A stretch of DNA of 64,000 nt, from positions 40,536-104,535 of the IMG/VR virus record IMGVR_UViG_3300020048_003650, one strand, 5' to 3'. This document shows positions 1 through 64,000 of this stretch, piece after piece. Each line of letters begins with the position of its first letter. Within the stretch, counting starts at the first letter, position 1. Below the pieces are notes generated by a model. It was not told the DNA's origin, ran no database searches, and worked only from the letters and a program-made list of their open reading frames with translations. The position numbers were made by a program, and so were the translations under genes. This DNA is from a virus.

Positions 1-1
1 C

Positions 2-640
2 ATCGGTGACGCTTCAATGCATATTCACAATGCTCCTATTGAGGACCCCGACCATGCAAAAACAGCGGTGAGAGTAGGACTCCGGATGGTCGAGGCTGTA
101 CGGGAATTCAGTAAACAGTTGGAGGCTAAAGGTCGACCGGGTGTTAAGATGGGTGCTGGTATCAATACAGGACTTGGTTACATTGGCGAGATGGGCTCTA
201 CTCAACGACATAGTTATGATGTACTAGGTGATGCTGTATCTACTACTGCCCGTATTGAGAGCAAGTGTAAAGAATATGGCTGTGTGCTGTTGGTCGGAGA
301 AAACACAGTCAAACAGTGCGGAGATGATTTCTTGTTTCTCAAGATTGATGATCTGGCGGTCAAAGGCAAATCAGTTGGAGTTGGCATCTACACGGTGTTA
401 GGCGTCATTGGTGATGCCACGCTGCGACAGGTTAGAGCGCAGAGAGAACACGATGAAATGCACACGCTGTATCGTGCTCAGAAGTTTAGTGAAGCAATCG
501 AAATGTGTGAAGAACTAAAATCGGAGTTTGATGGAAAAATGACAGACTACTACGACATGTGGATAGAACGCTGTGAATTTCAAAAGACACAGCGTCTACC
601 GGCTGATTGGTCGGGCGTGTTTATTGCCCAGTCCAAGTAA
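2..640 (+). CDS. Class III adenylate/guanylate cyclase, C-terminal part (5' truncated by window edge)
   Basis: Frame opens with IGDA (metal-binding Asp), then GAGINTG..IGEMGS, YDVLGDAV..ARIES and VKGKS motifs; C-terminal tail ending LPADWSGVF. Confidence 0.9.
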   Translation: MGDASMHIHNAPIEDPDHAKTAVRVGLRMVEAVREFSKQLEAKGRPGVKMGAGINTGLGYIGEMGSTQRHSYDVLGDAVSTTARIESKCKEYGCVLLVGENTVKQCGDDFLFLKIDDLAVKGKSVGVGIYTVLGVIGDATLRQVRAQREHDEMHTLYRAQKFSEAIEMCEELKSEFDGKMTDYYDMWIERCEFQKTQRLPADWSGVFIAQSK

Positions 641-1384
641 CTACGCTGAGTTTGATTTCTTCTTTCTGTGATCGCTTCTCTTAGTATTTCCCTCTTGGGA
701 CTTTCCTATATTATTACGATGTTCATCTGTAAACTTTAGTCGTCCTCTACTCCAAGTGTCATCTGGTGGATTGAACGCCATACAACTCTTAATGCCATTA
801 TTCCACCAAGTTTTACCACGAACATTCGTATTTCCTCGTTGAGCATCTGCTGATCGTCTAACCGCATCTTCTGATTTTTTCTTGCCTTGTCTTGCCTTGA
901 CACTATTAGCGACTGCTTCTGCTGATGGAGCACGCCCGCTATTAGATTTACCAATTCTTTTTTTCTTTTCTTCTGAACAAGGTCTTTGATTTAAAATAGA
1001 CATTGTTCCCGACCACAGTTCTTTTGCCAATTGATATTCTTCTGGTGACATCTCAAGTCGTTGCATATTCTCGTCATAAGCAGACGCCATCTTCCAATAA
1101 GCACAAACCATCTTGTGATAATTTGAACCCGAGGTCATCTCAATAAGTAGTTTGTGACAACGAAGGTGTTCAGCCGCTGTAAGTAGTATTAGATTCCACT
1201 TTTCTTTTTTGTATTGTGGAAATAATGATTTCGGTAAAGCATGATGAGTTTCATAATAGGAATAATTTGGATTATTCTTTCTTAGTTTTTTTCTTGATTG
1301 TGTTCGTGCATATTCGAGTATTGAATAGTATTCTGATGTTGCACTATTATCAGTGAACGCTTCGTCGTGTGAATAAATATTCAT
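641..1384 (-). CDS. Free-standing HNH homing endonuclease with NUMOD3-like DNA-binding repeats
   Basis: YETHHALPKS..NLILLTAAEHLRCHKLL HNH motif, SEEKKKRIGKS and TDEHRNNIGKS NUMOD3-like repeats, KTWWNNG; ATG at 1384 has AAGGAG upstream. Confidence 0.85.
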   Translation of the reverse strand: MNIYSHDEAFTDNSATSEYYSILEYARTQSRKKLRKNNPNYSYYETHHALPKSLFPQYKKEKWNLILLTAAEHLRCHKLLIEMTSGSNYHKMVCAYWKMASAYDENMQRLEMSPEEYQLAKELWSGTMSILNQRPCSEEKKKRIGKSNSGRAPSAEAVANSVKARQGKKKSEDAVRRSADAQRGNTNVRGKTWWNNGIKSCMAFNPPDDTWSRGRLKFTDEHRNNIGKSQEGNTKRSDHRKKKSNSA

Positions 1385-1388
1385 GTTG

Positions 1389-1449
1389 ATGCTCCTTACA
1401 GCATTAAAGTGAGTGGGGATTCCAGTCCCGCGACTCACAACTATTTATC
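1389..1449 (-). promoter_or_regulatory. Late-type promoter plus two hairpins, one covering the HNH ribosome-binding site
   Basis: Minus strand: GATAAATA (1449-1442), GTGAGT..GGGA-CTGGAA-TCCC..ACTCAC, then ATGCT-GTAAGG-AGCAT containing AAGGAG. Confidence 0.6.
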
Positions 1450-1734
1450 TTTATCTACATCATTGATATGTTTTTCGGATTCAACTCGTTCGTACTCTAT
1501 CGTTTTTCCTCTCAGATGCAGTACAGTATTGACTTTTTGATTTAATCGTAGTAAATCATTATCAAGACATCTTACCCTATCAATCAGTGCGATCAGTACG
1601 GTGTTTGCTTCATTGATAACCGGCTTGATTTCTTTTGTAGCCCATGTGAATACATACTTGATCATCATGCCCATGCCAACCGCCGCTACAATCGGAAATC
1701 CATACTTGTTGATTGCGTCAATAATTTCAGTCAT
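1441..1734 (-). CDS. Small membrane protein, YvrJ/holin-like
   Basis: N-terminal GFPIVAAVG hydrophobic helix followed by coiled coil; paralog of the adjacent gene. Confidence 0.6.
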   Translation of the reverse strand: MTEIIDAINKYGFPIVAAVGMGMMIKYVFTWATKEIKPVINEANTVLIALIDRVRCLDNDLLRLNQKVNTVLHLRGKTIEYERVESEKHINDVDKDK

Positions 1735-1745
1735 GTTGTTTCCTC

Positions 1746-2027
1746 TTAATCTTTTCTACAATCTGATTTGCCATCAGCACGAGCAATTCTATCAGTATCT
1801 GGTTTTAATCCTAGAGCATTACTTATTTGCATGTCTACTCGAATCACTTCATGATTCATGGTCTTAACACGATTATCAAGTGCTATGATGATTCCCATCA
1901 TTCCTTTAACCGATGATAGTACACCAGCAAGTAGTAGCTTTATCGTTAGAAACATAAAGTAACCGCCGGCAATTGCCGCAGCAATCGGGAACCCCAAATC
2001 TGAGATTAGTTTAAAAATTTCATTCAT
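1746..2027 (-). CDS. Small membrane protein, YvrJ/holin-like (tandem paralog)
   Basis: MNEIFKLISDLGFPIAAAIAGGYFMF; shares GFPI and IALxxRV with the downstream gene; GATAAATA at 2066-2059. Confidence 0.6.
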   Translation of the reverse strand: MNEIFKLISDLGFPIAAAIAGGYFMFLTIKLLLAGVLSSVKGMMGIIIALDNRVKTMNHEVIRVDMQISNALGLKPDTDRIARADGKSDCRKD

Positions 2028-2143
2028 GGTTAAACCTTTATTTTTATTATTGTAACAGTATTTATCTGAGATATCGTCCAAAATAGTTGTTTTAAATGTG
2101 TAAATATAGTAGTATAAGTAAAGTTGCAACCAGGAGAATCACA

Positions 2144-2581
2144 ATGAGTAATAAAAAAATTCCGGTAATTGATATTATGGATTTCGAGGGTGTTACTATT
2201 GATGCTGCCAAATGGAATAGCGGAGTCTATACAGTGATGTTTAACTTTTGGAAAAACATTGATTTAGAAACCGTTAAGAAATTAAAAGCAGAATCTTCAG
2301 ATGATGGTATGATATTATGTACTCATATCGAGTGTAGTACCTTACAGGAATGTTGGTCGAAAATTCATTTGGTGTTAAAAAGTCAAATTTTTGACGGCAC
2401 AAATATTTTTCTTTATGGAAATTTATGGACCGAAGACGGTGAATTATTGCACGATATTGATTGGATGGATTATTGTGATAATGAAACCGCTGATAGATTA
2501 TTATCCGAAACCGTAATGGAAGAAGAACTATTAAAATACTCACTAATCAACATTCATCCAGCATCGTCTACGGTACATTAA
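2144..2581 (+). CDS. Hypothetical protein
   Basis: ORF with AGGAG RBS before ATG 2144. Confidence 0.65.
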   Translation: MSNKKIPVIDIMDFEGVTIDAAKWNSGVYTVMFNFWKNIDLETVKKLKAESSDDGMILCTHIECSTLQECWSKIHLVLKSQIFDGTNIFLYGNLWTEDGELLHDIDWMDYCDNETADRLLSETVMEEELLKYSLINIHPASSTVH

Positions 2582-2692
2582 ATTTTACCAACAATATTTT
2601 ACTACTAAATAGTAGTCATTAGTCCAATATGATTGACTATTAATAAAATATCTGTCATAATGTACTATAGTATTTTTAAACAAGGAGAAGTA

Positions 2693-3856
2693 ATGAAACT
2701 TAATAAACTATCGGCTGCTGTACTGGCCACAATGGCTCTGGGTACTACAGCTCAAGCACAATCGTCTGTTACTCTGTATGGCATCTTAGATGGCGGATTA
2801 CGTTATCAAAGCGCCAGTGTACAGGGTCAATCAGCATCAAACTTCGGTGCTGCCTACGGTGTTCAGAGTGGCAACCGTTTTGGTCTACGTGGAGTCGAAG
2901 ACATTGGCGGCGGAAATCGTGTTACTTTCGTCTTGGAAAGCGGATTTGACTTAGGCAATGGCACAACAGGTCAGGCTAATAGACTTTTCGGTCGTCAGGC
3001 TTACTTGGGCGTTGAGAATGATTCCTGGGGTCTGGCACGTATTGGTCGTCAATACAACTTTGCCTCTGATTACTTTGGCGCTATCGACCCGTTTAGTCAG
3101 GGATTCGGTCAGGCCAACATCGGTGCAGCATTCGGCGCAGCAAACACGCTCCGTATGAGCAATGCTATCAAGTATCAGTCACCTACAATGTCTGGATTTA
3201 AAGTTGGTGCAGCCTATTCATTTGCTAACGGCATGACTAATACTGCTATCAATAATAGTACTGTGGCAGCAGGCTCGTCTGGTTACAACTTTGAAACTAA
3301 CAACAACGTTCGTCAGTTGTCATTGGGTACTAACTATTCCAATGGTCCTGTCTATGTTGCACTGTCATATGATAAAATCTACGCTCCCTCTAACTCTATC
3401 AGTGACAGTAATCCAAGTTCATGGAACCTTGGCGGAGCATACGATCTGAAAGTTGCTAAACTATCAGCAGCCTACGGTCAGACACGTGGTGGTTACATCC
3501 TGGGTCAGGGTAACGGCGCTACAGGTGCTGGTGTCAATCTTAACGGTAACCCAGCCAATGCTAACGGCGATGTAATCTTTGATCAGAACATGGGATACAA
3601 CAGTTATCTGTTGGGTGCTACTGTTCCAGTCAACACTGTAAGTCGTGTAATGTTGTCATGGACACTGTTGACTCCTAACACCAATATGAAAGACGTTTAC
3701 AATGCCCAGAATCAGTCAACATACAGTTTGGGTTATTCATATGACTTTACTCGCAGAACCAACGCGTATGCTTATGTGTCATACATGGACAACCTAGCAA
3801 CAGTCGACACTGCTAAGAGCACCGTACTTGGTGTGGGTGTCAGACACCAATTTTGA
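2693..3856 (+). CDS. Gram-negative trimeric porin (betaproteobacterial type)
   Basis: Signal peptide ending AQA, SSVTLYGILD, NRFGLRGVEDIGGG, FGRQAYLG, C-terminal GVRHQF beta-signal; promoter TTGACT-17-CATAAT at 2633-2661. Confidence 0.95.
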   Translation: MKLNKLSAAVLATMALGTTAQAQSSVTLYGILDGGLRYQSASVQGQSASNFGAAYGVQSGNRFGLRGVEDIGGGNRVTFVLESGFDLGNGTTGQANRLFGRQAYLGVENDSWGLARIGRQYNFASDYFGAIDPFSQGFGQANIGAAFGAANTLRMSNAIKYQSPTMSGFKVGAAYSFANGMTNTAINNSTVAAGSSGYNFETNNNVRQLSLGTNYSNGPVYVALSYDKIYAPSNSISDSNPSSWNLGGAYDLKVAKLSAAYGQTRGGYILGQGNGATGAGVNLNGNPANANGDVIFDQNMGYNSYLLGATVPVNTVSRVMLSWTLLTPNTNMKDVYNAQNQSTYSLGYSYDFTRRTNAYAYVSYMDNLATVDTAKSTVLGVGVRHQF

Positions 3857-3871
3857 TTGGTGAGTTCTAAT

Positions 3872-3897
3872 AATAAAGGCACCTAGGTGCCTTTATT
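3872..3897. terminator. Perfect palindromic intrinsic terminator
   Basis: AATAAAGGCACCTAGGTGCCTTTATT. Confidence 0.8.
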
Positions 3898-3944
3898 TTA
3901 TCTATTTGTGATGCTTAAGTAAATAGATTATTAAAGGAGATTTA

Positions 3945-4493
3945 ATGAAAGCATTATTAGCAGTCATGTTATCCGCTGTTACATTTCTGGCAGTTGCTCA
4001 AGGCACTCCAGGTTATGTAACAGACGGTTCTGGACAAATCGTTAAGACAGGTTCTGGACTTTGTTTACACACTGGTACTTGGACCACCGCCGATGCAGTT
4101 CGCGGTTGTGATCCTGTTCCAGAACGTGCTCCAGTATCCATCGGTGGCGATGTGTTGTTTGAGTTTGACTCAGCGGCACTGACCGTATCTGGCAGGGCAG
4201 CACTAGATCGATTAGTGCCAACCGTTGTACCAGGTAGTACAGTTACCGTAGTAGGTCATACTGACAGTATTGGCACTGCCCAGTACAATCTTAAATTGAG
4301 TCAAGAACGTGCTGGCGCTGTGGGAGATTATCTCAATGCTAAATCTGGATTTAAGTCCAAGTTTATCGTACAAGGCGTTGGAGCAACTCAGCCAACTGAA
4401 GGTACTAAGTTGTGTACTGGCATGCGTAACTTCGAACGATATAAGGCTTGTTTAGCACCCGATCGTAGGGTAGTTATTACAGTCATCAAGTAA
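3945..4493 (+). CDS. ompA: OmpA/RmpM-family peptidoglycan-binding protein
   Basis: Signal peptide, DVLFEFDSA, GHTDSIG..YNLKLSQERA, CLAPDRRV. Confidence 0.9.
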   Translation: MKALLAVMLSAVTFLAVAQGTPGYVTDGSGQIVKTGSGLCLHTGTWTTADAVRGCDPVPERAPVSIGGDVLFEFDSAALTVSGRAALDRLVPTVVPGSTVTVVGHTDSIGTAQYNLKLSQERAGAVGDYLNAKSGFKSKFIVQGVGATQPTEGTKLCTGMRNFERYKACLAPDRRVVITVIK

Positions 4494-4523
4494 TAAAAAT
4501 GCCTCTTCGGAGGCATTTTTATT
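4492..4523. terminator. Bidirectional intrinsic terminator
   Basis: AATAAAAATGCCTC-TTCG-GAGGCATTTTTATT between convergent genes. Confidence 0.9.
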
Positions 4524-4533
4524 GTCCGTCTAC

Positions 4534-7500
4534 TTATCCCTTGATAATCAATTTAGTTGCCGCAACTGCTGTACCGGCAAATACTGATGGAGTTCCTGGA
4601 GTCAGATTCAGAGTTCCGTCAGTCTGTACATAGTAGGACTGACCTGGTGCGAGTCCGCTCTGAGCATCGTTCACCGAGCTCACAATCTGTACGTTAGCAG
4701 TATCACCGTTGCTGTAGTCTCCGACGTTGATGCCAATGTAGTTTTCTGCGGTTAGGTTTGTCCATGCCAGTCTTAGAACATAAGCCCTGCCCACGGTGTC
4801 TGAAGATGCCAGTACTACGTTGCGTAGAGGACCATCATCAGTGTAGGTTGCTGCTGTGTAGGTTGAAGAATTACTATTGTACACCACTGGTGTGTTAAAC
4901 AAAATTGAGGTGCCGGAAATCTGTCCAGCCACATAGGTTCCTCGATTTGAATTACCAACATTTGAATAAGCAATTACTACTCGATCCGCGGCAATATTAT
5001 AGGTGGCCGATGTGTACCGTACCCATGCACTTTGAAATACCGCCGCTGTTCCAAAAGAGATTGTAAGATCAGATACTGTGGCCACGATAGCGGTTCCAAA
5101 ATTACTAGACCCTTGATTACTGTATGCGAATACAACTTTGAAAGAATTTGAATCATAACAAGAAGAAACATTATCACAGAAGCTGGTGGTGTATTGCACT
5201 GGGGTTCCAAGAGTCACTGAACCGGTTGAGCCTGATCCTGTTAATCTTCCCACTATAGCCCAGTTACGATTGCTGGCTGGAGTGCCGGCGACTCGCAAAA
5301 ATCCAATCACAAGTCTATCCTGTTGTGTGTGATAACAGGCTGTTAAGGCATTAGTGTCACCAAAGTCTGCGTTTTCAAATACCACTGATGTACCAAATAC
5401 AAATTGAGTATCAACAATTTGAGCTGTGCGTACACGTCCAATGACCGAAGCGCCTCGGTTACGCCAGACAATTGCAACAGTGTCGGCATCACCGGTTGTT
5501 TTTGCTACAACACTAATATTATCGGATCCTGCGACAGTGTCAGAAGTATCAAAGAACTCACTATCATTCTGAGTTATCGAGTTGTCAGATACTGTAAACA
5601 AATTTACAGTTCCGCGGCCACCGCTCAGTCCGTCGCTGCGATAGGCAACTACAATTTTTTGTGGACCAGGAACATAAGTTATCGATATGTAGGATGCGCC
5701 GAAGTCGGCAAATACCAACGGTGTTCCAAAAGTAATTGTTGGTGGTAATACGGGGCCGCCCGAAGAAATAGTACCCACTATTATAGTTCCTCTATTCGAG
5801 TTGCCGACATCTCTATATGCAATCACCACTCGATTATTCACTGGGTCATAGGTCGCGGCCGAATAACTGGTTTCTGAACCGTCATATGTAACAGCAGAAC
5901 CAATGGCCGTGATGGCGGATCCACTCACTACGCTGACCGTGCCATCTGCGTTTACAATCACCTTGTCACCGTTTTCCATTAAACCGTAGGCAATATCAAA
6001 GGTATTCAGAGTATTGGCTACGGCCTGCAGTGTGCCGCCACCGCCGCCAGTTGCCGGAGTTGTAAAACTCAGAGTTCCTGAACCGTTTGTAGTTAGTACT
6101 TGACCTGTAATTCCACCTGTTATCTTGACGTTACCAATCGGACCCAATGATACGTTAGAACTGCCAATAAAGTCGATGACGCCATTCGCTGTTAAGTTAC
6201 CGGTAGTCACGTTGGTGAGTGCAGCGTTTCCGGCGCTGAATCCACCTGTACTGTTGCGTTGAACTAGTGTATTAGCTGTGTTTGCTGTATCAGGTGCAAA
6301 TCCTTGTACTGTATTGGCATTAAGATTGGCCACCAAAGTGGTTGATGAAATCTTCAGTGGTGCAGTACCGGTGGCTACTGGTATGTCTAGCTGACCCAGT
6401 GTGTTAAAAGTTACACGGGTGTAGGCAGATGTGTTAGATACGTTGCTGATGTTGCCACTGGTAAATTGTAAATTACCGCCGGTATTGGTGAAATTATCAG
6501 GACTTTCAAATATTTGCCAGAGATTTCCACCGAGCCAACCTATACCTTCACTCGAACCAGGATCTGCTATAGTTATATGGTTGACATTGGCAATGCTACG
6601 GCCGCCCATGTTAAGAGAACCACCTGAGATGGTCATACCGTTAGTAGCTGTAACAAGAGCAGTAGAGATATTACCACTTGTAGTGTTACCAGTTACTGCC
6701 AATGAACTAAGAGTGCCAACTGATGTAATGTTAGATTGTGCTGCTGTTGTAACTGTGCCTGCCGTAGTGGCAGCGGCAACAGTACCTGTAACATTTGCAC
6801 CTGTTAGTGATGTCAGTGCTGCCCCATTACCTGTTACCGTAGTAAATGCACCAGTCGAGCCACTTACATTACCAGATGTGATGTTGCCAGTTACCGCTAA
6901 TGATGTTAAGATGCCAACAGAAGTGATGTTAGGTTGTGTTACGGTTGTTAGTGTTCCACCTAGTCTAGTAGCGTTTACGTTAGCTACGTTTATATTTCCA
7001 GTAACATTTAATGCAGCCAGTGTGCCTACGGATGTGATGTTAGGTTGTGCCGCGGTTGTAACAGTACCAGCGGTAGTGGCTGAGGCAACAGTACCAGTAA
7101 CATTAGCGCCTGTTAGTGATGTCAGTGCTGCGCCATTACCTGTTACAGTAGTAAATGCACCGGTCGCGCCGCTTACATTACCTGTTGCTATTACTTGACC
7201 ATTTGCTGTGATGTTGCCAATGGCATTTATTGCTCCGGATTCAATGTTACCACCAGTGGTGATATCGGTGCCAACTGAGAGGTAGCCATTAGTTTGTAAA
7301 AAGTTAGTGGCTACCACAGCGGTTGTAATAATATTACCGGCACTGAATCCACCTGTACTGCTGCGCTGAACTAGAGTATTGGCTGTGTTTGCTGTAGCAG
7401 GTGCAAATCCTTGTACTGTGTTGGCATTGAGATTGGCAACCAAGGTGTTACTGGCTACCAAGAACGGTGCAATACCAGTCACTGGAACAGATATTTGTCC

Positions 7501-10065
7501 AAGAGTGTTGAATGTTACTCGTGTGTAGGCAGAAGTATTAGATACATTGCTGATGTTGCCTGACGTAAATTGTAAATTACCACCCGTGTTGGTGAAACTA
7601 TCAGGGCTTTCAAATATCTGCCAGAGATTTCCACCAAGCCAATTAATACCTTCACTTGGACCAGGATCTGCTACGGTTATGCCATTGACATTAGCGATAG
7701 TGCGACCACTCATGTTAAGAGTGCCGCCTGTGATGGTCATGCCGTTAGAAGCGGTAACGAGAGCAGTAGAGATATTACCTGTTGTGGCATTGCCAGTTAC
7801 CGCTAATGATGTTAGGGTGCCAACTGATGTGATGTTAGGTTGTGCTGCTGTTGTGACTGTTCCGGCAGTTGTAGCGGATCCTGCGGTTGTTGCTGATCCT
7901 GCAGTTGTAGCGGATCCTGCGGTTGTTGCTGAGCCAACTGTTCCCGATACGTTACCGCCCTGAATATTTGATAGATTACCTCCCTCACCTACGAAATGTG
8001 CCGCTGTTGAGTTGCCGGTTGTTGTGAAGTTAGGTGCCTGGAATAGTAGTGATGAGTTCCATGAGTTAGAGGCTTCAAGAAAAGTCAGGCTGCCTATTGT
8101 CGGACTTGTATTTCCTACGAATAATCCTCCGCCATTTGCTGTTAGTGCGTTAGCGCCACTAGCAATAACGATAGTAGCGTTGGCTATGTCTAAATTACTT
8201 ACGTTAGAAGTTGTTGTTGTGCCAGTAACGGTCAAATTACCTACGTTGATATTTCCGAATAGAGAATTTCCTGTTACTTCTAGATTGATTAATGTTCCTA
8301 CTGATGTGATATTAGGCTGTGCTGCTTCATAAACCGTGCCAGATACCAGTGCATTTGCAACTTGACCCGTAACGTTAGCACCTGCTACACCATTAGCCGT
8401 TGCTGCAAAGGCAACTTCACCACTTACATCGGCACCTGCTACACTGTTAGCAACCGCCGCAAAGGCAACTTCACCGGTTACATTGGCACCTGCTACACTA
8501 TTAGCCGTTGCTGCAAAGGCGACTTCACCGGTTACATTGGCACCTGCTACGCTATTAGCCGTTGCTGCAAAATCTACTTCACCCGTGACGTTAACACCGG
8601 CTACTGAATCAGCCAATAGAGCGCTTCCAGATGTTGTTGCAAAAGCGGCATTTGCTACTTCACCCGTGACATTAGCACCGGCAACTGAATCTGCAGTTGT
8701 AGCACTAGCCGCTGTTGTTGCAAACGTGGCATTTGCTACCTCGCCAACGACATTAGCGCCAGCAACACCGTTAGCTGTTGCCGCAAAGGTCACTTGACCA
8801 GTAACGTTAGCACCTGCTACACCGTTAGCTGTTGCCGCAAAGGCCACTTGACCAGTAACGTTGGCACCTGCTACTGAATCGGCCGTTGTAGCGCCAGCCG
8901 CTGTTGTTGCAAAAGTAGCGTTTGCTACAGTTCCAACTACATTAGCACCTGCTACACTATTAGCAATTGATGCAAAGACCACTTCACCGATTACGTTAGC
9001 ACCTGCTACACTATTGGCCGTTGCTGCAAAGGCAACTTCACCTGTTACGTTAGCACCGGCTACTGAATCAGCCGCGCCCGCTGTTGTTGCAAAAGTGGCG
9101 TTTGCTACTTCACCCGTGACATTAGCGCCTGCTACACCGTTGGCCGTTGCTGCAAAGGCAACTTCACCTGTGACATTAGCACCGGCTACTGAATCAGCCG
9201 CACCTGCTGTTGTTGCAAAAGCGGCATTTGCTACTTCACCGACGACGTTAGCACCCTGAATATTAGATAGTTCACCGCCGTCACCTATAAAAAAGCTACC
9301 AGAGCCTAGTGTGATGTTGCCAGTAACATCTAGTGTTGTGAGAGTACCCACAGATGTGATGTTAGACTGTGTATTGGCGTAAACTGTACCAGATACCAGA
9401 GCATTTGCTACTTGACCAGTAACGTTAGCGCCAGCGATGTTTGACAATCCAACGCCGTTACCAGTGATTGTGCCTGACAGAGTGATGTTAGTAACGTTAC
9501 CCAAGTTGCCTGTATATGTAGGTAGAAAAAGAGCCACGTCTCCATTGCCGTATCCGCCACCACCACCGCTGATGTTTGATATCAATCCGCCGTCGCCAAT
9601 AAAAAAGTATCCCGTGTTCGCAACGACGTTGCCATCTGATGTCAGCCCACCAACTTCGATTGTTCCTGTAGTTACAATATTTGAGTTACCGCCACTTACT
9701 AATAGTGGTTCACCAGCGAATGTCAGTGTATCGTTGATTGCTGATAGCGGCACTGAGTTAAAGTAAATAGTTGCGTTAGATACCCACAGGTCTCGCCACT
9801 GATTTGTAATATTACCCAATGAGTTAACTGCATTACCATCTGGAATAATATTGCCAACTTGACCGTTTGCCAAGAAAGCGTTTGCGTTTGCGTTTGTGTA
9901 AGAACTACCGTTGCCGCCAGATACTGGTAACAATGTGCCCGTAGAATCGCCTACCCAAACCGAATAGGTATCCAAATCTATGACGATTTCTCCGTTGCGG
10001 GCTTGCCCGTCATATTGTGCTAAACTTAAACTAGTGTATTTATTATCGTCGCGTCTGATAGCCAT
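4534..10065 (-). CDS. Long repetitive tail fibre / adhesin-like virion protein (1843 aa)
   Basis: G/T/N/A/V-rich, many QPNITSVGTL and VAGANVTGEVAFAATAN repeats, C-terminal YDxxxxRVVIAY propeller-like repeats; GATAAATA at 10097-10090. Confidence 0.75.
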   Translation of the reverse strand: MAIRRDDNKYTSLSLAQYDGQARNGEIVIDLDTYSVWVGDSTGTLLPVSGGNGSSYTNANANAFLANGQVGNIIPDGNAVNSLGNITNQWRDLWVSNATIYFNSVPLSAINDTLTFAGEPLLVSGGNSNIVTTGTIEVGGLTSDGNVVANTGYFFIGDGGLISNISGGGGGYGNGDVALFLPTYTGNLGNVTNITLSGTITGNGVGLSNIAGANVTGQVANALVSGTVYANTQSNITSVGTLTTLDVTGNITLGSGSFFIGDGGELSNIQGANVVGEVANAAFATTAGAADSVAGANVTGEVAFAATANGVAGANVTGEVANATFATTAGAADSVAGANVTGEVAFAATANSVAGANVIGEVVFASIANSVAGANVVGTVANATFATTAAGATTADSVAGANVTGQVAFAATANGVAGANVTGQVTFAATANGVAGANVVGEVANATFATTAASATTADSVAGANVTGEVANAAFATTSGSALLADSVAGVNVTGEVDFAATANSVAGANVTGEVAFAATANSVAGANVTGEVAFAAVANSVAGADVSGEVAFAATANGVAGANVTGQVANALVSGTVYEAAQPNITSVGTLINLEVTGNSLFGNINVGNLTVTGTTTTSNVSNLDIANATIVIASGANALTANGGGLFVGNTSPTIGSLTFLEASNSWNSSLLFQAPNFTTTGNSTAAHFVGEGGNLSNIQGGNVSGTVGSATTAGSATTAGSATTAGSATTAGTVTTAAQPNITSVGTLTSLAVTGNATTGNISTALVTASNGMTITGGTLNMSGRTIANVNGITVADPGPSEGINWLGGNLWQIFESPDSFTNTGGNLQFTSGNISNVSNTSAYTRVTFNTLGQISVPVTGIAPFLVASNTLVANLNANTVQGFAPATANTANTLVQRSSTGGFSAGNIITTAVVATNFLQTNGYLSVGTDITTGGNIESGAINAIGNITANGQVIATGNVSGATGAFTTVTGNGAALTSLTGANVTGTVASATTAGTVTTAAQPNITSVGTLAALNVTGNINVANVNATRLGGTLTTVTQPNITSVGILTSLAVTGNITSGNVSGSTGAFTTVTGNGAALTSLTGANVTGTVAAATTAGTVTTAAQSNITSVGTLSSLAVTGNTTSGNISTALVTATNGMTISGGSLNMGGRSIANVNHITIADPGSSEGIGWLGGNLWQIFESPDNFTNTGGNLQFTSGNISNVSNTSAYTRVTFNTLGQLDIPVATGTAPLKISSTTLVANLNANTVQGFAPDTANTANTLVQRNSTGGFSAGNAALTNVTTGNLTANGVIDFIGSSNVSLGPIGNVKITGGITGQVLTTNGSGTLSFTTPATGGGGGTLQAVANTLNTFDIAYGLMENGDKVIVNADGTVSVVSGSAITAIGSAVTYDGSETSYSAATYDPVNNRVVIAYRDVGNSNRGTIIVGTISSGGPVLPPTITFGTPLVFADFGASYISITYVPGPQKIVVAYRSDGLSGGRGTVNLFTVSDNSITQNDSEFFDTSDTVAGSDNISVVAKTTGDADTVAIVWRNRGASVIGRVRTAQIVDTQFVFGTSVVFENADFGDTNALTACYHTQQDRLVIGFLRVAGTPASNRNWAIVGRLTGSGSTGSVTLGTPVQYTTSFCDNVSSCYDSNSFKVVFAYSNQGSSNFGTAIVATVSDLTISFGTAAVFQSAWVRYTSATYNIAADRVVIAYSNVGNSNRGTYVAGQISGTSILFNTPVVYNSNSSTYTAATYTDDGPLRNVVLASSDTVGRAYVLRLAWTNLTAENYIGINVGDYSNGDTANVQIVSSVNDAQSGLAPGQSYYVQTDGTLNLTPGTPSVFAGTAVAATKLIIKG
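6230..7870 (-). repeat. Internal duplication of an approximately 180-aa domain in the fibre gene (about 7335-7870 and 6230-6780)
   Basis: ADPGxSEGIxWLGGNLWQIFESPDxFTNTGGNLQFTSGNISNVSNTSAYTRVTFNTLGQ...ANTLVQRxSTGGFSAGN occurs twice. Confidence 0.9.
8340..9260 (-). repeat. Tandem coding repeat of about 18-24 aa (SVAGANVTGEVAFAATAN)
   Basis: About 15 imperfect copies visible in both DNA and protein. Confidence 0.9.
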
Positions 10066-10282
10066 GATGTTGAGTATTCCTTATCATTGTATTTATCTCA
10101 AATATTAACAAAACTATCCTTGAGATAGTGCATATTTTAATTATTTACAAGCTGCCTACAGAACAGTTTTAGTTTCTAGCTAATTTTACTATTAGAAAAT
10201 ACAATCGAAAATCTATGAAAAACGCTTGACTAATAGAGTAAATAAAAGTATAATATTATCTACATTACACAAGGAGATTTAA

Positions 10283-10723
10283 ATGTCAGACAATTTAAAA
10301 GGCACTAAAACAGAACAATGTTTGAAAGATGCATTTGCAGGTGAATCAAAAGCCAACCGTCGCTATTTGTATTTTGCAAACATGGCCGATATTGCAGGAG
10401 CACAAGATGTTGCATCAGTATTTCGTCACACAGCCGAAGGCGAGACCGGACACGCACATGGTCATATGGAATTCTTAATTGGCGGTGGTTCTGGTGATCC
10501 AGAAACTGGCTTGCCTGCAGGTAATGTGGAGGAAGCACTGGAGAGTTCAATCCACGGCGAAACACACGAGTATACCGATATGTATCCTGGCATGGCCAAG
10601 ACTGCCCGTGATGAAGGCTTTGATGAAATTGCTGATTGGTTTGAAACTTTGGCAAAAGCCGAGCGTTCACACGCTGGTAAGTTTACTCGCACATTAGCAG
10701 CATACAAAGCAGACCAGCAGTAA
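10283..10723 (+). CDS. rbr: Rubrerythrin (short ferritin-like form)
   Basis: [42 protein letters not shown] di-iron motifs. Confidence 0.95.
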
Positions 10724-10747
10724 TTATATTTTAAATATTGCCAAAAT

Positions 10748-10788
10748 TAGAAAAGGGTCTTGACGATCCTTTTCTATTATGTTATAAT
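10748..10788 (+). terminator. Terminator hairpin whose loop carries the -35 box of the next promoter
   Basis: TAGAAAAGGGTC-TTGAC-GATCCTTTTCTA; TTGACG 10760 then 17 bp then TATAAT 10783. Confidence 0.65.
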
Positions 10789-10815
10789 ATAGTTATTAAA
10801 GTTTAAAGGAATACT

Positions 10816-11235
10816 ATGTTAGAATGTTTAATTTTAGGCGATTCAATCGCGGTTGGAACACATCAATTTTATCAAGAATGTCAGTTAGTTGGCAAAGGTG
10901 GAATCAATACCTGGCAATGGAATCAAATGTATCCAAAGGCAGATCTTACTGCCGGTACTGTGATTATCAGTCTTGCTACCAATGATCACAAATACATCAA
11001 AACCGAAGCCGAACTCATTAAAATGCGTGAACGTGTTAAAAGTTCCAGAGTATTTTGGGTATTACCAGCAGGAAACTTAAAGGGTAGTGAAGTGCCAATC
11101 GAAACTATTCAAGGATATGTTCGTCGGGTAGCAGCACAATACGGTGATACAGTATTGCCAATTCGAGGCCTACAACGGGATGGAATTCATCCCAGCTGGA
11201 GTGGATATCGAGATATTATAGAAAGAACACGATGA
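10816..11235 (+). CDS. SGNH/GDSL hydrolase
   Basis: LGDSIAVG, SLATND, DGIHP motifs. Confidence 0.85.
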   Translation: MLECLILGDSIAVGTHQFYQECQLVGKGGINTWQWNQMYPKADLTAGTVIISLATNDHKYIKTEAELIKMRERVKSSRVFWVLPAGNLKGSEVPIETIQGYVRRVAAQYGDTVLPIRGLQRDGIHPSWSGYRDIIERTR

Positions 11236-11360
11236 TATCAAAATAATTTAATTAATAAATTTTTAAGTTGATTTTAGTGTTGTAAAAATACAACACTATC
11301 GATTTGACAACAAATCAGATATGTGGTATAATACACCATACACTCGAAAAAGGAAGAAAC

Positions 11361-11489
11361 ATGTTAGCAATCGATAATACTACTGGTCGTGTTGTTCGTG
11401 TCGTGATCCTAGCCGATGGTCAGGTTTCAATCCGACTTCCTGATGGCACACGTAAAATCATCGCCCCATTCAGTTTATCTCCGTTGTAA
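11361..11489 (+). CDS. Small early hypothetical protein
   Basis: ATG after cassette RBS; stop codon lies inside the next palindrome. Confidence 0.6.
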   Translation: MLAIDNTTGRVVRVVILADGQVSIRLPDGTRKIIAPFSLSPL

Positions 11490-11568
11490 AAATACAACAC
11501 CGGTTCGCTTGACAATAAATGAAATTTGTGGTATAATACACACATACACTGATAAAACGGAGAAGTAA

Positions 11569-11829
11569 ATGATTTCAGCAGCCAAATTACATCAATTATC
11601 GAACATTAATGCCGATCAATTGGTCGAACTTCTACTGGAAAATGGTCATGACAACGCCGATGAGCCTATCATCAATACTCATTTCGACGGTGTTTCAGTA
11701 GGTACTGAAAACTTATATTTTTCCTACCAAGCCACGTATGTTCACGTAGACGGCGGACTTCAATTTGCCGACATAGTGGTAACGTATCACATTGACAGTG
11801 GTAAACTCTCAGCATATATTGGTCAATAA
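11569..11829 (+). CDS. Small early hypothetical protein
   Basis: Follows cassette 2 with GGAG RBS. Confidence 0.7.
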   Translation: MISAAKLHQLSNINADQLVELLLENGHDNADEPIINTHFDGVSVGTENLYFSYQATYVHVDGGLQFADIVVTYHIDSGKLSAYIGQ

Positions 11830-11844
11830 ATAAAGGAACTAACG

Positions 11845-12102
11845 ATGTCATCATTAACCGCATACTTAGATACCCGTAACGCTTTTGCATCACTCTTTGG
11901 TCATCGACAGTTAAGTTTACAGAATTCAGCCGACCGTCAAGCACTGGCAGATATGATTGACAGTGCCCTGAGTCCAGAGAACCTGTCCTGTGACGGAGAA
12001 CTCTCCAGAGCAGAAGTTAATCGCCGCTACCAAGAGTTGATGGCTGTGGCCAATCAGTTGAAAAAGTTGGATCCCTCAGTTAAATTTTACGAATGTTTCT
12101 AA
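11845..12102 (+). CDS. Small early hypothetical protein
   Basis: AAGGA RBS; LSPENLSCDGEL motif. Confidence 0.75.
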   Translation: MSSLTAYLDTRNAFASLFGHRQLSLQNSADRQALADMIDSALSPENLSCDGELSRAEVNRRYQELMAVANQLKKLDPSVKFYECF

Positions 12103-12177
12103 AATACAACACTATCACTTGACAACAAATCGGTTTCATGGTATAATACACCATACACTTGAGAAAGGGAAGAAAAT

Positions 12178-12426
12178 ATGTCTAAGTCACGATTTGTATT
12201 TTTTGGTGCCACCAATGGTCAGGTAACGGTTTCTATCAATCAAGTTTTGGTAGGCGTGGCAAGTGACAGCGAACAGCTGGTTGCTATTTTACAGGAAAAC
12301 GGCGTTACTCTTGCCGATGAAATGTTTCAAAGTAGCAGTGTTGATTTTGCTGCCGAAGAAGGTTTTGCGGATGATAATGGTGCCTATGATATCATTGAGC
12401 CTGCCCTTGAGTTGATCTCGAACTAA
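12178..12426 (+). CDS. Small acidic early hypothetical protein
   Basis: Follows cassette 3. Confidence 0.7.
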   Translation: MSKSRFVFFGATNGQVTVSINQVLVGVASDSEQLVAILQENGVTLADEMFQSSSVDFAAEEGFADDNGAYDIIEPALELISN

Positions 12427-12516
12427 AATGTGTTGTAAAAATACAACTCTCTGAGTTTGACAATAAATGGATTATGTGGTATAATACACCATACACTGAG
12501 AAAACAAGGAAAGAAA

Positions 12517-12789
12517 ATGATACAAGCCGAAAAGAATGATGTTATCCGTTCATATGATTTTAAACCTATGTACGGTCGTCCTGATTGTTTTGTTGAAGGT
12601 AGTGTTATTGAATTGACCAACGAGCCTGGATATGCCGCAATTAAAATTCGTGTGTTAGTAGATGAGTTTGACGGCCGGCGTTTCGAGGAACGTGGTTATG
12701 GTAGTCGTGTTGGCGAAATCGTATTTGTTCCACAGATGGTTTCGTTCGGCGAATACCCAGGTCGTGTTATGAATCTTACTCGATTTTAA
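12517..12789 (+). CDS. Small early hypothetical protein
   Basis: Follows cassette 4; DVIRSYDF..DCFVEG. Confidence 0.7.
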   Translation: MIQAEKNDVIRSYDFKPMYGRPDCFVEGSVIELTNEPGYAAIKIRVLVDEFDGRRFEERGYGSRVGEIVFVPQMVSFGEYPGRVMNLTRF

Positions 12790-12804
12790 TTCAAGGAATA
12801 CAAA

Positions 12805-12993
12805 ATGACTAAAGAAAACTTGGCTCAATCTATTCGTAGCGGATTTTTTTCTGAACGTGATAACTTGTCGGATGCGTTTGACTATGCCTATGCACTATTG
12901 AAAAATAATCCAGGCGGAATGACAGCTCTACACGTTGTTCTAAATACCGTAGCAAAAGAAATTCTCAAAATTGAACAAAAGGAAACAGTATAA
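12805..12993 (+). CDS. Small hypothetical protein
   Basis: AAGGA RBS; TAATG overlap with next gene. Confidence 0.65.
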   Translation: MTKENLAQSIRSGFFSERDNLSDAFDYAYALLKNNPGGMTALHVVLNTVAKEILKIEQKETV

Positions 12994-13439
12994 TGGGCAC
13001 ACGATCCACAATCGCCGTAGTTCACGAAGATGGCACCGTAAGTCAAATTTATTGCCATTTGGATGGTCACTTGTCACACAATGGTAAATTGTTGGTAGAA
13101 AATTACAATAGCCTGTTGGCTGTTGAATTTTTGATTAGCAAAGGTGCTCTGTCAGTCTTGGCAGAACGTGTGACTCCTGATCGTGATCGCATTCATTCGT
13201 TCGAAGTGGCACAGAATGGCGTGTGCGTATACTACGGTCGTGATCGTGGTGAAACAGGCTGTGAGCCAAAAGTTTTTGATACGGTCAGTGATTATTTTCT
13301 CTATGGTCAACAAGAGGAATATAACTACTTGTTTGCCTGTGATGAATGGATGTACCAGCTAAAAGTCAACGACCCTGGAATGCATTCGATATCTGAGGCG
13401 TTGGGTATCACGGTAGACAACACAGATACAGTGTTGTAA
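12993..13439 (+). CDS. Phage hypothetical protein
   Basis: MGTRSTI..IYCHLDG..YGRDRGE..EYNYLF; stop codon inside the palindrome. Confidence 0.8.
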   Translation: MGTRSTIAVVHEDGTVSQIYCHLDGHLSHNGKLLVENYNSLLAVEFLISKGALSVLAERVTPDRDRIHSFEVAQNGVCVYYGRDRGETGCEPKVFDTVSDYFLYGQQEEYNYLFACDEWMYQLKVNDPGMHSISEALGITVDNTDTVL

Positions 13440-13524
13440 AAATACAACACGATAAAATTTCGACTTGACAACAAATCGGATATGTGGTATAATACACCAT
13501 ACACTGAGAAAACAAGGAAAGAAA

Positions 13525-13812
13525 ATGTTATCACTTGAAAAATTCAACATACGTATCGTATTCCGTGGTGAAGGTTACGGCGTCAATGACGCAATTATTC
13601 ATGATAAGGATCGCCCCCTGGTTGAATTTTACGACGGTCGCTACACAAAAATCAACCCACGCGGCCAGTTTGTGTCACGCTATTATGCGTCTACGTTATT
13701 GGAAAGTGAAAATCGTGGCGGTGGATTGAGTTTGTACGGGGACGTGCCTGAATGGACTGTATCTGCCGAAGACATGGAAACCGTTTATCAATACATCAAA
13801 CAAGTGTTGTAA
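13525..13812 (+). CDS. Small early hypothetical protein
   Basis: PLVEFYD..GQFVSRYYASTL..GLSLYGDVPEW; stop codon inside the palindrome. Confidence 0.75.
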   Translation: MLSLEKFNIRIVFRGEGYGVNDAIIHDKDRPLVEFYDGRYTKINPRGQFVSRYYASTLLESENRGGGLSLYGDVPEWTVSAEDMETVYQYIKQVL

Positions 13813-13888
13813 AAATACAACGGTTAAAACTTGACAACAAATCGGACGTGTGCTACAATGTACACATACACTGACAGAGACGGAGCGA

Positions 13889-14149
13889 ATGATGATTAAG
13901 TTTGGCAAGAGTAGCACTGATTTGATGTTCTCGGTAAACGGTTTCGAGTATCGCGTATATCGTGATGTCCAGGACGACTGCATCAAGAACTATCATTTAG
14001 TATTTTTTGGCAATGATGAACTGGAAATTCCAGCTATTGCCAACACATCGCCATATGATGAGCTAGATTCTGATACTTTTTATAGCCACATTATTGACTG
14101 GTTGATGTATCAACCAGATTTCATGAGTTTGATAAATTCTAAAATTTGA
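13889..14149 (+). CDS. Small early hypothetical protein
   Basis: Follows cassette 6; TGA stop overlaps the next -35 box. Confidence 0.65.
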   Translation: MMIKFGKSSTDLMFSVNGFEYRVYRDVQDDCIKNYHLVFFGNDELEIPAIANTSPYDELDSDTFYSHIIDWLMYQPDFMSLINSKI

Positions 14150-14206
14150 CAACAAATCGATTATGTGGTATAATATACACATACACTGACAGAACTGGAG
14201 AATAAA

Positions 14207-14482
14207 ATGAAAGCAAACGATATCAAACGTGCTATTATGTTGGGCAATTTTACAAACGATGAGTTAAATTTAATTTCCGAATCTGTTCGCTATGCCAGAG
14301 CCTCACTGGTCATGCACAAAAAACAAGAACTATCAGTAGGTTCACAGATTCAATTTTCGTCTAGAGGTCAGGTCTTTCACGGTACTATCGAAAGCATCAA
14401 GATTAAAAATGCACTGGTCGCGACAGCCGGTGGTCGCTATCGTGTTCCGCTGAATATGTTGAATATTGCTCAGGTGACGTAA
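14207..14482 (+). CDS. Small early hypothetical protein (SH3-like beta C-terminus)
   Basis: GGAG RBS; LSVGSQIQF..GTIESIKIKNALV. Confidence 0.7.
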   Translation: MKANDIKRAIMLGNFTNDELNLISESVRYARASLVMHKKQELSVGSQIQFSSRGQVFHGTIESIKIKNALVATAGGRYRVPLNMLNIAQVT

Positions 14483-14487
14483 AAATT

Positions 14488-14667
14488 ATGGGTCGCGTAA
14501 AACAATATTATCATAATTTATTGGGCGGAGGCGAATTGGAAAATGTTCCTTCAATATACAGAATGAATCCGGAAGAGGTTCATGAAATGATTATCGAAGA
14601 AGTTAATACCGAGTTACGTATCATTTCACAGTTACAACAATCGGAATTTGACAACTATTCTGAATAG
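14488..14667 (+). CDS. 59-aa hypothetical protein (not in ORF track)
   Basis: MGRVKQYYHNL...FDNYSE read directly from the sequence. Confidence 0.5.
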   Translation: MGRVKQYYHNLLGGGELENVPSIYRMNPEEVHEMIIEEVNTELRIISQLQQSEFDNYSE

Positions 14668-14756
14668 TAGTATAATATGTATTATTACAGTGTGGCGAAT
14701 ATTCCCGAGTTCACTAACACTGATATACAAGTTTCGGGCACAAAAATGGAGTTTTC

Positions 14757-15425
14757 ATGAATTATAAATTATTAGCCGTTGTCGGCGTATCTGCAGTTCT
14801 AGCCGGCTGTAGCTCACCGAAATATCATAGTAACAACAATCCTGGTGGTCAGGTCGCCCCCGGGAATCAGTCCGCTATTAGTGAACAGCGTGCAACAGAG
14901 GACTTTAAGCGACAGGGCATCAAGATTGAATACACCTGGGGTGGCATGGGTAGCGGCATCAAAGCGCTTGAGGTAACTGGCTACGCCCCAGTGTGGGGTA
15001 ATAGTTCACAGGCAATTGAGAGTTCCTACAAAGTGGCAGAGTTGGATGCCAAACGTAAGTTAAATGATTTTATCAATCGTGAAAGTATTCAAAGTTCTAC
15101 AAGTGTCAATATTATCACTCGTAACTTGGAAAAGGCACAGGATAACAAGCGTAACAATATTGCTACCAACGTTACTACCAGTGACGCCGATGTAGAATCC
15201 GGTGGCGGCAGTAGGAACGATAACGTTGCTACTAGACAGGACGCACTTAATATTGCCAGCACCCTTCAACAAAGTATTAGAACAAGTAGCCGCGGTATTT
15301 TAGGCGGTCTTCGTATGGTAGATAATGAAGTTATCAACGGTGGTCGCACTGTTCGTGTTGTCTTTCGTTGGGAAGAAGGTCTTAATAAAAGCGTAATCGA
15401 TGTTCGAAAAGTCATGAGTCGCTAG
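14757..15425 (+). CDS. Lipoprotein (LPP20-like)
   Basis: Lipobox LAGC after a hydrophobic signal; promoter TTGACA-17-TATAAT at 14648-14676. Confidence 0.75.
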   Translation: MNYKLLAVVGVSAVLAGCSSPKYHSNNNPGGQVAPGNQSAISEQRATEDFKRQGIKIEYTWGGMGSGIKALEVTGYAPVWGNSSQAIESSYKVAELDAKRKLNDFINRESIQSSTSVNIITRNLEKAQDNKRNNIATNVTTSDADVESGGGSRNDNVATRQDALNIASTLQQSIRTSSRGILGGLRMVDNEVINGGRTVRVVFRWEEGLNKSVIDVRKVMSR

Positions 15426-15433
15426 GAATAACG

Positions 15434-16570
15434 ATGAAGTATAGATTGATATCTTCTCTATCTGTTATTTGTGGTTTATTGACTGGGTGCGCTGGCGGCG
15501 GAGTGAACGTTGCCAGCAGCATGGGCGGAATCGGCTCAGCAGTTCAGGCTGCCAGCCCCGTCTTAACAGTGATTAGCGTTAGTGCTACGGCAGTTGACAT
15601 CTTAACAAGTGGTCAGCGAGAATATCGAGTTAAAATTCGTTCTACCGATACGGATCGTAACAGCGCACTACGACAGGCATTTCAGGAAGCCTGTAGCGTA
15701 ACATTCGGTAGTACGGTGGCTAGTGAATTGGAAAGCAATCAGGGTCGACTTACTCGTGATAATGTTGTTAGTTACACCGGTTGTTATGTCAAGAATCAGG
15801 TAATAGAATCACAATCTCGCGAGCCAAATGGCGAAGTAACCGTGCTGGCTACCATTACGGTAGCTAGCAATAAATTAAGTGGTCGTCTACTGGGTAACAG
15901 TAGTCATGATCAATCATTCAACGGTGAACAACACGCCGATAGAATATCCACATTTCAAACAGCGATGTCTGGTGGTGACCAACTGATTGACACTGTTATG
16001 AAAGACTTTCCCTCACGCGCCTACAAGTTAGATATTGCCAAGATTAGAACCATGACAAATCGTGACAGGTCTGGATTCATATTGATAGATTATCTCATTC
16101 AGTTAGACCCAAACTATTACAAGGCACTTGAGAATTTATTTGCCGTTACTGGAAAAATTCCAGCTGGTAAAATCATGGGTGTTTATCCTGCCGGAAAGTG
16201 GGGCGTTAATAATCCTGTGGCGGAGATACGAGTTCCTGGATTTATGTCCATGAATACCTATCAGTTTAGTGATCAGATTACCGTTGATAAAATCTCGGCT
16301 GGACTTAATCGTCCTCAAATGATGAAAATTTATGCCGAGTTCGGCGGCGAATACAGTCATTTAAACGCTAACGGATGGAAATTAATTGGCTGTGTTCCCG
16401 CTGCGTGGAGTCGTGATACCAAGATGATAGATATTAGCAGTCGAGGTGGCAGTATTAGTGATAAAAAAGTATGGTATCAATTTAGATTGGATTATAGAAC
16501 TCCACAAGAACTAGACACACTTAGAAATATTACTAATTTAAAACTATCGGTAACTGGCGATAATTGTTAG
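15434..16570 (+). CDS. Lipoprotein
   Basis: Lipobox LTGC. Confidence 0.7.
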   Translation: MKYRLISSLSVICGLLTGCAGGGVNVASSMGGIGSAVQAASPVLTVISVSATAVDILTSGQREYRVKIRSTDTDRNSALRQAFQEACSVTFGSTVASELESNQGRLTRDNVVSYTGCYVKNQVIESQSREPNGEVTVLATITVASNKLSGRLLGNSSHDQSFNGEQHADRISTFQTAMSGGDQLIDTVMKDFPSRAYKLDIAKIRTMTNRDRSGFILIDYLIQLDPNYYKALENLFAVTGKIPAGKIMGVYPAGKWGVNNPVAEIRVPGFMSMNTYQFSDQITVDKISAGLNRPQMMKIYAEFGGEYSHLNANGWKLIGCVPAAWSRDTKMIDISSRGGSISDKKVWYQFRLDYRTPQELDTLRNITNLKLSVTGDNC

Positions 16571-16610
16571 GAATTTAATAGTCATCTATGAAAAAAGATA
16601 AGTATTATCT

Positions 16611-17816
16611 ATGAGTAGCATATTACATTGTTCCTTCTGTGGAAAACATAAAAACGCCGTTAAAAAATTAATCGTCGGTGACAGTTCAGCAATCTGTAAT
16701 GATTGTATTGAACTGTGCACGGATTTATTACTATCCGATACTGAATTAGATGTTCAGTCTGAATCTAAACGTGTTAGTTTATTTCCAGATGATATCAAAC
16801 GTTTTTTAGACGAATACATTATCGGCCAAGATCGTGCCAAAAAAATAATAAGTGTCGCCGTTGCCAATCACTATAAAAGAATAAACAATAAAAGCGATAA
16901 TATCACTGTTCAGAAAAGTAACGTGTTGATAGTTGGTCCAACCGGTAGCGGAAAAACTCTGCTTGCTAAAACTGTTGCCAAATATCTAGATGTTCCATTT
17001 GTAATAGCAGATGCAACTAGTTTAACCGAGGCTGGTTACGTTGGCGACGATGTAGAAAGTATGATTACTAGATTGTTGGCGGCGGCCGGCGGCGATGTTG
17101 AACGTGCTGAACGAGGAATTGTTTTTATTGACGAAGTTGATAAAATTGCTAGAAAGAGTGAAAGTGCTAGTATTACTAGAGATGTCTCTGGCGAGGGTGT
17201 TCAACAGGCACTACTAAAATTAGTAGAAGGCACTGTGTGTAGAATATCACAAGACGGTAAAAGAAAAAATCCCAGTCAATCAATGATAGAAATAGATACT
17301 ACTAATATCTTGTTTATCGCTGGTGGTGCATTTGTCGGATTAAGACAGTTAGTAGAAAATAGAGTCAGCGGAAATAGTATTGGATTTTCTGCATCAGTTG
17401 CAAATAAAGATAACAACATTGAGTATCTTGATCAATTGATGCCGGACGATCTTACTAAGTTCGGTATGATACCAGAATTTACTGGCAGATTTACCAGCAT
17501 TGTTAATATTACTGAACTAGATAAAGAGCAGTTAATACGAATCCTTACCGATGTTAAAAGTAACTTTATAGATCAATACACTTATCTATTTGGACTAGAT
17601 GATATCGAATTACGTTTTGAAGCGGAGGCTATTGAAAAAATCGCAGAAAATTGTCTTAGATTAAAAACTGGCGCAAGGGGTCTACATAATGAAATGGAAC
17701 GAGTTCTGATGCCTCATATGTATGAGATACAATCTTACATAAAAAACAACACTCGTCTGATAAATATTACCAGTGAACTAGTAGATAGTCCCACAGTATT
17801 ACTGGAGGATAAATGA
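16611..17816 (+). CDS. clpX: ATP-dependent Clp protease ATPase ClpX
   Basis: CSFCGK..CNDC zinc domain, GPTGSGKT, EAGYVGDDVE, FIDEVDK, RDVSGEGVQQALLK, IGF loop, GARGL. Confidence 0.97.
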   Translation: MSSILHCSFCGKHKNAVKKLIVGDSSAICNDCIELCTDLLLSDTELDVQSESKRVSLFPDDIKRFLDEYIIGQDRAKKIISVAVANHYKRINNKSDNITVQKSNVLIVGPTGSGKTLLAKTVAKYLDVPFVIADATSLTEAGYVGDDVESMITRLLAAAGGDVERAERGIVFIDEVDKIARKSESASITRDVSGEGVQQALLKLVEGTVCRISQDGKRKNPSQSMIEIDTTNILFIAGGAFVGLRQLVENRVSGNSIGFSASVANKDNNIEYLDQLMPDDLTKFGMIPEFTGRFTSIVNITELDKEQLIRILTDVKSNFIDQYTYLFGLDDIELRFEAEAIEKIAENCLRLKTGARGLHNEMERVLMPHMYEIQSYIKNNTRLINITSELVDSPTVLLEDK

Positions 17817-18022
17817 AAGTAATTATCAAAGATGGTCAGTCGTTTGAAAGTGGAATACGTAAATTTAAAAAGAAAATAATTGATAGCGGTCTAATGCAGG
17901 AATTTAGAGACCGTGAGTTCTACGAAAAACCAACTACCGCTAGAAAAGTAGCCAAGGCAAAAGCAAAATCTCGTTGGAAAAAACATTTGCGTAGTCAAGA
18001 ACTACCTAAAAAATTATATTAA
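17813..18022 (+). CDS. rpsU: Ribosomal protein bS21
   Basis: FESGIRKFKKK..REFYEKPTTARK. Confidence 0.9.
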   Translation: MKVIIKDGQSFESGIRKFKKKIIDSGLMQEFRDREFYEKPTTARKVAKAKAKSRWKKHLRSQELPKKLY

Positions 18023-18024
18023 TA

Positions 18025-18597
18025 ATGATAGTCTATATTCATGGAGCCAACGCTACTGGTTCAAGTTTTAATTACTTGCGAGATCATTTAAAATATGATG
18101 ATTTAGTAATTGAATATGACAGTAATAATGGCTTTATGAATAACGTGAATTTAATATCTGATCGATTAAAAGACATTGATGAAATGTTTTTTATAGGTCA
18201 CAGTCTAGGTGGAATTTATGCGCTACATTTATCTGAAATATTCGCTGATAAAATTCTAGGAGCCGTAACTCTAAGCACACCCTATAACGGAGCAGAATGT
18301 GCTGAATATGCTAAACATTTTTGGCCTAGGCATAGACTATTTCGTGATATCGGTCCATCAAGTGAACCTATTAAACGTAGTAAAGAAATATCAATACCTC
18401 ATCCATGGACAAATGTAGTATCTACTAGTGGCTCAAACCCACTAATTATTTACCCTAATGATGGTGTAGTTACAATAAATAGTATGAAGTGCAGAAATGA
18501 TATGACTCTGATAGAAATCCCAGTCAATCATTATGAAGTGGTATTAAGTCCACTTTCGCTAGAAATTATACAAGGAGAATTAAATGGCCTACGGTGA
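18025..18597 (+). CDS. Alpha/beta hydrolase
   Basis: YIHGA, GHSLGG nucleophile elbow, STPY, NDGVV, NH. Confidence 0.85.
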   Translation: MIVYIHGANATGSSFNYLRDHLKYDDLVIEYDSNNGFMNNVNLISDRLKDIDEMFFIGHSLGGIYALHLSEIFADKILGAVTLSTPYNGAECAEYAKHFWPRHRLFRDIGPSSEPIKRSKEISIPHPWTNVVSTSGSNPLIIYPNDGVVTINSMKCRNDMTLIEIPVNHYEVVLSPLSLEIIQGELNGLR

Positions 18598-19984
18598 AAA
18601 AGTTTTGGATCACTATGAAAATCCAAGAAATGTAGGATCATTGGATAAAAATGATCCTGAAGTTGGAACAGGCATGGTTGGTGCACCTGCATGCGGCGAT
18701 GTTATGAAGTTACAGATTAGAGTAGAGAACGACATCATTATTGATGCTAAGTTTAAGACATATGGTTGTTTGACTAGCAATACCATGGTAAATACTCCAA
18801 CAAAATCCAAGAAAATTTCTGATTTAAATGTTGGAGATGAAGTTCTCGCGTGGAACGGCGAAACAATCGTCAATCAAAAAATCAAAGAAATAATTACACA
18901 CAGTGTGCCGGTAGAAGAGTTATTAAAAATAACGTTTCAAAGAGAATCGCACCGTAAAAATATGAGACCAGGTACATTTTCTTTAATCTGCACGAAAGAA
19001 CATGTTTTTTGGAATCATGATAATAAACCAATACTTGCTCAAGATTTAAAAATCAACGATGAGCTGTATGAAATAACAGAATACGAATTGAGAAAATTGA
19101 CCAATGTTCGTCATCGGTCTGAATTAAAAAATAAAAACAGCGAAAGAATGTATGAGTTTAATAAAATTTTTGACCATTCTGTTCTTCCTCAAAACCAAAA
19201 AGGTTACGTACATTCTGAAGAATTTTCTAAGAAAATAAGCGCATCATCTAATAGAAATTGGTCTAATCCTATCTACATAGAGAACTGGAAAAATGGTATG
19301 GCTTCAATCGTCTGGACAAAACCAACAAGCGTAGAACAAAAATACATAGACCTCTTTGAGGAAAATAACGTAGCGGTCAAATGGAGTTCTGGAAAAATAT
19401 GGATTCAAACAGACTGTGGACCAGCCAGCCCAGATTTTATTGTTCCAGGTAAGAAAAAATGTATTGAGGTGTATACAAAGCGTATGCCTAAATTTATGCA
19501 AGATCGTTCCGAAGAATCGGATTATGTATTCAAAAGAACGCAACAATTAGCGTCTGCTGGATACGAAACTTTATTTTTGGCCGTAGAAGATATCGACGAT
19601 TCATTACCTAAGGTCCAGAATTTTGTTCACAACGGGATGAAGATAACAAGTGTTTCCTCAATCGATCACAAAAATATTTTGCGTGGTTGTCAACGTGACG
19701 GGAAAAATGTTATTGTTTATGATTTGAAATTAGAGGATGGTGCCCATGTATTTTTCACGAATAGGGTCGGGTCACATAATTGCGGCAGTGCGATTGCCAG
19801 TTCGTCATTGGTAACTGAGTGGGTCAAGGGCAAAACGCTTGACGAGGCTGGAACAATTCGTAATACAGAAATTGCTCAGGAACTTGCCTTACCACCCGTT
19901 AAAATCCACTGCAGTATTCTGGCGGAGGATGCAATAAAAGCAGCAATAACGGATTACAGAAAGAAACATGATATTGCCAATTAA
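18584..19984 (+). CDS. iscU: Fe-S scaffold IscU interrupted by an intein (128-aa extein)
   Basis: DHYENPRNVG, GAPACGDVMKLQI, FKTYG|...|CGSAIASSS, LPPVKIHCS. Confidence 0.95.
   Translation: MAYGEKVLDHYENPRNVGSLDKNDPEVGTGMVGAPACGDVMKLQIRVENDIIIDAKFKTYGCLTSNTMVNTPTKSKKISDLNVGDEVLAWNGETIVNQKIKEIITHSVPVEELLKITFQRESHRKNMRPGTFSLICTKEHVFWNHDNKPILAQDLKINDELYEITEYELRKLTNVRHRSELKNKNSERMYEFNKIFDHSVLPQNQKGYVHSEEFSKKISASSNRNWSNPIYIENWKNGMASIVWTKPTSVEQKYIDLFEENNVAVKWSSGKIWIQTDCGPASPDFIVPGKKKCIEVYTKRMPKFMQDRSEESDYVFKRTQQLASAGYETLFLAVEDIDDSLPKVQNFVHNGMKITSVSSIDHKNILRGCQRDGKNVIVYDLKLEDGAHVFFTNRVGSHNCGSAIASSSLVTEWVKGKTLDEAGTIRNTEIAQELALPPVKIHCSILAEDAIKAAITDYRKKHDIAN
18767..19780 (+). mobile_element. Intein (338 aa) with a Vsr/DUF559-like endonuclease
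   Basis: Starts CLTSNT, block B CTKEHVF, block F VYDLKLE, ends SHN before Cys+1; internal PTSVE..PDF..IEV..GY. Confidence 0.92.
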
Positions 19985-20459
19985 GGTCTGGCCAGATCCA
20001 ATATTGATGAAGCCGTGTCAGCCGTGGGACTTCGAAGACCCGCCGTTAGTAGTAAATTTTTTAATGGCAGATATGATTGAAACAATGGCAAAAAGCGGTG
20101 GCATTGGACTGGCTGCAAATCAAGTTGGAATTTCATATCGTGTAATTGCCATGCATGTACAGGAAACTGGAGAGTACATCACTCTATTCAATCCTGAAAT
20201 TGTATCCGTGAGTGAACTACAGTACATAGCAATGGAAGGTTGTTTAAGTTTTCCCAAAGTTATGCTAGACATATCTAGACCAAAAACAGTTGAGATTCGG
20301 TATGTTGATCATTTTGAACGAGAATATACAAGAACGTTCTCGGATATTGATGCTAAGTGTGTACTACACGAAATTGACCATTTAGACGGGAAAACATTTA
20401 AAGAGTATGTTAGTCCACTTAAATTTAGTAGAGCCATAGAAAAAGGAAGAAAACGATGA
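19968..20459 (+). CDS. def: Peptide deformylase
   Basis: GIGLAANQVG, EGCLS, HEIDHLDG. Confidence 0.96.
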   Translation: MILPIKVWPDPILMKPCQPWDFEDPPLVVNFLMADMIETMAKSGGIGLAANQVGISYRVIAMHVQETGEYITLFNPEIVSVSELQYIAMEGCLSFPKVMLDISRPKTVEIRYVDHFEREYTRTFSDIDAKCVLHEIDHLDGKTFKEYVSPLKFSRAIEKGRKR

Positions 20460-20782
20460 TTACAGTAACTGAACTAGCATCAACGAAAATTAAATCGTTA
20501 TTAGAAAAACGAGGCGGTGGTTTAGGCATCCGTATTGGAGTCAGAACAACCGGCTGTAGTGGATTGGCATACACACTAGAATATGTCGATGTTGCACCGG
20601 TGACACGTGATCAATTTGTCTATGAAAGTAATGATGTAAAAGTATGGGTTGACGGTAAAAGTTTAGTTTATCTTGATAATATGACCGTTGATTGGCGTCG
20701 CCAGGGTTTAAATGAGGGGTTTGACTTTATTAATTCCAAGGAAGCGGCCCGTTGTGGGTGCGGCGAAAGTTTTACAGTCTAA
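20456..20782 (+). CDS. iscA: A-type Fe-S carrier IscA
   Basis: TTGCSGLAY, CGCGESF. Confidence 0.93.
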   Translation: MITVTELASTKIKSLLEKRGGGLGIRIGVRTTGCSGLAYTLEYVDVAPVTRDQFVYESNDVKVWVDGKSLVYLDNMTVDWRRQGLNEGFDFINSKEAARCGCGESFTV

Positions 20783-20834
20783 TTCATCCAAATAATATTG
20801 ACATATTTAACCCAATGTAGTATCATAAATACAT

Positions 20835-20892
20835 ATACAGATGCCGATGGTCGGGTCTGTATTAAAATTCTTGCTTAATAGGAGAAAATATC
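20835..20892 (+). promoter_or_regulatory. ROSE-like RNA thermometer in the hsp20 5' UTR
   Basis: Hairpin ATACAGAT..GTCTGTAT, then TTCTTGCT-TAAT-AGGAGAA in which UUGCU pairs with the SD. Confidence 0.7.
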
Positions 20893-21339
20893 ATGACAAG
20901 AACTCTTTCACTTCGTACCTCAGATTTACATCCCACACTACATAAATTCGGAATTGGCTTTGAAGACATGCTTGATAACATTCTACGCACTGGCGCAAAC
21001 CAAGCAGTTGGATATCCTCCGTATAATATTGTTAAACAAACAGATGAAAAATATTACATTGAGATTGCTACTGCCGGATTCACAGAGGGAGAAGTATCAA
21101 TCGAATTGAACAATCAAGTACTGACTGTTCGAGGAGAAAAACAAGATAGTGGTGACGCAGAGCCTGAATATCTACATCGTGGAATCAGTAGCAGAAGTTT
21201 TGAGCGTGTCTACACATTAGCAGAACACGTTGAGATTATTGACGCTACTAATCGAGATGGCATCTTAACTATCTTCTTGGAGCGAATTGTTCCTGAAGAA
21301 AAACGTCCAAAAACTATTGACATTAAGTATTTAAAATAG
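20893..21339 (+). CDS. Small heat-shock protein (Hsp20/IbpA-like)
   Basis: IGFED, YPPYNI, YLHRGISSRSFER, DGILTI, PEEKRPKTIDI. Confidence 0.95.
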   Translation: MTRTLSLRTSDLHPTLHKFGIGFEDMLDNILRTGANQAVGYPPYNIVKQTDEKYYIEIATAGFTEGEVSIELNNQVLTVRGEKQDSGDAEPEYLHRGISSRSFERVYTLAEHVEIIDATNRDGILTIFLERIVPEEKRPKTIDIKYLK

Positions 21340-21401
21340 TATAATAGTTACTTAAAATGATGGCGACGTCGGTCGCCATCAAACAATACAAGGGAATAAA
21401 A

Positions 21402-21707
21402 ATGTCTAAAGTAGAAGTTGGCACAAAAATTAAACCAAACACCAGAATTGCAGAACCTTCACTTTATCGAGTATTTTACATTAATGATGATGTTACTACT
21501 ATGAACTTTGTCGTGACTTCGTTAGTTCAATACTTTAATCACACAGAAGAATCTGCCATTGAAATGACTGAAACTATTCATAACAATGGTAGCGCCGTTG
21601 TGGCTATTTTACCATATGAAATTGCCGAACAGAAAGGGGTAGAAGTTACATTGGAAGCCAGAAAAAATGGATATCCTCTACAAGTTAAAATTGAGCCAGA
21701 GTCCTAA
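21402..21707 (+). CDS. clpS: N-degron adaptor ClpS
   Basis: PSLYRVFYINDDVTTMNFVV..IHNNGSA..YEIAEQK..YPL; promoter 21317-21345 and hairpin 21358-21381 upstream. Confidence 0.92.
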   Translation: MSKVEVGTKIKPNTRIAEPSLYRVFYINDDVTTMNFVVTSLVQYFNHTEESAIEMTETIHNNGSAVVAILPYEIAEQKGVEVTLEARKNGYPLQVKIEPES

Positions 21708-22402
21708 ATCTCTACACGTTTTGGCCAATATGGAATACTGATATCTCTGGGGTTATTTAAAAAGTGTATTCTATCAATTTTAATATCCACGGTGATGTCA
21801 TTAGTTCCAAATAACCAAGCAAGTATCTTTTGATTCGTGTCAAACATCAGACTCATTGCTAAATTCATAGGATCTTCAAAGTGAGATGTTGAATTTTTAA
21901 AAGCCAGATATTCACTAGGCATACTATTACTAATTACTAATATTTTTTCAACATCTTGTTGAGTTTGCAATTTTTTAATCGTAGAAGACAAATAAGAAAC
22001 ATCATCAATTTTAAGTTGCTGAACAGTATGAATATCTTCCAAATCAAAGATATCACGTTTATTTCCAAACCAACCATTACAGCCTACAATAGCAACATCA
22101 TTTATTATAATTGCATGATTGTGCAGATATATTACATTTGATAACTTATTACATATTTCTTTTATATCTGATATTCTTTGTTCATAATTATGTATGTTAG
22201 AATGCTCTATTGCGCCATCAATGTAAAAAACACCTCGATAAACTTCGTCGAGATGTTCTAGTACACGCTGAACTACAAATAAATCATCGCTAATGTTTCC
22301 GGCAATCGCACAAAATAAACTAGTTGGCTTACCAGTCCAATCAAACATATCAGTATCTGATAAATTTAAATCACTGATGAGATCAATCGAAAATGGTGCC
22401 AT
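21704..22402 (-). CDS. Degenerate calcineurin-like metallophosphoesterase
   Basis: ISDLN, AGNI, DGAIEH and NNPR align with SDLH, GDI, GNHE and CNPR of 40956..41867, but metal ligands are altered. Confidence 0.6.
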   Translation of the reverse strand: MAPFSIDLISDLNLSDTDMFDWTGKPTSLFCAIAGNISDDLFVVQRVLEHLDEVYRGVFYIDGAIEHSNIHNYEQRISDIKEICNKLSNVIYLHNHAIIINDVAIVGCNGWFGNKRDIFDLEDIHTVQQLKIDDVSYLSSTIKKLQTQQDVEKILVISNSMPSEYLAFKNSTSHFEDPMNLAMSLMFDTNQKILAWLFGTNDITVDIKIDRIHFLNNPRDISIPYWPKRVEI

Positions 22403-22408
22403 TATTTT

Positions 22409-22804
22409 TTATTTTGTTGGTGTCGGTGTTGGCTTTGGCTGTCTCCTTGGAGTAGGCTTTTTAACACTAGTAGAAGGTGAATTAGTTTTCGGTTCAACCG
22501 TTGTTTTTGGTTTTGGTCTGGCTCGTGGCTTTCGACCTCGAGTTTGTTTTCCACCAGTTTCAACTTTTAATTCCGGAACCTTATTTTCAACAACAGTTTC
22601 AGATTTAACCGTAGCCACTAGCGGCACGTTATCTGATTGACTGCTATTAGTTACTACTGGGGGCTCTACTTTGTACGGTGCTTCAAAATCCGCTGCTTTA
22701 TTGGAATTATCAGAATCTTGCTTTTTGGATGCAAAAAACACATGATAAGCTGCCCATACCAATGCTACACCAATTAATACAAATACGACGACTTCTAAGT
22801 TCAT
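22409..22804 (-). CDS. Membrane-anchored protein with basic P/K-rich tail
   Basis: N-terminal TM helix, APYKVEPP, low-complexity C-terminus. Confidence 0.7.
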   Translation of the reverse strand: MNLEVVVFVLIGVALVWAAYHVFFASKKQDSDNSNKAADFEAPYKVEPPVVTNSSQSDNVPLVATVKSETVVENKVPELKVETGGKQTRGRKPRARPKPKTTVEPKTNSPSTSVKKPTPRRQPKPTPTPTK

Positions 22805-22902
22805 TAAAATTCTCCTAAAATTTTATTTATTATCCAATATTATTGACATAACACTTTTTATGATATATAATACAAGAGTAAAATATTTATCAAGGATATT
22901 CA

Positions 22903-23517
22903 ATGACAAAAGATAATATTTCTGTTGAATCACAGGACGGTGAGCCTGGTGATTTTCTAAGAAAATATGGAATTTATGTATTCATGGATGAGGTCACCAA
23001 TGAAACCATCAAGCCAGTAATAGAATGGATACTACACGAGAATTATGTGGTAAAGAATAAAAAGAAAGAATTACTATTAATGATCTGTAGTGACGGCGGC
23101 GAATTAAGTAGCGCATTTGCACTAATTGATACAATGAGATCTAGTCATATTCCAATTAAAACAGTTGGACTTGGATTGATTGCCAGTAGTGGGTTGTTGA
23201 TTTTTATCAGCGGCGCAAAGGGTAGAAGAATTTTAACTCCCAACACCAGTATCTTAAGTCATCAATTTTCTGCAGGTTCAGAAGGAAAATCTCATGAACT
23301 ATTTGCCACTGTTCGAGAGTTTGAATTAATTAACAAGCGTTTGATAGAACACTATCGTTTATGCACAGGTCTAGATACTGATACTATCACGGCAAGATTA
23401 TTGCCGGCACAAGATGTGTGGTTAGATCACGAATCTGCTCTGGAACTTAATATCTGCGATAGTGTCAGTGATTGGGATCCGCCTGCCAATAGAACCAGAA
23501 AACCCAAAATCTCTTGA
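22903..23517 (+). CDS. Divergent ClpP-like protease
   Basis: ICSDGG, GLIASSG (Ser), LSHQ (His), DVWL (Asp). Confidence 0.88.
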   Translation: MTKDNISVESQDGEPGDFLRKYGIYVFMDEVTNETIKPVIEWILHENYVVKNKKKELLLMICSDGGELSSAFALIDTMRSSHIPIKTVGLGLIASSGLLIFISGAKGRRILTPNTSILSHQFSAGSEGKSHELFATVREFELINKRLIEHYRLCTGLDTDTITARLLPAQDVWLDHESALELNICDSVSDWDPPANRTRKPKIS

Positions 23518-23572
23518 TTTATATTAAAGATTGTAGTATAATCATTACTAACAACGTCAAAAGGAAAACATA

Positions 23573-24157
23573 ATGGCTTCATTAGTACCAATGGTAGTTG
23601 AGCAAACAAGTAAGGGCGAACGTGCCATGGACATCTATTCTCGTCTACTTAAAGATCGAGTAATTATGTTAGACACGGATGTAAATGAAACCAGCGCCAG
23701 TTTAATTGTGGCACAGTTGCTATTTTTAGAATCAGAAGATTCAGATAGTGATATCAACTTCTATATCAATAGTCCTGGTGGCTCGGTAATTGCCGGCTTG
23801 AGTATCTTAGATACCATGAGATTTATTAAGTGTGATGTGTCAACTATTGTCATGGGACAAGCTGCTAGTATGGGGTCATTGTTGGCAAGTAGCGGCACTC
23901 CTGGCAAGCGACTGATGTTGCCTAGCGCTAGACATATGATTCATCAAGTATCTAGTGGTACTCGTGGCACGGCGATTGATATGAAAATCGCACTTGAAGA
24001 AACACTTAAGCTGAATGAATATTTAACACGTATCTATGTAGAGAACACTGGCAAGACATATGAACAACTTGAACAGGACATGAGTCGTGATAAGTTTATG
24101 TCAGCACAGGAGTCGGTTGAATACGGTCTAGTGGATCGAATTATCGTCAAGAGATAA
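23573..24157 (+). CDS. clpP: ClpP protease, canonical type
   Basis: [42 protein letters not shown]. Confidence 0.97.
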
Positions 24158-24169
24158 ATTAGCGTAGAA

Positions 24170-24448
24170 ATGAAATCACTAACCGTGTCCGAAAGATTAG
24201 AATTAAGTAAACTTATAGACGAGATAGCGCATAATTTATCTCAGATGAGGGACGAAAAACTAATTGTTAGTGAGCAGCAAAATGGAAACTACTATATCGT
24301 GTTCTTATCCAGTTACGATTTTTGGACTGAACATTATGATGAACTATGTGAATGGTCTCAGCAGTATTCTGGAATTAAAGTTCTGGGAATGACGGTTCAG
24401 ATAGATTCTGAGGAATTGTTAACAGTGTTTTTATTAAAATGGAATTAG
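24170..24448 (+). CDS. FxL[KR]W-family small protein
   Basis: Ends VFLLKWN. Confidence 0.75.
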   Translation: MKSLTVSERLELSKLIDEIAHNLSQMRDEKLIVSEQQNGNYYIVFLSSYDFWTEHYDELCEWSQQYSGIKVLGMTVQIDSEELLTVFLLKWN

Positions 24449-24711
24449 AATCTATAAAAACATATTGTCATAAATTAATGAAAAATCATGGTTCATCAGA
24501 CTCCTCCATTCCAATTAGATGGAATGATGAATTACAACAAGCAGGCTATTATTCGTGTAATCTGAGCGTGATAGATTCAACAACTAGATGGCAACAGGCT
24601 CATGCATGGTGTGATCTCAACATAGGAGAACAACATTATGTATGGACTGGTTCTAAATTTTGGTTCGATCGCTCGGACAATCTTGTTATGTTTTCATTAA
24701 AATGGGGTTAA
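24439..24711 (+). CDS. FxL[KR]W-family small protein
   Basis: AWC motif; ends MFSLKWG. Confidence 0.75.
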   Translation: MELESIKTYCHKLMKNHGSSDSSIPIRWNDELQQAGYYSCNLSVIDSTTRWQQAHAWCDLNIGEQHYVWTGSKFWFDRSDNLVMFSLKWG

Positions 24712-24712
24712 C

Positions 24713-24988
24713 ATGAACGACAATGAACTAGATGGTTACTATCAAGACCGAGATTCCAGATTAAATACAATATTGGCAGCAGATAGTGAGTTATGGATAA
24801 AAATAACCCGTAGCAAGGATGATTTTGCAAAATCATTGGCAGAAGGCGATGTATGGTCAATGGAGAAATTTTCTAGATGGCTAATAGATAATTATGGAAT
24901 CAAATTATCATTTAGCGATGGCGTAATTGATTTGAAAGTAGAGATCATAGACGAACATAAATTAACTATCTTTTTATTAAAATACTAA
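24713..24988 (+). CDS. FxL[KR]W-family small protein
   Basis: RWL motif; ends IFLLKY. Confidence 0.7.
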   Translation: MNDNELDGYYQDRDSRLNTILAADSELWIKITRSKDDFAKSLAEGDVWSMEKFSRWLIDNYGIKLSFSDGVIDLKVEIIDEHKLTIFLLKY

Positions 24989-24989
24989 T

Positions 24990-25217
24990 ATGGAACTTCC
25001 GGTAATATATTTTAGCGGTGACACAGATAGTAAAATTATTGTTGTTGATGACAGCATAGATAGTTACGTAATATTGAATGGCACACTATTATCTAGTTTG
25101 GAACTTGCGGAGATAAAAAAATGGTGTGTCAACACTGAGAGTATTTACTACGCATGTGGAATAGTTAAATTTGATAATCCTATCAGATTATATGAATTTG
25201 TGTTGACTTGGGGATAA
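24990..25217 (+). CDS. FxL[KR]W-family small protein
   Basis: KWC motif; ends EFVLTWG. Confidence 0.7.
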   Translation: MELPVIYFSGDTDSKIIVVDDSIDSYVILNGTLLSSLELAEIKKWCVNTESIYYACGIVKFDNPIRLYEFVLTWG

Positions 25218-25219
25218 CT

Positions 25220-25555
25220 ATGGCACTTCAACAACACATGGATGAACAACTGCAAATCAGGGACTTAGCATTACGATTGTATCGAGCCTCTGATAGAATT
25301 GACACTGGTCCCGGGTCTAATAAAACAGTAATAGATATTATTGAAGTTGAGTGGCTCAATATAGAACATTGGGGGAAAACAATTGCTGACTGGTTCAAAC
25401 AAGAAAATGAAAAATTCGAGTGGGCATTAAGGCATTCGAACAGACCTATAGAAATTATATCATCGATTGATGCTGCGGAACTTGTAAAAAAATATGCTTT
25501 AATTGCATATCTGTCAGATAGATCACTAACCGAATGGGTATTACGATTTAAATAA
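25220..25555 (+). CDS. FxL[KR]W-family-like protein
   Basis: Ends EWVLRFK. Confidence 0.6.
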   Translation: MALQQHMDEQLQIRDLALRLYRASDRIDTGPGSNKTVIDIIEVEWLNIEHWGKTIADWFKQENEKFEWALRHSNRPIEIISSIDAAELVKKYALIAYLSDRSLTEWVLRFK

Positions 25556-25621
25556 TATTTGACAATAAATCACCAGTATGATACAATATGTAATATTAAA
25601 AATGGCAACATTGGAGAAGAT

Positions 25622-26362
25622 ATGCGTGTAAAAATTGGAAAATATGTTAACTTTTTTGGGCCGTTTCAACTGGCAGAATCACTTTGTTTTTGGGCACGTG
25701 ATGTCAACGACGAATATGGATTAAAGAGAAAGCCCGATTGGGTTCATAATTTTGGGGAATTTCTGGCCTATGGAAAAATTTCATCGGAGCCTGCAGCGGA
25801 TGAGACACGCCCACTTCTCAATAATGATGATGAAGAAACATGGCTCTATCGTTTATTAATGTGGATTCATAATCATCGTCAGCGCAAAATAAAAATTCAT
25901 ATTGATCGCTGGGATACCTGGAGTATGGATGATACACTAGCTAAAATTATTCTGCCTATGCTTCGTCAATTGAAAGAATCCAAACATGGCGCACCGTGTG
26001 TTGACTCGAAAGATGTTCCGGAAAATCTACGCGCCACACGTTCAGAGGCGGCAGCATTTCGCCGTAATGGAACAACCGATGATAAGTTTTTTGAACGTTG
26101 GGATTGGGTCATATCAGAAATGATTTTTGCATTTGAACATATTGTAGATGACTCGTGGGAAGATCAATATCGTCAGGGCGAAATTGACTGGCTTAGTAAA
26201 CCAGTCGAATGGGATGATAAAGGAAAACCAACCATGTATCAGATGGTAGACGGACCCAATCATACATATGAATGTGACTATGATGCTATCCGTGACGTTC
26301 ATAAGCGAATTGATCGTGGACTACTATTTTTTGGCAAATACTACCGACACCTGTGGGATTAA
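25622..26362 (+). CDS. Phage hypothetical protein
   Basis: GGAG RBS; DTWSMDDTLA..PML..KHGAP..W..EMIFAF..GL.FFGKYY..LWD; promoter at 25559. Confidence 0.8.
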   Translation: MRVKIGKYVNFFGPFQLAESLCFWARDVNDEYGLKRKPDWVHNFGEFLAYGKISSEPAADETRPLLNNDDEETWLYRLLMWIHNHRQRKIKIHIDRWDTWSMDDTLAKIILPMLRQLKESKHGAPCVDSKDVPENLRATRSEAAAFRRNGTTDDKFFERWDWVISEMIFAFEHIVDDSWEDQYRQGEIDWLSKPVEWDDKGKPTMYQMVDGPNHTYECDYDAIRDVHKRIDRGLLFFGKYYRHLWD

Positions 26363-26373
26363 TAGGATATCTA

Positions 26374-26844
26374 ATGAAACAGACATTTTACAGACGAGTA
26401 GGACGTAAATATGTTCCTGTGATGGAATATGATAGCGAAGTATCTAATAGTTTTACTGAAGGCTATCATCTTATCGTATGCAGACCAGGCAGTGTTCTCA
26501 CACTATACGATATTGTTCCGGAACATGCGCCACTAATTGCCGCGGCACAAATTGCACGTGATGTAATGTCAGAAACTATGAGAAAGGAATTAGAACTTAA
26601 GCCATCTAATAAGCCAATTACACCAGAACAACGTGCAGCATGGGATAATTTGGCACAAACATTTGGAGATAATTTATCTACACTGGAATCTAATAGTGTG
26701 TACAACGTTGTTAATGCAGGATTAGATTCACTGATCGGCGAGGCATCTAAATTATTGACCAACGAAAGTGTAAAATTAGCATACGAGAATTTTTTATTAT
26801 TATCAGCACTAACCAAGGAGCAAAAAAATGACACACGAAGTTAA
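26374..26844 (+). CDS. Hypothetical protein
   Basis: MKQTFYRRVGRKYVPV, AGGA RBS. Confidence 0.7.
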   Translation: MKQTFYRRVGRKYVPVMEYDSEVSNSFTEGYHLIVCRPGSVLTLYDIVPEHAPLIAAAQIARDVMSETMRKELELKPSNKPITPEQRAAWDNLAQTFGDNLSTLESNSVYNVVNAGLDSLIGEASKLLTNESVKLAYENFLLLSALTKEQKNDTRS

Positions 26845-26933
26845 AATCGGAATCGTATTAGCAGTAATAGTGTATGTAGTATTACCGGCTATGTACTGGC
26901 TATCACAGTAATGGAATTCGTATTGCCTTAATC

Positions 26934-27155
26934 ATGAAATATCATGACATAATGGAATCATTGATGATGAACTATCTATTCGAGCCGTGGGATGCTCAAA
27001 CACGACTTCAATTGGAATATGATTTTAGATCACAGTGTCCTGGTCCATATATTATTACATGGACAAAACGATGGGAAAGTGACGGTATTCCGGTTTATCT
27101 ATTTCAATTCGAAGATCCAGTTGAGGAAACAATGTGGCTGTTGAGGTGGTCATGA
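26934..27155 (+). CDS. FxL[KR]W-family small protein
   Basis: Ends MWLLRWS. Confidence 0.7.
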   Translation: MKYHDIMESLMMNYLFEPWDAQTRLQLEYDFRSQCPGPYIITWTKRWESDGIPVYLFQFEDPVEETMWLLRWS

Positions 27156-27352
27156 AAATAGAATCTACAACTTATCATGGCTGGACCAATCAACAGAGCG
27201 TATATCGAGTTAAAACTTACGATGATTTTATAGAAATCTCTAAATGGATGCAACTCAATGGGGTAGACAACGCACTATTGTCGTCTGGATTGAATGAATA
27301 CATATTTGAAGTTCGTGATAATCATGAATGGTTTATTCTGAAATGGCTATAA
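27152..27352 (+). CDS. FxL[KR]W-family small protein
   Basis: ATGA overlap; KWM motif; ends WFILKWL. Confidence 0.7.
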   Translation: MKIESTTYHGWTNQQSVYRVKTYDDFIEISKWMQLNGVDNALLSSGLNEYIFEVRDNHEWFILKWL

Positions 27353-27519
27353 TATATCGAGCAAAGATTCCAGAAGCATGGGCAAGAGTAAAATGGTGCG
27401 AACAACAGTTTGGTCCCACAGTTTGGTGGAACTCAACGGCTCGCTGGTATCGGGATGGCGGGTATATATGCTTTCGTGATGAATCGGATTACGTGTTATA
27501 CTTGCTAAGATGGGCATGA
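27343..27519 (+). CDS. FxL[KR]W-family small protein
   Basis: KWCEQQFG; ends FRDESDYVLYLLRWA. Confidence 0.75.
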   Translation: MAIIYRAKIPEAWARVKWCEQQFGPTVWWNSTARWYRDGGYICFRDESDYVLYLLRWA

Positions 27520-27722
27520 TTATTCAATTACATAAAGAGTTTAGGATTTGGAGAGAAATGGTTCCGTGGTTGGTAGAACATTGTGGTCCAGTCTTGAATA
27601 GTAAACCTGTTGTATATTGGAGAGGACGGGAGTGGGAGTTGAGTTACGAATCGTCAAATTATTGGCAAGTGAATATAAATGACGAGAAAATGGCTACATT
27701 ATTTGTATTGAGATGGTATTGA
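27516..27722 (+). CDS. FxL[KR]W-family small protein
   Basis: PWLVEHCG; ends DEKMATLFVLRWY. Confidence 0.75.
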   Translation: MIIQLHKEFRIWREMVPWLVEHCGPVLNSKPVVYWRGREWELSYESSNYWQVNINDEKMATLFVLRWY

Positions 27723-27723
27723 G

Positions 27724-28005
27724 ATGGGCATGACTCAATACGAACATTGGAAACGAGATCACGATAGAACAATGGAAGAAATGGATATTCTAGCGGAATG
27801 GAAATACAAAAGATTTGTAATCGTCGATCCGGAATTACATGACTATTCTAATCATGTAATATTACTATATGACTATTTGTATTGGTCAGATAATATTCTT
27901 GAGTTAGTTGAATGGTGTCATAATAACAACTGTAAGTTAAAGGGAATGACCATAGAAATACCAAATGATTCTTTGCTGACTATGTTTATCTTGAGGTGGA
28001 CATGA
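27724..28005 (+). CDS. FxL[KR]W-family small protein (close paralog of 24170..24448)
   Basis: L.DY.YW....EL.EWC...KLKGMTIEI..LLTMFILRWT. Confidence 0.8.
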   Translation: MGMTQYEHWKRDHDRTMEEMDILAEWKYKRFVIVDPELHDYSNHVILLYDYLYWSDNILELVEWCHNNNCKLKGMTIEIPNDSLLTMFILRWT

Positions 28006-28202
28006 TTAAATTACCAGTAGAACCCTATTGGGTTAACGCCGCTGATTGGTGGCTGAAGAATCGCAACAACAATAACCATGAATTCAATCTATGGTTACGT
28101 GAACAGGGTGTGCACGTTGTCAAGCGAGATAAATTTTATCCCTGGATTGAATTTCATGATTCAGTTCATGCGGTAATTTTTCAATTAAAATGGAGTGATT
28201 AG
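28002..28202 (+). CDS. FxL[KR]W-family small protein
   Basis: LWLREQG; ends IFQLKWSD. Confidence 0.7.
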   Translation: MIKLPVEPYWVNAADWWLKNRNNNNHEFNLWLREQGVHVVKRDKFYPWIEFHDSVHAVIFQLKWSD

Positions 28203-28579
28203 TGACAACTGAACACTTCCTGTTATTAGGGTTCACACTGTTTGCCGTTAAACATTACATATGTGATTTTGTATTGCAAACAAATGATATGATTCGGTCT
28301 AAAGGACACTGGGGTGAATGGCGGGGTATTGTACACAGCGTATATCATGGAATGGGAACTATGGTAGTCATTGGCATAATGGGATTTGGAACGGTGTCGT
28401 GCATACTCATGGGATTGCTTGACACGGTAGTACACTATCATGTTGACTGGGCAAAACAAAAACTTAATGATGCGTTAAAATACACTGTGGATAATCCTAA
28501 ATTCTGGAATTTATTAGGCCTAGACCAACTGCTACACACGCTAACTTATGTCGGAATATTACTGACGGTCACATCGTGA
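28202..28579 (+). CDS. DUF3307-like membrane protein
   Basis: KHYICDFVLQ, H..YH, HYHVDWAK, GLDQLLH. Confidence 0.8.
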   Translation: MTTEHFLLLGFTLFAVKHYICDFVLQTNDMIRSKGHWGEWRGIVHSVYHGMGTMVVIGIMGFGTVSCILMGLLDTVVHYHVDWAKQKLNDALKYTVDNPKFWNLLGLDQLLHTLTYVGILLTVTS

Positions 28580-28899
28580 TTGAAATTGATGTAGATTTAA
28601 CTGTAGATACTGATTCTGAGGTGTATCAGAATGCCATTGCCTACTGGGCAAATCTCGATGAGAACAGGAGCAAATGGAATAAAAAATGGCAGTCGGCGGT
28701 CACTGCCGCTAACGACTATAAAAACCTTGTGGTTGAACCATTTCATCAGTGGCTAGCATCTCAGGGAGCAACCGTGTCCAATAATAAAAAACCCACTGAC
28801 CTCTACATGGTTGATAGCTATAACATAGCACAGGGAATAGATGTCCTGTTATTTGACACAGAACAGAATAAATTGATTTTTTTACTAAGGTGGAGTTAG
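28576..28899 (+). CDS. FxL[KR]W-family protein
   Basis: FHQWLASQGA; ends IFLLRWS. Confidence 0.75.
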   Translation: MIEIDVDLTVDTDSEVYQNAIAYWANLDENRSKWNKKWQSAVTAANDYKNLVVEPFHQWLASQGATVSNNKKPTDLYMVDSYNIAQGIDVLLFDTEQNKLIFLLRWS

Positions 28900-28985
28900 T
28901 GTTGTATCTTTACAACACTATTTTTACTAAGAAAAATTTAGTTGACAATAAATCAGAGGTGTGATATACTGTAGTTATAGTAGAT
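28899..28985 (+). promoter_or_regulatory. Palindrome + early promoter (second subfamily; also at 29273 and 30832)
   Basis: GTGTTGTA-TCTT-TACAACAC then TTGACAATAAATC...GTGATATACTGTAGTTAT; the promoter part recurs three times. Confidence 0.8.
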
Positions 28986-29023
28986 AGAAATTGTTTTATC
29001 TACGAATTTAAAGGCGTTACGAC

Positions 29024-29260
29024 ATGAAATTTGAAACTAAACTGCCAACTCTTAAATCAATGAAAGAAGATGGGTGGAAACTCACCCATATTAATGGTGT
29101 TAAATGTTTGAAACTAGTAAGTGACGATTGTACTTTTGTAGGCGAATGGAATAAGTCTGGATATATGTCGCCTACCAACATGTTATCGATTATATCAAAA
29201 TTAGGGCAGCCTAAACGTATTCATACGATGAATAATTCAGTTACTACCCTAGAATACTAA
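29024..29260 (+). CDS. Hypothetical protein
   Basis: ORF between repeated promoters. Confidence 0.6.
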   Translation: MKFETKLPTLKSMKEDGWKLTHINGVKCLKLVSDDCTFVGEWNKSGYMSPTNMLSIISKLGQPKRIHTMNNSVTTLEY

Positions 29261-29343
29261 ACAATATTTAACTTGACAATTAATACCACTTGTGATATAC
29301 TGTAGTTATAGTAGATAAACACTTAAACACACAGGGATACAAA

Positions 29344-29865
29344 ATGACTTCAAAACTTACCTCAACAGACCCACGTATCGTTGATTTATTTAAATCGTAT
29401 CATCGCCGAGTTAAATCTCGTCCACAGTTATTTAATAATAGTAACTCAATGATTACCGTTGGATTATCGGCCGATTTGTTAGATTACGCTAATGCCGCGG
29501 CTGGTCATAGTGGCTTTGCTGCTAGTGCACGCCCAGTTGGTATTCGAGTGACCGTGAGTGATAGTACTAAATCTCTTAAAGATATCTTTAGTTCGTGTGA
29601 ATCACTGGCCGAGTTTATTAACTCAAGTGAGTGCAATGCCGCGGAGTATATTGCTAGAATTAGAGATCGTGATTCTAAAGTATCTAATAAACCAGGCAAG
29701 AACGCAATTACAATCGATATCCGTCCAATCAAAGATGCTTTCTACGATTTAGGGTACAACTTTGATCTAATTCAAAAACTCAAGAATACGTACGGCACTG
29801 ACACCGTTAAACGTGACTGGGACAATCTTCAGGTTACAGAATTTCAACTTCGCTACGCTGTCTAA
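29344..29865 (+). CDS. Hypothetical protein at the start of the methylation island
   Basis: AGGGA RBS; own promoter. Confidence 0.7.
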   Translation: MTSKLTSTDPRIVDLFKSYHRRVKSRPQLFNNSNSMITVGLSADLLDYANAAAGHSGFAASARPVGIRVTVSDSTKSLKDIFSSCESLAEFINSSECNAAEYIARIRDRDSKVSNKPGKNAITIDIRPIKDAFYDLGYNFDLIQKLKNTYGTDTVKRDWDNLQVTEFQLRYAV

Positions 29866-30835
29866 CACAGGTACTGTCGTGATAAATAATTCGGTCGTCA
29901 ACGTACTTGACACACTCAAAAAAGAAGATTACAATATTCTAATAGTTAATGCCCTTAACGGAGCGTTTCCTATTAGAGTTCGTAAAAAATATCCAAAAGC
30001 TAGAATTATCTGCGCCGAGATATTTCCATACTTCAAATCTCATCTACTCAAGTTGGGATTTGAAGTCATTGATTTTTCAATATTGACCGAAGATATGATA
30101 AAACGATTTAATGTGACTTTAGGTAATCCACCGTTTCAGGCAATGAAGTCTGATGGAGAGCGCAGTGATCAGGCTAGTAACCTGTGGAGTAAATTTTGGG
30201 TCAAGTCATTGGATATTACCAATGACAATGGAATTGTTGCTTTGGTTAGTCCAACTAGTTGGATTTCTCCTAGTTCAGAGATACGAGGCAAATGGTCTCG
30301 TAACGGCAAATCTAGATTGTGGGAGGTATTCGATCAATACGGTAGCTACGCTAATGTGACAGATGTAAAAAAACATTTTGATGGTGTGGGTTCTACATTT
30401 GGATATGTGATCGTAGATAAATCTAAAGATACTGGATTGATATTTTCAGACGGCGTGTCAACTAAATTAGGATTTCGCGCTCATGGAGAATATGACCGAG
30501 TTGAATTGGAACTAGATCGAATAGAGAATCTTGATAAACATTTTAAGATTAATCAAGTTAATTCCCCCGGTCTAAGAGTTAGCTTTCCGTTAACCAGAAC
30601 ATTAACCGTTAACAGCGTAGAGATATTAACAGGACAATCGTCGCCGACTACCGGCTCTGATAAAGATGGTTTGTATCTGTACATTCACGTGAATAATCTC
30701 ACTGAAGCGGAATTGGTAAAAAACCGAATTATTGATTGTTTGGATATTTTAAATAAACTCTGCAAGTACAGTGGATTTATTAATATCCAAACAGTAAAAA
30801 TGATTAAATTCTTCGATAGTGTTGTAAAAAGTTGA
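29813..30835 (+). CDS. Gamma-class (Eco57I/TaqI-like) adenine MTase: catalytic + TRD part with degenerate SAM motif
   Basis: FNVTLGNPPF, LWSKF, VSPTSW; motif I eroded to IVNALNGAF; start uncertain. Confidence 0.8.
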   Translation: MTGTIFRLQNFNFATLSNTGTVVINNSVVNVLDTLKKEDYNILIVNALNGAFPIRVRKKYPKARIICAEIFPYFKSHLLKLGFEVIDFSILTEDMIKRFNVTLGNPPFQAMKSDGERSDQASNLWSKFWVKSLDITNDNGIVALVSPTSWISPSSEIRGKWSRNGKSRLWEVFDQYGSYANVTDVKKHFDGVGSTFGYVIVDKSKDTGLIFSDGVSTKLGFRAHGEYDRVELELDRIENLDKHFKINQVNSPGLRVSFPLTRTLTVNSVEILTGQSSPTTGSDKDGLYLYIHVNNLTEAELVKNRIIDCLDILNKLCKYSGFINIQTVKMIKFFDSVVKS

Positions 30836-30891
30836 CAATAAATCCCACTTGTGATATACTGTAGTTATTCTAACACATAGAGAATAGTTAA

Positions 30892-33372
30892 ATGAGTTTA
30901 AAGATTATTGGTGACAGAGCCAAGATACACTGGTTGAGTTCAACTAAATCAGTAACCTTGACCAAAGATCAGGGCGTACTCTATATCACTCAAGATGGTA
31001 AACTTGGTCAGGCAACCGTAGAGAGTTATGCCGGTCTGACTCCGGCCGAGGCATTCGTGCGTCGCTATAATGGCATGAAGTCTGCCATGAATGGTAACTT
31101 TATTGCCGATGATCTCGTGGTGATTGATAAGACGTATGGTGAGAATCATGATTATGATGATGGTGTTCGTCTACTGATTAATAAATTAAACAAGATCAAT
31201 CTGATTGATTTTCGAGCTAACGTTCTATCTCAACAGACCGAAAATTCAAACAGCGAGGCACTAATAGATTACAAGTCATCGTCGCATAGAGACGATGTTA
31301 TCAATTGTATCAAACAATATCTAGGAATTAACACATACTACAATACTCACACACCATTTCAACCACGTTACGGCCAACAGTGGGCCGTCGACGGTATTGT
31401 TAGCGGTCTCGCTCAGTATGATCGTGTGTTGTTTGCTGGCTACACGGGCGTTGGCAAGAGCAAGATTGCCTTAGAGGCAATTCATCAGTACTATCCTGGT
31501 GGCGCTGTGATTCTTATTACCACACCTATTACCGAGACCATTACGTCATTCAAGGACGCCGTCGATGATACAAGATTTGGCAATTCTCCAACCAGAGAGA
31601 CTGTGATATATTCGACCGATAATATGCCGAGTGTCAAGAATATCAAAAACTCTGTTGCCAATGGCAATATTGTTATTGTTATTGCCACAGTACAGGATAT
31701 TCGCTATCAAGACAGTTCTTCAATTACCACACCGAATAAAAAACTTCGTACAAAATACACGTCACTGTGTCAGATAGTTGATCTATGGATTCGTGATGAG
31801 TATCATAAAGAGTACGGCGGAACAGTTACTCAGGAGGTATTCAAACATATCAAGACCAGTAAAAAACTAGACTTGACCGCCACGCCGTATTCGGTCATTG
31901 ATGAATATGATAGTGAACAGGTAATCTCACGTACACTATTGTGGGCAGTGGCAAATCGTGCTAATACCGGCGTGCCAAATTTTGGTATTGACTGTTTAGC
32001 CGGCTTGTTGCCAAAAAACATGAGTAAGTGGGGCGACCTATTCAGCGAGAGCGAGGGCTTTCACAGTCATAAATTGGTCGAACAATGCAGTTCAACAGGC
32101 GAGTTCGTAAACTTCGGAATCATCGAGGATATGATCGAGCGTTCATACTGTATGAATACCGTGCCTCGTAAAAAGAACGTGTTCAGCATCGGTAATGATG
32201 CTGAGTTGAGTCTTGTCGCCCGTGAAGTTGGATTGTGGATTATGCCAGAGGGAGCAAATGGCATTTCGGCATCAGACTACATTGTGTCACTGGCAGACAA
32301 ATTGAATCGTTGTGGCACAATTAATAAACACGTTAAAGTTACAACGGCATATGAGATTGACGGTCTGCGTAAACAGTTAACTGTGGAAGAATATGTTAAT
32401 TCAATCAAAGACCATCGTGTCTTGATTATCCTTACTCACGGTAAGTTCAAAACCGGAACTGATATACCCTGTTTAGGTCACATTGTATTACTAGACAAGA
32501 TTAGTAATATAGCGGAGTTTGAACAAACTGTTGGTAGAATCATGCGTGTCTATCCAACTAAGGACTACACTAAAATGTATGTGTACAGTCCAGGTGTCAC
32601 CGTCAAGGAAGTAGTTACTGAGTTAGCCCATCAGAATACTAAATTGTCCACGGACGAGACCCGTAGTGAATTGGATTTCTTAAGTTGTTTTCCAATTAGC
32701 GAGTATGATGGTCTGTCTATCCAGTCTCTCGATCCAGTTACACTGTTTGAAGAGTTTAAAGAAAAACTTAGACTCAAGAGTGCAATTGCCAACTTTAAAT
32801 TGCCCAGTGAAATTCGTTCAATGATTGAGAATAATTCAGATATCGCGGACGAATTATCTTTGCTGTCTAAGAAAAATGGTAAGCGCGATGGCCTAAGTTC
32901 GGACCTTACAGAAGATAATAACTCTGAGGTTTTTGGCAACCGTAATAAAAAAAATGGCAACACGAAAAAATCAACACCAGTCAACCAAGATCAAAAAACT
33001 ATCAATAATATCATTAACGGACTGGAAGAAATTTGGATAAACGTTCCGCCATTTGCCATTATTACAGATAGTGACGACATCGTTGATGTGTTACAATGTG
33101 AACCGCTAATTGAAATGTTCGGTCATGATCATATCTATTCAGTCGTCGATGTGATGAATAATTATCCAGACTTTAAGAAACGACTGCAACTTAGATTGAA
33201 CGTGTTCTTGACTGCATTCCGTGATCTACCGCCGGAACAGTGTTACGATTCAGTATTTAAAAACTGTGATAAAAAAATGAAACAGGGATTGGTATTCACC
33301 CCGTTTAGTTTAATTGATGAATTGTTGGATAAATTGCCTATGGACAGTTACAACGCTAAATATGGATACTAA
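30892..33372 (+). CDS. SF2 helicase of type ISP/III restriction-enzyme style, ending in MTase motif X
   Basis: PRYGQQWAV, GYTGVGKS, IRDEYH, LTATP, TGTDIP, QTVGRIMR; C-terminal GLVFTPFSLIDELLDKLP. Confidence 0.85.
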   Translation: MSLKIIGDRAKIHWLSSTKSVTLTKDQGVLYITQDGKLGQATVESYAGLTPAEAFVRRYNGMKSAMNGNFIADDLVVIDKTYGENHDYDDGVRLLINKLNKINLIDFRANVLSQQTENSNSEALIDYKSSSHRDDVINCIKQYLGINTYYNTHTPFQPRYGQQWAVDGIVSGLAQYDRVLFAGYTGVGKSKIALEAIHQYYPGGAVILITTPITETITSFKDAVDDTRFGNSPTRETVIYSTDNMPSVKNIKNSVANGNIVIVIATVQDIRYQDSSSITTPNKKLRTKYTSLCQIVDLWIRDEYHKEYGGTVTQEVFKHIKTSKKLDLTATPYSVIDEYDSEQVISRTLLWAVANRANTGVPNFGIDCLAGLLPKNMSKWGDLFSESEGFHSHKLVEQCSSTGEFVNFGIIEDMIERSYCMNTVPRKKNVFSIGNDAELSLVAREVGLWIMPEGANGISASDYIVSLADKLNRCGTINKHVKVTTAYEIDGLRKQLTVEEYVNSIKDHRVLIILTHGKFKTGTDIPCLGHIVLLDKISNIAEFEQTVGRIMRVYPTKDYTKMYVYSPGVTVKEVVTELAHQNTKLSTDETRSELDFLSCFPISEYDGLSIQSLDPVTLFEEFKEKLRLKSAIANFKLPSEIRSMIENNSDIADELSLLSKKNGKRDGLSSDLTEDNNSEVFGNRNKKNGNTKKSTPVNQDQKTINNIINGLEEIWINVPPFAIITDSDDIVDVLQCEPLIEMFGHDHIYSVVDVMNNYPDFKKRLQLRLNVFLTAFRDLPPEQCYDSVFKNCDKKMKQGLVFTPFSLIDELLDKLPMDSYNAKYGY

Positions 33373-33373
33373 G

Positions 33374-34399
33374 ATGATTGACAAGTTAAGCGATAAAGAC
33401 TACAATATCTTAGTGATAAATGCACTTAACGGCACATTTGCAATTAAACTCAGACAGCGGTATCCACGTGCCAGAATTATCTGTGCCGAGATGTTCTCTT
33501 ACTACGGAGAACACCTGACTAAACTGGGTTTTGAAGTTATCGACTACAAAGACTTGGACAAGAGTATGAGATTTGATGTAATAGCCGGAAATCCTCCTTA
33601 TCTTAAAGGAAAATGGATAGAGTTTTTAAAACGTTCTATCGAACTTTCCAATAAACACGTTCTGATGATTTCTCCAGACGGAACGAATAATTTTTCCACT
33701 CGCTCTGATAAATTGATCAGTTTTCTTAAGGAAAATGGAATTCAATCAAAAGTTGAATGCACTGATTCTTTCCCTACTGTTCTTAGCGGCAAGATTGTCA
33801 CTTATTTTTTGGATAAAAGTAAACCTGGAAATTCAGATATCTTTGACCCAGTTGATGATCTTGGACGACTGTTAAAACAAGTTATCCCGAATTCCAGAAA
33901 AAGTTTTCGGGGCGGCTATGAATTTATGGAACCAAAAGTAAAAGGAATTAAGCGTAACAAGAACAAGGACGTTCTGCCAAGTAATGATTCACAATCGTCA
34001 GAATATTCTCAACGAGTAATTGTGGGTGTCACCAGAAAAGGAATCATCGAACGATATTTTGCTGAACAATCTAGCGAGAGTCAGGCTACGGAACTAGGGT
34101 TTGTCATAAATCGCTCATTCGGACAAGGGTCCAATAAAGACGTTTATTTGGTAGATTCACAGAATACACAATTTACCAATAATGTCATTTGGTTCGAGGC
34201 ATATCCTGGAGAGACTGTGGAATCATTCTTATCAGTTTTTGGTAGTAATCTTTACGGCGAATTACTTACTCGTTTACGTAATGGTTCCATGGATATTCGA
34301 GCAACTCATCTTCAGGCATTGCCATGTCCGCCGCTAACTCGTGTGTATTCTGAACAAGAAGTCCACAATTTTGTTAAAAATCAACAAAAATATGGCTAA
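33374..34399 (+). CDS. Gamma-class adenine MTase: catalytic + TRD part with degenerate SAM motif
   Basis: MRFDVIAGNPPY, WIEFLKRS, MISP; N-terminal part paralogous to the 29813 gene. Confidence 0.8.
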   Translation: MIDKLSDKDYNILVINALNGTFAIKLRQRYPRARIICAEMFSYYGEHLTKLGFEVIDYKDLDKSMRFDVIAGNPPYLKGKWIEFLKRSIELSNKHVLMISPDGTNNFSTRSDKLISFLKENGIQSKVECTDSFPTVLSGKIVTYFLDKSKPGNSDIFDPVDDLGRLLKQVIPNSRKSFRGGYEFMEPKVKGIKRNKNKDVLPSNDSQSSEYSQRVIVGVTRKGIIERYFAEQSSESQATELGFVINRSFGQGSNKDVYLVDSQNTQFTNNVIWFEAYPGETVESFLSVFGSNLYGELLTRLRNGSMDIRATHLQALPCPPLTRVYSEQEVHNFVKNQQKYG

Positions 34400-34450
34400 A
34401 GCCATACAAAATCACTTGACACCGATCAACTATTAGAGTACAATAGTCAC

Positions 34451-34981
34451 ATGAACATTGAAACTATTATCAAACATTTACGTGAACGTGAATACATGTC
34501 GGGCGTTGACCGTGACAAAACTCGTGTAAAAGCGACCGGCGAAGTCTACACTCCAACTCCTCTTGTACAAGAGATCCTCCATCAAATACCACAAGATCAA
34601 TTTCAGGATCCCACTAAGACATTCTTAGACCCGACCTGTGGTGACGGTCAGTTCTTGAGTGAAATCATTATCAAGAAGATCGAATCTGGTTCAACATACG
34701 AACAGGCACTCTCAACTACCTATGGCGTTGATTTAATGCCAGATAACTGCCGTGAGTGTATCAGGCGATTGTACGGCGCCCTGGGTGAGCCTGTTATTGA
34801 AACCCTAGAAAATGGAGATATCCCCCTGGAGTGGCAGCGTGATGGCGTCATCGCGGTATTCAGGGTGAACGGCACAATCTGTAACATTGTCTGTGCAGAC
34901 GGACTTAAATATGACTACAGTTTTGGTGAATTGCCTGAGCCAGAGGTGTTTGGCAATTCGCTATTCGAAATAGGAGCATGA
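34451..34981 (+). CDS. Stand-alone SAM-binding half of a gamma-class MTase (motifs X, I, II, III only)
   Basis: TGEVYTP, FLDPTCGDGQFL, YGVDL, NIVCADGL; no NPPY motif. Confidence 0.85.
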   Translation: MNIETIIKHLREREYMSGVDRDKTRVKATGEVYTPTPLVQEILHQIPQDQFQDPTKTFLDPTCGDGQFLSEIIIKKIESGSTYEQALSTTYGVDLMPDNCRECIRRLYGALGEPVIETLENGDIPLEWQRDGVIAVFRVNGTICNIVCADGLKYDYSFGELPEPEVFGNSLFEIGA

Positions 34982-36000
34982 ATTCATTACTAAACTACAT
35001 TGGTCACAAGTCAAAAAATATGAATAATTTTTACGTTCTAAAACGTGATGTGCTATCAATGAACAAGATCAATGAACTAGTTGACCTTGTTTATATCGAT
35101 CCTCCATTTAATTTGAGTCGAAGATTTGAAATGGAAGGTGGTAGCGGATTTGATGATTATTGGAAAAATGATGATGAATACTTAGATTGGTATGCGTCTA
35201 TTATCACTGGATGTTATAATGTCCTGGGTAAGAACGGGACCATCTATTGTCATAATAACTTTATAAATAACGCATTGGTTCTTTCGAGAGTGTCGGAAAA
35301 AATTAGAAAATCATTCGATACCAATATTTCTTGGAAACGTAGTCACCCTCACAATAACATCAAAAATGGTTGGGGTAATATTACAGACAGTATTATTGTT
35401 TTTAAAAAGGGAAAACCATATTTTCAGCCAGAATACACTGAGTTAAATGAGAACTACAAAACTGGTAGTTTTAATAACTGTGATAGTCGCGGAAACTATA
35501 GTTTGAGTCCTATTACAGGAGAGAAATCACGATTGGGTCATATGTACACGTTTAATGGATACACACCCACTTATGGTTGGCGTAAGACTCTCGAGGATGT
35601 TCAAATTCTACACGAACAAAATATGATTCATTATGGAGATAATAAACCATATATGAAAAAATATTTAAACGAAAGTAAGGGTGTGCCAGTTCAAAATTTT
35701 TGGAACGATATACATCCTATCACCAGAAGTGAGAAGAATAAGCGTGAGTACCCAACACAAAAACCAACATTGTTACTGGAGCGTATTATCAGAGCTAGTT
35801 GCCCTGTAAATGGTTTGGTTTTTGACCCGTTCTGTGGTAGCGGAACTACAATGATGGCCACAGTTAATGTTGGAAATAGACGTTGTATCACAAGCGATCT
35901 AAATGATGAAGCTCTACAATTATGTAAAAATTCTCTACAACAACTATTAATATTCCCCGATATTGACGGAGAAAATATTTGGCCTACGTCCCAGTTATGA
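34978..36000 (+). CDS. Beta-class N6/N4 DNA methyltransferase
   Basis: YIDPPF ... YPTQKP..LLERII..FDPFCGSGTT. Confidence 0.93.
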   Translation: MNSLLNYIGHKSKNMNNFYVLKRDVLSMNKINELVDLVYIDPPFNLSRRFEMEGGSGFDDYWKNDDEYLDWYASIITGCYNVLGKNGTIYCHNNFINNALVLSRVSEKIRKSFDTNISWKRSHPHNNIKNGWGNITDSIIVFKKGKPYFQPEYTELNENYKTGSFNNCDSRGNYSLSPITGEKSRLGHMYTFNGYTPTYGWRKTLEDVQILHEQNMIHYGDNKPYMKKYLNESKGVPVQNFWNDIHPITRSEKNKREYPTQKPTLLLERIIRASCPVNGLVFDPFCGSGTTMMATVNVGNRRCITSDLNDEALQLCKNSLQQLLIFPDIDGENIWPTSQL

Positions 36001-36071
36001 TACTGATAAAAATAATTTATTTTTCTTTGAAAACACTTGACAGTATTAACAGACTATAGTATAATATCTGA

Positions 36072-36890
36072 ATGAGATTTGATGTAATAGCCGGAAATCC
36101 TCCATTTAATATTTCTAGTGATAGCGAAAACACTATTGCTGGAACCAGTGGCAATACTACACTTTACAAAAAGTTTATTGACATTAGTTTATCATTATCA
36201 GACACTGTGGCTATGGTGGTTCAACGTAATGGAGTCAGATATGCCGACAAAAAATCAGGCGGTGTGAGTAAATATTGTCTTGACACTACTCAGCACTGGA
36301 ATTTTAACACTGGGTGGTTTATCACTAATAAGTCAGACACATCAGTAGAGAACTGTTCTAAGAATCAGATTATCAAAAAAATATATTTATTAGAACAACA
36401 GTGGAATTACTCGGCCCCACTCAGCGGAAGTTATTCTAAGAATATCGATAAGAAGTTTTGGCTAAAATCCAATGGTCAAGATGTTTATGGAATAGTTGAC
36501 ACTCCAACGAAGGATTTCGACGAATGTCGATACGGATATTTTGAATCACCGTATCGTAGTGGTTCACAACTGATATTCAAGGGATTGGAAAGTATCAACA
36601 GTTATGTGGTGACTGATGAGTTTACCAAGGCAGGCAGTACGGCTGTATTGTTTTTTGACACAATTGAACAGGCTCATTTGGCAAAGAAATTTATTCTTAA
36701 CAATCTTGTGATTAAATATTTAAAATCAATAATTCATGAAAAGACACTGGGTATGGTATTTAGATATCTACGAAAGTTTGATTTGAATCAAATAAAGACT
36801 GGTTATGAATATCCCGTGGAATGGAATCTAAGTGAACAAGACATTGAAAAAATAGAAAACAATCAATCAAAGTTATCCAAAATTACTTGA
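36072..36890 (+). CDS. Stand-alone catalytic + TRD half of a gamma-class MTase
   Basis: Begins MRFDVIAGNPPF, LYKKFI; no SAM-binding motif; promoter 36037-36065. Confidence 0.8.
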   Translation: MRFDVIAGNPPFNISSDSENTIAGTSGNTTLYKKFIDISLSLSDTVAMVVQRNGVRYADKKSGGVSKYCLDTTQHWNFNTGWFITNKSDTSVENCSKNQIIKKIYLLEQQWNYSAPLSGSYSKNIDKKFWLKSNGQDVYGIVDTPTKDFDECRYGYFESPYRSGSQLIFKGLESINSYVVTDEFTKAGSTAVLFFDTIEQAHLAKKFILNNLVIKYLKSIIHEKTLGMVFRYLRKFDLNQIKTGYEYPVEWNLSEQDIEKIENNQSKLSKIT

Positions 36891-37005
36891 CACCGATCAA
36901 CTATCATAGTACAATGTCTGTGCGAACGGACTTAAATATGACTACAGTTTTGGCGAATTGCCAGAATCAGAGATCATTGGAAATGGTCTGTTTGAAATCG
37001 GATAA
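36887..37005 (+). pseudogene. Deletion remnant of a second SAM-half gene (promoter + last 29 codons)
   Basis: TTGACACCGATCAACTAT matches 34416; VCANGLKYDYSFGELPESEIIGNGLFEIG* matches the end of 34451..34981. Confidence 0.85.
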
Positions 37006-37059
37006 TCCTAGTTTTACTTAGATAAATACTCTATCTTTACTGGATTAATCGAGGTCAAA

Positions 37060-38529
37060 ATGAAAATAACAGAAGTTATACAAGAGTCGGAATCAAAATT
37101 AAAATCAAGAGTTAAAAGAGCGATTGATAAACTAGATGATTCTGATGCGGAACAGATTCAGACTCTAAATCACGTAAAAAATGTTATTTATGACAGTGTA
37201 TTGCAAAAAACATTTAATGAAAGTGACATCCAGTCTAGATGTCGTCCTATTGCGTACGAATGGTTCAAGGCTGCGTTAGAACGGATCGGTGTTCCTCTCG
37301 AAGATAAGGTATATCTGATAAAATTGATGGGAGACGAAAGATATTTAATTCCTGAAGAAATATATCAGAAAAATACCAATGGCAACTTGTTAAATCACGT
37401 AAGCGACAAGATAAGAACAAACTCGGCGTTCAAGGAATTGGCTAGCCCGTTGTGGAAATATAAAATAGGTGGCCAGGGCGGAATGGGACCTGGTGAGTTG
37501 TTTATGTCGCTTTTTTCAAAAAACGGCAAGGAAGGAGAAGGCAAAAAAGGAGGAGATGTCACAGTCGGAAGTTGGAAAATAGAACTGAAGCAGGGAGGAG
37601 TCGTTCCGCCCGGTGACACCAAAAATACAGGATTAGTTGATAAGTTAAACAAAAATCTATTGGATATTGCAAAAAAAGAAAACTTTTTAGATAGATTAGA
37701 TTTAAAATCGTCTGCTGGAAAAGATAATCCCAACAATTTAAGTTCTGGATGGATTCCTCAGTTTTTTAAAACATACACTGAACTTCACGATGAGTCATCA
37801 TCTAAAAAAATACTTACTAAATATCTAACGGATTTGTATGGAAGTTCGGCACGTGCATATGCCGATTTGACTTTTGATAACTTAGGTAAACCCGGAGCAG
37901 AAAGAGTATTAGCTCCGATGATTTTAGATATGTATAAGGATTCCCACGAGTGGGATAGTATTTGTTTTGTTGATGAAAACTTTAAATTCATTAACCTGGT
38001 TACCTTTGAAAATATACCAAATGATCTTAAGTTTTCACTGAAACTGAAAAGAGGAGGAGATACTAATGCTGTTGCCGACGGTTACATGGTTGTCGGTTTT
38101 AATAATGACAAAAAACAATCTTCAACTAAGAATAACAAAAAAATAGACAATAAATCAACTATACAAACATCTAAGAAAAATGACGGTGATGTAAAAAACA
38201 AAAACATACCATCTGACAATAAAAAGATTCAACCTCCAGTTCCAGAAAAAACCGCCAAACAACAGGCAAAAGATCAGGTCAGAGATTCTAAAATTAATGA
38301 TATGATCAATCTTATCAAAACTGAACCTTCAAAACCATTATCGGTTGCGATTAAGAAAACTATTGGTATGAATCCTACCATAAATCAACTTGAAATAATA
38401 GGTGATGTTATTGATGACATGGAATCCGGAGTCTCTGTCGATCAAATTATCGCCGACCGGTCCGGACCAGAAAATTTTTATGAATCATCAATGCAGTTAA
38501 TGGGAATAAAACGTCTACTCCAATTTTAA
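37060..38529 (+). CDS. Putative PD-(D/E)xK endonuclease, late, with capsid-targeting-like N-terminus
   Basis: GPGELF...GGDV..WKIELK; MKITEVIQE start; GATAAATA at 37021. Confidence 0.6.
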   Translation: MKITEVIQESESKLKSRVKRAIDKLDDSDAEQIQTLNHVKNVIYDSVLQKTFNESDIQSRCRPIAYEWFKAALERIGVPLEDKVYLIKLMGDERYLIPEEIYQKNTNGNLLNHVSDKIRTNSAFKELASPLWKYKIGGQGGMGPGELFMSLFSKNGKEGEGKKGGDVTVGSWKIELKQGGVVPPGDTKNTGLVDKLNKNLLDIAKKENFLDRLDLKSSAGKDNPNNLSSGWIPQFFKTYTELHDESSSKKILTKYLTDLYGSSARAYADLTFDNLGKPGAERVLAPMILDMYKDSHEWDSICFVDENFKFINLVTFENIPNDLKFSLKLKRGGDTNAVADGYMVVGFNNDKKQSSTKNNKKIDNKSTIQTSKKNDGDVKNKNIPSDNKKIQPPVPEKTAKQQAKDQVRDSKINDMINLIKTEPSKPLSVAIKKTIGMNPTINQLEIIGDVIDDMESGVSVDQIIADRSGPENFYESSMQLMGIKRLLQF

Positions 38530-38593
38530 AATATCTGACTATTTTGGATAATATTATCTTGACTTTCATGTGCCTATAACATATAATAGATAC

Positions 38594-39526
38594 ATGTCAA
38601 AATATAAAAAACCTCTGTTTATGTGGGCCGGCGGCAAAACTAAAATGATCAAGTTTTATGATCAGAGTCGAATAATGCCAACTACAGTCAACCGATACAT
38701 TGAACCATTCTTTGGTGGCGGAGCAATGTACATCGAAGTGATGGAAAGATTTAATCCAAAGATATCAATTATCAACGATATAAATTCCAGTATAGTTAAA
38801 ATTTATCAATCTATCAAAACTGATTATGATAATTTTATTATTCATCTGGATCGATTATGTGTTAAATATCTAGCCATGAACACCGTTGATCGTAAAACGT
38901 TTTATTACGAGGTTAGAAATTTACACGCGTATCATTATCAAAATTGGAGTAGTACTCAAGAATCCGCTACTCTTTACTTTTTGATGAAAACTGGATTCAA
39001 CGGAATATGGCAATGTAATCAAAATACAAATGGTAGATTTGGAACACCTAGTGGCCTATTGAATCAGAAAGACAGAGTCTATGATGTGGACGTAATCAAA
39101 TATTGGAATAATATTCTTCAATCATCCATTATTTTAAATCAAGATTGCAAATCTGTTTTATCACAATATCCAGACGTAGACGATAGTTTTTATTTTTTAG
39201 ACCCTCCATATAGAGGGAGTTTTACTCATTACAGTCAAACTTTCACAGATCAAGACCAAACAGATTTGTTAACCTTCGCCAAATCTGTCTCGTCTAATAG
39301 TAGGATATTATTGTGTAATGATGACGTTGGAGATAATTTTTTTCAGAATCAAATAGGTTCTCTTCAAATAGAGTCATACAATCTAAAACATACAGCGGGC
39401 CGTAGAAAAAAAACTGATGATGGATTTATCGCAAAGTCGGTAACGGAAATAGTCATTCATAACTCATCGAACATAAAATCCACATCGGAATCTTTTGGAA
39501 ACGACCTATTCGAAATCGGCGCATGA
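38594..39526 (+). CDS. dam: Dam-family (alpha-class) adenine methyltransferase
   Basis: FMWAGGK, YIEPFFGGGA, INDIN, FNG, FLDPPY. Confidence 0.92.
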   Translation: MSKYKKPLFMWAGGKTKMIKFYDQSRIMPTTVNRYIEPFFGGGAMYIEVMERFNPKISIINDINSSIVKIYQSIKTDYDNFIIHLDRLCVKYLAMNTVDRKTFYYEVRNLHAYHYQNWSSTQESATLYFLMKTGFNGIWQCNQNTNGRFGTPSGLLNQKDRVYDVDVIKYWNNILQSSIILNQDCKSVLSQYPDVDDSFYFLDPPYRGSFTHYSQTFTDQDQTDLLTFAKSVSSNSRILLCNDDVGDNFFQNQIGSLQIESYNLKHTAGRRKKTDDGFIAKSVTEIVIHNSSNIKSTSESFGNDLFEIGA

Positions 39527-39560
39527 ATTCATTACTGAACTACATTGGTCATAAATCAAA

Positions 39561-40466
39561 ATGAAACATGATTACAGATTAGGCGATTGTTTTGAACATC
39601 TCGCCTCTATACAGGACAACTCGGTCGATCTATGTCTAACCGACCCGCCATACTTTATAGATGGATTGGGCGATGAATGGGACACTGATAAAATTAAAGC
39701 CAGTATTTCGACCAACGCCACGTCTACCATCAAGTCCTTGCCAGTTGGTATGAAGTTTGACCCATCTCAAGGTCCACGTTTTCAAGAATTCATGGAACGA
39801 GTCTCCACGGAAGTATTTAGAGTTCTTAAACCTGGCGGATTTTATGTTGCTTTCAGTCAAGCGAGACTGTATCATCGACTGGGCATTGCCGTTGAAAATT
39901 GCGGATTTGAAATTAGAGACATGTTAGGCTGGACTTATCAGGGACAAGCCAAAGCATTTAGTCAAGATCATATCATTCGTAAGCAAAAAAACTTAACCGA
40001 AGACGAAAAGACCTCACTGATAAAAGAGTTAGATGGCTGGAAAACTCCACAATTAAAACCCTGTATCGAACCGATGACTTTGGCACAAAAACCCATAGAG
40101 GGTAAGTTTATCGATAATTGGCAAAAGTGGGGTGTGGGGTTAATTAACACTAATCAGCGTTGGGACGACAGTTTTCCTGGAAATATTATCGGGTGTAATA
40201 AGCCCACCAAAAAAGAAAAGGGAGATTACAATAATCATGTGAGTGTTAAGCCTCTAGAGTTATGTGAGCATTTAATAAAACTTTTAACCAGAGAAAACGC
40301 CATCGTTCTGGATCCATTTTTAGGTTCAGGTACTACGCTAATAGCCGCTGAAAATACTCAACGCAGATGTATTGGATTTGAATTATCATCTGAGTACTTT
40401 GATATTATACAACGTAGGCTAAGTACGGCGACCCATTATAATAAAATTTTAGGATTTGATAGTTGA
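39561..40466 (+). CDS. Beta-class DNA methyltransferase
   Basis: LTDPPY, RVLKPGG, HVSVKP, LDPFLGSGTT. Confidence 0.93.
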   Translation: MKHDYRLGDCFEHLASIQDNSVDLCLTDPPYFIDGLGDEWDTDKIKASISTNATSTIKSLPVGMKFDPSQGPRFQEFMERVSTEVFRVLKPGGFYVAFSQARLYHRLGIAVENCGFEIRDMLGWTYQGQAKAFSQDHIIRKQKNLTEDEKTSLIKELDGWKTPQLKPCIEPMTLAQKPIEGKFIDNWQKWGVGLINTNQRWDDSFPGNIIGCNKPTKKEKGDYNNHVSVKPLELCEHLIKLLTRENAIVLDPFLGSGTTLIAAENTQRRCIGFELSSEYFDIIQRRLSTATHYNKILGFDS

Positions 40467-40670
40467 ATGAACTCACTTCTCAACTACATTGGTCACAAGT
40501 CAAAAATCGTCAACCAAATCAAGATGTATTTGCCTGAGACTGTTATTGAACTGGCTAAAAAATATCGAAAATGGGCAAGCGCTGGCAACAAAACCGTAGA
40601 GCGTGGCTCTAAAATCAATCGAGAAGTCTTAGTACTATCATATCGGTCGCCAATAATTCAAATCGTTTAA
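40467..40670 (+). pseudogene. Internally deleted Dam-like MTase remnant
   Basis: Dam-like start LNYIGHKSKIVNQIKMYLP joined directly to a Dam-like end REVLVLSY. Confidence 0.7.
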
Positions 40671-40734
40671 TACCAATTACACTTGACAATAAATCACAAC
40701 TATGATACAATGTAGTTATTGTGAGGTAAATTCT

Positions 40735-40941
40735 ATGTTAAAAAATAAAGTATCTATTAGTATTCGTGAACTTGAAGTCATCAATAAAATTGTAGAGGAA
40801 AACACAATTACTGATTCTATTGATTTAGTTATCAGGGATGGCAGCGGCGTTGGCTATACATTAGATTTGGAATTTGAAACCGTTCTAAATGATAGAACAG
40901 TAACAGTTAGAATTCCGGTAACTACCATCAACGACTGGTAA
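40735..40941 (+). CDS. Hypothetical protein
   Basis: GAGG RBS; promoter at 40683. Confidence 0.65.
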   Translation: MLKNKVSISIRELEVINKIVEENTITDSIDLVIRDGSGVGYTLDLEFETVLNDRTVTVRIPVTTINDW

Positions 40942-40955
40942 AATTAGGAAAAATT

Positions 40956-41867
40956 ATGCGTATTAAAGTTGTTTCCGATCTGCATCTTGAGTTTAGTGAT
41001 ATCCTTATCAACAACGACGAGGGCGCAGATGTTCTCATCTTGGGCGGTGATATCATGACTGCACAGGATCTGCACGATCACCCACCTATACTTGATACTC
41101 GCGAACAATGGTTGATTGCTAGTGGAACTGGACTGAGTAAACGTCAGCAATTGGCACAACGATATCGTGATTTTCTACAGCGTTGCAGTTCACAATTTCC
41201 CCATGTTATTTTCATTGCAGGAAATCATGAATTCTATCAAAGCAAGTTCTATGCTGCCATCGACTATCTACGTGATGAGTGTGCACGTTATCCTAATGTC
41301 CACTTTTTAGAGCGTGACACCAAAATAATTGACGGTGTTGTGTTTGTTGGCGGGACACTATGGACAGATATGAATCGCGGAGACCCACTGACTCAGCACG
41401 CTATTCGTGACATGATGAATGATTTTCGTATTATCAGAAACGATCATCGTGAATATGCTAGATTGACTCCACGGGATGCCATGGAACGACATATTCAAAC
41501 AAAGCAATACTTCAAACAGGTATTACAGAATCACCCTAACGACAGATGTGTTGTGGTCGGTCATCACGGTCCTACTTTTCAGAGCGTGCACGAACAATAT
41601 CAACATGATACCTTAATGAACGGCGGATATCACAGCGACTTAAGTGAATTTATTTTAGATCACCCACAAATCAAATTATGGACACTTGGTCATACTCATC
41701 ACAGTCACTGGTATTATGTAGGTGATACACTGGTAGTGTGTAATCCTCGTGGTTACCAAACTGATGGTTATGTGGAGCATACTGGTTTTCAATCAAATTT
41801 TGTGGTGGATTTAGACAATATGCCAGATCCTACATACGTCAGTGATCATTACGATGGCCACCCATAA
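40956..41867 (+). CDS. Calcineurin-like metallophosphoesterase
   Basis: SDLHLE, GGDI, AGNHEFY, GHH, GHTH, CNPRGY. Confidence 0.92.
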   Translation: MRIKVVSDLHLEFSDILINNDEGADVLILGGDIMTAQDLHDHPPILDTREQWLIASGTGLSKRQQLAQRYRDFLQRCSSQFPHVIFIAGNHEFYQSKFYAAIDYLRDECARYPNVHFLERDTKIIDGVVFVGGTLWTDMNRGDPLTQHAIRDMMNDFRIIRNDHREYARLTPRDAMERHIQTKQYFKQVLQNHPNDRCVVVGHHGPTFQSVHEQYQHDTLMNGGYHSDLSEFILDHPQIKLWTLGHTHHSHWYYVGDTLVVCNPRGYQTDGYVEHTGFQSNFVVDLDNMPDPTYVSDHYDGHP

Positions 41868-41873
41868 CAACGA

Positions 41874-41907
41874 TTTTGGATACATGATGTACATTGTGTA
41901 TCCAAAA
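41874..41907. terminator. Inverted repeat (terminator or operator)
   Basis: TTTTGGATACA...TGTATCCAAAA just upstream of TTGACT. Confidence 0.55.
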
Positions 41908-41993
41908 CATATTGACTAATATCACTGTATATGTTAATATGTCTTTACACTGAAATAACAGTGAAACTTAACTTAACTTTAAAGGAAATAAAG

Positions 41994-42257
41994 ATGAAAA
42001 CAGTATCTAAACAAGCACGTTTGACAGAAGCATTTTTGGCAGGTCAAGAGTTGACAGTTGGTCAGATTAAGAGCCGTTACGGTATCGCTAATCCAACAGC
42101 TACAATCTCCGAGATCCGTTTCGCTGGCTATGCTATCTACGCTAACAAGCGTAAGAACAGCGTTGGCGAAGTTCACACCAAGTATCGCTTGGGCACACCA
42201 ACACGTAAAGTTGTTGCTGCTGGCTACCGTGCATTAGCAATGGGCCTGGTCGCCTAA
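41994..42257 (+). CDS. Winged-HTH-like small basic protein
   Basis: GQELTVGQIKSRYGIANPTATISEIR..KYRLGTP. Confidence 0.7.
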   Translation: MKTVSKQARLTEAFLAGQELTVGQIKSRYGIANPTATISEIRFAGYAIYANKRKNSVGEVHTKYRLGTPTRKVVAAGYRALAMGLVA

Positions 42258-42364
42258 TAGTCAACACCACCGAAATTTCATCGGTGTCTACTAGAGATTT
42301 TGACTACAGTAGTAAAACGGCACTACTATCTCGAAAGCCGTTGCTACTTAATTAGAGACTGACT

Positions 42365-42655
42365 ATGGAACAACAAACACACGAGGTTATGGCTATTCTA
42401 CAAGAAGAGTGTAGCGAAGTCACACAGGCAGTCAGTAAATGTTTTAGGTTTGGAATCGATGGTGAATACAATAATCGTACCAACAGACAGCGCTTAGAAG
42501 AAGAATTAGGCGATGTATTGGCAATGATTGATATCTTAAAATATCAGGGCGTGATTGATGGTGAAAAATTAGAGTTGTATAAAACTAATAAATTTGTCAA
42601 ATTAAAACGCTGGTCTACTATTGCAATTGATCCTATCGTGGAATCATTAAAATGA
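42365..42655 (+). CDS. MazG-like nucleotide pyrophosphohydrolase
   Basis: EECSEV..LEEELGDV. Confidence 0.8.
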   Translation: MEQQTHEVMAILQEECSEVTQAVSKCFRFGIDGEYNNRTNRQRLEEELGDVLAMIDILKYQGVIDGEKLELYKTNKFVKLKRWSTIAIDPIVESLK

Positions 42656-42975
42656 TGGAACTATTAGTACTATTTGTATTTGGATTCGTCGTTGCTGCGG
42701 GATCTTTTTATCTAGGTTGGAGACAACATGCTAAACACACTGATGATTTTCTAAATTATATTTTAGAAGAAATAACGGTAGAACTAGTATTAGAAAAGGA
42801 CAACGGTCAATATTTCTTATATAAAGAAGATGACGGACAATTTGTTTGTCAATCAGAAACTATTGAGGAGTTGGCAAAATTATTCACTGAACAAATGGGC
42901 TCTGAAAAAATTGGACGTGTTAGTGGCAATCAAACTTTTTCCATAGTTGACGGAAAAGTTGAATACGAAACATGA
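42652..42975 (+). CDS. Membrane-anchored hypothetical protein
   Basis: N-terminal TM helix. Confidence 0.65.
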   Translation: MMELLVLFVFGFVVAAGSFYLGWRQHAKHTDDFLNYILEEITVELVLEKDNGQYFLYKEDDGQFVCQSETIEELAKLFTEQMGSEKIGRVSGNQTFSIVDGKVEYET

Positions 42976-43223
42976 TAGGTGATATTTCTATTATGACTCA
43001 TCAAAATTATCTTGAAAATTCATCGGTGAAAAAAAATTACATCACCACGGAAGAATACGATAAATTCAAGAAACAATATTTGATAGATGTATTCAAGGGA
43101 TTGCGTTACGGTCAATCGTTCTGTAATTATTTTAACATACCAAATGGAACTCCGCTATACTACTTTAGTGATCACAATACCTGCGAAAATTGGATTATAG
43201 ATAATTACCTAGAGAAGAAATGA
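42972..43223 (+). CDS. Hypothetical protein
   Basis: LRYGQSFCNYF motif. Confidence 0.65.
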   Translation: MIGDISIMTHQNYLENSSVKKNYITTEEYDKFKKQYLIDVFKGLRYGQSFCNYFNIPNGTPLYYFSDHNTCENWIIDNYLEKK

Positions 43224-43684
43224 AAGACAAATTTGTTAATTACTATATGAAATTGGCAGACTTAACCAGTGATCTAAGTTCAGCAATAAAACTTAAAGTG
43301 GGCAGCGTTATCGTTCGTGATAATCAGATTCTAGCAACAGGATACAACGGCACTCCAAGTGGCTGGGATAATAGATGTGAAGACGAAATTGTGGATAGTT
43401 ACGCAGGATTCGAAGGTGCTATCCATGGGGTCAAATTAAAAACCAGACCCGAGGTAATTCATAGTGAGTCAAACGCTATCTTAAAGGTTGCCAGGAGCAC
43501 AGAATCCAGCGTCAATGCTACTATGTTCTGTACACACGCACCGTGTATTGATTGTGCAAAATTAATATATCAAAGCGGAATAAATACACTGTATTACAGA
43601 AATACCTATAGAAGTCAAGAGGGTCTAGAATTCTTGAAAAAGAGCGGGGTCAATGTCCACAGATACAGTCAAGAGAACAGTTGA
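43220..43684 (+). CDS. dCMP deaminase
   Basis: KVGSVIV, GYNGTP, HSESNAI, THAPCIDC. Confidence 0.93.
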   Translation: MKDKFVNYYMKLADLTSDLSSAIKLKVGSVIVRDNQILATGYNGTPSGWDNRCEDEIVDSYAGFEGAIHGVKLKTRPEVIHSESNAILKVARSTESSVNATMFCTHAPCIDCAKLIYQSGINTLYYRNTYRSQEGLEFLKKSGVNVHRYSQENS

Positions 43685-43856
43685 TCTGCCATTTAAGTAC
43701 GGAAAGATACAATCAGTTTTAGACTGGTGTGATGAAAATTGTTTAGGAAACTGGAAACTTGGTGCTGCTAGTTGGGAAGTGTCAAATGAACCGTCGTGGA
43801 CTTTTGATTTTGAAAATGAAACTGATTATGTTTTGTTTATGTTAACATGGAAATGA
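43653..43856 (+). CDS. FxL[KR]W-family small protein (dispersed copy)
   Basis: DWCDENCLG.W..FDFENETDYVLFMLTWK. Confidence 0.75.
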   Translation: MSTDTVKRTVDLPFKYGKIQSVLDWCDENCLGNWKLGAASWEVSNEPSWTFDFENETDYVLFMLTWK

Positions 43857-44299
43857 TGTACTTAATTACACATATTTTTTACTTTTTATTATGGACACTG
43901 TGTTTGTACATTATACACAGAATTGTTCATGTAATCAAATATTTTAAAACATTTCATTACGATCATCATGTTTATATATTAAAAAATAAAACAGGATGGC
44001 GGTGGAATAATCTACTATTGTTTAGCGATACTTGGCGTAGCACGGTAGATTTATGGACCACCGAGGTGATTCCAACTGTACTATTTTCGTTAATCACAGG
44101 ACAATGGTGGATTTCGTTTTTTTACTATTTGTGGGCAGCCTTTCTTCAAGAAAACTTAGAGCACAATTGTAATATCAATTATTATCCGTTTACCGCCGGT
44201 CGTTGGCATTTAAGACATCACGAACGACCAGATGTAAATTTTGGTTTGTTTTTTCCCATATGGGATAAATTATTTAAAACCGAACAGATTGTAAAATAA
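43847..44299 (+). CDS. Sterol desaturase / fatty acid hydroxylase family
   Basis: HRIVH, HYDHH and HLRHH boxes, NFGLFFPIWDKLFKT. Confidence 0.85.
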   Translation: MEMMYLITHIFYFLLWTLCLYIIHRIVHVIKYFKTFHYDHHVYILKNKTGWRWNNLLLFSDTWRSTVDLWTTEVIPTVLFSLITGQWWISFFYYLWAAFLQENLEHNCNINYYPFTAGRWHLRHHERPDVNFGLFFPIWDKLFKTEQIVK

Positions 44300-44326
44300 A
44301 TATCTACGACACTAAAGGAAAAATCT

Positions 44327-44995
44327 ATGAATACAGTAACTTATCGTACAGCAGAGGCTGTTAACGACGGCATGATTCAGGTATATAAAAATATGTTTTT
44401 GGCTGTCATTAACAGTCTGATAGTTAGTTATCTAGTAAGTTCGAATGTGGACTTAATGAGATTTATTTTCGATACCCCACTTAAGTGGGTAGTTATTTTT
44501 GCTCCGCTAGTCATGGTGTTTGCTATATCAATGATATTGAATCGGGTTTCTCGTTCACAGGCACTAATGCTATTACATCTATTTGCCGCCGTTATGGGCG
44601 TAAGTTTAAGTACCATTTTTATTACATATACTAGTTTCAGCATAGTATCTGCATTCGTGGGTGCTTCTACTCTATTTGGAACTATGAGCCTATGGGGATA
44701 CTTGACTAAGCGTAGTCTAGAAAACTGGGGACAATTTCTATTCATCGGTGTTATCGCAATTATAATTGCATCTGTCATTAACTTGTTTATCGGTAGCACC
44801 GTACTACAAATGACTGTAAGCGCAATTGCGATCATAGTGTTTTCGGGTTTAACTGCCTATGATAGTCAACAAATACGAGAAATGTTATCAGTAAATTCTG
44901 AAAGTAACACCGAAGTGTCAGGCGCCCTTAGTTTGTACATCAACTTTATTAACATTTTTGTATCGTTACTTCAACTGTTTGGCGATAAAAAATAA
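44327..44995 (+). CDS. BAX inhibitor-1/YccA family membrane protein
   Basis: About 7 TM helices, GLTAYDSQQI, ALSLYINFINIF. Confidence 0.9.
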   Translation: MNTVTYRTAEAVNDGMIQVYKNMFLAVINSLIVSYLVSSNVDLMRFIFDTPLKWVVIFAPLVMVFAISMILNRVSRSQALMLLHLFAAVMGVSLSTIFITYTSFSIVSAFVGASTLFGTMSLWGYLTKRSLENWGQFLFIGVIAIIIASVINLFIGSTVLQMTVSAIAIIVFSGLTAYDSQQIREMLSVNSESNTEVSGALSLYINFINIFVSLLQLFGDKK

Positions 44996-45700
44996 CTAAT
45001 TTTTTATTTTAAGTAATCGAAGAAATTCAAAAACTTTAATCCAGAACCAGCCAATATCGAATTCCCACCACCTTAGGCTGAGTTTTGGGTTAGTTGCGTC
45101 TAAATGATGATTATTATGTAGTTCTTCGCCGCCGATAATAATGCCTAACGGACTGATATTAGTGCTACGATCAGTTGTGTTGCCATTACGATATCCCCAC
45201 CAATGACCTAGTCCGTTGACTACGCCTGCCGCCCAGAAAGGAATCCAAATCATCTGTACTAGCCAACAAATAAAACCAACCCATCCAAACACAGCCAAGT
45301 TGAACAATAGTAGAAGTCCAACTCCTGCCAGAGGATAACGTTGATAAATGTGTTGCTCTACCCAATCATCGGGCGATCCATAACTCAGTTGAGATATTAA
45401 GTTAGCATCCTGAGATGACCGACGATACAACCATGCTCCTGCAAACAGTACTTTAAAGATTCCATGATAGTGAGGACTATGTGGGTCCTCTGGACCATCA
45501 CATTTTTGATGATGGTATCTATGAACAGCAACCCATTCACGAGTTACCATGCCAGTAGTTAACCATAGCCAGAATCTAAAGAAATGACTTAGTCCGGAAT
45601 GAAAACTCAAGGAACGATGCGCCATTCCTCGATGTAGATAGATAGTAACACACAGTATTGTAATATGTGTCATGATTAAGGTGTAGAGTATCTCGGTCAA
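44996..45700 (-). CDS. Acyl-lipid (delta-9-like) fatty acid desaturase
   Basis: YLHRGMAH, HRYHHQ..DPHSP, GEELHNNHH, WWEFDIGW. Confidence 0.93.
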   Translation of the reverse strand: MTEILYTLIMTHITILCVTIYLHRGMAHRSLSFHSGLSHFFRFWLWLTTGMVTREWVAVHRYHHQKCDGPEDPHSPHYHGIFKVLFAGAWLYRRSSQDANLISQLSYGSPDDWVEQHIYQRYPLAGVGLLLLFNLAVFGWVGFICWLVQMIWIPFWAAGVVNGLGHWWGYRNGNTTDRSTNISPLGIIIGGEELHNNHHLDATNPKLSLRWWEFDIGWFWIKVFEFLRLLKIKN

Positions 45701-45769
45701 GTGTTTCTCCTTGTGGTATTTAGCGCTATGTGACGTGTTAATACTAAATACTATTAACGGAGAAACAAC

Positions 45770-46081
45770 GTGAACAAATTTTTATTCTGTTTTCTAATAT
45801 TACCCACAATTGTATTTTCTCAATCAATAGATACTCAAGAATCCTTGGTAGTCAATAAACCCATCGTATGTGAACGTATTGATATTGTTGCTAAATGGAT
45901 TACCAGTCCGGAACGAAATCAAAAACCATTTTGGATTGGTGACTCTAAATCTCAGGAGAGTTTTTACGGTGTAATTGTAAATGAAAAAACTGGTTCATGG
46001 ACAATAGTAGAATTTAATCATGAGTTTGCGTGTATTTTAGGAACTGGCAATAAAAACAGACTAACGTTGCCCATGAATTAA
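45770..46081 (+). CDS. Secreted hypothetical protein
   Basis: Signal peptide; KPIVC..NEKTGSWTIVE..CILGTG. Confidence 0.7.
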   Translation: MNKFLFCFLILPTIVFSQSIDTQESLVVNKPIVCERIDIVAKWITSPERNQKPFWIGDSKSQESFYGVIVNEKTGSWTIVEFNHEFACILGTGNKNRLTLPMN

Positions 46082-46114
46082 TGATAAATACTTAGGTAAA
46101 CAGGAAGATTTAGC

Positions 46115-46534
46115 ATGATAATCAATGAAATACTAATAGAAAATCCAGAAATCGGAGATAGTATAGACATAGAGTTCGGAGATGTACTAATCGAATCTAC
46201 AATTGAAGATATCACGGATGATGGCATAGTTGTTTATCTAGATGAAACTGCCATTAAAATGTTAGTTGATAGCCGTCGACAGATGAATGAGGCCGAGTAT
46301 CAGGGACGCAAAGTCTCGTTGGGTAAGCCGTTCATGAACACAGACGGCAAATCAAAACGTAGCGTTTATGTTAAAAATCCCAAGGGCAATGTTGTCAGGG
46401 TTAACTTCGGTCAAAAAGGCGTGAAAATTAAGAAAAATAATCCCGCTAGACGCAAGAGTTTTCGTGCTAGACATAACTGTAGTAATCCTGGACCAAGACA
46501 TAAAGCCCGGTACTGGTCATGTAAATTCTGGTGA
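46115..46534 (+). CDS. Late basic protein, probable head-internal
   Basis: GATAAATA at 46083; acidic N-half then NE-AEYQG, basic NPARRKSFRARHNC..ARYWSC. Confidence 0.7.
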   Translation: MIINEILIENPEIGDSIDIEFGDVLIESTIEDITDDGIVVYLDETAIKMLVDSRRQMNEAEYQGRKVSLGKPFMNTDGKSKRSVYVKNPKGNVVRVNFGQKGVKIKKNNPARRKSFRARHNCSNPGPRHKARYWSCKFW

Positions 46535-46860
46535 TCGATGTGAATATTCTAGAACTACTTCAAACAATTGAGAGTAATTGGCCACTGCTGGCAGTAGTAT
46601 TTGGATTGGGAGGTGCCTGGTGGCAAGGAGCAGTTTGGTTCAAGCGAGTTAACACATCACTAGACTATGCTAACTCTCAACATCGAATTCAACATTCAAT
46701 GTTATGTGATATTAAAAACAAAACAGAAAATTTAGAAAAACGTATTGATAAAATAGAAATAATTACAGTTCAAATTCATGAAGAACTACATGATCAGGAA
46801 ATAAAATTAGCAGTATTAGAAACAGCCCAACAAGCAAAAAGACGACAATCTAAATTGTAG
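46531..46860 (+). CDS. Single-TM coiled-coil protein (holin/XhlA-like architecture)
   Basis: TM helix followed by heptad repeats. Confidence 0.55.
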   Translation: MIDVNILELLQTIESNWPLLAVVFGLGGAWWQGAVWFKRVNTSLDYANSQHRIQHSMLCDIKNKTENLEKRIDKIEIITVQIHEELHDQEIKLAVLETAQQAKRRQSKL

Positions 46861-46891
46861 ATAAATACAGTAATATTAACGGATATTACTA

Positions 46892-48919
46892 ATGAGATTT
46901 TATCAAATTCAAAAACTAATAGAACAAGAACAACAAATCGACGAAGTTCGAATGGGTTCAAGTGACTTTGCAAAGTTTTTACAAACTCCACTAGCAAAAG
47001 AAATGAAGGCTGGATTTGAAGCGGAATTGATATTTCGAGGCGGAGCTGGTGATAGGAGAGACTATTATGATTATGACCCCGAATATGAACCAGACTACGA
47101 TATGAATGAGACTGTATATTCTATCGAAGATATCATAGACTTCTATCGTAACGGAGACTTTGCTGATATCGGTAGGGCCCAGGCTATTAGAATTCGTGAT
47201 GAGATGATGGAAGATTATCTAGAATGGAGATTTGAGCAGCGAATAGAAGATTTTGAATCAAGGGCCCAACCATTAATTAGTGATTGGATATATGAAAATG
47301 AAATTGACGAAGACGATGCACTAGAAGAATATCTTAGAAACGAAATGGAATTAACTGACGAACAAGTAAAAGAGGCATTAGAGGCAGGCAAGCGTTATGC
47401 CAAACGTATTACAAGTTCCAAAATGCAGAAAGAAATACGAGAAGAAGTTCCAGCCTATGATAATTTTCTAACAGCATCGAATGCCATAGATGAACAGGTA
47501 TCTAGTAGAGTAGAACAAGCGATTGAAGAGCGTGATGTCATATGGGATAGAGTCGAAGAAGAGTTTATGGATGATGACGATGGTAATGATTACGGTGAAG
47601 AAGAATGGCTAAGATCACGTGACATTAGAACTGCTAGAGACATTGAAGGAGAATATGACTTAAATTGGCCTCACATGATTGATGTCAACGATAGTTCAAG
47701 TCAAGATGGTGAGTTCAATAAAAGTTATGCAGAAACACTAGCTGATAGCCTAGAACAAGATCTGGGAGTCACAACCACAGTTAGCGGTGGCTATCATAGT
47801 GCAAGACGAGATGAAACTACCTGGATTTTTGAACCAGATAGTAGTTTAGAGGCAGATGACTCTGAAGACATGCCAGTAGAGATAGTTAGTCCTCCTATGA
47901 GTTTGCCAGAAACTAATGAAATTTTACCCAAGTTTTTCAAGTGGGCTGAAGAAAATGGGGCATATGCCAACGAGTCGACCGGTTTTCATATGAGTGTTAG
48001 TTTACCCAATCACAACCCAGAAGATATTGATTTTACTAAATTGGCATTGTTTTTGGGTGATCAATACGTACTGGATAGTTTTGGCAGAGCGGCTAATACC
48101 TATGCTGCCAGTGCACTTGGTAAAATAAAAGGTAAAGCAAAATCAATCGACATCCCCGAAGCGTTTAAACAGATGAAAACTGACTTATCAAAAATGGCCA
48201 GTGATAGTCTTTCAAAATCTAGTGGGTTTGGGAAATACACTAGTATCAACCCTAAAAATGGTTACATAGAGTTTCGCAGTGCCGGCGGCTCAGATTATTT
48301 TAATGATATGAAAAAGATACAAAATACTCTGATAAGATATGCCTATGCTACTAGCATTGCCAGTAATGATAAAATAGAACGTAACGAGTATGCTAAGAAG
48401 TTGTACAAATTATTATCCAGCGTCGAGGACAAAAATAGTGATATTATCAATCTATTCAGTCAGTACTCAGCAGGTGTGATGCAGGCGTCGGCATTAAAGA
48501 GCCACTTGAAACAACTACAATATGACAGAGAAGTGATTCGTCGCAAGGGAAAGTTCAATTACGATGATTCTAGTATGCCACCCCTTGATTGGAATGGCAA
48601 GTATCAGATTTACAATACAAAATCACCTGATAATCTTGTCTATGAATTTAACGTAGATACTGATGACGAGGCTCTTGCCGCGTTGGCATACTGGCGTAAA
48701 AATATCATGAGTCCAAATCTAGATCCATATAACTTCTCGGTCAGACGAAATCGTGACGCTAGTCTTGTCTCATACGAAATTACTTATGAACAACAAGGTC
48801 GAGAGGGTGTCATGCGTGTTAGAGCCGAGTCTGATTCCGCCGCCCGTAGAGATTTTCTAAATCGTGTGCGTACCAGTGGCGGCGAGCCCGCCACGATACT
48901 ACGGGTAGATCGAGTGTAG
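46892..48919 (+). CDS. Putative amidoligase (COOH-NH2 ligase, glutamine synthetase-like fold)
   Basis: GFEAE, DSSL, EIVSPP, STGFHMSVS, KYTSIN, IEFRSAGG; large acidic insert. Confidence 0.8.
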   Translation: MRFYQIQKLIEQEQQIDEVRMGSSDFAKFLQTPLAKEMKAGFEAELIFRGGAGDRRDYYDYDPEYEPDYDMNETVYSIEDIIDFYRNGDFADIGRAQAIRIRDEMMEDYLEWRFEQRIEDFESRAQPLISDWIYENEIDEDDALEEYLRNEMELTDEQVKEALEAGKRYAKRITSSKMQKEIREEVPAYDNFLTASNAIDEQVSSRVEQAIEERDVIWDRVEEEFMDDDDGNDYGEEEWLRSRDIRTARDIEGEYDLNWPHMIDVNDSSSQDGEFNKSYAETLADSLEQDLGVTTTVSGGYHSARRDETTWIFEPDSSLEADDSEDMPVEIVSPPMSLPETNEILPKFFKWAEENGAYANESTGFHMSVSLPNHNPEDIDFTKLALFLGDQYVLDSFGRAANTYAASALGKIKGKAKSIDIPEAFKQMKTDLSKMASDSLSKSSGFGKYTSINPKNGYIEFRSAGGSDYFNDMKKIQNTLIRYAYATSIASNDKIERNEYAKKLYKLLSSVEDKNSDIINLFSQYSAGVMQASALKSHLKQLQYDREVIRRKGKFNYDDSSMPPLDWNGKYQIYNTKSPDNLVYEFNVDTDDEALAALAYWRKNIMSPNLDPYNFSVRRNRDASLVSYEITYEQQGREGVMRVRAESDSAARRDFLNRVRTSGGEPATILRVDRV

Positions 48920-48920
48920 T

Positions 48921-49622
48921 ATGAGAGCAAGAGAAATAACTGAAATTGTCAAGATTCCCCGTGGCGAATTCACTCCTAGTAAGAGCAATATGGAAAAATA
49001 TAATCCCGCTCTTGACAAGATTTCTAAACCCTTGCCTGGTGGGTCAGGACTGAAATATGTAGTGAAACGGGACGGCGGCACATTGTCCATTTATATACTA
49101 GATCCGGGTGCTTTTTCGGGAGGCGGAGACTTAGTTGGTCAAATTACACTGGGCCGTTTCCACCAATTCCCTATTAAAAATGCCTGGCAAGTTGATTCTA
49201 CCGTGGTTGACCCTGATTATAGGAGTCAAGGCATCGGCAAATCCATGTACGGCGTTATTCTAAGCATATTGAAATTGACATTGATTGCCGGCGGGGATCA
49301 AACCGAGGGTGGCCAACGTAGTTGGCTAAGTTTAGCCAATATTCCTGGAGTCGAAGTTCGTGGTTATGTACCAGTTAGTGACAGTTATTTTTCCGACAAT
49401 GATTCTAGCAACTTGCAAAAGAAAAAATTCAACCAGTTGATTGACAACATCATGAGCATGGGCGGCGAATATATAGGTCGTAGCAAGAATGCTCACTATT
49501 TTAGTTTTGATGTGGTTCCTGGTACAGGTGAACTAGAGCCAGCAGTTAAAAAAGAATTGAAACTATATGGTTATAACGATTTAACCAATCCTGGATTGTA
49601 TGCTACTTGGAGCGGTAACTAA
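48921..49622 (+). CDS. GNAT acetyltransferase
   Basis: VVDPDYRSQGIGKSMY acetyl-CoA motif A, QTEGGQRSW. Confidence 0.8.
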   Translation: MRAREITEIVKIPRGEFTPSKSNMEKYNPALDKISKPLPGGSGLKYVVKRDGGTLSIYILDPGAFSGGGDLVGQITLGRFHQFPIKNAWQVDSTVVDPDYRSQGIGKSMYGVILSILKLTLIAGGDQTEGGQRSWLSLANIPGVEVRGYVPVSDSYFSDNDSSNLQKKKFNQLIDNIMSMGGEYIGRSKNAHYFSFDVVPGTGELEPAVKKELKLYGYNDLTNPGLYATWSGN

Positions 49623-50507
49623 ATGAGATACACAGACTTTATCACGGAATCATTAAGTAGAGTTGCATATCACTACACTAATCTTTTTAATGCTGCAAAG
49701 ATAATGCAGTCAGGCGAGTTTCAACTATCCAGCACACTCGGAAGCGTAGAACAACAGTATGCTCCCAAGGGTCATGCTTACTTTTTAAGTACAACACGTA
49801 CTAAAGTAGGTGGCTATCATGATTATATCTCGGCAGGAGCAGTAATGTTCGTGCTTGATGGCAATTGGTTCAATCAACACTATAGATCAGGGCCAGTGGA
49901 TTACTGGGGAAATCGTGACCCGCTACAATCTCATCACAAAGCGCATGAGGCCGAAGACCGAGTATTTTCTAAAGAACCTACGATGCCTATTGACGGTATC
50001 AGTGCTGTCCATGTACTGATTAAGCCCGATAGTGATAATCCAAATTTAGGAGCATGGGCTAGAACAGTGTTTATTAATGCTAAGAAACGTGGTATTACAG
50101 CATATCTCTATGACAACGAAGATGATTGGCGAAAACTGGATATCAGGAAAAGTAAATCACTATCTAAAAATCCAGCACTGCGTGGACAACAACCTATAGT
50201 TACTAGACAGTCGATGTATAATCGAAAAGGTTACTTACATCCCTGGGTACAACTGATCACTGCAACTGATAAATCTCAATTAACCAAAAAAGCAGATGAC
50301 ATACGTTATAGGCTAGGATACCCCTATGATGCTCAAAGCGCACTACAGGGACTGGGAGTCGAAATGTCAAACGCTCGTAAGCCAGGGTCAGGTATTGATC
50401 GTGATAACGCGGTTAAGATTATTGATTACATGCGCAAAAATAAGTTGAACGATCTAGAAGAGTTGATAGTTAATCTAAAGAAAAAATGGGTTCCAGAAAG
50501 GACCTAA
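49623..50507 (+). CDS. Putative ADP-ribosyltransferase-fold protein
   Basis: AYHYT ... FLSTTR ... EAEDR (H / S-T-T / ExE triad). Confidence 0.55.
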   Translation: MRYTDFITESLSRVAYHYTNLFNAAKIMQSGEFQLSSTLGSVEQQYAPKGHAYFLSTTRTKVGGYHDYISAGAVMFVLDGNWFNQHYRSGPVDYWGNRDPLQSHHKAHEAEDRVFSKEPTMPIDGISAVHVLIKPDSDNPNLGAWARTVFINAKKRGITAYLYDNEDDWRKLDIRKSKSLSKNPALRGQQPIVTRQSMYNRKGYLHPWVQLITATDKSQLTKKADDIRYRLGYPYDAQSALQGLGVEMSNARKPGSGIDRDNAVKIIDYMRKNKLNDLEELIVNLKKKWVPERT

Positions 50508-50556
50508 TTTATCCAAATTTACTTGACTATTATTAATATCATGTTAAAATATTAAT

Positions 50557-50730
50557 ATGAATACAAACATAAGATACGAAGTTATTACTCAAATAGATTC
50601 CGAAACCGGAGATACTATTGTACCTATTCCACAAGAAATATTAGATCAAATGGGATGGAAAGAAGGCGATTCCATTGAATTTACTGACAACGGTGACGGT
50701 ACTCTTATTCTGACAAAACATCAAAGATAA
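50557..50730 (+). CDS. AbrB/MazE/SpoVT-family DNA-binding protein (57 aa, not in ORF track)
   Basis: GDTIVPIPQEILDQMGWKEGDSIEF..DGTLIL. Confidence 0.8.
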   Translation: MNTNIRYEVITQIDSETGDTIVPIPQEILDQMGWKEGDSIEFTDNGDGTLILTKHQR

Positions 50731-50731
50731 C

Positions 50732-51187
50732 ATGACAAAAAATTCTGTGATATTAGGCAATATGTCATCAATGATTGATGATGATTTAACAATAACTTCA
50801 ACAGGGTGCTTAATCTGGCCGTTTCCGAATTCCATGAATGATACGATTTCGATTTCTAGTGCCTGTATTCCTTCGTCTATTTCTAGTGCCTCTATTTCTA
50901 GTGCCTCTATTCCTTCGTCTATTTTTTCTATCGATCAACCACATGATTTACAAGTATCAGGCAATTCTGATTTCAAGGGTAATGTAACGGTCAATGGCAA
51001 TCTAAAGATAGGTAATGTTGACCTAGGCGAACGTTTAGATAAAATAGAACAACGATTGGCAATACTGCGTCCAAACATAGAAATTGAATCGCGATGGGAA
51101 CAACTTAAACAATTAGGCGAACAATATCGTCAATTAGAACGTGAGTTGATTGAGCGAGATTGGATATTTGAACAGTTGAAGAAATAA
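50732..51187 (+). CDS. Hypothetical protein with short Ser-rich tandem repeat and coiled coil
   Basis: ATTTCTAGTGCC repeats at 50852-50923; LGERLDKIEQRLAIL. Confidence 0.7.
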   Translation: MTKNSVILGNMSSMIDDDLTITSTGCLIWPFPNSMNDTISISSACIPSSISSASISSASIPSSIFSIDQPHDLQVSGNSDFKGNVTVNGNLKIGNVDLGERLDKIEQRLAILRPNIEIESRWEQLKQLGEQYRQLERELIERDWIFEQLKK

Positions 51188-51214
51188 TATACTAACGCTT
51201 TCGTCTAAATACCC

Positions 51215-52144
51215 ATGATGAAAGTGATAAAATTCTACGAACCAGGACAAGAGAATCCAGAACATCTTATTGTACAATGGAATTTAGGAAATACATGTAA
51301 CTATAGTTGTGAATACTGTCCTAGTTACTTACATAATGGAACTGTTTCATGGCCAGATATTGAATCTGTCAAACAGGTATTAACAAAAATAAGATCAAAA
51401 TTCAACAAGAACATCAAAGTTGAGTTCGTTGGCGGCGAAGTTACTTTATGGAAAGATTATATTGATCTTGTGAAGTTTTGTAAATCTAATACTATTCGTT
51501 CATTTATGATATCGAATTCTAGTAGAACTGTTAGATATTGGAATGATATTGCTCCCTACTTAGACGAAGTTTTGTTGACGTTTCATCCTGACACCGTTGA
51601 TAGGGACCATTTTGATTCTGTATTAAATGTTTTGTTAGAACACAATGTCTACTGTATCGTTCATATTGCTATGAAACAATCTGAGTTTTGGCCATTGGCC
51701 GAGTACTACAATATATTACGTGATAGATATCCACAAGTTAACATCGATATGATACCATTGATGGACAAAGAAAATAAATTCAATAATAACGGATATTATT
51801 ATAACTATGATGATTCACAGTTAAGTCATCTTGCGAAAAATGAATTTTCTACCATGAATTACACGGTCGAATATCAAGACGGAACAAGTCAGTTATTAAG
51901 TTTACACGAGATACGAAACAGTGGTTTAAATGACTTTCGTGGTTTTGTGTGTGGAACAAACGTATCACTAATATGTATTGATTTTCGTGGCTTAGCAGCC
52001 ATTACAGTATGTAATCAACGTAAACGTATCAATATTTATAACGATGATATTGATGAAATATTTCGACCAATAGTATGCCAGGCCTCACGTTGTGACAATA
52101 GTAGTGACTTGAGAATTTTAAAAATTGGACAAAATAATACTTGA
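51215..52144 (+). CDS. Radical SAM protein
   Basis: CNYSCEYC, GGEVT, C-terminal Cys cluster. Confidence 0.9.
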   Translation: MMKVIKFYEPGQENPEHLIVQWNLGNTCNYSCEYCPSYLHNGTVSWPDIESVKQVLTKIRSKFNKNIKVEFVGGEVTLWKDYIDLVKFCKSNTIRSFMISNSSRTVRYWNDIAPYLDEVLLTFHPDTVDRDHFDSVLNVLLEHNVYCIVHIAMKQSEFWPLAEYYNILRDRYPQVNIDMIPLMDKENKFNNNGYYYNYDDSQLSHLAKNEFSTMNYTVEYQDGTSQLLSLHEIRNSGLNDFRGFVCGTNVSLICIDFRGLAAITVCNQRKRINIYNDDIDEIFRPIVCQASRCDNSSDLRILKIGQNNT

Positions 52145-52203
52145 CAATAAATCAACTATCTGATATAATAGTAACTAATAACTGTTAAATTGGATATTGT
52201 ATT

Positions 52204-52578
52204 ATGACTATGCATCTTACACATCACACCACCACTGGGCGGCGTCGAGCTAAGTTTAAGTATGCGTCCGCTGATCAAAAGCGGCAGGCGTTGGAATTGG
52301 AACAAGAGTGGAACTCACTCAAACAACGTCATGCTGGCAAGACTACAACGAAATCATCTGGATCTATCGTGAGAAAATACAAGTTAGAAATACCCGCCGG
52401 TCGTGGCACTGGACACATTCCCAGTAGAAGTTCCGGTGTTGGCACGGCGATTAAGAATGACATTCCGGTATATACCGGTACAAAAATGATTGGCATCGGT
52501 GTACTGCACAAATCAAACGCGGTTCCGGTTTTCAGTGACGAAGAAGCGGTGGAAATCTCAAAAATGAGAAGAGGATAA
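52204..52578 (+). CDS. Basic phage hypothetical protein
   Basis: VYTGTKMIGIGVLHKSNAVPVFS..EISKMRR; promoter at 52141. Confidence 0.75.
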   Translation: MTMHLTHHTTTGRRRAKFKYASADQKRQALELEQEWNSLKQRHAGKTTTKSSGSIVRKYKLEIPAGRGTGHIPSRSSGVGTAIKNDIPVYTGTKMIGIGVLHKSNAVPVFSDEEAVEISKMRRG

Positions 52579-52599
52579 TAAATTGTATATCTTTACGAA

Positions 52600-53374
52600 A
52601 ATGATTAAATCAATCACTGTCATTTTGCTGATTTCGTTTTCATCAATATCTTATGGGGATTGTAACACGCTTCACATAAGACGAAGTCTCAATCATACAG
52701 AACATGGTTTTACCAAGGAAAAAGAGATTGTCAAATCAGGGAATTTTTCTCAACGATTCGAACTAAGACATAATGAATGCGGTTATTATAATAAGGGTTG
52801 GAACGATTGTAACACAGACAGATCCAGATCGGAAGTAACCGTTTTGAAGGATATCCCAGTAAATTCAACTAGATTTATTCGATATAATCTATATTTGCCA
52901 GAAGATTTTGAAACTAGCAAATACGTAAGAACAACTCTTGGTCAAGTACATCAAAGAGGTGGGCCAGTTAGAACGGTAGGGGGATATCCTTCAATGCCTC
53001 CTCTGTTACAGTTTAATGCAAGAGGAAAAAATTATAACTTGTGTTGGCATACTAAAATAAATGAAAAAATATCTTGTAAGACATACAAAATAATGTCAAT
53101 ATCGGATTTAAAAGGTAAATGGACAGAAATTTTAATTGAGTTAAATACATCACCCAAAAACGGATATGCTAAAATTTTTGTAAACGGTGAATTAAAGGTT
53201 AGCATTGACGAGCCACTTTTTGAACATATTCCAAAGGAATTTTATTTTAAATATGGAATATATAACTCATTTGTCTCCAGGAATAAAGGACCAATGCCAA
53301 CTCAAGTTGTTTATTATGATGAAGTACAAATTGTAAATTCTAAAGACAAACTTTGTAAAAAATATTTGGATTAA
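52600..53374 (+). CDS. Secreted polysaccharide lyase-like (jelly-roll) protein
   Basis: Signal peptide, RFELR..DRSRSE, GQVH, YFKYGIY. Confidence 0.75.
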
Positions 53375-53390
53375 ATTAAAGGAAATAATA

Positions 53391-53771
53391 ATGGATTTTG
53401 AACAAGAACAAGTAGTTAATCGGCTATCACAATCAGGTGAATTCAAAGCTCATGAGTGTACTGAACAAAATCTAGCGGACCCTGTCTTTAGAAGACAAAT
53501 TCGAAGCCTACTTCAAGACTGCGTTATGCTGATTGAGTTTACAAAAACCAACGGCGAGACTCGGGTAATGAGTTGTACTCTGAATGAAGGGTTAGGAGCA
53601 CGATTCACATCAACAGTTCATCTAGAGGAGGGTGCCTCATCAGGCGCGTCAACACCACGTAAACAAAATGACGAGGTATGTGCAGTCTGGGACGTAAAAG
53701 CGGAGGCCTGGCGAAGTTTTCGCTGGTCAAATTTGAAAAAAATTGATTTTGTTGTACCCAACACTAAATAA
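53391..53771 (+). CDS. WYL_2/Sm-like SH3 beta-barrel phage protein
   Basis: [19 protein letters not shown]....WRSFR. Confidence 0.8.
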
Positions 53772-53775
53772 TAGG

Positions 53776-53988
53776 ATGAAAGAAGAATCCATAAAGATAG
53801 ACGGCGTTGTAACAGAACTATTGCCCAACGCTATGTTCAGAGTACGTTTGCCCAATGAAAAGATTGTCATAGGTGTAATCTCAGGTCGAATGCGGCAAAA
53901 TTCTATCAAAATTTTAATGGGTGACACCGTAGAACTTGAATTTAGTCCCTACGACTTAAGTCGCGGTAGAATAGTTCGTAGACGATAA
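53776..53988 (+). CDS. infA: Translation initiation factor IF-1
   Basis: [38 protein letters not shown]. Confidence 0.95.
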
Positions 53989-53996
53989 ATATCTAC

Positions 53997-54554
53997 ATGC
54001 GAGAAATAATCACACTTATAGAAAGTCGTAGCAAAACAGATGATATTGAAATCATTCCGTTAAATTATTCGGAATCTGATTTAGAACCTGTATTGAGCAA
54101 AGAAAATATCAAATTTCATTATGGTAAATTAGCTCACGGCTACGCTGATAGATTTAACAATAAAGAGGGCGATTCAGAGTTTAATTACGCTGGAGCATTT
54201 CTGCATAATATGTTGTTTACTCAATATCGATCTTCTAGAAACAACAATAAACCCAATGGCCCAGTTGCCAAACTGATAAATTCTAAGTTTAAATCCTGGG
54301 ACGATTTTAAAGAAACGTTTAAAATCGAAGCGATGAAGATTCAGGGTAGCGGATGGTGTTATCTATCTAAAGACGGAACAATTAAAATTATACCTAATCA
54401 CGAAGTCAGAGACGATATTCTGATACTTGTAGATATGTGGGAACACGCATTTCAAATGAACTATGGGTCTGACAAATCTAGATATCTAGATAATATATGG
54501 AAGATTATTAATTGGTCTGTTATTAATTTACGATGGGGAGCATCATACAAATGA
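53997..54554 (+). CDS. sod: Fe/Mn superoxide dismutase with capsid-targeting-like N-terminus
   Basis: LEPVLS..FHYGK, LHN, QGSGW, DMWEHA; starts MREIITLIES; GATAAATA at 53984. Confidence 0.9.
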   Translation: MREIITLIESRSKTDDIEIIPLNYSESDLEPVLSKENIKFHYGKLAHGYADRFNNKEGDSEFNYAGAFLHNMLFTQYRSSRNNNKPNGPVAKLINSKFKSWDDFKETFKIEAMKIQGSGWCYLSKDGTIKIIPNHEVRDDILILVDMWEHAFQMNYGSDKSRYLDNIWKIINWSVINLRWGASYK

Positions 54555-54925
54555 TTACAATTTCTGAAAGCGCAATTTCTAAAATAAAAGATATTATTAT
54601 AGAAGAAAACAATCCTAAAATTAAACTTAGAGTTGGTGTTCAGGGCGGAGGCTGTAGTGGCATGCAATACTTTTTCACTCTTGATGAAGAATATTCTGAA
54701 GAGGATGATTTTGTAATTCCAGCCGGAGATATCAACGTTATCGTTGATAGTATTAGTAGTCAATATCTACGAGGAGCCGAAATCGATTATGTAGATGATA
54801 TTCGAGGAAGCAACTTCAGTATCAATAATCCCAACGCCCAAACTAGTTGTGGATGCGGTAGTAGTTTTAACGTCAGCGATAGTTTCAACGACAACTATTA
54901 TTCCGGATACGAACATACTCAATAA
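54551..54925 (+). CDS. erpA: A-type Fe-S carrier (ErpA-like)
   Basis: VQGGGCSGMQY, NPNAQTSCGCGSSF. Confidence 0.85.
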   Translation: MITISESAISKIKDIIIEENNPKIKLRVGVQGGGCSGMQYFFTLDEEYSEEDDFVIPAGDINVIVDSISSQYLRGAEIDYVDDIRGSNFSINNPNAQTSCGCGSSFNVSDSFNDNYYSGYEHTQ

Positions 54926-54939
54926 AATAGTGATATGCC

Positions 54940-54976
54940 TTCCTCTGTCTATCGTGATAAATAATAGATAGAGGAA
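54940..54976 (+). promoter_or_regulatory. RBS-sequestering hairpin with the late promoter in its loop
   Basis: TTCCTCTGTCTAT-cgtGATAAATA-ATAGATAGAGGAA. Confidence 0.75.
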
Positions 54977-54982
54977 AAAACA

Positions 54983-57478
54983 ATGGCGATATCAGGACAA
55001 GAACCCATCAGAATTGGTCAACCCAATCAATCTGCTAATAGCGATAGTCTATACCAGGCATTTAATGCGATACAAAATAATTTTACTACAGTGTTTAATA
55101 CTGCTAGTAATATTAGTACTGTTGTTGCAGGAAACGGAATTCAAGTCTCTAATGTCGGAAACGGTGTATCAATAACAAATACCGGCGTTACTAGATTAAT
55201 CGCCGGAGATAATGTAACCATCACTAATTTAAACGGTGCCCCTGGAGCAAACGGAGCATTGGTTATTAGTAGTACCGGAACCGGCGGAAATGGTGGCGGC
55301 ACTGTTACTAGTGTCGGTATAGTTAGTAATACTCTATCTATCGTAGATACTCCGGTTATAGGTTCTGGAAACATTTCAGTAAACTTACCGACACTTGCCA
55401 ACGTATCTGGTTCCTATAGAAATCCCAATATTACCGTGGATTCAACCGGAAGAGTAGTCTCAATTGCAAACGGTTCTGTTTCTGGAACTGTGACAAGCGT
55501 TGCTGTTCAGGCAGGAACTGGCGTAACAGTTAGCGGTAGTCCTATCACTACTAGCGGAACAATAACAGTAACAAACACAGGTGTAACTAGTATTGTCGCT
55601 GGACCAGGAATAGCAATTAATCAAAGTAATGGCGCTGTTACTATTACGAATACCGGTGGTGGAGGTAGTGGAGGCGGTACAGTTACACGTGTTGGAGTAA
55701 TAAGTAACACACTCTCTGTAACTGGAAGCCCTATTATTACCAGTGGAAATATTAGTGTAGAATTACCAAATAATGCTGTATTTAGTAACGTTATCGCAAA
55801 CGCGGCCAACATCACTGATATTTTTTCTTATGGAGCAATAACAGTCGTAAAAACAGACAATAGTCCATCTATAGGAATCAATACTTTTGCTAATATCGAA
55901 GGAACTTCAAGGTTTGTTGGTAGAAAGGCACGTGGAACTCCTGCTAATCCTTTGCCTGTACTAACCAACGATATTCTCACCGGCATTGGAAGTCGAGCTT
56001 ACACTAGTTTTAATATATATCAACGTGGTTCAGGAATAGATTTTACAATGACAGGGACACCCGCTACTAGTGGGGACTCTGTTCCCTCTAGAGTCGACCT
56101 ATTTTCAGTAGATTCTTCAAATATTCGTCACGATTTAATTTTACTAGAATCCGGTAATCTTGTTTTACCTGGAAGCTTGATTCAAACTGTTATAGGTAAC
56201 GTTTCTCAAACTAGCACGTTGATTCAATCTAGGGCCAGAGGAACAAAAAGATCTTTAGTTGAATTACAAGTCGGAGACACTGTTACTAGAAATTTATTTT
56301 TTGGATACACAGGAAACGGAACTAGAACGATTGGAAACGTTCCTGGATATAGTTTTTCCTCTTCAACATACACTCAAGTAGCCGCTCTTCCTGCCGGCCC
56401 CGGACAACAAATTCCAACTGATTACTACATTTCTACGATTTCTAATAGCAATGTTTCTCTTAATGCTGTATTCAGTCATACTGGAAATTTTACGATACCA
56501 GGCTCATTCAATGGGGAAAATGCAGTTTTGTCTAATAGTATTACGGCAAATAGCGCAAATCTTGGCAATTCAGTAACAGCAAACTTTTTAATCGGTACGT
56601 TGAATACATCATCTCAGCCTAATATTACCCAGATAGGAACATTAACGACATTGTTAGTTACCGGTAATGCAAGTATAGGAAATGTTTCAGCAACTACATT
56701 TACTGGAAACTTGATTGGCAACGTTACTGGAAATATTTCTGGTAACATTGAAGTTCCAGGCGTAGATTCTGCTATTATCTTCAATGACGAGGGCGAAGCA
56801 AACAGTTCTGCTAATTTTACATTCAATAAAATATTTAACGTAGCAACACTAAACGGTAATTTAACTACCGGCAATGCTAATTTAGGAAATCTTGCCACCG
56901 CTAATTTCTTATCCGGAACTCTAGTCACCTCGTCTCAGCCTAATATTACCGAAGTTGGGACACTTATCAGTTTATCTGTAACGGGTAACGTTAACTCAGG
57001 TAACGTTATTGGCGGTAATCTAGTAACTGCTAACTTTTTAACTGGCACTCTTACTACTAGTAATCAACCTAATATTACTAGCGTTGGAACATTGACATCA
57101 CTCGCTGTAACAGGAAACGTTAATGCCGGTAATGTTAACGCCACTACTTTAGCAGGAACATTAAGTGTTCCTAGTCAAACTAATATTACTAGTGTAGGTT
57201 CATTGACTAACTTGACTGTAACTGGAAACATATCGGTAACAGGAAATGTCACTGCTAATAGAATGACTGCTAATTTGTTTACTGGAACTCTGGTTACCGG
57301 CGCTCAGCCTAATATTACTAGTGTGGGAACATTAACTAGTTTAGCCGTAACAGGAAATATCACCGCGAATGGGTTACAACTTACCAATGAGGTAACATCG
57401 AATACAACTGCGACTATTACGGCTACGGTTCCAATAGTAATTGATGGAGTAACTTACCAGATAATGCTGACTCAATAA
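54983..57478 (+). CDS. Baseplate/tail-fibre-like structural protein
   Basis: T4 gp9/gp10-like N-terminus (IRIG..DSLYQAF..I.NNF), GTVTSV and QPNITSVGTL repeats shared with 4534..10065. Confidence 0.75.
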   Translation: MAISGQEPIRIGQPNQSANSDSLYQAFNAIQNNFTTVFNTASNISTVVAGNGIQVSNVGNGVSITNTGVTRLIAGDNVTITNLNGAPGANGALVISSTGTGGNGGGTVTSVGIVSNTLSIVDTPVIGSGNISVNLPTLANVSGSYRNPNITVDSTGRVVSIANGSVSGTVTSVAVQAGTGVTVSGSPITTSGTITVTNTGVTSIVAGPGIAINQSNGAVTITNTGGGGSGGGTVTRVGVISNTLSVTGSPIITSGNISVELPNNAVFSNVIANAANITDIFSYGAITVVKTDNSPSIGINTFANIEGTSRFVGRKARGTPANPLPVLTNDILTGIGSRAYTSFNIYQRGSGIDFTMTGTPATSGDSVPSRVDLFSVDSSNIRHDLILLESGNLVLPGSLIQTVIGNVSQTSTLIQSRARGTKRSLVELQVGDTVTRNLFFGYTGNGTRTIGNVPGYSFSSSTYTQVAALPAGPGQQIPTDYYISTISNSNVSLNAVFSHTGNFTIPGSFNGENAVLSNSITANSANLGNSVTANFLIGTLNTSSQPNITQIGTLTTLLVTGNASIGNVSATTFTGNLIGNVTGNISGNIEVPGVDSAIIFNDEGEANSSANFTFNKIFNVATLNGNLTTGNANLGNLATANFLSGTLVTSSQPNITEVGTLISLSVTGNVNSGNVIGGNLVTANFLTGTLTTSNQPNITSVGTLTSLAVTGNVNAGNVNATTLAGTLSVPSQTNITSVGSLTNLTVTGNISVTGNVTANRMTANLFTGTLVTGAQPNITSVGTLTSLAVTGNITANGLQLTNEVTSNTTATITATVPIVIDGVTYQIMLTQ

Positions 57479-59362
57479 TTATTTTTTAAAGTAATTAGTT
57501 ATTTCATCACGTTCAAAATCAGTTAGAAGGTCGACATCATATTGTTTGGAGTCGATCTTTTCTATTAGATACTTGATATAATTTTCATCCTGTAGATAGG
57601 TAGTACTAGTATATCGATCTAGATTTATCCATTTAGTGCCATTAAACTTATAGACTCTGTGAGGAATCACATCAACTCTGATATAGATGTCTCCGCTTTT
57701 TGCTGAGCCAGGAAACTCAGAACCAAATAATATTAAATTCATTGGTGCATTTTTTGGTAGTATCATCTCAGGATGTTGTTCTCTGAGAGCATCAATACTT
57801 ATTAGTTTTCCATCATATTCAACATATTGCTCGTTAGGATGAAAATATTTTGATTCTTCTACGGTCACACCGGTAGTAACGATTTCTTTATCAATGTTAA
57901 TAATAGCACCGTCTCGCTGCATGGCATCGATTGTACTACGAGAAACTAATTTAGTATTTAAATCCTTAGGTTTTCTAACTTTCTTGGCCGTCACTGGCGC
58001 TGGTTGAGGAGCGCTTTCAGATTCTGGAATAGGTTCCACTATACTTGATTTAACTGATAGATTATCTGGAATAACCACGCTTTGTTTGATTTGATCAATT
58101 TGTCCAGACGATAATGGACCATCGTCTGGCTCATATTTTGGTTTTTCTACTATTTCGGGCGTGGGCGTTTCTTCTAGCAACTGGTCTAGTGATTTTCTTT
58201 TTCTATTATCACGATGATATTCAAAACTGTATTGACTCGCTAATAGTAGTAAAACAGCAAGTGGGTCGAATACGAAAATAATTATGATAATTACCCAACG
58301 AACTGCCTCCTCCAACATATTTTTATCGGCTTCATTACCATAGATAAATTCTGCAATGTATTTTACTGGTCCTACTTCTGCTTCTAGTTTACGATATTCA
58401 CCTTCCAAGCGATATTTTTTCTCAGTTAGACCATCTATTTCTGTTTGTGCCGCCCGTACTCTTTCACGTTGTTCTGTGATTAGTTTTTCTACCTCGCCAG
58501 TGTCGGTTTTACCTAATTGATCTCGTAGACGATTTATCAATCGATTGCTTTCTGCAATTTCACCCTCTACTCCTCTACGAATACGTTGTATTTCTTGTCT
58601 AGCAGCCACAATTGTAGAATTAGCATTAGCCTGTTCTAACTTTAGTATCGAATCTGCACGCTCTTTGGCCCTGGCATCTTGCCATGCTTGTATTGACCTA
58701 GCAGTTGCCGGACCCCAATTACCATCCGGTCTAGTTCCTACTAACGCCTGTGCCGCAGCAATATCTTTTGAATCTATTAATTGTTGAAGTCTAGCAATTT
58801 GTTCATCTATTTTAGTGATTTGGTCTTGAAAGAGTTTGGTCTGACTATCAATAATTTTTTGCTGTTCATCAATAGCAGGCTGAACACGATTATTGATTCC
58901 GGCAATACGCTGTTGTTCTTGATCAATTTGATTCTGTATGTTTGATTGACCACCAACACCGCCAGTTTCTATTTGTTTTATTCTAGATTCTGCACGATCT
59001 ATCAATTCAGTTTGTCTAGAAATTTCAGTAGTCATTCGCTCTACCTGAGCAACACTTTCCTGACTAGCCGTAGTTTGATCAATATGGGCCTTGCTTAAGA
59101 AGCCAAAAATGCCCATACTAGTAATAAACATTAATATTACTACTGCTATTGTTAAATATGTTTTGAGCCACCAGACCGCTTGACGCCAGTATCTATGTAG
59201 CCACACAGTTGTGACCAATTTAGCCACTTCCAGAGTGGTACCCATGATAAGTATCGGAATTACGGCCGCAGCAAAAATTGCCGCTAGTCCAGCAACTGAA
59301 TAATAGATTGCAACAGCACTAATAGTTAAAGCGGTAATCAGCGTAAGTATGGTTAAAAACAT
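57479..59362 (-). CDS. Membrane protein with long coiled coil and PG-binding-like motif
   Basis: Three N-terminal TM helices, AQALVGTRPDGNWGPAT, EVGPVKYIAE..FVFDPLAV. Confidence 0.75.
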   Translation of the reverse strand: MFLTILTLITALTISAVAIYYSVAGLAAIFAAAVIPILIMGTTLEVAKLVTTVWLHRYWRQAVWWLKTYLTIAVVILMFITSMGIFGFLSKAHIDQTTASQESVAQVERMTTEISRQTELIDRAESRIKQIETGGVGGQSNIQNQIDQEQQRIAGINNRVQPAIDEQQKIIDSQTKLFQDQITKIDEQIARLQQLIDSKDIAAAQALVGTRPDGNWGPATARSIQAWQDARAKERADSILKLEQANANSTIVAARQEIQRIRRGVEGEIAESNRLINRLRDQLGKTDTGEVEKLITEQRERVRAAQTEIDGLTEKKYRLEGEYRKLEAEVGPVKYIAEFIYGNEADKNMLEEAVRWVIIIIIFVFDPLAVLLLLASQYSFEYHRDNRKRKSLDQLLEETPTPEIVEKPKYEPDDGPLSSGQIDQIKQSVVIPDNLSVKSSIVEPIPESESAPQPAPVTAKKVRKPKDLNTKLVSRSTIDAMQRDGAIINIDKEIVTTGVTVEESKYFHPNEQYVEYDGKLISIDALREQHPEMILPKNAPMNLILFGSEFPGSAKSGDIYIRVDVIPHRVYKFNGTKWINLDRYTSTTYLQDENYIKYLIEKIDSKQYDVDLLTDFERDEITNYFKK

Positions 59363-59410
59363 ATTTTTCTCGTTGAATAGTATTTAGTCAGTGAAATTCT
59401 AACTAAATCA

Positions 59411-59638
59411 TTAGAGTTGTTGATTATTAAAGAATAAGTGTCCAAACTTACTAATGAACTCGCCCTCAGATATTATTTGACGTTTAGGGAAACTATTATT
59501 ATAATCTATCTCACAAGTGACCCAAGGCTCCGAGCCCAGACCCAAATCTCGATATTTTACTTGAATGATCTTGAGAGAACGACCATCTTCGAATGTAAAT
59601 TTTTTACCAGTGTGATTTATTAATGAACTTTCTATCAT
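59411..59638 (-). CDS. Hypothetical protein
   Basis: ORF with TAAATA motif upstream. Confidence 0.6.
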   Translation of the reverse strand: MIESSLINHTGKKFTFEDGRSLKIIQVKYRDLGLGSEPWVTCEIDYNNSFPKRQIISEGEFISKFGHLFFNNQQL

Positions 59639-59688
59639 ATTGTATTTATTAAATAATAGGTTCTTTTAATATTGTTCGATATTAAATT

Positions 59689-59952
59689 TTAATATTGGGT
59701 CTGTATCTTCGGAGGAACTTCCTCTGGCATCATCCAAAAATTTTTTTGTGGATTAACGTTGCTAGTGTATCGTTCGAACACATCAAATAACTGTTCAAAT
59801 TTCAACTGATACAGTGTTTTTAATCCCAACAATAAATTCATTAGTTCATCTTGATCTATTGGTTTATCAATTCGTTGATAGATGGTATCAATGTCGTCTA
59901 CGATATGCCAAGCGTTCATTATTGCTTGTTCTAGTTCAAACTGTTTAGTCAT
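59689..59952 (-). CDS. Hypothetical protein
   Basis: FELEQAIMNAW..LLGLKTLYQLKFEQLF; AGGA RBS. Confidence 0.7.
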   Translation of the reverse strand: MTKQFELEQAIMNAWHIVDDIDTIYQRIDKPIDQDELMNLLLGLKTLYQLKFEQLFDVFERYTSNVNPQKNFWMMPEEVPPKIQTQY

Positions 59953-60075
59953 AATATTTTCCTAGTAATAATAGATTGTACATGATATCAAATATAATTT
60001 CAATAGAGAATGGATGAACTGACGAATTGTATTATCAAATGAATGGTTAACAATTAAAATAATCGAAATCTCAGA

Positions 60076-61389
60076 TTACTTGTCATCACGAAATCTCACA
60101 AATCTAGGGAATCTGAGCGAATACGTACCGTCCTGATTCTGTGTTATGCTATCACACAATACTTCAGCGATTCTTCCAACGACATCACCACGATGTTGCC
60201 AGTATTCTGTTCTGTTGTCATCGCTGAATCCACTGCCAACATTGACTGTAATATGCTTTCCGTGATCTGTTCCGCTACATACCAGCGCTCCTAATCTACC
60301 AGAATTTCTACCAGTGCCCTCTTCCATATCAACAATTTGAAGATCGACTGTAATGGTTGGTTTCCATTTTAACCAGAATGTTGATCTCTTACATTCATAC
60401 GGGGCATCCAATGATTTGATCATGATTCCCTCGTATCCTAGAACAACCTGATCTCTAGCATATCTTTCTAGTTGATTTTTTCCCTCACTTGTATCCAGAT
60501 CAACAGTGATAGATGATAATAGTTCTACGTTTGGCATTTTATCAACAGTGAACTCTATTCTATCTAGTGCGGTTCTTAGTCTAGTTTTTAGTGGTGCGTT
60601 CCAGTGTCCGCGAGTAAAATCCATCATGGGTACGAAATCAAATACGTGAAAAACACAGTCGTCTGCCTGGGCGCCTTCTTTTTTTCGTGCCTGTTTCATC
60701 AATGCTTGAAAACTCTTGCCGACAACTTCTCCGTCAAGAACAAAATTATCATGACCAGTTCTGGCAATTAACTCCGGCATATGATCTAATAGTTGTTGTT
60801 CAATATGTGCAAAATTCTCAAAGAGTTTTCCATTTCTACTGTATGACAACACGCCGGTAGGAGAGCATATCATCAATACTCGAACACCGTCTAATTTAGG
60901 CTCTAAACGTTTTACTCCAGACATTTCTGGACGATCGGTACAATCGGTTGCTAATTGACAACCAAAAATAGGAATCTCATACTTAGTTCGTTTACAAACT
61001 TTATTGATAGTTTTATCGCTAATACCAGAACGTAGGTCTTTAGTTAACACACCGACACAAAAATTATTCCAATTATCGCTGGTAAATCTAGTACTAATCT
61101 CTTCAATTGAATCTCTGGCGGCGTGACCCGTAAGTTCTCTACGTTTTAATTTCCATAATAAATCAGCAAATTCTTGCCAGGGATTATCAACATCAATAAT
61201 TCCAATAGTAGTAGGTATCTGCTTGACACCAAATGTTGTCATGGGATCATATGCAACTTTTAAAAAGGATAAAAACGTATCGGCATCTTGATTACCCAGT
61301 ATTGTGAGTTCAAGTGCCTGCTTTAAAATATCCTCTTTGTGTAATCTACTATCACTTTCGTTTAATCTGTGTATCCAATTTGCGCTCAT
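60076..61389 (-). CDS. ATP-dependent DNA ligase
   Basis: EPKLDGVR, SRNGK, LDGE, YEGIMIK, WLKWKP, VGSGF, SLRFPRF. Confidence 0.96.
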   Translation of the reverse strand: MSANWIHRLNESDSRLHKEDILKQALELTILGNQDADTFLSFLKVAYDPMTTFGVKQIPTTIGIIDVDNPWQEFADLLWKLKRRELTGHAARDSIEEISTRFTSDNWNNFCVGVLTKDLRSGISDKTINKVCKRTKYEIPIFGCQLATDCTDRPEMSGVKRLEPKLDGVRVLMICSPTGVLSYSRNGKLFENFAHIEQQLLDHMPELIARTGHDNFVLDGEVVGKSFQALMKQARKKEGAQADDCVFHVFDFVPMMDFTRGHWNAPLKTRLRTALDRIEFTVDKMPNVELLSSITVDLDTSEGKNQLERYARDQVVLGYEGIMIKSLDAPYECKRSTFWLKWKPTITVDLQIVDMEEGTGRNSGRLGALVCSGTDHGKHITVNVGSGFSDDNRTEYWQHRGDVVGRIAEVLCDSITQNQDGTYSLRFPRFVRFRDDK

Positions 61390-61411
61390 TGTATTTCCTA
61401 TTTGTTAATGA

Positions 61412-61720
61412 TCAAAGATCGTTGACTATCTTGACTGAACCCCTATTTTCTATCTCCGTAATCAATCTATCAAACACGCCGGTGGTATATCCGCTCATGC
61501 CACGAGAGTTTTTATTACAGTGATAGACACTACCGGATTCATTATGAATCTCGTAGTATGTTTCTTTATCAATAATTTCAGTGATACCGCTACTAAGTCT
61601 CCAACTGTCACCGTCTAGATATCCACCGTACCAACTGGCCATTATCTTACGTGTAATCTCCTGACTGTCGTTGAATTTTAATTCTAGAATTTCCCAGAGA
61701 TCAGGCGTGTAATTACTCAT
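61412..61720 (-). CDS. Phage hypothetical protein
   Basis: WYGGYLDGDSWRLSSGI..SGSVYHC. Confidence 0.75.
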   Translation of the reverse strand: MSNYTPDLWEILELKFNDSQEITRKIMASWYGGYLDGDSWRLSSGITEIIDKETYYEIHNESGSVYHCNKNSRGMSGYTTGVFDRLITEIENRGSVKIVNDL

Positions 61721-62364
61721 TTATCGTCCTTGGTATTTCTTTCTGTTATTGTGTAAAACCAATCATCGCCGGCAGACCACTTTCTGGACCCGTCTACAGT
61801 CCACACAGTTTGAGCAGATTTAAAGTCTGGGAATTTAACATCACCGGAAATTAAACTTTGATCATACCAAAGGCATCTGTTGTTGGGTTGTGATGCAAAT
61901 TGACCATTGTCTAATTTAATAAAATTAAAACTCTTATGTTCTTCAGCAACTTCAGTGAATCCTGTGTCCACATCCATGCCGTCAGCGCAAAAATCTACAG
62001 TAAACAAATATTGGCCAAAATGCCACTGTTTATCTTTGCCTAAAAATTTTACTCCAAGATTTCTGAGTCCGATCTTTTCTACAATTGTGAATCTGTAACC
62101 CATACAGTCCCATAATTGCAGTGTGTCGATAGGTAAGGTAATGGAATAATCTTCCTTCCACACATATGCATGTATAGGCAACTTGTCGTAGAGAGCGCCG
62201 TAATTAGGCAATAACGACTCAATACGGAATACCTGACCACGCAAGGCCTTCAAACTAACCCAAATAGCCGGCTCAAGTTCACCATGACCTTTTTCAAAAT
62301 TGTAAAGAAACTCTCTCTTGACCCAACATTTAATAGGAGGTAATGATCCTACAATATAACTCAT
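61717..62364 (-). CDS. Phage hypothetical protein
   Basis: GALYDKLP, LQLWDC, YLFTVD, EHKS, QPNNR. Confidence 0.8.
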   Translation of the reverse strand: MSYIVGSLPPIKCWVKREFLYNFEKGHGELEPAIWVSLKALRGQVFRIESLLPNYGALYDKLPIHAYVWKEDYSITLPIDTLQLWDCMGYRFTIVEKIGLRNLGVKFLGKDKQWHFGQYLFTVDFCADGMDVDTGFTEVAEEHKSFNFIKLDNGQFASQPNNRCLWYDQSLISGDVKFPDFKSAQTVWTVDGSRKWSAGDDWFYTITERNTKDDK

Positions 62365-62372
62365 GATCTATC

Positions 62373-63026
62373 CTAGAAATTTTTAGAAGCCAACACAATC
62401 TTGCAAATATGTTCAAGTCGTTCGATATGTTCATATGCACGCCAGGGACTTGTATCAACAGCAACTACTCCGTGTCTATCCATGCCAATGATATTGTATT
62501 TTATTTCGCCAGTTTTTTCATTTAATCCAATGTTCTCGATACATGCATCAGCTAGATCTTGTGTAATAGGCGGCAACATAGGAACTGTTGGGCCTACTGT
62601 AGTATAACGACTCAATTCTGGAAATTCGTTCAGTAGATTCTGTAGGTCAATACCTGCATACATTGCCGCTGTAGTATACGTGGGGTGAAAGTGCATGATT
62701 ACACGTACTTCTGTATCGATGTTTTTCTGTAGACCAAAGTGCATAGGCAATTCACCACTTGGTCTCAGATTGGCACTGATATCAGTGTACGGCATATCTT
62801 CCCAGCTATATAAAAATTCTGAATCGACTAGACCTCGGGTTTCGATAGCGCGGTTAATTTTAATCTTCTTAAACTGGTCTGGCTGCAGAGTCTGCTTACG
62901 CACACCTGAGGGTGTAACATAAAAGTGATCTCTGCCGTGATGACGAATACTTACATTACCGTCACGACTAGTAATCCAGTTACGCTTGTAAGCGTCTATC
63001 ATGATATCACATATTGTTTCTAACAT
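62373..63026 (-). CDS. Class II aldolase/adducin family
   Basis: DGNVS, TPSG, PSGELPMH, HFHP, HGV. Confidence 0.9.
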   Translation of the reverse strand: MLETICDIMIDAYKRNWITSRDGNVSIRHHGRDHFYVTPSGVRKQTLQPDQFKKIKINRAIETRGLVDSEFLYSWEDMPYTDISANLRPSGELPMHFGLQKNIDTEVRVIMHFHPTYTTAAMYAGIDLQNLLNEFPELSRYTTVGPTVPMLPPITQDLADACIENIGLNEKTGEIKYNIIGMDRHGVVAVDTSPWRAYEHIERLEHICKIVLASKNF

Positions 63027-63029
63027 TAA

Positions 63030-63200
63030 TTATTCTCCATAATATTTTTTATCTTGCTTAGCCAATTCTGGCTCATTCCATACATTACGATTATTCCATT
63101 CTCGAACTTTATTTAAGCGTTCTTCTTCAGTTAGTTCATAACATCTAGGATTACGGTCAGGCTGTCGTAATGATTCTATACCTCTTTTAAAGAAATTCAT
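63030..63200 (-). CDS. 56-aa hypothetical protein (not in ORF track)
   Basis: MNFFKRGIESLRQPDRNPRCYEL... read directly; supplies the RBS for the aldolase. Confidence 0.5.
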   Translation of the reverse strand: MNFFKRGIESLRQPDRNPRCYELTEEERLNKVREWNNRNVWNEPELAKQDKKYYGE

Positions 63201-63436
63201 CATTCAATTCCAAAATGTTCTCGGATTCTGTGAATGTGTCCAACGGATTGCCGATATTGTACAGTATGTTGTGGATCACGAGCGGTAGTTAATTGGACAC
63301 ATTTGATACATTCCAGGACAATCAACTCGGCAAACTCTTTATATTGTGCCATTTTAATTGCTTGCATGTCTTCGTGTTGCCAGTTGACTTTGAATCCAGA
63401 TTGTCTAGCAAATTCTTTAATTAGTTCATTGTTCAT
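63200..63436 (-). CDS. Hypothetical protein
   Basis: KEFAELIVLEC..IREHFGIE. Confidence 0.7.
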   Translation of the reverse strand: MNNELIKEFARQSGFKVNWQHEDMQAIKMAQYKEFAELIVLECIKCVQLTTARDPQHTVQYRQSVGHIHRIREHFGIE

Positions 63437-63555
63437 TTTTCAACTCCTCAACCAACTGTTGAATTTCTTCGTGCCATTCAGGGTTACGCTGTACGATTTC
63501 CTCTAGTACAGCGTCTAACTCTGCCAAACTTCGTTTAGTCAAAGGATTGGTCATT

Positions 63556-63936
63556 TTATACCTTTGAAATATTGTTCAAAAACTCATCTGTATCCCAAAT
63601 TTTTCCATATTCGTAGTCAGCTAATAACTGTTGATTTAATTTGAACCACTCTAATATTCTTTTCATAGTGTCTACTTTAATCCATCTCGGTATCTGCGTT
63701 GGGTCATAATCAAGACTAGGCATTTGAATTACAAAAGTATCATTATCATCATATCTACCCGGAGTTCGTGATATTTTGACTCTAAGCCCATGCTGTTTAT
63801 TGGTCTTGCCTACAAAAATATAAACATTTTCAATTCCATGTCGTTTTGGTCCCACGTTGGCCATTTCGTGAATCAAATCCTCAGATTCTTCTAAACGAAC
63901 CATGTCGATATATTTTTTTAGTTCTTCGTCAATCAT
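63556..63936 (-). CDS. Hypothetical protein with IHE-MAN processing-like site
   Basis: LIHEMANVG..HGLRVKIS. Confidence 0.7.
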   Translation of the reverse strand: MIDEELKKYIDMVRLEESEDLIHEMANVGPKRHGIENVYIFVGKTNKQHGLRVKISRTPGRYDDNDTFVIQMPSLDYDPTQIPRWIKVDTMKRILEWFKLNQQLLADYEYGKIWDTDEFLNNISKV

Positions 63937-64000
63937 TCTTGAACGCCGAAAAATTCATTATAAGTTTTTCGTTCTTTATTAAGATCAACACGAGTAATGC

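What the first reader, a model, noticed from the sequence alone, without database searches (positions are those of the whole stretch)
29813..37005. Candidate new system: split, mix-and-match gamma-class DNA methyltransferase (one SAM half, three catalytic/TRD halves)
Seen: 34451..34981 carries only motifs X, I, II and III (GEVYTP, FLDPTCGDG, YGVD, NIVCADGL) and stops where motif IV should start. 36072..36890 begins at motif IV (MRFDVIAGNPPF) and has no SAM site. 33374..34399 and 29813..30835 also have NPPY/F plus unrelated C-terminal TRDs, with motif I eroded to [VI]NALNG. The order [catalytic half][SAM half] occurs twice; the second SAM half is now only a remnant at 36887-37005. Known: intact gamma MTases (TaqI/Eco57I type) run X-I-II-III-IV-TRD in one chain, and M.AquI is a two-chain precedent among C5 MTases. 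Inference: one SAM subunit complements several specificity subunits in trans, giving expandable anti-restriction methylation.
Basis: partly seen in the sequence, partly recalled or inferred. Interest (0 to 1): 0.9.

Follow-up and report, generated by a model that had tools for sequence, protein, structure and literature searches.

The report
Split phage adenine methylase, clamp-type tail
A large marine phage makes the cofactor-binding part of a DNA adenine methylase as a separate small protein; this conserved, unstudied arrangement ends in a tail like the one that ties related phages' DNA polymerase to the sliding clamp.

Summary
34451-34981 carries only motifs X, I, II and III. 36072-36890 starts exactly at motif IV. 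36911-37005 is a deleted second copy of the cofactor half.

The split is neither decay nor an assembly error. The half belongs to a family of more than 5,000 stand-alone proteins. In 54 of 67 related phage loci it lies directly after an NPPY gene. Single-chain relatives join both halves in that same order. The modelled fold of one such chain matches beta-class methylases, so the system is better described as a split beta-order enzyme with TaqI-like motifs than as a split gamma-class enzyme.

33374 folds as a complete TaqI-like methylase, and its NALNG motif is a conserved variant, not erosion. 29813 shares that N-domain. Only 36072 strictly needs the half.

New here: the half, and the neighbouring Dam, end in FGN[SD]LFEIGA. 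This matches the C-terminal clamp-binding tail of the gp43-type polymerases of related phages. It suggests methylation coupled to replication, but this is inferred, not shown.

The parts
34451..34981 (+). Stand-alone AdoMet-binding half (motifs X, I, II, III), 176 aa
   Evidence: ORF and motifs. Pfam N6_Mtase match to the N-terminal part only. 5,406 stand-alone relatives of 96-308 aa. Conserved columns. 51% identical to residues 281-449 of the single-chain P0132. Best PHROG match is phrog_4376, 'unknown function'.
34949..34978 (+). C-terminal tail FGNSLFEIGA, a candidate sliding-clamp-binding peptide
   Evidence: A terminal [LF]F motif after a variable linker occurs in 95 of 120 family members. 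It occurs in 12 of 303 and 3 of 103 background ORFs and in 0 of 43 catalytic partners. It resembles the C-termini of gp43-type polymerases of related phages.
34416..34444 (+). Consensus promoter TTGACA-N17-TACAAT; its -10 box ends 6 nt before the ATG of the half (leaderless geometry)
36072..36890 (+). Catalytic/TRD half that starts at motif IV (MRFDVIAGNPPF) and has no strands 1-3
   Evidence: In-frame TGA directly upstream. Residues 1-259 of single-chain P0132 align to it full length (29% identity, E 1e-25).
36037..36065 (+). Perfect consensus promoter TTGACA-N17-TATAAT, 6 nt before the ATG of 36072
   Evidence: 12 of 12 matches.
36869..37005 (+). Deleted second copy of the cofactor-half gene: a promoter copy (36869-36915) joined to the last ~30 codons (36913-37005), with no start codon in frame
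   Evidence: Repeats D2 (82%) and D3 (87%). Sequence.
33374..34399 (+). Complete TaqI-like N6-adenine methylase (NALNG-type AdoMet subdomain, NPPY, TaqI-like TRD); the gene directly upstream of the cofactor half
   Evidence: AF2 pLDDT 88.9, pTM 0.85, strands 1-7 all present. Foldseek matches M.TaqI, CamA and M.BseCI. NALNG motif conserved.
30892..33372 (+). SF2 helicase (ResIII plus Helicase_C) whose C-terminus carries a motif X-like GLVFTPFSLIDELLDKL; with 33374 it forms the two pieces of a helicase-methylase fusion seen whole in relatives
   Evidence: Pfam. The 1,140-aa L080 ORF aligns to the helicase (37% identity, residues 3-823) and then directly to 33374 (45%). Many 1,060-1,290-aa relatives. 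Junction sequence.
29813..30835 (+). Paralogous NALNG-type methylase with a different TRD (NPPF)
33566..33597 (+). 32-nt stretch encoding MRFDVIAGNPP, identical to 36072-36103; a recombination point at motif IV
   Evidence: Repeat D5, 100% identity.
38594..39526 (+). Dam-type (D12 class) methylase that ends in the same tail, FGNDLFEIGA (39494-39523)
   Evidence: Pfam. Tail. Repeat D1. Promoter plus 6 nt plus ATG at 38594.

Best explanation
34451-34981 encodes the AdoMet-binding module (helix X and strands 1-3) of a phage N6-adenine DNA methylase, made as a separate polypeptide. The catalytic and target-recognition part is encoded by a separate gene. In single-chain relatives the order is catalytic, TRD, AdoMet. 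That is the beta-class permutation, although the motifs and the TRD are TaqI/Eco57I-like.

In this window, 36072-36890 is a true catalytic half. It starts at strand 4 and cannot bind cofactor alone. It must pair non-covalently with the one remaining cofactor half, because its own downstream copy has been deleted. Both genes have their own consensus early promoters. 33374 folds as a complete methylase and 29813 shares its N-domain; 33374 holds the usual partner position upstream of the half.

The half ends in a flexible linker plus a hydrophobic-acidic tail, FGNSLFEIGA. This tail matches the clamp-binding C-terminus of the gp43-type polymerases of related phages. The likely role is to hold the methylase on the sliding clamp, so that new phage DNA is methylated as it is replicated and is protected from host restriction.

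Shown: the anatomy, the conservation, the synteny, the fused homologues and the predicted folds. Inferred: physical pairing, methylation activity, clamp binding and the protective role.
For: 1. Family size. There are 5,406 stand-alone relatives, against 12 hits in the 309-2,000 aa search. 486 IMG/VR loci encode a relative.
2. Synteny. In 54 of 67 loci (44 of 55 distinct sequences) an NPP[YF] ORF ends within -400 to +63 nt of the start of the half, and 45 of these overlap or abut it. The reciprocal search from 33374-like genes finds a stand-alone half on the same strand within the fetched 3.5-kb flanks in 32 of 52 loci: directly downstream in 25, directly upstream in 4, further off in 3. All the closest, helicase-fused relatives have it directly downstream.
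3. Same split point. Partners that start at motif IV occur in P-SSM2, in L011-L014, and in L027, L040, L058 and L089.
4. Fused forms. P0132 residues 1-259 match 36072 (E 1e-25) and residues 281-449 match 34451 (E 5e-54). About 90 fused chains of about 370-420 aa appear. Aeromonas phages PX29 and 65 have fused chains too.
5. Fold. The AF2 model of P0132 (pLDDT 84, pTM 0.82) aligns over residues 1 to ~390-435 with beta-class enzymes: M.MboIIA (Z 10.4), M1.HpyAVI, M.BceJIV, CcrM and M.PvuII. TaqI and CamA match only residues 1 to ~250.
6. Expression signals. 36072 has a 12-of-12 consensus promoter and the half an 11-of-12 one.
7. Tail. Polymerase and half tails in the same genomes: G004 KSLFDFGE and NDLFEE; G005 GSLFSFG and NGFFSFT; G011 QSLFEF and NQLFEI; G013 ASLFDFGN and NSLFE; S-CAM7 TLESFFG and GLEAFF. 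In the 92%-complete G005, apart from nine 63-107-aa ORFs of unknown status, only the polymerase, the half and seven members of an unrelated small-protein family (C-termini LRWS/LKYT) end this way.
8. Literature. T4-family clamp ligands are 'hydrophobic and acidic C-termini' that follow divergent linkers of varying length (PMC2988020).
Against:
- Most partners in relatives are 'long' forms with their own strands 1-3, some with a canonical motif I. Simple fold completion cannot explain why those genes are always followed by a half.
- This contig (about 30% of the genome) has no polymerase or clamp to compare with. No gp45-type clamp was detected by Pfam or phmmer in relatives G005 and G008, so the clamp is unidentified.
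- The tail match between polymerase and half is poor in several genomes: G003, G008, P-SSM2, PX29 and phage 65.
- In this window the tail lies inside a 68-nt DNA repeat that also marks gene junctions. Its presence on the Dam gene could therefore be a recombination by-product.
Confidence: 0.68

Rival explanations
1. The half is not a fold-completing piece. It is an accessory subunit (a clamp adaptor or regulator) that docks onto already complete TaqI-like methylases such as 33374. On this view 36072 is an orphan left over from recombination.
For: 47 of 54 adjacent partners are 'long' forms with their own strands 1-3. 33374 folds as a complete enzyme. G005 (92% complete) has one long partner and one half, and no short partner. 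The domain of the half is also found fused to unrelated domains.
Against: Short partners and about 90 fused chains show that the half does complete the fold in part of the family. The AdoMet-binding motifs of the half are among its most conserved columns. 36072 has a perfect promoter of its own. The two roles do not exclude each other.
Confidence: 0.2
2. Recent decay: 34451 and 36072 are the two ends of one gamma-class gene that was broken when the beta-class methylase gene 34978-36000 was inserted. The pieces are on their way to being lost.
For: In the window the order 34451, 34978-36000, 36072 reads X-I-II-III, insert, IV-TRD. The junction repeats show frequent recombination here.
Against: Thousands of relatives end at the same point with a conserved tail and stop codon. 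36072 has its own promoter, and the remnant of its own half lies downstream. In relatives the gene order is catalytic first and half second. No gamma-ordered fusion of this half turned up.
Confidence: 0.04
3. This rival concerns the tail only. FGN[SD]LFEIGA is conserved because it lies in a recombination junction, or because it docks onto the catalytic partner. It has nothing to do with the sliding clamp.
For: In the window the tail plus the next gene's start, MNSLLNYIGHKSK, forms a 68-nt repeat present three times. The match between polymerase tail and half tail is weak in about half of the genomes compared.
Against: The tail motif persists family-wide behind linkers of very different length and sequence, and in genomes that lack the junction repeat. 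It also ends fused single-chain forms, where no docking is needed. It follows the polymerase tail type: LE.FF in cyanophages and SLF[DES]F in the large-phage group.
Confidence: 0.3

Closest known systems
Beta-class amino-methyltransferases (M.MboIIA, M1.HpyAVI, M.PvuII, CcrM; motif order IV-TRD-I, PMC7544214)
   Same: The order of modules is the same: catalytic, then TRD, then AdoMet-binding. These are the best structural matches of the fused relative P0132 over residues 1 to ~390-435 (Z 9-10.4).
   Different: Here the chain is cut between the TRD and the AdoMet module. Motif IV is NPPY/NPPF rather than the usual D/SPPY. The TRD and the sequence profiles are TaqI/Eco57I-like. Dimerisation, thought to be needed for beta-class activity, was not tested.
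M.TaqI / Eco57I-type gamma-class N6-adenine methylases (PF07669, PF02384; PDB 2np6, 1g38)
   Same: NPPY, motif X (FTP) and a TaqI-like TRD. 33374 matches M.TaqI and CamA over its whole length.
   Different: Gamma enzymes are single chains ordered X-I-II-III-IV-TRD. The 36072/34451 pair is permuted and split. 33374 and 29813 use NALNG in place of the usual D/E-x-G-x-G motif I.
Natural two-polypeptide C5 methylases M.AquI and M.EcoHK31I (PMC3404938)
   Same: One methylase fold is built from two separately encoded chains.
   Different: Those are cytosine-C5 enzymes, cut in or near the variable region, and are isolated cases in bacteria. Here an adenine enzyme is cut between the TRD and the AdoMet subdomain, and the arrangement is a very large phage family.
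T4-family sliding-clamp ligands gp43, gp55 and gp33 (PMC2988020), and DNMT1-PCNA (PMC9690074)
   Same: A short hydrophobic-acidic peptide at the extreme C-terminus, behind a divergent linker. DNMT1 is a precedent for a DNA methylase carried by a clamp.
   Different: Our literature searches found no phage or bacterial methylase reported as a clamp ligand. Binding is not shown here, and the clamp of this phage group was not identified.
Type ISP restriction-modification enzymes (LlaGI, LlaBIII), compared with the helicase plus 33374 part
   Same: An SF2 helicase-like motor joined to a gamma-type adenine methylase and TRD. It is whole in relatives such as L080.
   Different: No nuclease domain was found. 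A sequence search of the PDB gave only a weak UvsW hit. The chain is cut in two here, and it is always followed by a separate cofactor half.

Membership tests
Gamma-class N6-adenine DNA methyltransferase (TaqI/Eco57I type) | Single chain with motif order X-I-II-III-IV...TRD | tested here: not met
   For the 34451/36072 pair, the motifs lie on two chains. Fused relatives run IV...TRD...X-I-III. 33374 and 29813 do have the order I-IV-TRD on one chain.
Gamma-class N6-adenine DNA methyltransferase (TaqI/Eco57I type) | NPPY-type motif IV and a TaqI-like target-recognition domain | tested here: met
   NPPY/NPPF with Pfam Eco57I hits. The 33374 model matches M.TaqI, CamA and M.BseCI over both domains. 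Residues 1 to ~250 of P0132 align to TaqI residues 97-411.
Beta-class amino-methyltransferase | Motif order IV, then TRD, then (X) I-III, forming one seven-stranded fold | tested here: met
   Met by the fused homologue P0132: NPPF at residue 8 and motif X at 307; pTM 0.82; best alignments to M.MboIIA, HpyAVI, BceJIV, CcrM and PvuII span residues 1 to ~390-435. For the window's own pair this is inferred from homology.
Beta-class amino-methyltransferase | Active as a dimer with division of labour between subunits | not testable with these tools
Naturally split (two-polypeptide) DNA methyltransferase | Two adjacent genes, each lacking motifs that the other supplies, kept in relatives | tested here: met
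Naturally split (two-polypeptide) DNA methyltransferase | Both chains are needed for activity and form a complex | not testable with these tools
T4-type sliding-clamp ligand | Hydrophobic-acidic peptide at the extreme C-terminus, behind a variable linker, resembling the tail of the cognate polymerase | tested here: met
   (95 of 120 against about 3-4% background). Polymerase tails of related genomes. The window's own contig holds no polymerase.
T4-type sliding-clamp ligand | Binds the clamp | not testable with these tools
   No clamp gene was identified in G000, G005 or G008, and there is no binding assay.
Type ISP restriction-modification enzyme | Nuclease, helicase-like motor, methylase and TRD in one chain | tested here: inconclusive
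   The motor plus methylase is whole in L080. No nuclease family hit was found. A PDB sequence search found only UvsW at E 0.008.

The most novel reading that the evidence does not exclude
The cofactor half is a shared, clamp-borne AdoMet module. Tethered to the sliding clamp by its tail, it docks interchangeably with several catalytic/specificity subunits. These may include short isoforms made from the conserved internal Met ([DN]MKFD) of the apparently complete upstream genes. A phage could then add or swap specificities by recombination at motif IV while all of them stay coupled to the replication fork. The family would also display living intermediates of the duplication-and-truncation route from gamma to beta motif order.
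Probability: 0.3. Interest if true: 0.85.

Novelty: new variant of a known kind. Interest (0 to 1): 0.72.

Why it matters
Split DNA methylases are known only as a few cytosine-C5 curiosities. Here a split adenine methylase is the rule in a family with thousands of members. The family includes well-known cyanophages (P-SSM2, S-CAM7, S-SKS1), where both genes are still labelled 'hypothetical'.

- **Annotation.** Calling the pair would correct the annotation of many phage genomes and methylomes.
- **Evolution.** The family holds complete gamma-type, degenerate, truncated, split and re-fused beta-order forms side by side. That makes the long-standing circular-permutation model of methylase evolution directly testable.
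- **Mechanism.** If the tail binds the sliding clamp, this would be the first phage or bacterial counterpart of DNMT1-PCNA. It would explain how a phage methylates its DNA fast enough to escape restriction.

Tried and rejected
- So there was no interface prediction, no wider gene context and no read-level check of the junctions.
- **Nothing to compare.** Megablast of the region against phage records found no match. tblastn of 36072 against phage records also found none.
- **Failed alignments.** Alignment A3, which mixed fused, short and half sequences, misaligned the TRDs and was not used for folding. The search for related loci with the broad alignment A4 failed for lack of a conserved stretch, so the narrower A5 was used instead.
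- **Clamp search.** Pfam gp45-slide_C and DNA_PPF, and phmmer with the cyanophage and Aeromonas-phage gp45, found nothing in G000, G005 or G008. PHROGs on the genes next to the G005 polymerase named no clamp. The Pfam models barely detect gp45 even in S-CAM7 and PX29, so this says little.
- **Type ISP link.** A sequence search of the PDB with the helicase gave only UvsW at E 0.008. PADLOC gave a partial PbeA match.
- **Internal start.** AAGAG lies too close (1-2 nt) to the ATG at 33566 to serve as a convincing ribosome-binding site. I keep the internal-start idea only as a lead.
- **Rejected reading.** A gamma gene broken by insertion of 34978-36000; see the rival explanations.
Full report
**Setting.** The window is the last 64 kb of a 104.5-kb viral contig. 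CheckV puts the contig at about 30% of a genome. Related contigs reach 330-400 kb and carry T4 gp43-type B-family polymerases. The stretch 29.3-40.7 kb is an early-gene island packed with methylase genes on the + strand:
- two NALNG-type NPPY genes (29813, 33374);
- an SF2 helicase (30892);
- the cofactor half (34451);
- a beta-class N6_N4 gene (34978);
- the catalytic half (36072);
- a Dam-type gene (38594);
- a second beta-class gene (39561).

Nine near-perfect sigma-70 promoters (11-12 of 12 matches, N17 spacer) punctuate the island.

**The observation.** 34451-34981 holds motifs X, I, II and III and then stops. 36072-36890 starts at MRFDVIAGNPPF, with an in-frame TGA just before its ATG. 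The 'remnant' is a promoter copy (36869-36915, 87% identity) joined to the last ~30 codons of a second cofactor-half gene (36911-37002, 82% identity to 34884-34975). This is an internal deletion of about 440 bp that leaves no start codon. The 82% identity shows that the two copies were diverged paralogues, not a fresh duplication.

**The split is old and conserved.**
- phmmer finds 5,406 relatives of the half among proteins of 96-308 aa. The search of 309-2,000 aa proteins gives only 12 hits.
- 486 IMG/VR loci encode a relative.
- In the 80 best loci, 54 of 67 halves with enough upstream sequence are directly preceded by an NPP[YF] ORF. In 45 of those the two genes overlap or abut.
- The same pair is present but unannotated in cyanophages S-CAM7, S-SKS1 and P-SSM2.
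- In the reverse direction, starting from 33374-like genes, 32 of 52 loci hold a stand-alone half on the same strand within the fetched 3.5-kb flanks: directly downstream in 25, directly upstream in 4, further off in 3. All the closest, helicase-fused relatives have it directly downstream.

Decay or an assembly error is therefore not the explanation.

**What the pair is.**
- Single-chain forms exist. Aeromonas phages PX29 and 65 encode proteins of 415 and 386 aa that begin MRFDYMIANPPY / SFDYVIMNPPY and end with motifs X, I, II and III.
- About 90 metagenomic chains of about 370-420 aa do the same.
- P0132 (454 aa) is a direct link between the two window genes. Its residues 1-259 align with 36072 over the full length (E 1e-25), and its residues 281-449 align with 34451 (51% identity, E 5e-54).
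- The AlphaFold2 model of P0132 is confident as a whole (pLDDT 84, pTM 0.82).
- Its best sequential structural alignments span residues 1 to ~390-435 and are to beta-class enzymes: M.MboIIA (Z 10.4), M1.HpyAVI, M.BceJIV, TTHA0409, CcrM and M.PvuII. M.TaqI and CamA align only with residues 1 to ~250, which are the catalytic part and the TRD.

So the family has the beta motif order (IV, TRD, I; PMC7544214) combined with TaqI/Eco57I-like sequence and TRD. The 36072/34451 pair is that enzyme cut between the TRD and the AdoMet subdomain. The gene order, catalytic half before cofactor half, simply follows the order in the fused chain.

- 33374 is not a half. AlphaFold2 (67-sequence alignment, pLDDT 88.9, pTM 0.85) gives strands 1-3 at residues 11-15, 34-39 and 54-57. 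Strand 4 with NPPY, strands 5-7 and a TRD follow.
- Foldseek ranks M.TaqI, CamA, M.BseCI, BpuSI and PglX on top.
- NALNG is a conserved motif-I variant. N16, A17, L18, G20 and the motif-II acid E39 are invariant in homologues of 21-39% identity. The motif recurs in dozens of representative clusters.
- 29813 shares this N-domain (46% identity).

The window therefore holds two seemingly complete gamma-type enzymes and one truly split beta-order enzyme.

**The helicase connection.**
- The helicase ends in GLVFTPFSLIDELLDKL, a motif X. 33374 starts one base after the helicase stop codon.
- In L080 a single 1,140-aa ORF aligns first to the helicase (37% identity) and then to 33374 (45%, including PNALNGT), and is followed by a half.
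- Many relatives of 1,060-1,290 aa have the same build.

The window's helicase and 33374 are thus the two pieces of a motor-methylase fusion. The cut sits in a short duplicated segment (DKLPMDSYN / DKLSDKDYN) that also reads as a consensus promoter (33378-33406).

**An open puzzle.** Most partners in relatives are 'long' forms (47 of 54). Their N-terminal extensions fall into several types:
- canonical, with FLDPxxGGGQF, clearly homologous to the half itself but lacking its first ~30 residues;
- variant, with NALNG or ACGHGTE;
- glycine-free, with VLFNLEF or FFTVEF.

Relative G005 (92% complete) has just one glycine-free long form, one half and no short partner. Fold completion alone cannot explain why complete-looking enzymes are always followed by a half.

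Two observations may bear on this. First, 35 of 39 long partners keep a Met exactly where short forms start ([DN]MKFD). That is consistent with an internal start, or with a module junction. Second, the series complete, degenerate, truncated, split and re-fused looks like the duplication-and-truncation route proposed for circular permutation of methylases (Jeltsch 1999, as cited in PMC7544214). Neither point could be tested here.

**The tail.**
- The half ends in FGNSLFEIGA, the Dam-type gene in FGNDLFEIGA, and the remnant in IIGNGLFEIG.
- Across the family, a linker of very variable length and sequence (from a few residues to more than 60) is followed by a terminal [GQSDN]-L-F-[EDSQT]-[FIY].
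- An [LF]F within the last 3-7 residues occurs in 95 of 120 close family members, 31 of 57 halves from the loci and 37 of 90 fused chains. It occurs in 12 of 303 and 3 of 103 background ORFs, and in 0 of 43 catalytic partners.
- The gp43-type polymerases of related genomes end in FKSLFDFGE, VGSLFSFG, FSSLFDFE, FNQLFEFEA, FQSLFEF and FASLFDFGN. The halves of the same genomes end in RWNDLFEE, FGNGFFSFT, TWNQLFEI and HFNSLFE.
- In cyanophage S-CAM7 the polymerase ends in TLESFFG and the half in GLEAFF.
- In the whole of G005, apart from nine 63-107-aa ORFs of unknown status, only the polymerase, the half and seven members of an unrelated small-protein family (C-termini LRWS/LKYT) end this way.
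- T4-family clamp ligands (gp43, gp55, gp33) are defined by just such interchangeable hydrophobic-acidic C-termini behind divergent linkers (PMC2988020). DNMT1-PCNA is the eukaryotic precedent for a clamp-borne methylase (PMC9690074).
- Our literature searches found no phage or bacterial methylase described as a clamp ligand.

Caveats:
- The match is poor in G003, G008, P-SSM2, PX29 and phage 65.
- No clamp gene was identified in this phage group.
- In the window the tail lies in a 68-nt junction repeat.
- Binding is not shown.

**Mechanism proposed.**
1. Early after infection, the half and 36072 are each transcribed from their own consensus promoters. In both, the -10 box lies 6 nt before the start codon, which is leaderless geometry.
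2. The half supplies helix X and strands 1-3, and so the AdoMet pocket, next to strand 4 and NPPF of 36072.
3. The tail holds the assembled enzyme on the sliding clamp, so that daughter DNA is methylated as it is made.
4. Because 36072's own half is deleted, the surviving half must serve it in trans.
5. Whether the half also serves 33374 and 29813 is open. Relatives with several NPPY genes before a single half (L059, L050, L100) fit a shared module.
6. The exact 32-nt identity at motif IV (33566-33597 = 36072-36103) marks a likely point for swapping specificity domains.

**Novelty.** In PHROGs the best-matching family of the half (phrog_4376) is labelled 'unknown function', and in the phage records examined it is 'hypothetical protein'. 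Known natural two-chain methylases are the C5 enzymes M.AquI and M.EcoHK31I (PMC3404938). The literature searches found no natural split adenine methylase. Earlier notes of this scan flagged the same family on other DNA, and one noted a clamp-like tail. I treated these as leads and tested the claims independently here.

**Limits.** No interface prediction or read-level check could be made.

Noticed in passing
window 34416-34453, 36037-36074, 38559-38596, 33378-33415: In four genes a consensus -10 box is followed by exactly 6 nt and then the start codon: ATG 34451, ATG 36072, ATG 38594 for the Dam-type gene, and GTG 33413. This is the geometry of leaderless mRNAs. The listed GTG 38570 start of the Dam gene lies inside its own promoter, so ATG 38594 is the likelier start.
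   Followed up: partly
window 34949-35016, 39494-39561, 40438-40505: A 68-nt repeat covers the tail, the stop codon and the start MNSLLNYIGHKSK of the next gene. It is fused in frame to the beta-class gene at 34978. At 39523 it forms a 13-codon mini-ORF. At 40467 it heads a 67-aa stump. It looks like a recombination joint between methylase cassettes.
   Followed up: partly
window 29907-29935 and 33378-33406: Consensus promoters (11 of 12 matches) lie inside the coding 5' ends of 29813 and 33374, where they are translated as LD[TK]L...DYN. A degenerate copy lies in the helicase 3' end (33341-33370). The helicase/33374 junction seems to have been built by duplicating a promoter-bearing segment.
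   Followed up: partly
long partner genes in L022-L101 and P0143-P0292; window 33566: A Met is kept exactly where short catalytic halves begin ([DN]MKFD..GNPPY). It occurs in 35 of 39 long partners next to a half and in 81 of 114 homologues of 33374, but in only 4 of 21 of another long subgroup. It may be an internal start or a module joint.
   Followed up: partly
window 26934-28899; G005 72.2-74.1 kb and 234.1-236.3 kb: An array of small proteins (63-125 aa) ends in [LF]F.L[RK]W[SGT]. The same family occurs in two clusters in relative G005. Its function is unknown.
   Followed up: no
proteins P0133-P0137: The cofactor-half domain also occurs fused to unrelated parts. These are a 550-aa proline-rich N-terminal region (P0133), MORN-like repeats (P0135), a 440-aa unknown domain (P0137) and a second, N6_N4-type methylase (P0134). 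The last mirrors the ATGA-coupled 34451/34978 pair of the window.
   Followed up: no
window 37060-38529: A 489-aa ORF between the methylase genes has no Pfam, PHROG or PADLOC match.
   Followed up: no
G000 outside and inside the window (for example window 16611-17816, 23573-24157, 18584-19984, 19968-20459): Judging by the N-terminal sequences only, the contig appears to carry ClpX-, ClpP-, IscU/NifU-, peptide-deformylase- and PstS-like genes, and several radical-SAM-like ORFs. This fits a very large marine phage with many host-derived genes.
   Followed up: no

Follow-up and report, generated by a model that had tools for sequence, protein, structure and literature searches.

The region from 33.3 to 40.7 kb of the window (the whole stretch of 64,000 nucleotides that was analysed) is probably a variable methylase island that general recombination has built up and pruned at conserved gene ends. 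The source is a 104.5-kb fragment of an uncultured giant phage (contig completeness ~30% according to CheckV), in which DNA methylase genes and gene remnants, about ten in all, are linked through two short coding pieces that recur, a C-terminal tail and the N-terminal head of a Dam methylase. Ordinary phage gene shuffling fits the island, rather than a dedicated cassette-exchange machine. Phage methylases shield phage DNA from host restriction, and the joining, swapping and trimming of methylase genes at conserved ends would provide a concrete route for changes of the anti-restriction repertoire.

Repeats, junctions and gene units

The original prediction had listed short repeats recurring at gene boundaries and had called for a self-comparison of the locus. 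Pattern matching and shuffles recovered all of the listed repeats at their positions, none of which is expected by chance, and repeat search and self-BLAST of the window revealed four repeat families, including a 47-nt promoter repeat absent from the original list (34398-34444 and 36869-36915, 87% identical). The 68-nt junction repeat is present at 34949-35016 and 39494-39561 with 85% identity (91% over the last 56 nt), a 92-nt repeat at 34884-34975 and 36911-37002 with 82% identity, and a 32-nt repeat is identical at 33566 and 36072 (0 expected). Between diverged copies, uninterrupted identity extends over at most 16-28 nt, compared with 32 nt for the exact repeat. A 39-nt degenerate pattern of the head has exactly three matches, at 34978, 39523 and 40467, all on the + strand (0 expected in 100 shuffles).

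At junction A (34949..35016, + strand) the tail codons lead through an ATGA stop/start overlap into the 13 Dam head codons, and at junction B (39494..39564, +) they lead through an ATGA overlap into a 13-codon head mini-ORF (39523-39564) with such overlaps at both ends, its stop overlapping the next ATG. The reading frames are those originally claimed, namely an in-frame fusion to a beta methylase at 34978, a 13-codon ORF coupled by ATGA at 39523 and a 67-aa ORF headed by the third copy at 40467, and frames and ATGA overlaps are unbroken across every junction. The gene units each have their own sigma-70-type promoter, 6 nt before the ATG (a leaderless geometry), with downstream genes hooked on via ATGA stop/start overlaps. 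Copy 1 of the promoter repeat (34398..34444, +) has TTGACA-17-TACAAT, followed after 6 nt by the leaderless ATG of the SAM-half gene; early-promoter repeats at 29270/30829/40680 (78-93% identical) and 34398/36869 (87%) all read TTGACA-17-TA(C/T)A(A/C)T. Folding of the junction regions does not exceed that of shuffles (z 0.10-0.38), terminator-like sites were detected by the window scan but none at the junctions, and the repeat search of the window detected only weak, scattered inverted repeats, and no structured attC-like sites at cassette ends.

Regarding the gamma-class methylases, the gene at 33374-34399, which has a Pfam Eco57I match, contains copy 1 of the exact 32-nt repeat (33566..33597, +) at catalytic motif IV (MRFDVIAGNPP). 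The SAM-binding 'half' protein of 176 aa (34451..34981, +) has motifs X and I-III, lacks NPPY and ends in FGNSLFEIGA. A gamma-class catalytic and target-recognition 'half' of 272 aa (36072..36890, +), preceded by a perfect promoter at 36037-36065, begins with motif IV, and copy 2 of the exact repeat makes up its opening 32 nt (36072-36103). Its relative P0264 is identical at 266 of 272 residues, three of the six differences lying within residues 2-8; the 32-nt repeat is a short gene-conversion patch that is unconverted in P0264. Of a second SAM-half gene only the final 30 codons are left, ending IGNGLFEIG and placed immediately after promoter repeat copy 2 (36869..37005, +); by residue count this remnant is identical to allele P0271 at 28 of 30 positions and to the resident copy at 24 of 30, its closest match being allele P0270/P0271. 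In L001, L014, L077, L078 and L081, too, a gamma methylase, full-length or motif-IV half, has a SAM-half gene directly behind it. The motif-IV start of the 272-aa gene and its pairing with a SAM-half gene thus represent a conserved arrangement, and the idea of a capture scar was rejected.

A protein of 489 aa from an unknown family (37060..38529, +), with a Shine-Dalgarno-type start, had no match in Pfam and PHROG searches. The nearest named Atlas clusters are restriction endonucleases (0.77-0.78, lead level only), a weak lead towards restriction-nuclease likeness.

The head and the tail as protein ends

The head, MNSLLNYIGHKSK, represents the native N-terminus of a T4-type Dam family, as P0124-P0133 and four viral loci start with M[ND/IE]SL[LI]NYIGHKSKIV and carry PF02086. 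Its nucleotide core, TACATTGGTCA[CT]AA, is kept in three of four Dam loci at ~64% protein identity. The three head copies of the island differ at 3, 4 and 6 nucleotides and every change is synonymous, which points to selection and to separate origins of the copies by recombination, though the stubs themselves could also be under peptide selection for some function.

The third copy belongs to a T4-type Dam that has lost an internal segment in frame (40467..40670, +) and retains head copy C and the last 43 codons. In its 67-aa ORF, the first 25 residues correspond to the N-terminus of P0124 apart from two substitutions and the last 43 to its end exactly, P0124 being an intact Dam of 313 aa from other samples (98% identical). 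The gutted Dam that had been proposed at this position was thus borne out, with ~245 codons missing relative to P0124; the ORF had no Pfam match and does not contain the complete Dam fold with an FxGxG-type SAM motif and a DPPY motif, and it is a remnant and no working Dam. Erosion in the island is visible in this gutted Dam, in the second SAM-half copy, which is largely deleted, and in a pair of Dam stubs of 13 codons each. The 67-aa 'protein', the 13-codon ORF and the head-fused methylase are remnants, and none of them should be annotated as a new gene.

Both beta-class methylases follow a head copy. Beta methylase 1 (PF01555; 34978..36000, +; 340-aa product) begins with the Dam head as an in-frame fusion and is homologous to other beta methylases only from residue 15-24 onwards, and its native start is likely M15, at 35020; the relative P0258 has a headless N-terminus (MASLQLDVDL...). 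Beta methylase 2 (39561..40466, +) lies between two 39-nt direct repeats, head copies B and C. Its relatives P0260 and P0261 have a 3' end and an upstream context unlike those in the window, the last 10-11 residues differing in P0260, and an upstream in-frame stretch in P0261 back-translates to TTGACA-17-TACAAT-6-ATG. In both beta methylases, the junction with the head lies behind the identical codon, which random illegitimate recombination does not predict, and an A-run micro-homology (TCAAAA) is the only reason that can be offered for it.

The tail is encoded three times, as FGNSLFEIGA (34949-34981), IGNGLFEIG (36976-37005) and FGNDLFEIGA (39494-39526), each followed by a stop codon, and the tails of junctions A and B differ by four synonymous changes and the variable x codon. 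It had originally been taken for a mere junction repeat, a view contradicted by its properties as a native, conserved and predicted disordered C-terminal motif on three methylase families. Sequence comparison indicates that FGNxLFEIG(A) is native to the SAM-binding family of the 176-aa protein, which consists of stand-alone proteins with more than 5,400 relatives, and that it is no scar. In this family LF follows a Y-D-Y-x-F-G anchor in 93 of the 116 anchored members, usually exactly three residues separate LF from the C-terminal end, and the segment after the anchor varies from 1 to 101 residues. In this phage lineage the tail is likewise appended to Dams of two kinds, a D12 Dam and several of the T4 type. 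The D12-class Dam methylase (38594..39526, +; 310 aa counted from the ATG lying 6 nt past the -10 box of the promoter) ends in FGNDLFEIGA, its nearest relatives (75-93% identical) end in [VI]IGNGL[FI]EIG or VIGNGLFTLE, and relatives of 285 aa (53-58% identical) stop at the end of the fold; FGNGLF is present on the T4-type Dams P0130, P0131 and P0133. Selection on a peptide that is a native motif and is found on three methylase families accounts for much of the recurrence of the tail.

AlphaFold models gave pLDDT values of 52-56 for tail residues 161-176 of the SAM-half protein and below 50 for the last 15 residues of the D12 Dam, so that the tail is predicted to be unstructured in both methylase proteins. 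The tail is a hydrophobic and acidic peptide at the extreme C-terminus after a variable linker, shared by methylases of three unrelated families and by the majority of close SAM-binding family members; it is most likely a docking motif for a common partner, and the sliding clamp would be a guess at that partner. No clamp, DNA polymerase or RecA-type gene was detected in the 104-kb fragment, so that the docking partner is purely conjectural; clamp and family-B polymerase genes were not detected in G000 or G001. A tentative and somewhat doubtful extension would have the tail act both as a docking peptide, tethering unrelated phage methylases and the SAM-half family to a hub (most likely the replication-fork clamp), and as a homology arm by which methylase genes are swapped between related giant phages. 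The common unstructured tail is in any case a testable hint that phage methylases may be recruited to a shared partner, of which no report was found in the literature.

Recombination at gene ends and its alternatives

Proteins at least 90% identical to those of the island and encoded on other contigs differ in the 5' or 3' ends of the beta methylases, have an intact Dam and have an unconverted 32-nt patch; hence gene content and boundaries vary among close relatives. The comparison of the same junctions with other cargo rests on the protein termini of these relatives, the DNA collections having yielded distant loci only, and co-occurrence on a contig was judged from equal 'longest contig' lengths. 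In the favoured reading, tail and head, conserved across related phages via peptide selection, would form homology patches of 30-70 nt at gene boundaries, and homologous and micro-homology recombination at these patches, with co-infecting relatives or sister genomes as partners, would join the modules, i.e., a gamma methylase with a SAM-half gene (twice), two different beta methylases, the D12 Dam and the T4-type Dam. Redundant copies would then have been lost through micro-homology deletions and the 32-nt conversion patch laid down, and the 13-codon Dam stubs probably persist by supplying a coupled translation start to beta methylases without a ribosome-binding site of their own. With respect to the original prediction of repeated capture and deletion at short gene-boundary homologies, the mosaic structure, the use of gene ends as joints and the acquisition and erosion of genes were all found, and dedicated machinery was not.

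Active cassette exchange, in which the tail/head junction would be a recurrent landing site where cassettes are inserted and excised (e.g., as circles) with adaptive re-sorting of specificities, is an unlikely explanation, even if beta methylase 2 lies exactly between 39-nt direct head repeats, a 4.5-kb block separates junctions A and B, and both insertions are placed after the identical codon. The flanking repeats are 8-15% diverged and hence no fresh target duplications, the tail/ATGA/head junction was found in no other viral contig in IMG/VR, and the downstream neighbours of the SAM-half gene never bear the head in any of ~25 other loci examined. Tyrosine and serine recombinases (PF00589, PF00239), integrase, resolvase and other dedicated exchange machinery were not detected on the 104.5-kb contig, itself only ~30% of the genome. 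Such exchange would agree with the finding that relatives have an intact Dam and keep these beta methylases in different surroundings, and with the conversion patch if this is counted as small-scale ongoing exchange, and it has a precedent in the PeSL cassettes of T4-type phages (PMC2839356).

An explanation by function only, with the tail as an independently needed docking peptide, the head as a portable translation-start leader and the nucleotide similarity as a result of codon constraints, is improbable. The tail's native occurrence in three families under strong position constraint, the retention of the head's nucleotide core in Dam loci, the purely synonymous head differences and the ATGA overlaps kept by the stubs where a Shine-Dalgarno is absent all agree with it, but independent need does not predict that tail and head return together as a 68-nt block, joined by an identical GCATGA overlap, before unrelated genes. 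Moreover, a 13-codon Dam fragment must derive from a Dam gene, remnants and deletions represent real rearrangement, and near-identical genes have differing ends between contigs. Least probable, and by a reading of the assembly very much so, is a chimera in which the assembler would have merged strain variants into tandem modules at shared repeats: exact shared runs of only 16-32 nt are too short to mislead an assembler that uses ordinary k-mer lengths, the second module was derived by deletion and does not represent a complete alternative allele, frames and ATGA overlaps are intact at every junction, products of the window are also called on JGI, ENA and Logan contigs, and the head-fused 340-aa methylase is found on a separate Logan contig of 2,563 nt. 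In favour of a chimera are the origin of the contig in a metagenome assembly, the allele-like similarity of the two modules (82-87%) and the occurrence of close variants in similar sample types.

Comparison with known systems

Promoter-early stem-loop (PeSL) elements are mobile regulatory cassettes in the hyperplastic regions of T4-type phages (Arbiol et al. 2010, PMC2839356; Comeau et al. 2014, PMC4122927). As in the PeSL system, short conserved boundary motifs flank variable non-core genes, general recombination is involved with no dedicated recombinase, and an early-promoter motif is repeated at cassette borders (29270/30829/40680 and 34398/36869). Between close PeSL relatives, indels and replacements map to the motifs; for the island, differences at gene ends were seen in the protein termini of relatives at least 90% identical. 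Unlike PeSLs, the main repeat is coding, comprising the last 10 codons of one gene and the first 13 Dam codons, has no stem-loop (fold z-scores 0.1-0.4) and borders cargo consisting entirely of DNA methylases, and exchange between relatives is shown only indirectly. In the modular theory of lambdoid phages, credited to Botstein in 1980 and to Clark et al. in 2001 (HK620), 'linker' homologies at gene boundaries are said to be preferred crossover points. The island resembles these in that short conserved junction sequences join otherwise unrelated modules, but lambdoid linkers are mostly intergenic or ends of homologous genes, whereas one arm here is a portable peptide motif of non-homologous enzymes. 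The island would thus extend the boundary-motif shuffling of T4-type and lambdoid phages to coding 'adapters'.

Regarding the tail, the clamp-binding epitopes of T4 (gp43, gp33, gp55) are short, interchangeable hydrophobic-acidic C-termini after variable linkers (PMC2988020), and share with it the extreme C-terminal position, the flexible variable linker and the presence, within one phage, on a number of unrelated proteins that act on DNA. Among T4-like cyanophages, the S-SKS1 homologue of the SAM-half protein terminates in GVEQFF and the P-SSM2 DNA polymerase in NLDSFFS. LFEIG departs from the T4 consensus, and no paper linking phage methylases to clamps was found in the literature. Finally, the locus resembles hsdS shufflons and integrons in that moving modules between repeats could alter its methylation specificity; unlike in these systems, no tyrosine or serine recombinase was found in the fragment and the repeats are direct and not inverted, and the units are whole genes rather than target-recognition domains.

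Gene content and start signals of the methylase island

The methylase island (33.3-40.7 kb) lies on a viral source contig of 104.5 kb that is rated only ~30% complete by CheckV, which points to a giant phage. Between 29.8 and 40.7 kb there are genes encoding three gamma-class methylase paralogues (29813, 33374 and 36072), a helicase, a 176-aa SAM-binding protein (the SAM-half, 34451-34981), two PF01555 beta methylases (beta methylase 1, 34978-36000, and beta methylase 2, 39561-40466), a D12 Dam (38594-39526), a 67-aa ORF (40467) and a 489-aa protein of unknown family. The latter, encoded mid-island (37060-38529) from a Shine-Dalgarno-type start noted for no other island gene, was placed in no family by Pfam or PHROG; it contains a D-x9-E-x-K stretch (GDVTVGSWKIELK), and the nearest named Atlas clusters, at 0.77-0.78 and at lead level only, are restriction endonucleases.

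Regarding gene starts, three promoter-to-start units (34416-34453, 36037-36074 and 38559-38596) have the common geometry TTGACA/TTGACT-17-TACAAT/TATAAT, exactly 6 nt, ATG, and since the -10 box lies only 6 nt ahead of the start codon, leaderless mRNAs are suggested for the methylase units. The genes downstream of these promoter-led units are joined by ATGA or TGAATG overlaps without a clear ribosome-binding site. A fourth site of the same -35/17 nt/-10/6 nt spacing, with GTG as start codon, falls inside the opening codons of the 33374 coding sequence (33378-33415). A separate 40-nt promoter motif, TTGACAAT.AAT..CAC.T.TGATA.A.TGTAGTTAT, has three copies (29270-29309, 30829-30868 and 40680-40719), two of which bracket the methylase and helicase region. 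Beta methylase 2 has TCAAAATGAAA in common with the 37060 gene only; TCAAAA, a common hexamer, was rejected as a general start context.

Repeats, head and tail at the gene boundaries

The original prediction had listed a recurring gene start at 34978, 39523 and 40467 and an identical 32-mer at 33566 and 36072, which were recovered three times and twice, respectively, and not at all in shuffled sequence. Repeat finding and self-BLAST confirmed the listed repeats and added further structure: a 68-nt unit of tail (the C-terminal [FI]GNxLFEIG(A)) plus head (the first 13 Dam codons) is 85% identical between 34949-35016 and 39494-39561, a 92-nt repeat is 82% identical between 34884-34975 and 36911-37002, and a promoter repeat absent from the earlier list is 87% identical between 34398-34444 and 36869-36915. 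The second copies of the latter two adjoin each other, and thus 36869-37005 is a second copy of the promoter plus 176-aa gene, from which ~440 nt have been deleted, from the -10 box to codon ~147. Degenerate head and tail patterns had no match in IMG/VR. An RNA element at the junction was rejected, as the junction folds no better than shuffles.

A search for longer relatives of the 67-aa ORF identified P0124, a 'site-specific DNA-adenine methylase' (PF02086) of 313 aa. The ORF matches P0124 over its first 25 residues with two substitutions and exactly over its last 43, lacking ~245 residues of the middle, and residues TV close both edges of the deletion; its earlier description as a gutted Dam was therefore correct. 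The start M(N/D/IE)SL(L/I)NYIGHKSKIV is common to ten further members of this Dam family, which is distant (27%) from the Dam of T4-type phages, and to four viral loci in which the Dam is a stand-alone gene behind its own promoter. Together with the P0124 match, this shared start identifies the head as the true N-terminus of a Dam.

The tail had been taken for a mere recombination junction, which is not borne out: it is a conserved short linear motif common to three unrelated methylase families, given the conserved ends in all three and its out-of-fold, low-confidence position in AlphaFold models (pLDDT 52-56 in the 176-aa protein, below 50 over the final 15 residues in the D12 Dam). Relatives of the 176-aa protein number more than 5,400 and are mostly of 150-190 aa; among the best 120 matches, 116 have a Y-D-Y-x-F-G anchor, followed by a segment of 1-101 residues that contains LF in 93 of the 116 and in which most often exactly three residues lie between LF and the C-terminal end. 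The nearest relatives of the D12 Dam (75-93% identical) end in [VI]IGNGL[FI]EIG or VIGNGLFTLE and those at 60-68% identity in RLFDIVE or RLFEIV, while the 285-aa forms have no extension past the end of the fold. Among T4-type Dams, FGNGLF is present in P0130, P0131 and P0133, with QLFHYQ, PLFSY or ELFEFV at the end of other members.

Clamp-binding epitopes of T4 are described as hydrophobic-acidic and extreme C-terminal, behind a variable linker (PMC2988020), and the tail is like them in all these respects and in its presence in several DNA enzymes, a resemblance only. In the T4-like cyanophage P-SSM2 the polymerase (L058) ends in NLDSFFS and the SAM-half homologue in GVLKF; the homologue in S-SKS1, also T4-like, ends in GVEQFF, and the S-SKS1 polymerase (L059) in NLDLFLY plus a basic extension. 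When P-SSM2 was scanned for C-termini of a strictly defined hydrophobic-acidic pattern, the polymerase and a handful of small ORFs matched, but the SAM-half homologue did not. Neither a family-B polymerase nor a gp45-type clamp, beta clamp or RecA was detected in this fragment (~30% of the genome), the gp45 model having no match in any control genome either, and a literature search found no report tying phage DNA methylases to clamp-binding motifs.

The gamma-methylase and SAM-half module

When viral, metagenome and genome contigs were scanned for relatives, only distant loci sharing the gamma-methylase and SAM-half pair were found, and the module-bearing contigs have little or nothing else in common with this phage. 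The gamma methylase gene is directly followed by the SAM-half gene in the unrelated contigs L001, L014 (4672-6478), L077 and L078 (2594-4262); L001 is the nearest viral relative, and its sequence stops within the SAM-half gene. The gene after the SAM-half, compared at ~25 loci, is variable and never head-bearing. In L081 (2017-3275) the upstream gene begins at motif IV (MNFDVVVGNPPF), as does 36072 (36072-36890), so that the 272-aa gamma half is a conserved form of the gene, not a truncated one. The SAM-half, restricted to motifs X and I-III and left without a name in cyanophage genomes (P-SSM2, S-SKS1 and S-CAM7, for example), nearly always stands behind a gamma-class methylase gene, and an upstream 'half' opening at the NPPF motif is seen in L081 and in the window; a two-gene split methylase of upstream half and SAM-half would be consistent with this arrangement.

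The island holds the module twice (33374-34981 and 36072-37005), with the SAM-half gene deleted in the second. The 30 codons of the remnant (36869-37005) match alleles P0270/P0271 at 28 of 30 positions and the resident SAM-half at only 24 of 30 (own residue count), so the second module derives from a relative or has diverged like one.

At 33270-33420, the last ~50 residues of the helicase resemble the N-terminal motif-X part of a gamma methylase (GLVFTPFSLIDELLDKLP) and match the SAM-half N-terminus at 25% identity (E 0.014), and the helicase end (LIDELLDKLPMDSYN) and the start of the next gene (MIDKLSDKDYN) duplicate each other imperfectly and lie in different frames. A further boundary joint is one possible reading of this stretch, a helicase-methylase fusion that has broken up another.

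Proposed recombination at gene boundaries

Tail and head recur as a single unit, both times with a GCATGA overlap, behind unrelated genes (SAM-half and D12 Dam) and ahead of two beta methylases with just 34% identity over 74 residues. Both beta methylases join the head after the same codon, their sole shared feature there being the A-run TCAAAA. The head copies differ at 3, 4 and 6 nucleotides, every change synonymous, and the tails of the two 68-nt units by four synonymous changes and a variable codon; save for this codon, the pattern argues that the copies diverged under peptide selection. The simplest reading would be divergence inside working genes of different lineages and not as drifting duplicates within one genome.

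Variants from other contigs, taken from 90%-identity protein clusters, differ at their ends. The beta methylase 1 variant P0258 begins MASLQLDVDL... and lacks the head, and the beta methylase 2 variant P0261 has an in-frame upstream stretch, ...SLDICHLLVYNYS, which, its codons not being known, would back-translate to TTGACA-17-TACAAT-6-ATG. In P0260 the last 10-11 residues differ; its longest contig has the same size, 5,736 nt, as that of the intact Dam P0124. The variant P0264 is identical to the 36072 product at 266 of 272 residues, three of the six differences falling within residues 2-8 (MIFDVVAT vs MRFDVIAG), exactly in the 32 nt identical to 33566-33597, a pattern that marks the 36072 start as a short patch of gene conversion with the neighbouring paralogue as donor.

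These differing ends of near-identical variants, the remnant and the conversion patch support the proposed recombination at gene-boundary homologies, with the exception that the tail itself is no scar. Site-specific recombination was rejected, as no integrase or resolvase was found in the 104.5-kb contig and there are no meaningful inverted repeats. An assembly chimera producing the repeats is also unlikely, since exact runs shared between copies are only 16-32 nt, reading frames are unbroken across the joints, and island products are called on contigs from three sources. The best reading is that conserved gene ends would serve as sites of general recombination, followed by micro-homology deletions, and head stubs may be kept as coupled translation starts for the following genes, a role suggested by the way these are chained through ATGA overlaps and have no clear ribosome-binding site. 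The same logic applies to the shuffling of promoter-early stem-loop (PeSL) cassettes in T4-type phages (PMC2839356), whereas here the adapters are coding sequence.

What the first reader, a model, noticed from the sequence alone, without database searches (positions are those of the whole stretch)
37021..38529. Late-expressed, possibly virion-packaged restriction-like nuclease inside an early methylase island
Seen: a PD-(D/E)xK-like core (GPGE..GD..IELK) sits among seven MTase-type genes. Unlike them it follows the late motif GATAAATA and starts MKITEVIQE, resembling the T4 capsid-targeting sequence MKTYQEFIAE. Known: chloroviruses package restriction enzymes that cut host DNA while viral DNA is methylated. 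Inference: a phage R-M weapon that is injected with pre-methylated DNA and destroys host or competing-phage DNA at entry.
Basis: partly seen in the sequence, partly recalled or inferred. Interest (0 to 1): 0.82.

Follow-up and report, generated by a model that had tools for sequence, protein, structure and literature searches.

The report
Phage nuclease paired with Dam-like methylase
This gene encodes a previously unnamed restriction-enzyme-like nuclease that sits next to a Dam-type DNA methylase in nearly every uncultured aquatic phage that carries it, so many phage methylases called orphans may in fact be half of a phage-borne cut-and-protect pair; whether the nuclease travels inside the virus particle is untested.

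Summary
ORF 37060-38529 (489 aa) lies among about seven MTase-type genes, carries GPGE…GD…IELK, follows GATAAATA and starts MKITEVIQE.

The motif is not chance. In 65 diverse relatives G143, E146, D166 and K177 are invariant and E175 is nearly so. In a confident model (pLDDT 94.9) they sit on the helix-strand-strand positions of a PD-(D/E)xK nuclease. Fold matches are weak (best Z 4.2), but the best ones are restriction enzymes (HhaI, HinP1I, MspI, NhoI). No Pfam, PHROG, NCBIfam or PADLOC model matches.

The strongest evidence is context. In 19 of 20 non-redundant loci a D12 (Dam/DpnM-like) MTase lies within two genes, and the two proteins co-diverge.

The family has two forms. Short relatives (~290 aa) usually sit tightly linked to the MTase, many behind sigma-70-like promoters. 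The window's subfamily has added N- and C-terminal parts and a T4-type late motif, and its MTase has a separate early-type promoter.

My reading is a phage-only restriction-modification-like pair (confidence 0.72). Late expression is plausible (~0.6), but an early-type promoter lies 145 nt upstream. Virion packaging is only hinted at (~0.2). Other first-stage notes of this scan describe the same stretch; I found no note on other DNA.

The parts
36887..36915 (+). Early-type sigma-70-like promoter TTGACA-17-TACAAT, 145 nt upstream of the nuclease ATG. It lies on a deletion scar.
   Evidence: 11 of 12 matches. It belongs to a set of nine such promoters, all on the + strand, in 29273-40711.
36910..37005 (+). 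Remnant of the last ~30 codons of an MTase SAM-half gene (…NGLKYDYSFGELPESEIIGNGLFEIG*). A transcript from the 36887 promoter would read through it.
   Evidence: Read directly and compared with the C-terminus of ORF 34451-34981. The lead came from note e1-5992445.
36991..37059 (+). Hairpin predicted in read-through RNA. It pairs part of the SD region and has the late motif in its loop; a late transcript would lack the 5' arm.
   Evidence: -20.1 kcal/mol, z -3.56. The 37034-37075 RNA is unstructured (-2 kcal/mol). The hairpin is not conserved in five related loci.
37021..37028 (+). T4-type late-promoter-like motif GATAAATA, 31 nt before the ATG.
   Evidence: The same or a one-mismatch motif lies 19-31 nt upstream in subfamily relatives.
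37060..38529 (+). Nuclease-like gene, 489 aa.
37060..37284 (+). N-terminal helical extension (residues 1-75), starting MKITEVIQE. The pattern M[KR/L][IL]xE is conserved in the subfamily.
   Evidence: It is absent from the ~290-aa relatives.
37285..38109 (+). Core PD-(D/E)xK-type domain (residues 76-350). The proposed catalytic residues are E146, D166, E175 and K177. A second conserved motif is GGDTNAVADGY.
   Evidence: invariance; model pLDDT 94.9; restriction-enzyme fold neighbours; protein atlas.
38110..38253 (+). Low-complexity basic linker (residues 351-398, pI about 10).
   Evidence: (pLDDT below 50).
38254..38526 (+). C-terminal helical domain (residues 399-489), function unknown.
   Evidence: only generic helical matches.
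38559..38587 (+). Early-type promoter TTGACT-17-TATAAT. It ends 6 nt before the MTase ATG, which suggests a leaderless mRNA.
   Evidence: The same layout is seen in L001 and L049.
38594..39526 (+). Partner D12-class (Dam/DpnM-like) N6-adenine MTase. The ORF caller starts it at GTG 38570; orthologs support ATG 38594.
   Evidence: best solved relative is DpnM at E 1.8e-19, E. coli Dam at 3e-11. Searches show orthologs beside nuclease homologs.

Best explanation
The gene encodes a Mg-dependent PD-(D/E)xK endonuclease of a new, apparently phage-only family. It is the restriction partner of the adjacent D12 (Dam/DpnM-like) adenine methylase. Together they form a phage-borne type II-like restriction-modification pair.

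Shown here:
- the conserved catalytic constellation;
- the nuclease-type topology;
- the near-obligate linkage to the MTase, and co-divergence with it.

Inferred:
- The methylase is made early from its own sigma-70-type promoter and marks phage DNA.
- The nuclease cuts DNA that lacks the mark, meaning host or competing-phage DNA. This would release nucleotides and shut the host down.
- The site may be GATC-like, given the MTase's relatives, but this is not shown.
- In this subfamily the nuclease has moved behind a T4-type late promoter and gained N- and C-terminal parts. It is therefore probably made late. Whether it then acts late in the cell or is carried into the next cell is open.
For: Catalytic residues and fold:
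- G143, E146, D166 and K177 are invariant, and E175 is conserved in at least 90% of 65 sequences that share only 20-30% identity.
- In the core model (pLDDT 94.9, pTM 0.91), E146 opens a helix, D166 immediately precedes a strand, and E175-x-K177 end the next strand. HhaI's SD-X11-EAK lies the same way (PMC7026639).
- Ten of the 50 structural neighbours listed are PD-(D/E)xK nucleases: HhaI Z 4.2 over 132 aa, HinP1I 3.6 to 3.9, NhoI 3.3, MspI 3.2, ThaI, I-Ssp6803I and Hjc.
- The nearest named protein-atlas clusters are R.HinP1I, SmaI and Eco47II restriction enzymes, at scores of 0.82-0.83, which makes them leads only.

Linkage to the MTase:
- A D12 MTase is at +1 in 13, at +2 in 4 and at -1 in 2 of 20 non-redundant loci. 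The one exception has its D12 gene about 90 kb away on the same record.
- The MTase orthologs are 42-54% identical although the nucleases are only 21-27% identical.
- The two identity matrices correlate (r = 0.47, Mantel p about 0.0005).
- Gaps of 0-3 nt or overlaps in six short-form loci indicate operons.

Regulation:
- A late motif before the nuclease, with TTGACx-17-TATAAT-6 nt-ATG before the MTase, recurs in the window, L001 and L049.
Against: - No sequence profile links the family to any known nuclease. Pfam, PHROG, NCBIfam, PADLOC and a PDB profile search gave nothing.
- Foldseek finds nothing significant in the PDB.
- All structural Z-scores are 4.2 or lower, a range the tool itself calls common for unrelated folds.
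- No activity, specificity or methylation data exist.
- An R-before-M operon behind an early promoter, as in short relatives, is unusual for classical R-M control.
- Late synthesis of a restriction enzyme has no obvious intracellular use unless the enzyme is packaged.
- GATC is only mildly under-represented on the contig (0.67), which says nothing either way.
Confidence: 0.72

Rival explanations
1. First reader's full model. The late-made nuclease carries a T4-type capsid-targeting leader, is packed into the head, is trimmed after an (I/L)xE site by the prohead protease, and is injected with pre-methylated DNA to destroy host or rival DNA at entry, as in chloroviruses.
For: - The late motif is conserved in the subfamily.
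- The N-terminus M[KR/L][IL]xE is conserved in the subfamily and in a divergent long group, and is missing from the short relatives.
- Nearby late genes at 46115-54554 start with similar leaders. One is a superoxide dismutase whose domain match starts only at residue 18 (lead from note e1-5992457).
- T4-type prohead protease genes are present in two family-bearing phage records.
- Precedents exist: chlorovirus restriction enzymes are packaged while their MTases are not (PMC7019647), and a T4 leader can carry EcoRI into heads (PMC9026906).
Against: - There are no virion data.
- The (I/L)xE pattern in the first 13 residues is not enriched among genes with the late motif (3 of 14 against 15 of 133, p = 0.235).
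- In most subfamily members the only such site is at residues 3-5.
- The leader continues into a conserved 70-residue helical domain and may simply be its first helix.
- The prohead protease and major capsid families are not found on this contig (the contig is 30% complete).
- An early-type promoter lies upstream.
Confidence: 0.2
2. The protein is a nuclease that works with Dam methylation but not as a restriction enzyme. One option is a MutH-like strand-discriminating nickase; another is a junction-resolving or debranching enzyme needed late for DNA packaging.
For: - The tight D-x8-ExK spacing and a partner MTase whose solved relatives are GATC enzymes recall MutH. The MutH comparison rests on my own knowledge and was not tested.
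- Hjc resolvases appear among the fold neighbours (Z 2.5-2.8).
- Late expression would suit a packaging-linked resolvase.
Against: - The best neighbours are sequence-specific type II enzymes, not MutH or resolvases.
- Near-obligate adjacency to one MTase lineage, and co-divergence with it, is the signature of a cognate pair.
- I did not look for MutS or MutL partners.
- The large recognition-type region with the GGDTQAxPDGY motif is not expected in a small resolvase.
Confidence: 0.06
3. The protein is not an active nuclease. It would be a DNA-binding or regulatory partner of the methylase, such as a specificity or targeting factor, that only keeps a nuclease-like fold.
For: - No profile match to any nuclease family.
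- Weak structural scores.
Against: Strict conservation of all four residues that would bind the metal or act in catalysis, across sequences only 20-30% identical, is hard to explain without catalysis.
Confidence: 0.02

Closest known systems
Monomeric type IIP restriction endonucleases HhaI, HinP1I and MspI (PD-(D/E)xK; Pfam R-HINP1I PF11463)
   Same: - Helix then three strands, with the acidic residue at the start of strand 2 and ExK at the end of strand 3 (GD-X8-ELK here; SD-X11-EAK in HhaI, PMC7026639).
- They are the best structural neighbours and the nearest named atlas cluster.
- Each has a gene-adjacent cognate MTase.
   Different: - No detectable sequence homology.
- Z is only 3.2 to 4.2.
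- The core here carries a ~90-residue helical insertion and its own GGDTQAxPDGY motif.
- The partner is an adenine D12 MTase, whereas M.HhaI methylates cytosine (PMC7026639).
- The family was found only in phage contigs.
- The window's form adds N- and C-terminal domains.
Chlorovirus R-M pairs with virion-associated restriction enzymes (for example in PBCV-1)
   Same: - A virus-encoded restriction enzyme sits next to its MTase.
- The viral genome carries many MTases.
- The proposed use is host DNA degradation.
- The enzyme is made late or packaged while the MTase is not (PMC7019647).
   Different: - Those are eukaryotic algal viruses with demonstrated activity and packaging.
- Here the host is bacterial, and nothing has been assayed.
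- Packaging is conjecture.
GATC systems with Dam/DpnM-type methylases (DpnII, MboI, Sau3AI; T4 Dam as an orphan)
   Same: The partner MTase's best solved relatives are DpnM (E 1.8e-19), E. coli Dam and T4 Dam.
   Different: - No member of the nuclease family matched any Pfam model, so none matched the Pfam families of these enzymes.
- The recognition site is unknown.
- By my own knowledge T4 Dam has no partner nuclease.
T4 internal proteins and Alt with capsid-targeting leaders
   Same: - A short N-terminal leader ends in (I/L)xE.
- A late-type promoter is present.
- The protein has a basic segment.
- T4-related phages pack varied enzymes this way (PMC9026906, PMC3012670).
   Different: - Only 5 of 10 leader residues match, with a gap.
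- Neither processing nor packaging is shown.
- The protease gene is not on the contig.

Membership tests
PD-(D/E)xK nuclease superfamily | Acidic residue at the start of core strand 2 and (D/E)xK on strand 3, often with a Glu in the preceding helix | tested here: met
   E146 opens helix 146-152, D166 precedes strand 167-169, and E175-x-K177 end strand 172-177. E146, D166 and K177 are invariant, and E175 is conserved in at least 90% of 65 sequences.
PD-(D/E)xK nuclease superfamily | Alpha-beta-beta-beta-alpha-beta core fold, superposable on solved members | tested here: inconclusive
   The secondary-structure order fits. The best VIA matches are restriction enzymes, but at Z 4.2 or lower (HhaI: 132 aa, rmsd 4.4). 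Foldseek gave no match at E 0.001 or better.
PD-(D/E)xK nuclease superfamily | Divalent-metal-dependent phosphodiester cleavage | not testable with these tools
   This needs an enzyme assay.
Type II restriction-modification system | Nuclease gene adjacent to a DNA MTase gene, conserved across genomes | tested here: met
   A D12 MTase lies within two genes in 19 of 20 non-redundant loci. The two proteins co-diverge (Mantel p about 0.0005).
Type II restriction-modification system | Cleavage at a defined sequence that is blocked by the partner's methylation | not testable with these tools
   This needs in vitro cleavage of unmethylated against MTase-modified DNA.
HinP1I/MspI/HhaI-like restriction enzyme families (Pfam PF11463 and relatives) | Significant match to the family profile | tested here: not met
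   None of 65 family members hits any Pfam nuclease family at E 0.01 or better. A PDB profile search found none. The atlas score to an R.HinP1I cluster is only 0.83.
T4-type capsid-targeted (internal) proteins | N-terminal leader of about 10 residues ending in (L/I)xE, the prohead-protease site | tested here: inconclusive
   MKITEVIQE contains I-T-E (residues 3-5) and I-Q-E (7-9). The I/L-x-E at 3-5 is conserved in the subfamily. The pattern is not enriched among genes with the late motif (p = 0.235).
T4-type capsid-targeted (internal) proteins | T4-type prohead protease (Peptidase_S77) in the same genome | tested here: inconclusive
   It is not on the 104.5-kb, 30%-complete contig. It is present in two of five related records, G002 and G003.
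T4-type capsid-targeted (internal) proteins | Presence in virions with a processed N-terminus | not testable with these tools
   This needs virion proteomics of a cultured relative.

The most novel reading that the evidence does not exclude
A widespread, phage-only restriction-enzyme family turns supposedly orphan Dam-like phage methylases into complete R-M weapons. In one lineage of large T4-related aquatic phages the enzyme has been re-wired (late promoter, targeting leader, extra domains) so that it is packed in the head and injected with pre-methylated DNA. That would be the bacterial-virus counterpart of chlorovirus virion restriction enzymes.
Probability: 0.18. Interest if true: 0.85.

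Novelty: new variant of a known kind. Interest (0 to 1): 0.62.

Why it matters
A survey of 831 phage genomes found complete R-M systems practically absent from virulent phages, and counted phage MTases mostly as solitary genes (PMC4176335).

This family has no model in Pfam, PHROGs, NCBIfam or PADLOC, so such surveys could not have seen it. Yet it accompanies one Dam-like MTase lineage in dozens of uncultured aquatic phage contigs, including records from large T4-related phages. If it is active:
- part of the 'orphan' phage methylome is really self-protection against the phage's own nuclease;
- phages would have a methylation-keyed way to degrade host DNA or exclude rivals;
- a new restriction-enzyme fold variant, perhaps a short-site cutter, would be available.

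The early-operon and late-extended forms also offer a natural comparison for how a phage changes the way it deploys an enzyme.

Tried and rejected
Searches that found nothing:
- Pfam, PHROGs, NCBIfam and PADLOC scans of the protein or of all 65 relatives gave no family.
- A profile search of PDB sequences gave only chance hits.
- Foldseek against the PDB, with the full model and with the core model, gave nothing at E 0.001 or better.
- The BFVD library returned only uncharacterized proteins of uncultured phages.
- tblastn and megablast against 50,697 phage records found nothing, either for the window protein or for a short relative.
- A pattern scan of 185,579 prokaryote species genomes with the short-form alignment found no relative. 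A scan of viral contigs with alignment A3 also found none.
- Alignment A2 was too diverse for locus scans.
- The full-length model search was dominated by the C-terminal helices, so I folded the core domain alone.

Tests of the packaging and late-expression ideas:
- T4 prohead protease and Gp23 families are not on this contig, but it is a fragment.
- Enrichment of the leader pattern among late-motif genes was not significant.
- The SD-sequestering hairpin is strong in the window but absent in five related loci. I treat it as a local feature, not a family trait.

Sequencing runs:
- No RNA holder was listed.
- Laying contigs of four DNA runs gave only short pieces and no joints, so nothing on cassette presence or absence.

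Considered and set aside:
- A methyl-dependent (DpnI-like) nuclease that would attack DNA marked by the phage's own MTase. I judged this implausible for a phage that methylates itself; it was not tested.

Full report
**What is there**

The window is the right-hand 64 kb of a 104.5-kb IMG/VR virus contig that CheckV rates 30% complete.

ORF 37060-38529 (+, 489 aa) has a good SD, GAGG at 37051-37054. It lies in a run of MTase-type genes:
- 29813 (weak PHROG match only) and 33314 (Eco57I-like NPPF, weak);
- 34451 (SAM-binding half);
- 34978 and 39561 (N6_N4 class);
- 36072 (catalytic half);
- 38570/38594 (D12 class);
- a remnant at 40467 and a helicase at 30892.

**The family**

No Pfam, PHROG, NCBIfam or PADLOC model and no cultured-phage record matches the protein.

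Two database searches did find relatives:
- 12 close relatives at 36-99% identity;
- 64 cluster representatives at E 0.001 or better, all matching residues ~80-347.

In a 65-sequence alignment with 14% mean column identity (A2), G143, E146, D166 and K177 are invariant. E175, N121, Y260, D340 and G341 are conserved in at least 90% of sequences. The recurring blocks are GxGE, (G/S)D-x7-9-E(I/V)K, YxxxLY, WDS and RGGDTQAxPDGY.

**Fold**

The full-length AlphaFold model is moderate (pLDDT 75.4). The core alone, folded with the deep alignment, is excellent (pLDDT 94.9, pTM 0.91).

Secondary structure places the conserved residues as follows:
- E146 at the start of a helix;
- D166 just before a strand;
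- E175-x-K177 at the end of the next strand, followed by a helix.

This is the canonical PD-(D/E)xK layout. It is described in the same terms for HhaI, whose motif is SD-X11-EAK with D at the start of strand 2 and K at the end of strand 3 (PMC7026639).

Structural search results:
- Foldseek finds nothing significant in the PDB.
- The Foldseek-independent search gives only weak scores. Its top hit is HhaI (Z 4.2, 132 residues, rmsd 4.4).
- Ten of the 50 entries it lists are PD-(D/E)xK nucleases: HinP1I, NhoI, MspI, ThaI, I-Ssp6803I, three Hjc entries and the Eco15I N-domain.
- The second look gives the HinP1I-DNA complex at Z 3.9 over 138 residues.
- In the protein atlas, the nearest clusters are unnamed viral proteins (0.96-0.97). 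The nearest named ones are all restriction enzymes: R.HinP1I, SmaI and Eco47II at 0.82-0.83, which makes them leads only.

Each item is weak taken alone. Together with the invariant catalytic residues they make a nuclease the clear reading.

**Context, the strongest evidence**

I collected loci from viral and metagenome contigs and reduced them to 20 non-redundant contexts. A D12-class MTase sits:
- at +1 in 13 of them (the window, L001/L045, L005, L008, L009, L012, L014, L018, L025, L031, L033, L035 and L049-L051);
- at +2 in 4 (L003, L023, L027 with its close relative L054, and L034);
- at -1 in 2 (L040, L044).

The single exception is L021. Its one D12 gene lies about 90 kb away on the same 236-kb record.

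Further points on the pairing:
- The MTases are orthologs, 42-54% identical to the window's, even where the nucleases are only 21-27% identical.
- The pairwise identity matrices of the two proteins correlate (r = 0.47, Mantel p about 0.0005). Related loci share ancestry, so this shows co-inheritance rather than independent events.
- The MTase's best solved relatives are DpnM, E. coli Dam and T4 Dam. All three are GATC enzymes by my own knowledge, so a GATC-like site is a reasonable guess and no more.
- A pattern scan of one genome per prokaryote species found no member. The family looks phage-only.

**Two forms of the family**

Short relatives (~290 aa) lack the N- and C-terminal parts. Many follow sigma-70-like promoters, and six are separated from the MTase by 0-3 nt or overlap it, which indicates one operon with R before M.

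The window's subfamily differs in several linked ways:
- It adds a helical N-terminal region (residues 1-75), a basic low-complexity linker (351-398, pI about 10) and a helical C-terminal domain.
- In every subfamily member where upstream DNA is available, a T4-type late motif or a one-mismatch version lies 19-31 nt before the ATG. The window has GATAAATA, L001/L045 have AATAAATA and L049 has CATAAATA. L047 and L050 have GGTAAATA, and L052 has ACTAAATA.
- The MTase then has its own TTGACx-17-TATAAT promoter ending 6 nt before its ATG. This holds in the window, L001 and L049.

On this contig the late motif is positionally specific. Fourteen of 42 copies lie 19-31 nt before starts. The genes behind it include a holin-like, a tail-fibre-like and a tail-spike-like gene.

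So 'late nuclease, early methylase' is a conserved design in this lineage.

Two local complications apply to the window:
- An 11-of-12 early-type promoter at 36887-36915 sits on a deletion scar 145 nt upstream, with no predicted terminator before the gene.
- RNA from that promoter is predicted to fold a hairpin (36991-37059, -20.1 kcal/mol, z -3.56). It pairs part of the SD region and holds the late motif in its loop. A late transcript would be open. By my own knowledge this resembles the control of T4 lysozyme. It is not conserved in five relatives, so I treat it as a hint.

**Packaging**

For:
- The subfamily's N-terminus M[KR/L][IL]xE is conserved, and it also occurs in a divergent long group.
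- Neighbouring late genes at 46115-54554 begin with similar leaders. One is a superoxide dismutase whose domain match starts only at residue 18 (lead from note e1-5992457).
- Two family-bearing records encode the T4-type prohead protease.
- Literature precedents exist (PMC9026906, PMC3012670 and PMC7019647).

Against:
- The genome-wide association of the leader pattern with late motifs is not significant (p = 0.235).
- The protease is not on this fragment.
- No expression or proteome data could be found.

I put packaging at about 0.2.

**Verdict**

This is a new, unannotated family of restriction-enzyme-like nucleases that forms a conserved pair with a Dam-like MTase in uncultured aquatic phages. 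The window's copy belongs to a late-promoter, extended subfamily.

It is a new variant of a known kind: virus-borne type II-like R-M. It matters because complete R-M systems were reported as nearly absent from virulent phages, and phage MTases are usually read as orphans (PMC4176335).

Other first-stage notes of this scan describe the same stretch. I found no note of the family on other DNA.

Noticed in passing
window 46115-54554: A run of late-operon genes has N-termini ending in (I/L/T)xE at residues 8-11: 46115 MIINEILIE, 46892 MRFYQIQKLIE (Amidoligase_2), 48921 MRAREITE (GNAT), 49623 MRYTDFITE and 53997 MREIITLIE. The last is an Fe/Mn superoxide dismutase whose Sod_Fe_N match begins only at residue 18, as if a leader had been added. 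PBCV-1 virions also contain a superoxide dismutase (PMC7019647).
   Followed up: partly
window 29273-40711: Nine near-consensus (11-12 of 12) sigma-70-type promoters lie here, all on the + strand with 17-nt spacers and mostly just before MTase genes. At 34416, 36037 and 38559 the -10 box ends 6 nt before the ATG, which suggests leaderless mRNAs. The same layout precedes the D12 MTase in L001 and L049.
   Followed up: partly
window 34949-34981, 36973-37005, 39494-39526; L001 and L049 MTase ends: A C-terminal tail FGNxLFEIG(A) recurs on two MTase genes and on one remnant. The orthologous D12 MTases of the same subfamily end in similar hydrophobic-acidic tails (…EIFEIN, …ILFDII), whereas short-form partners end differently.
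   Followed up: no
window 40467-40670 and 34978: A 67-aa ORF at 40467 starts with the same MNSLLNYIGHKSK as the MTase at 34978. This looks like a truncated duplicate start and points to recombination among MTase cassettes.
   Followed up: no
L044:4045-7202: In a divergent long relative the order is MTase then nuclease (overlapping), followed directly by a ClpP-like protease gene.
   Followed up: no
L021 (record G001, 236 kb): This is the only locus where the nuclease homolog is not beside the D12 MTase, which lies about 90 kb away. Its neighbours are a MoxR-type AAA ATPase and a DUF2201/VWA metallopeptidase-like protein.
   Followed up: partly
whole contig G000 (104.5 kb): Several 4-bp palindromes are under-represented relative to a second-order expectation: AGCT 0.46, CGCG 0.52, TATA 0.53, GGCC 0.55 and GATC 0.67. 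This may reflect past exposure to restriction.
   Followed up: no
window 36991-37059: A predicted hairpin in read-through RNA pairs part of the SD region of the nuclease gene and has the late motif in its loop (-20.1 kcal/mol, z -3.56). It is absent from five related loci.
   Followed up: yes
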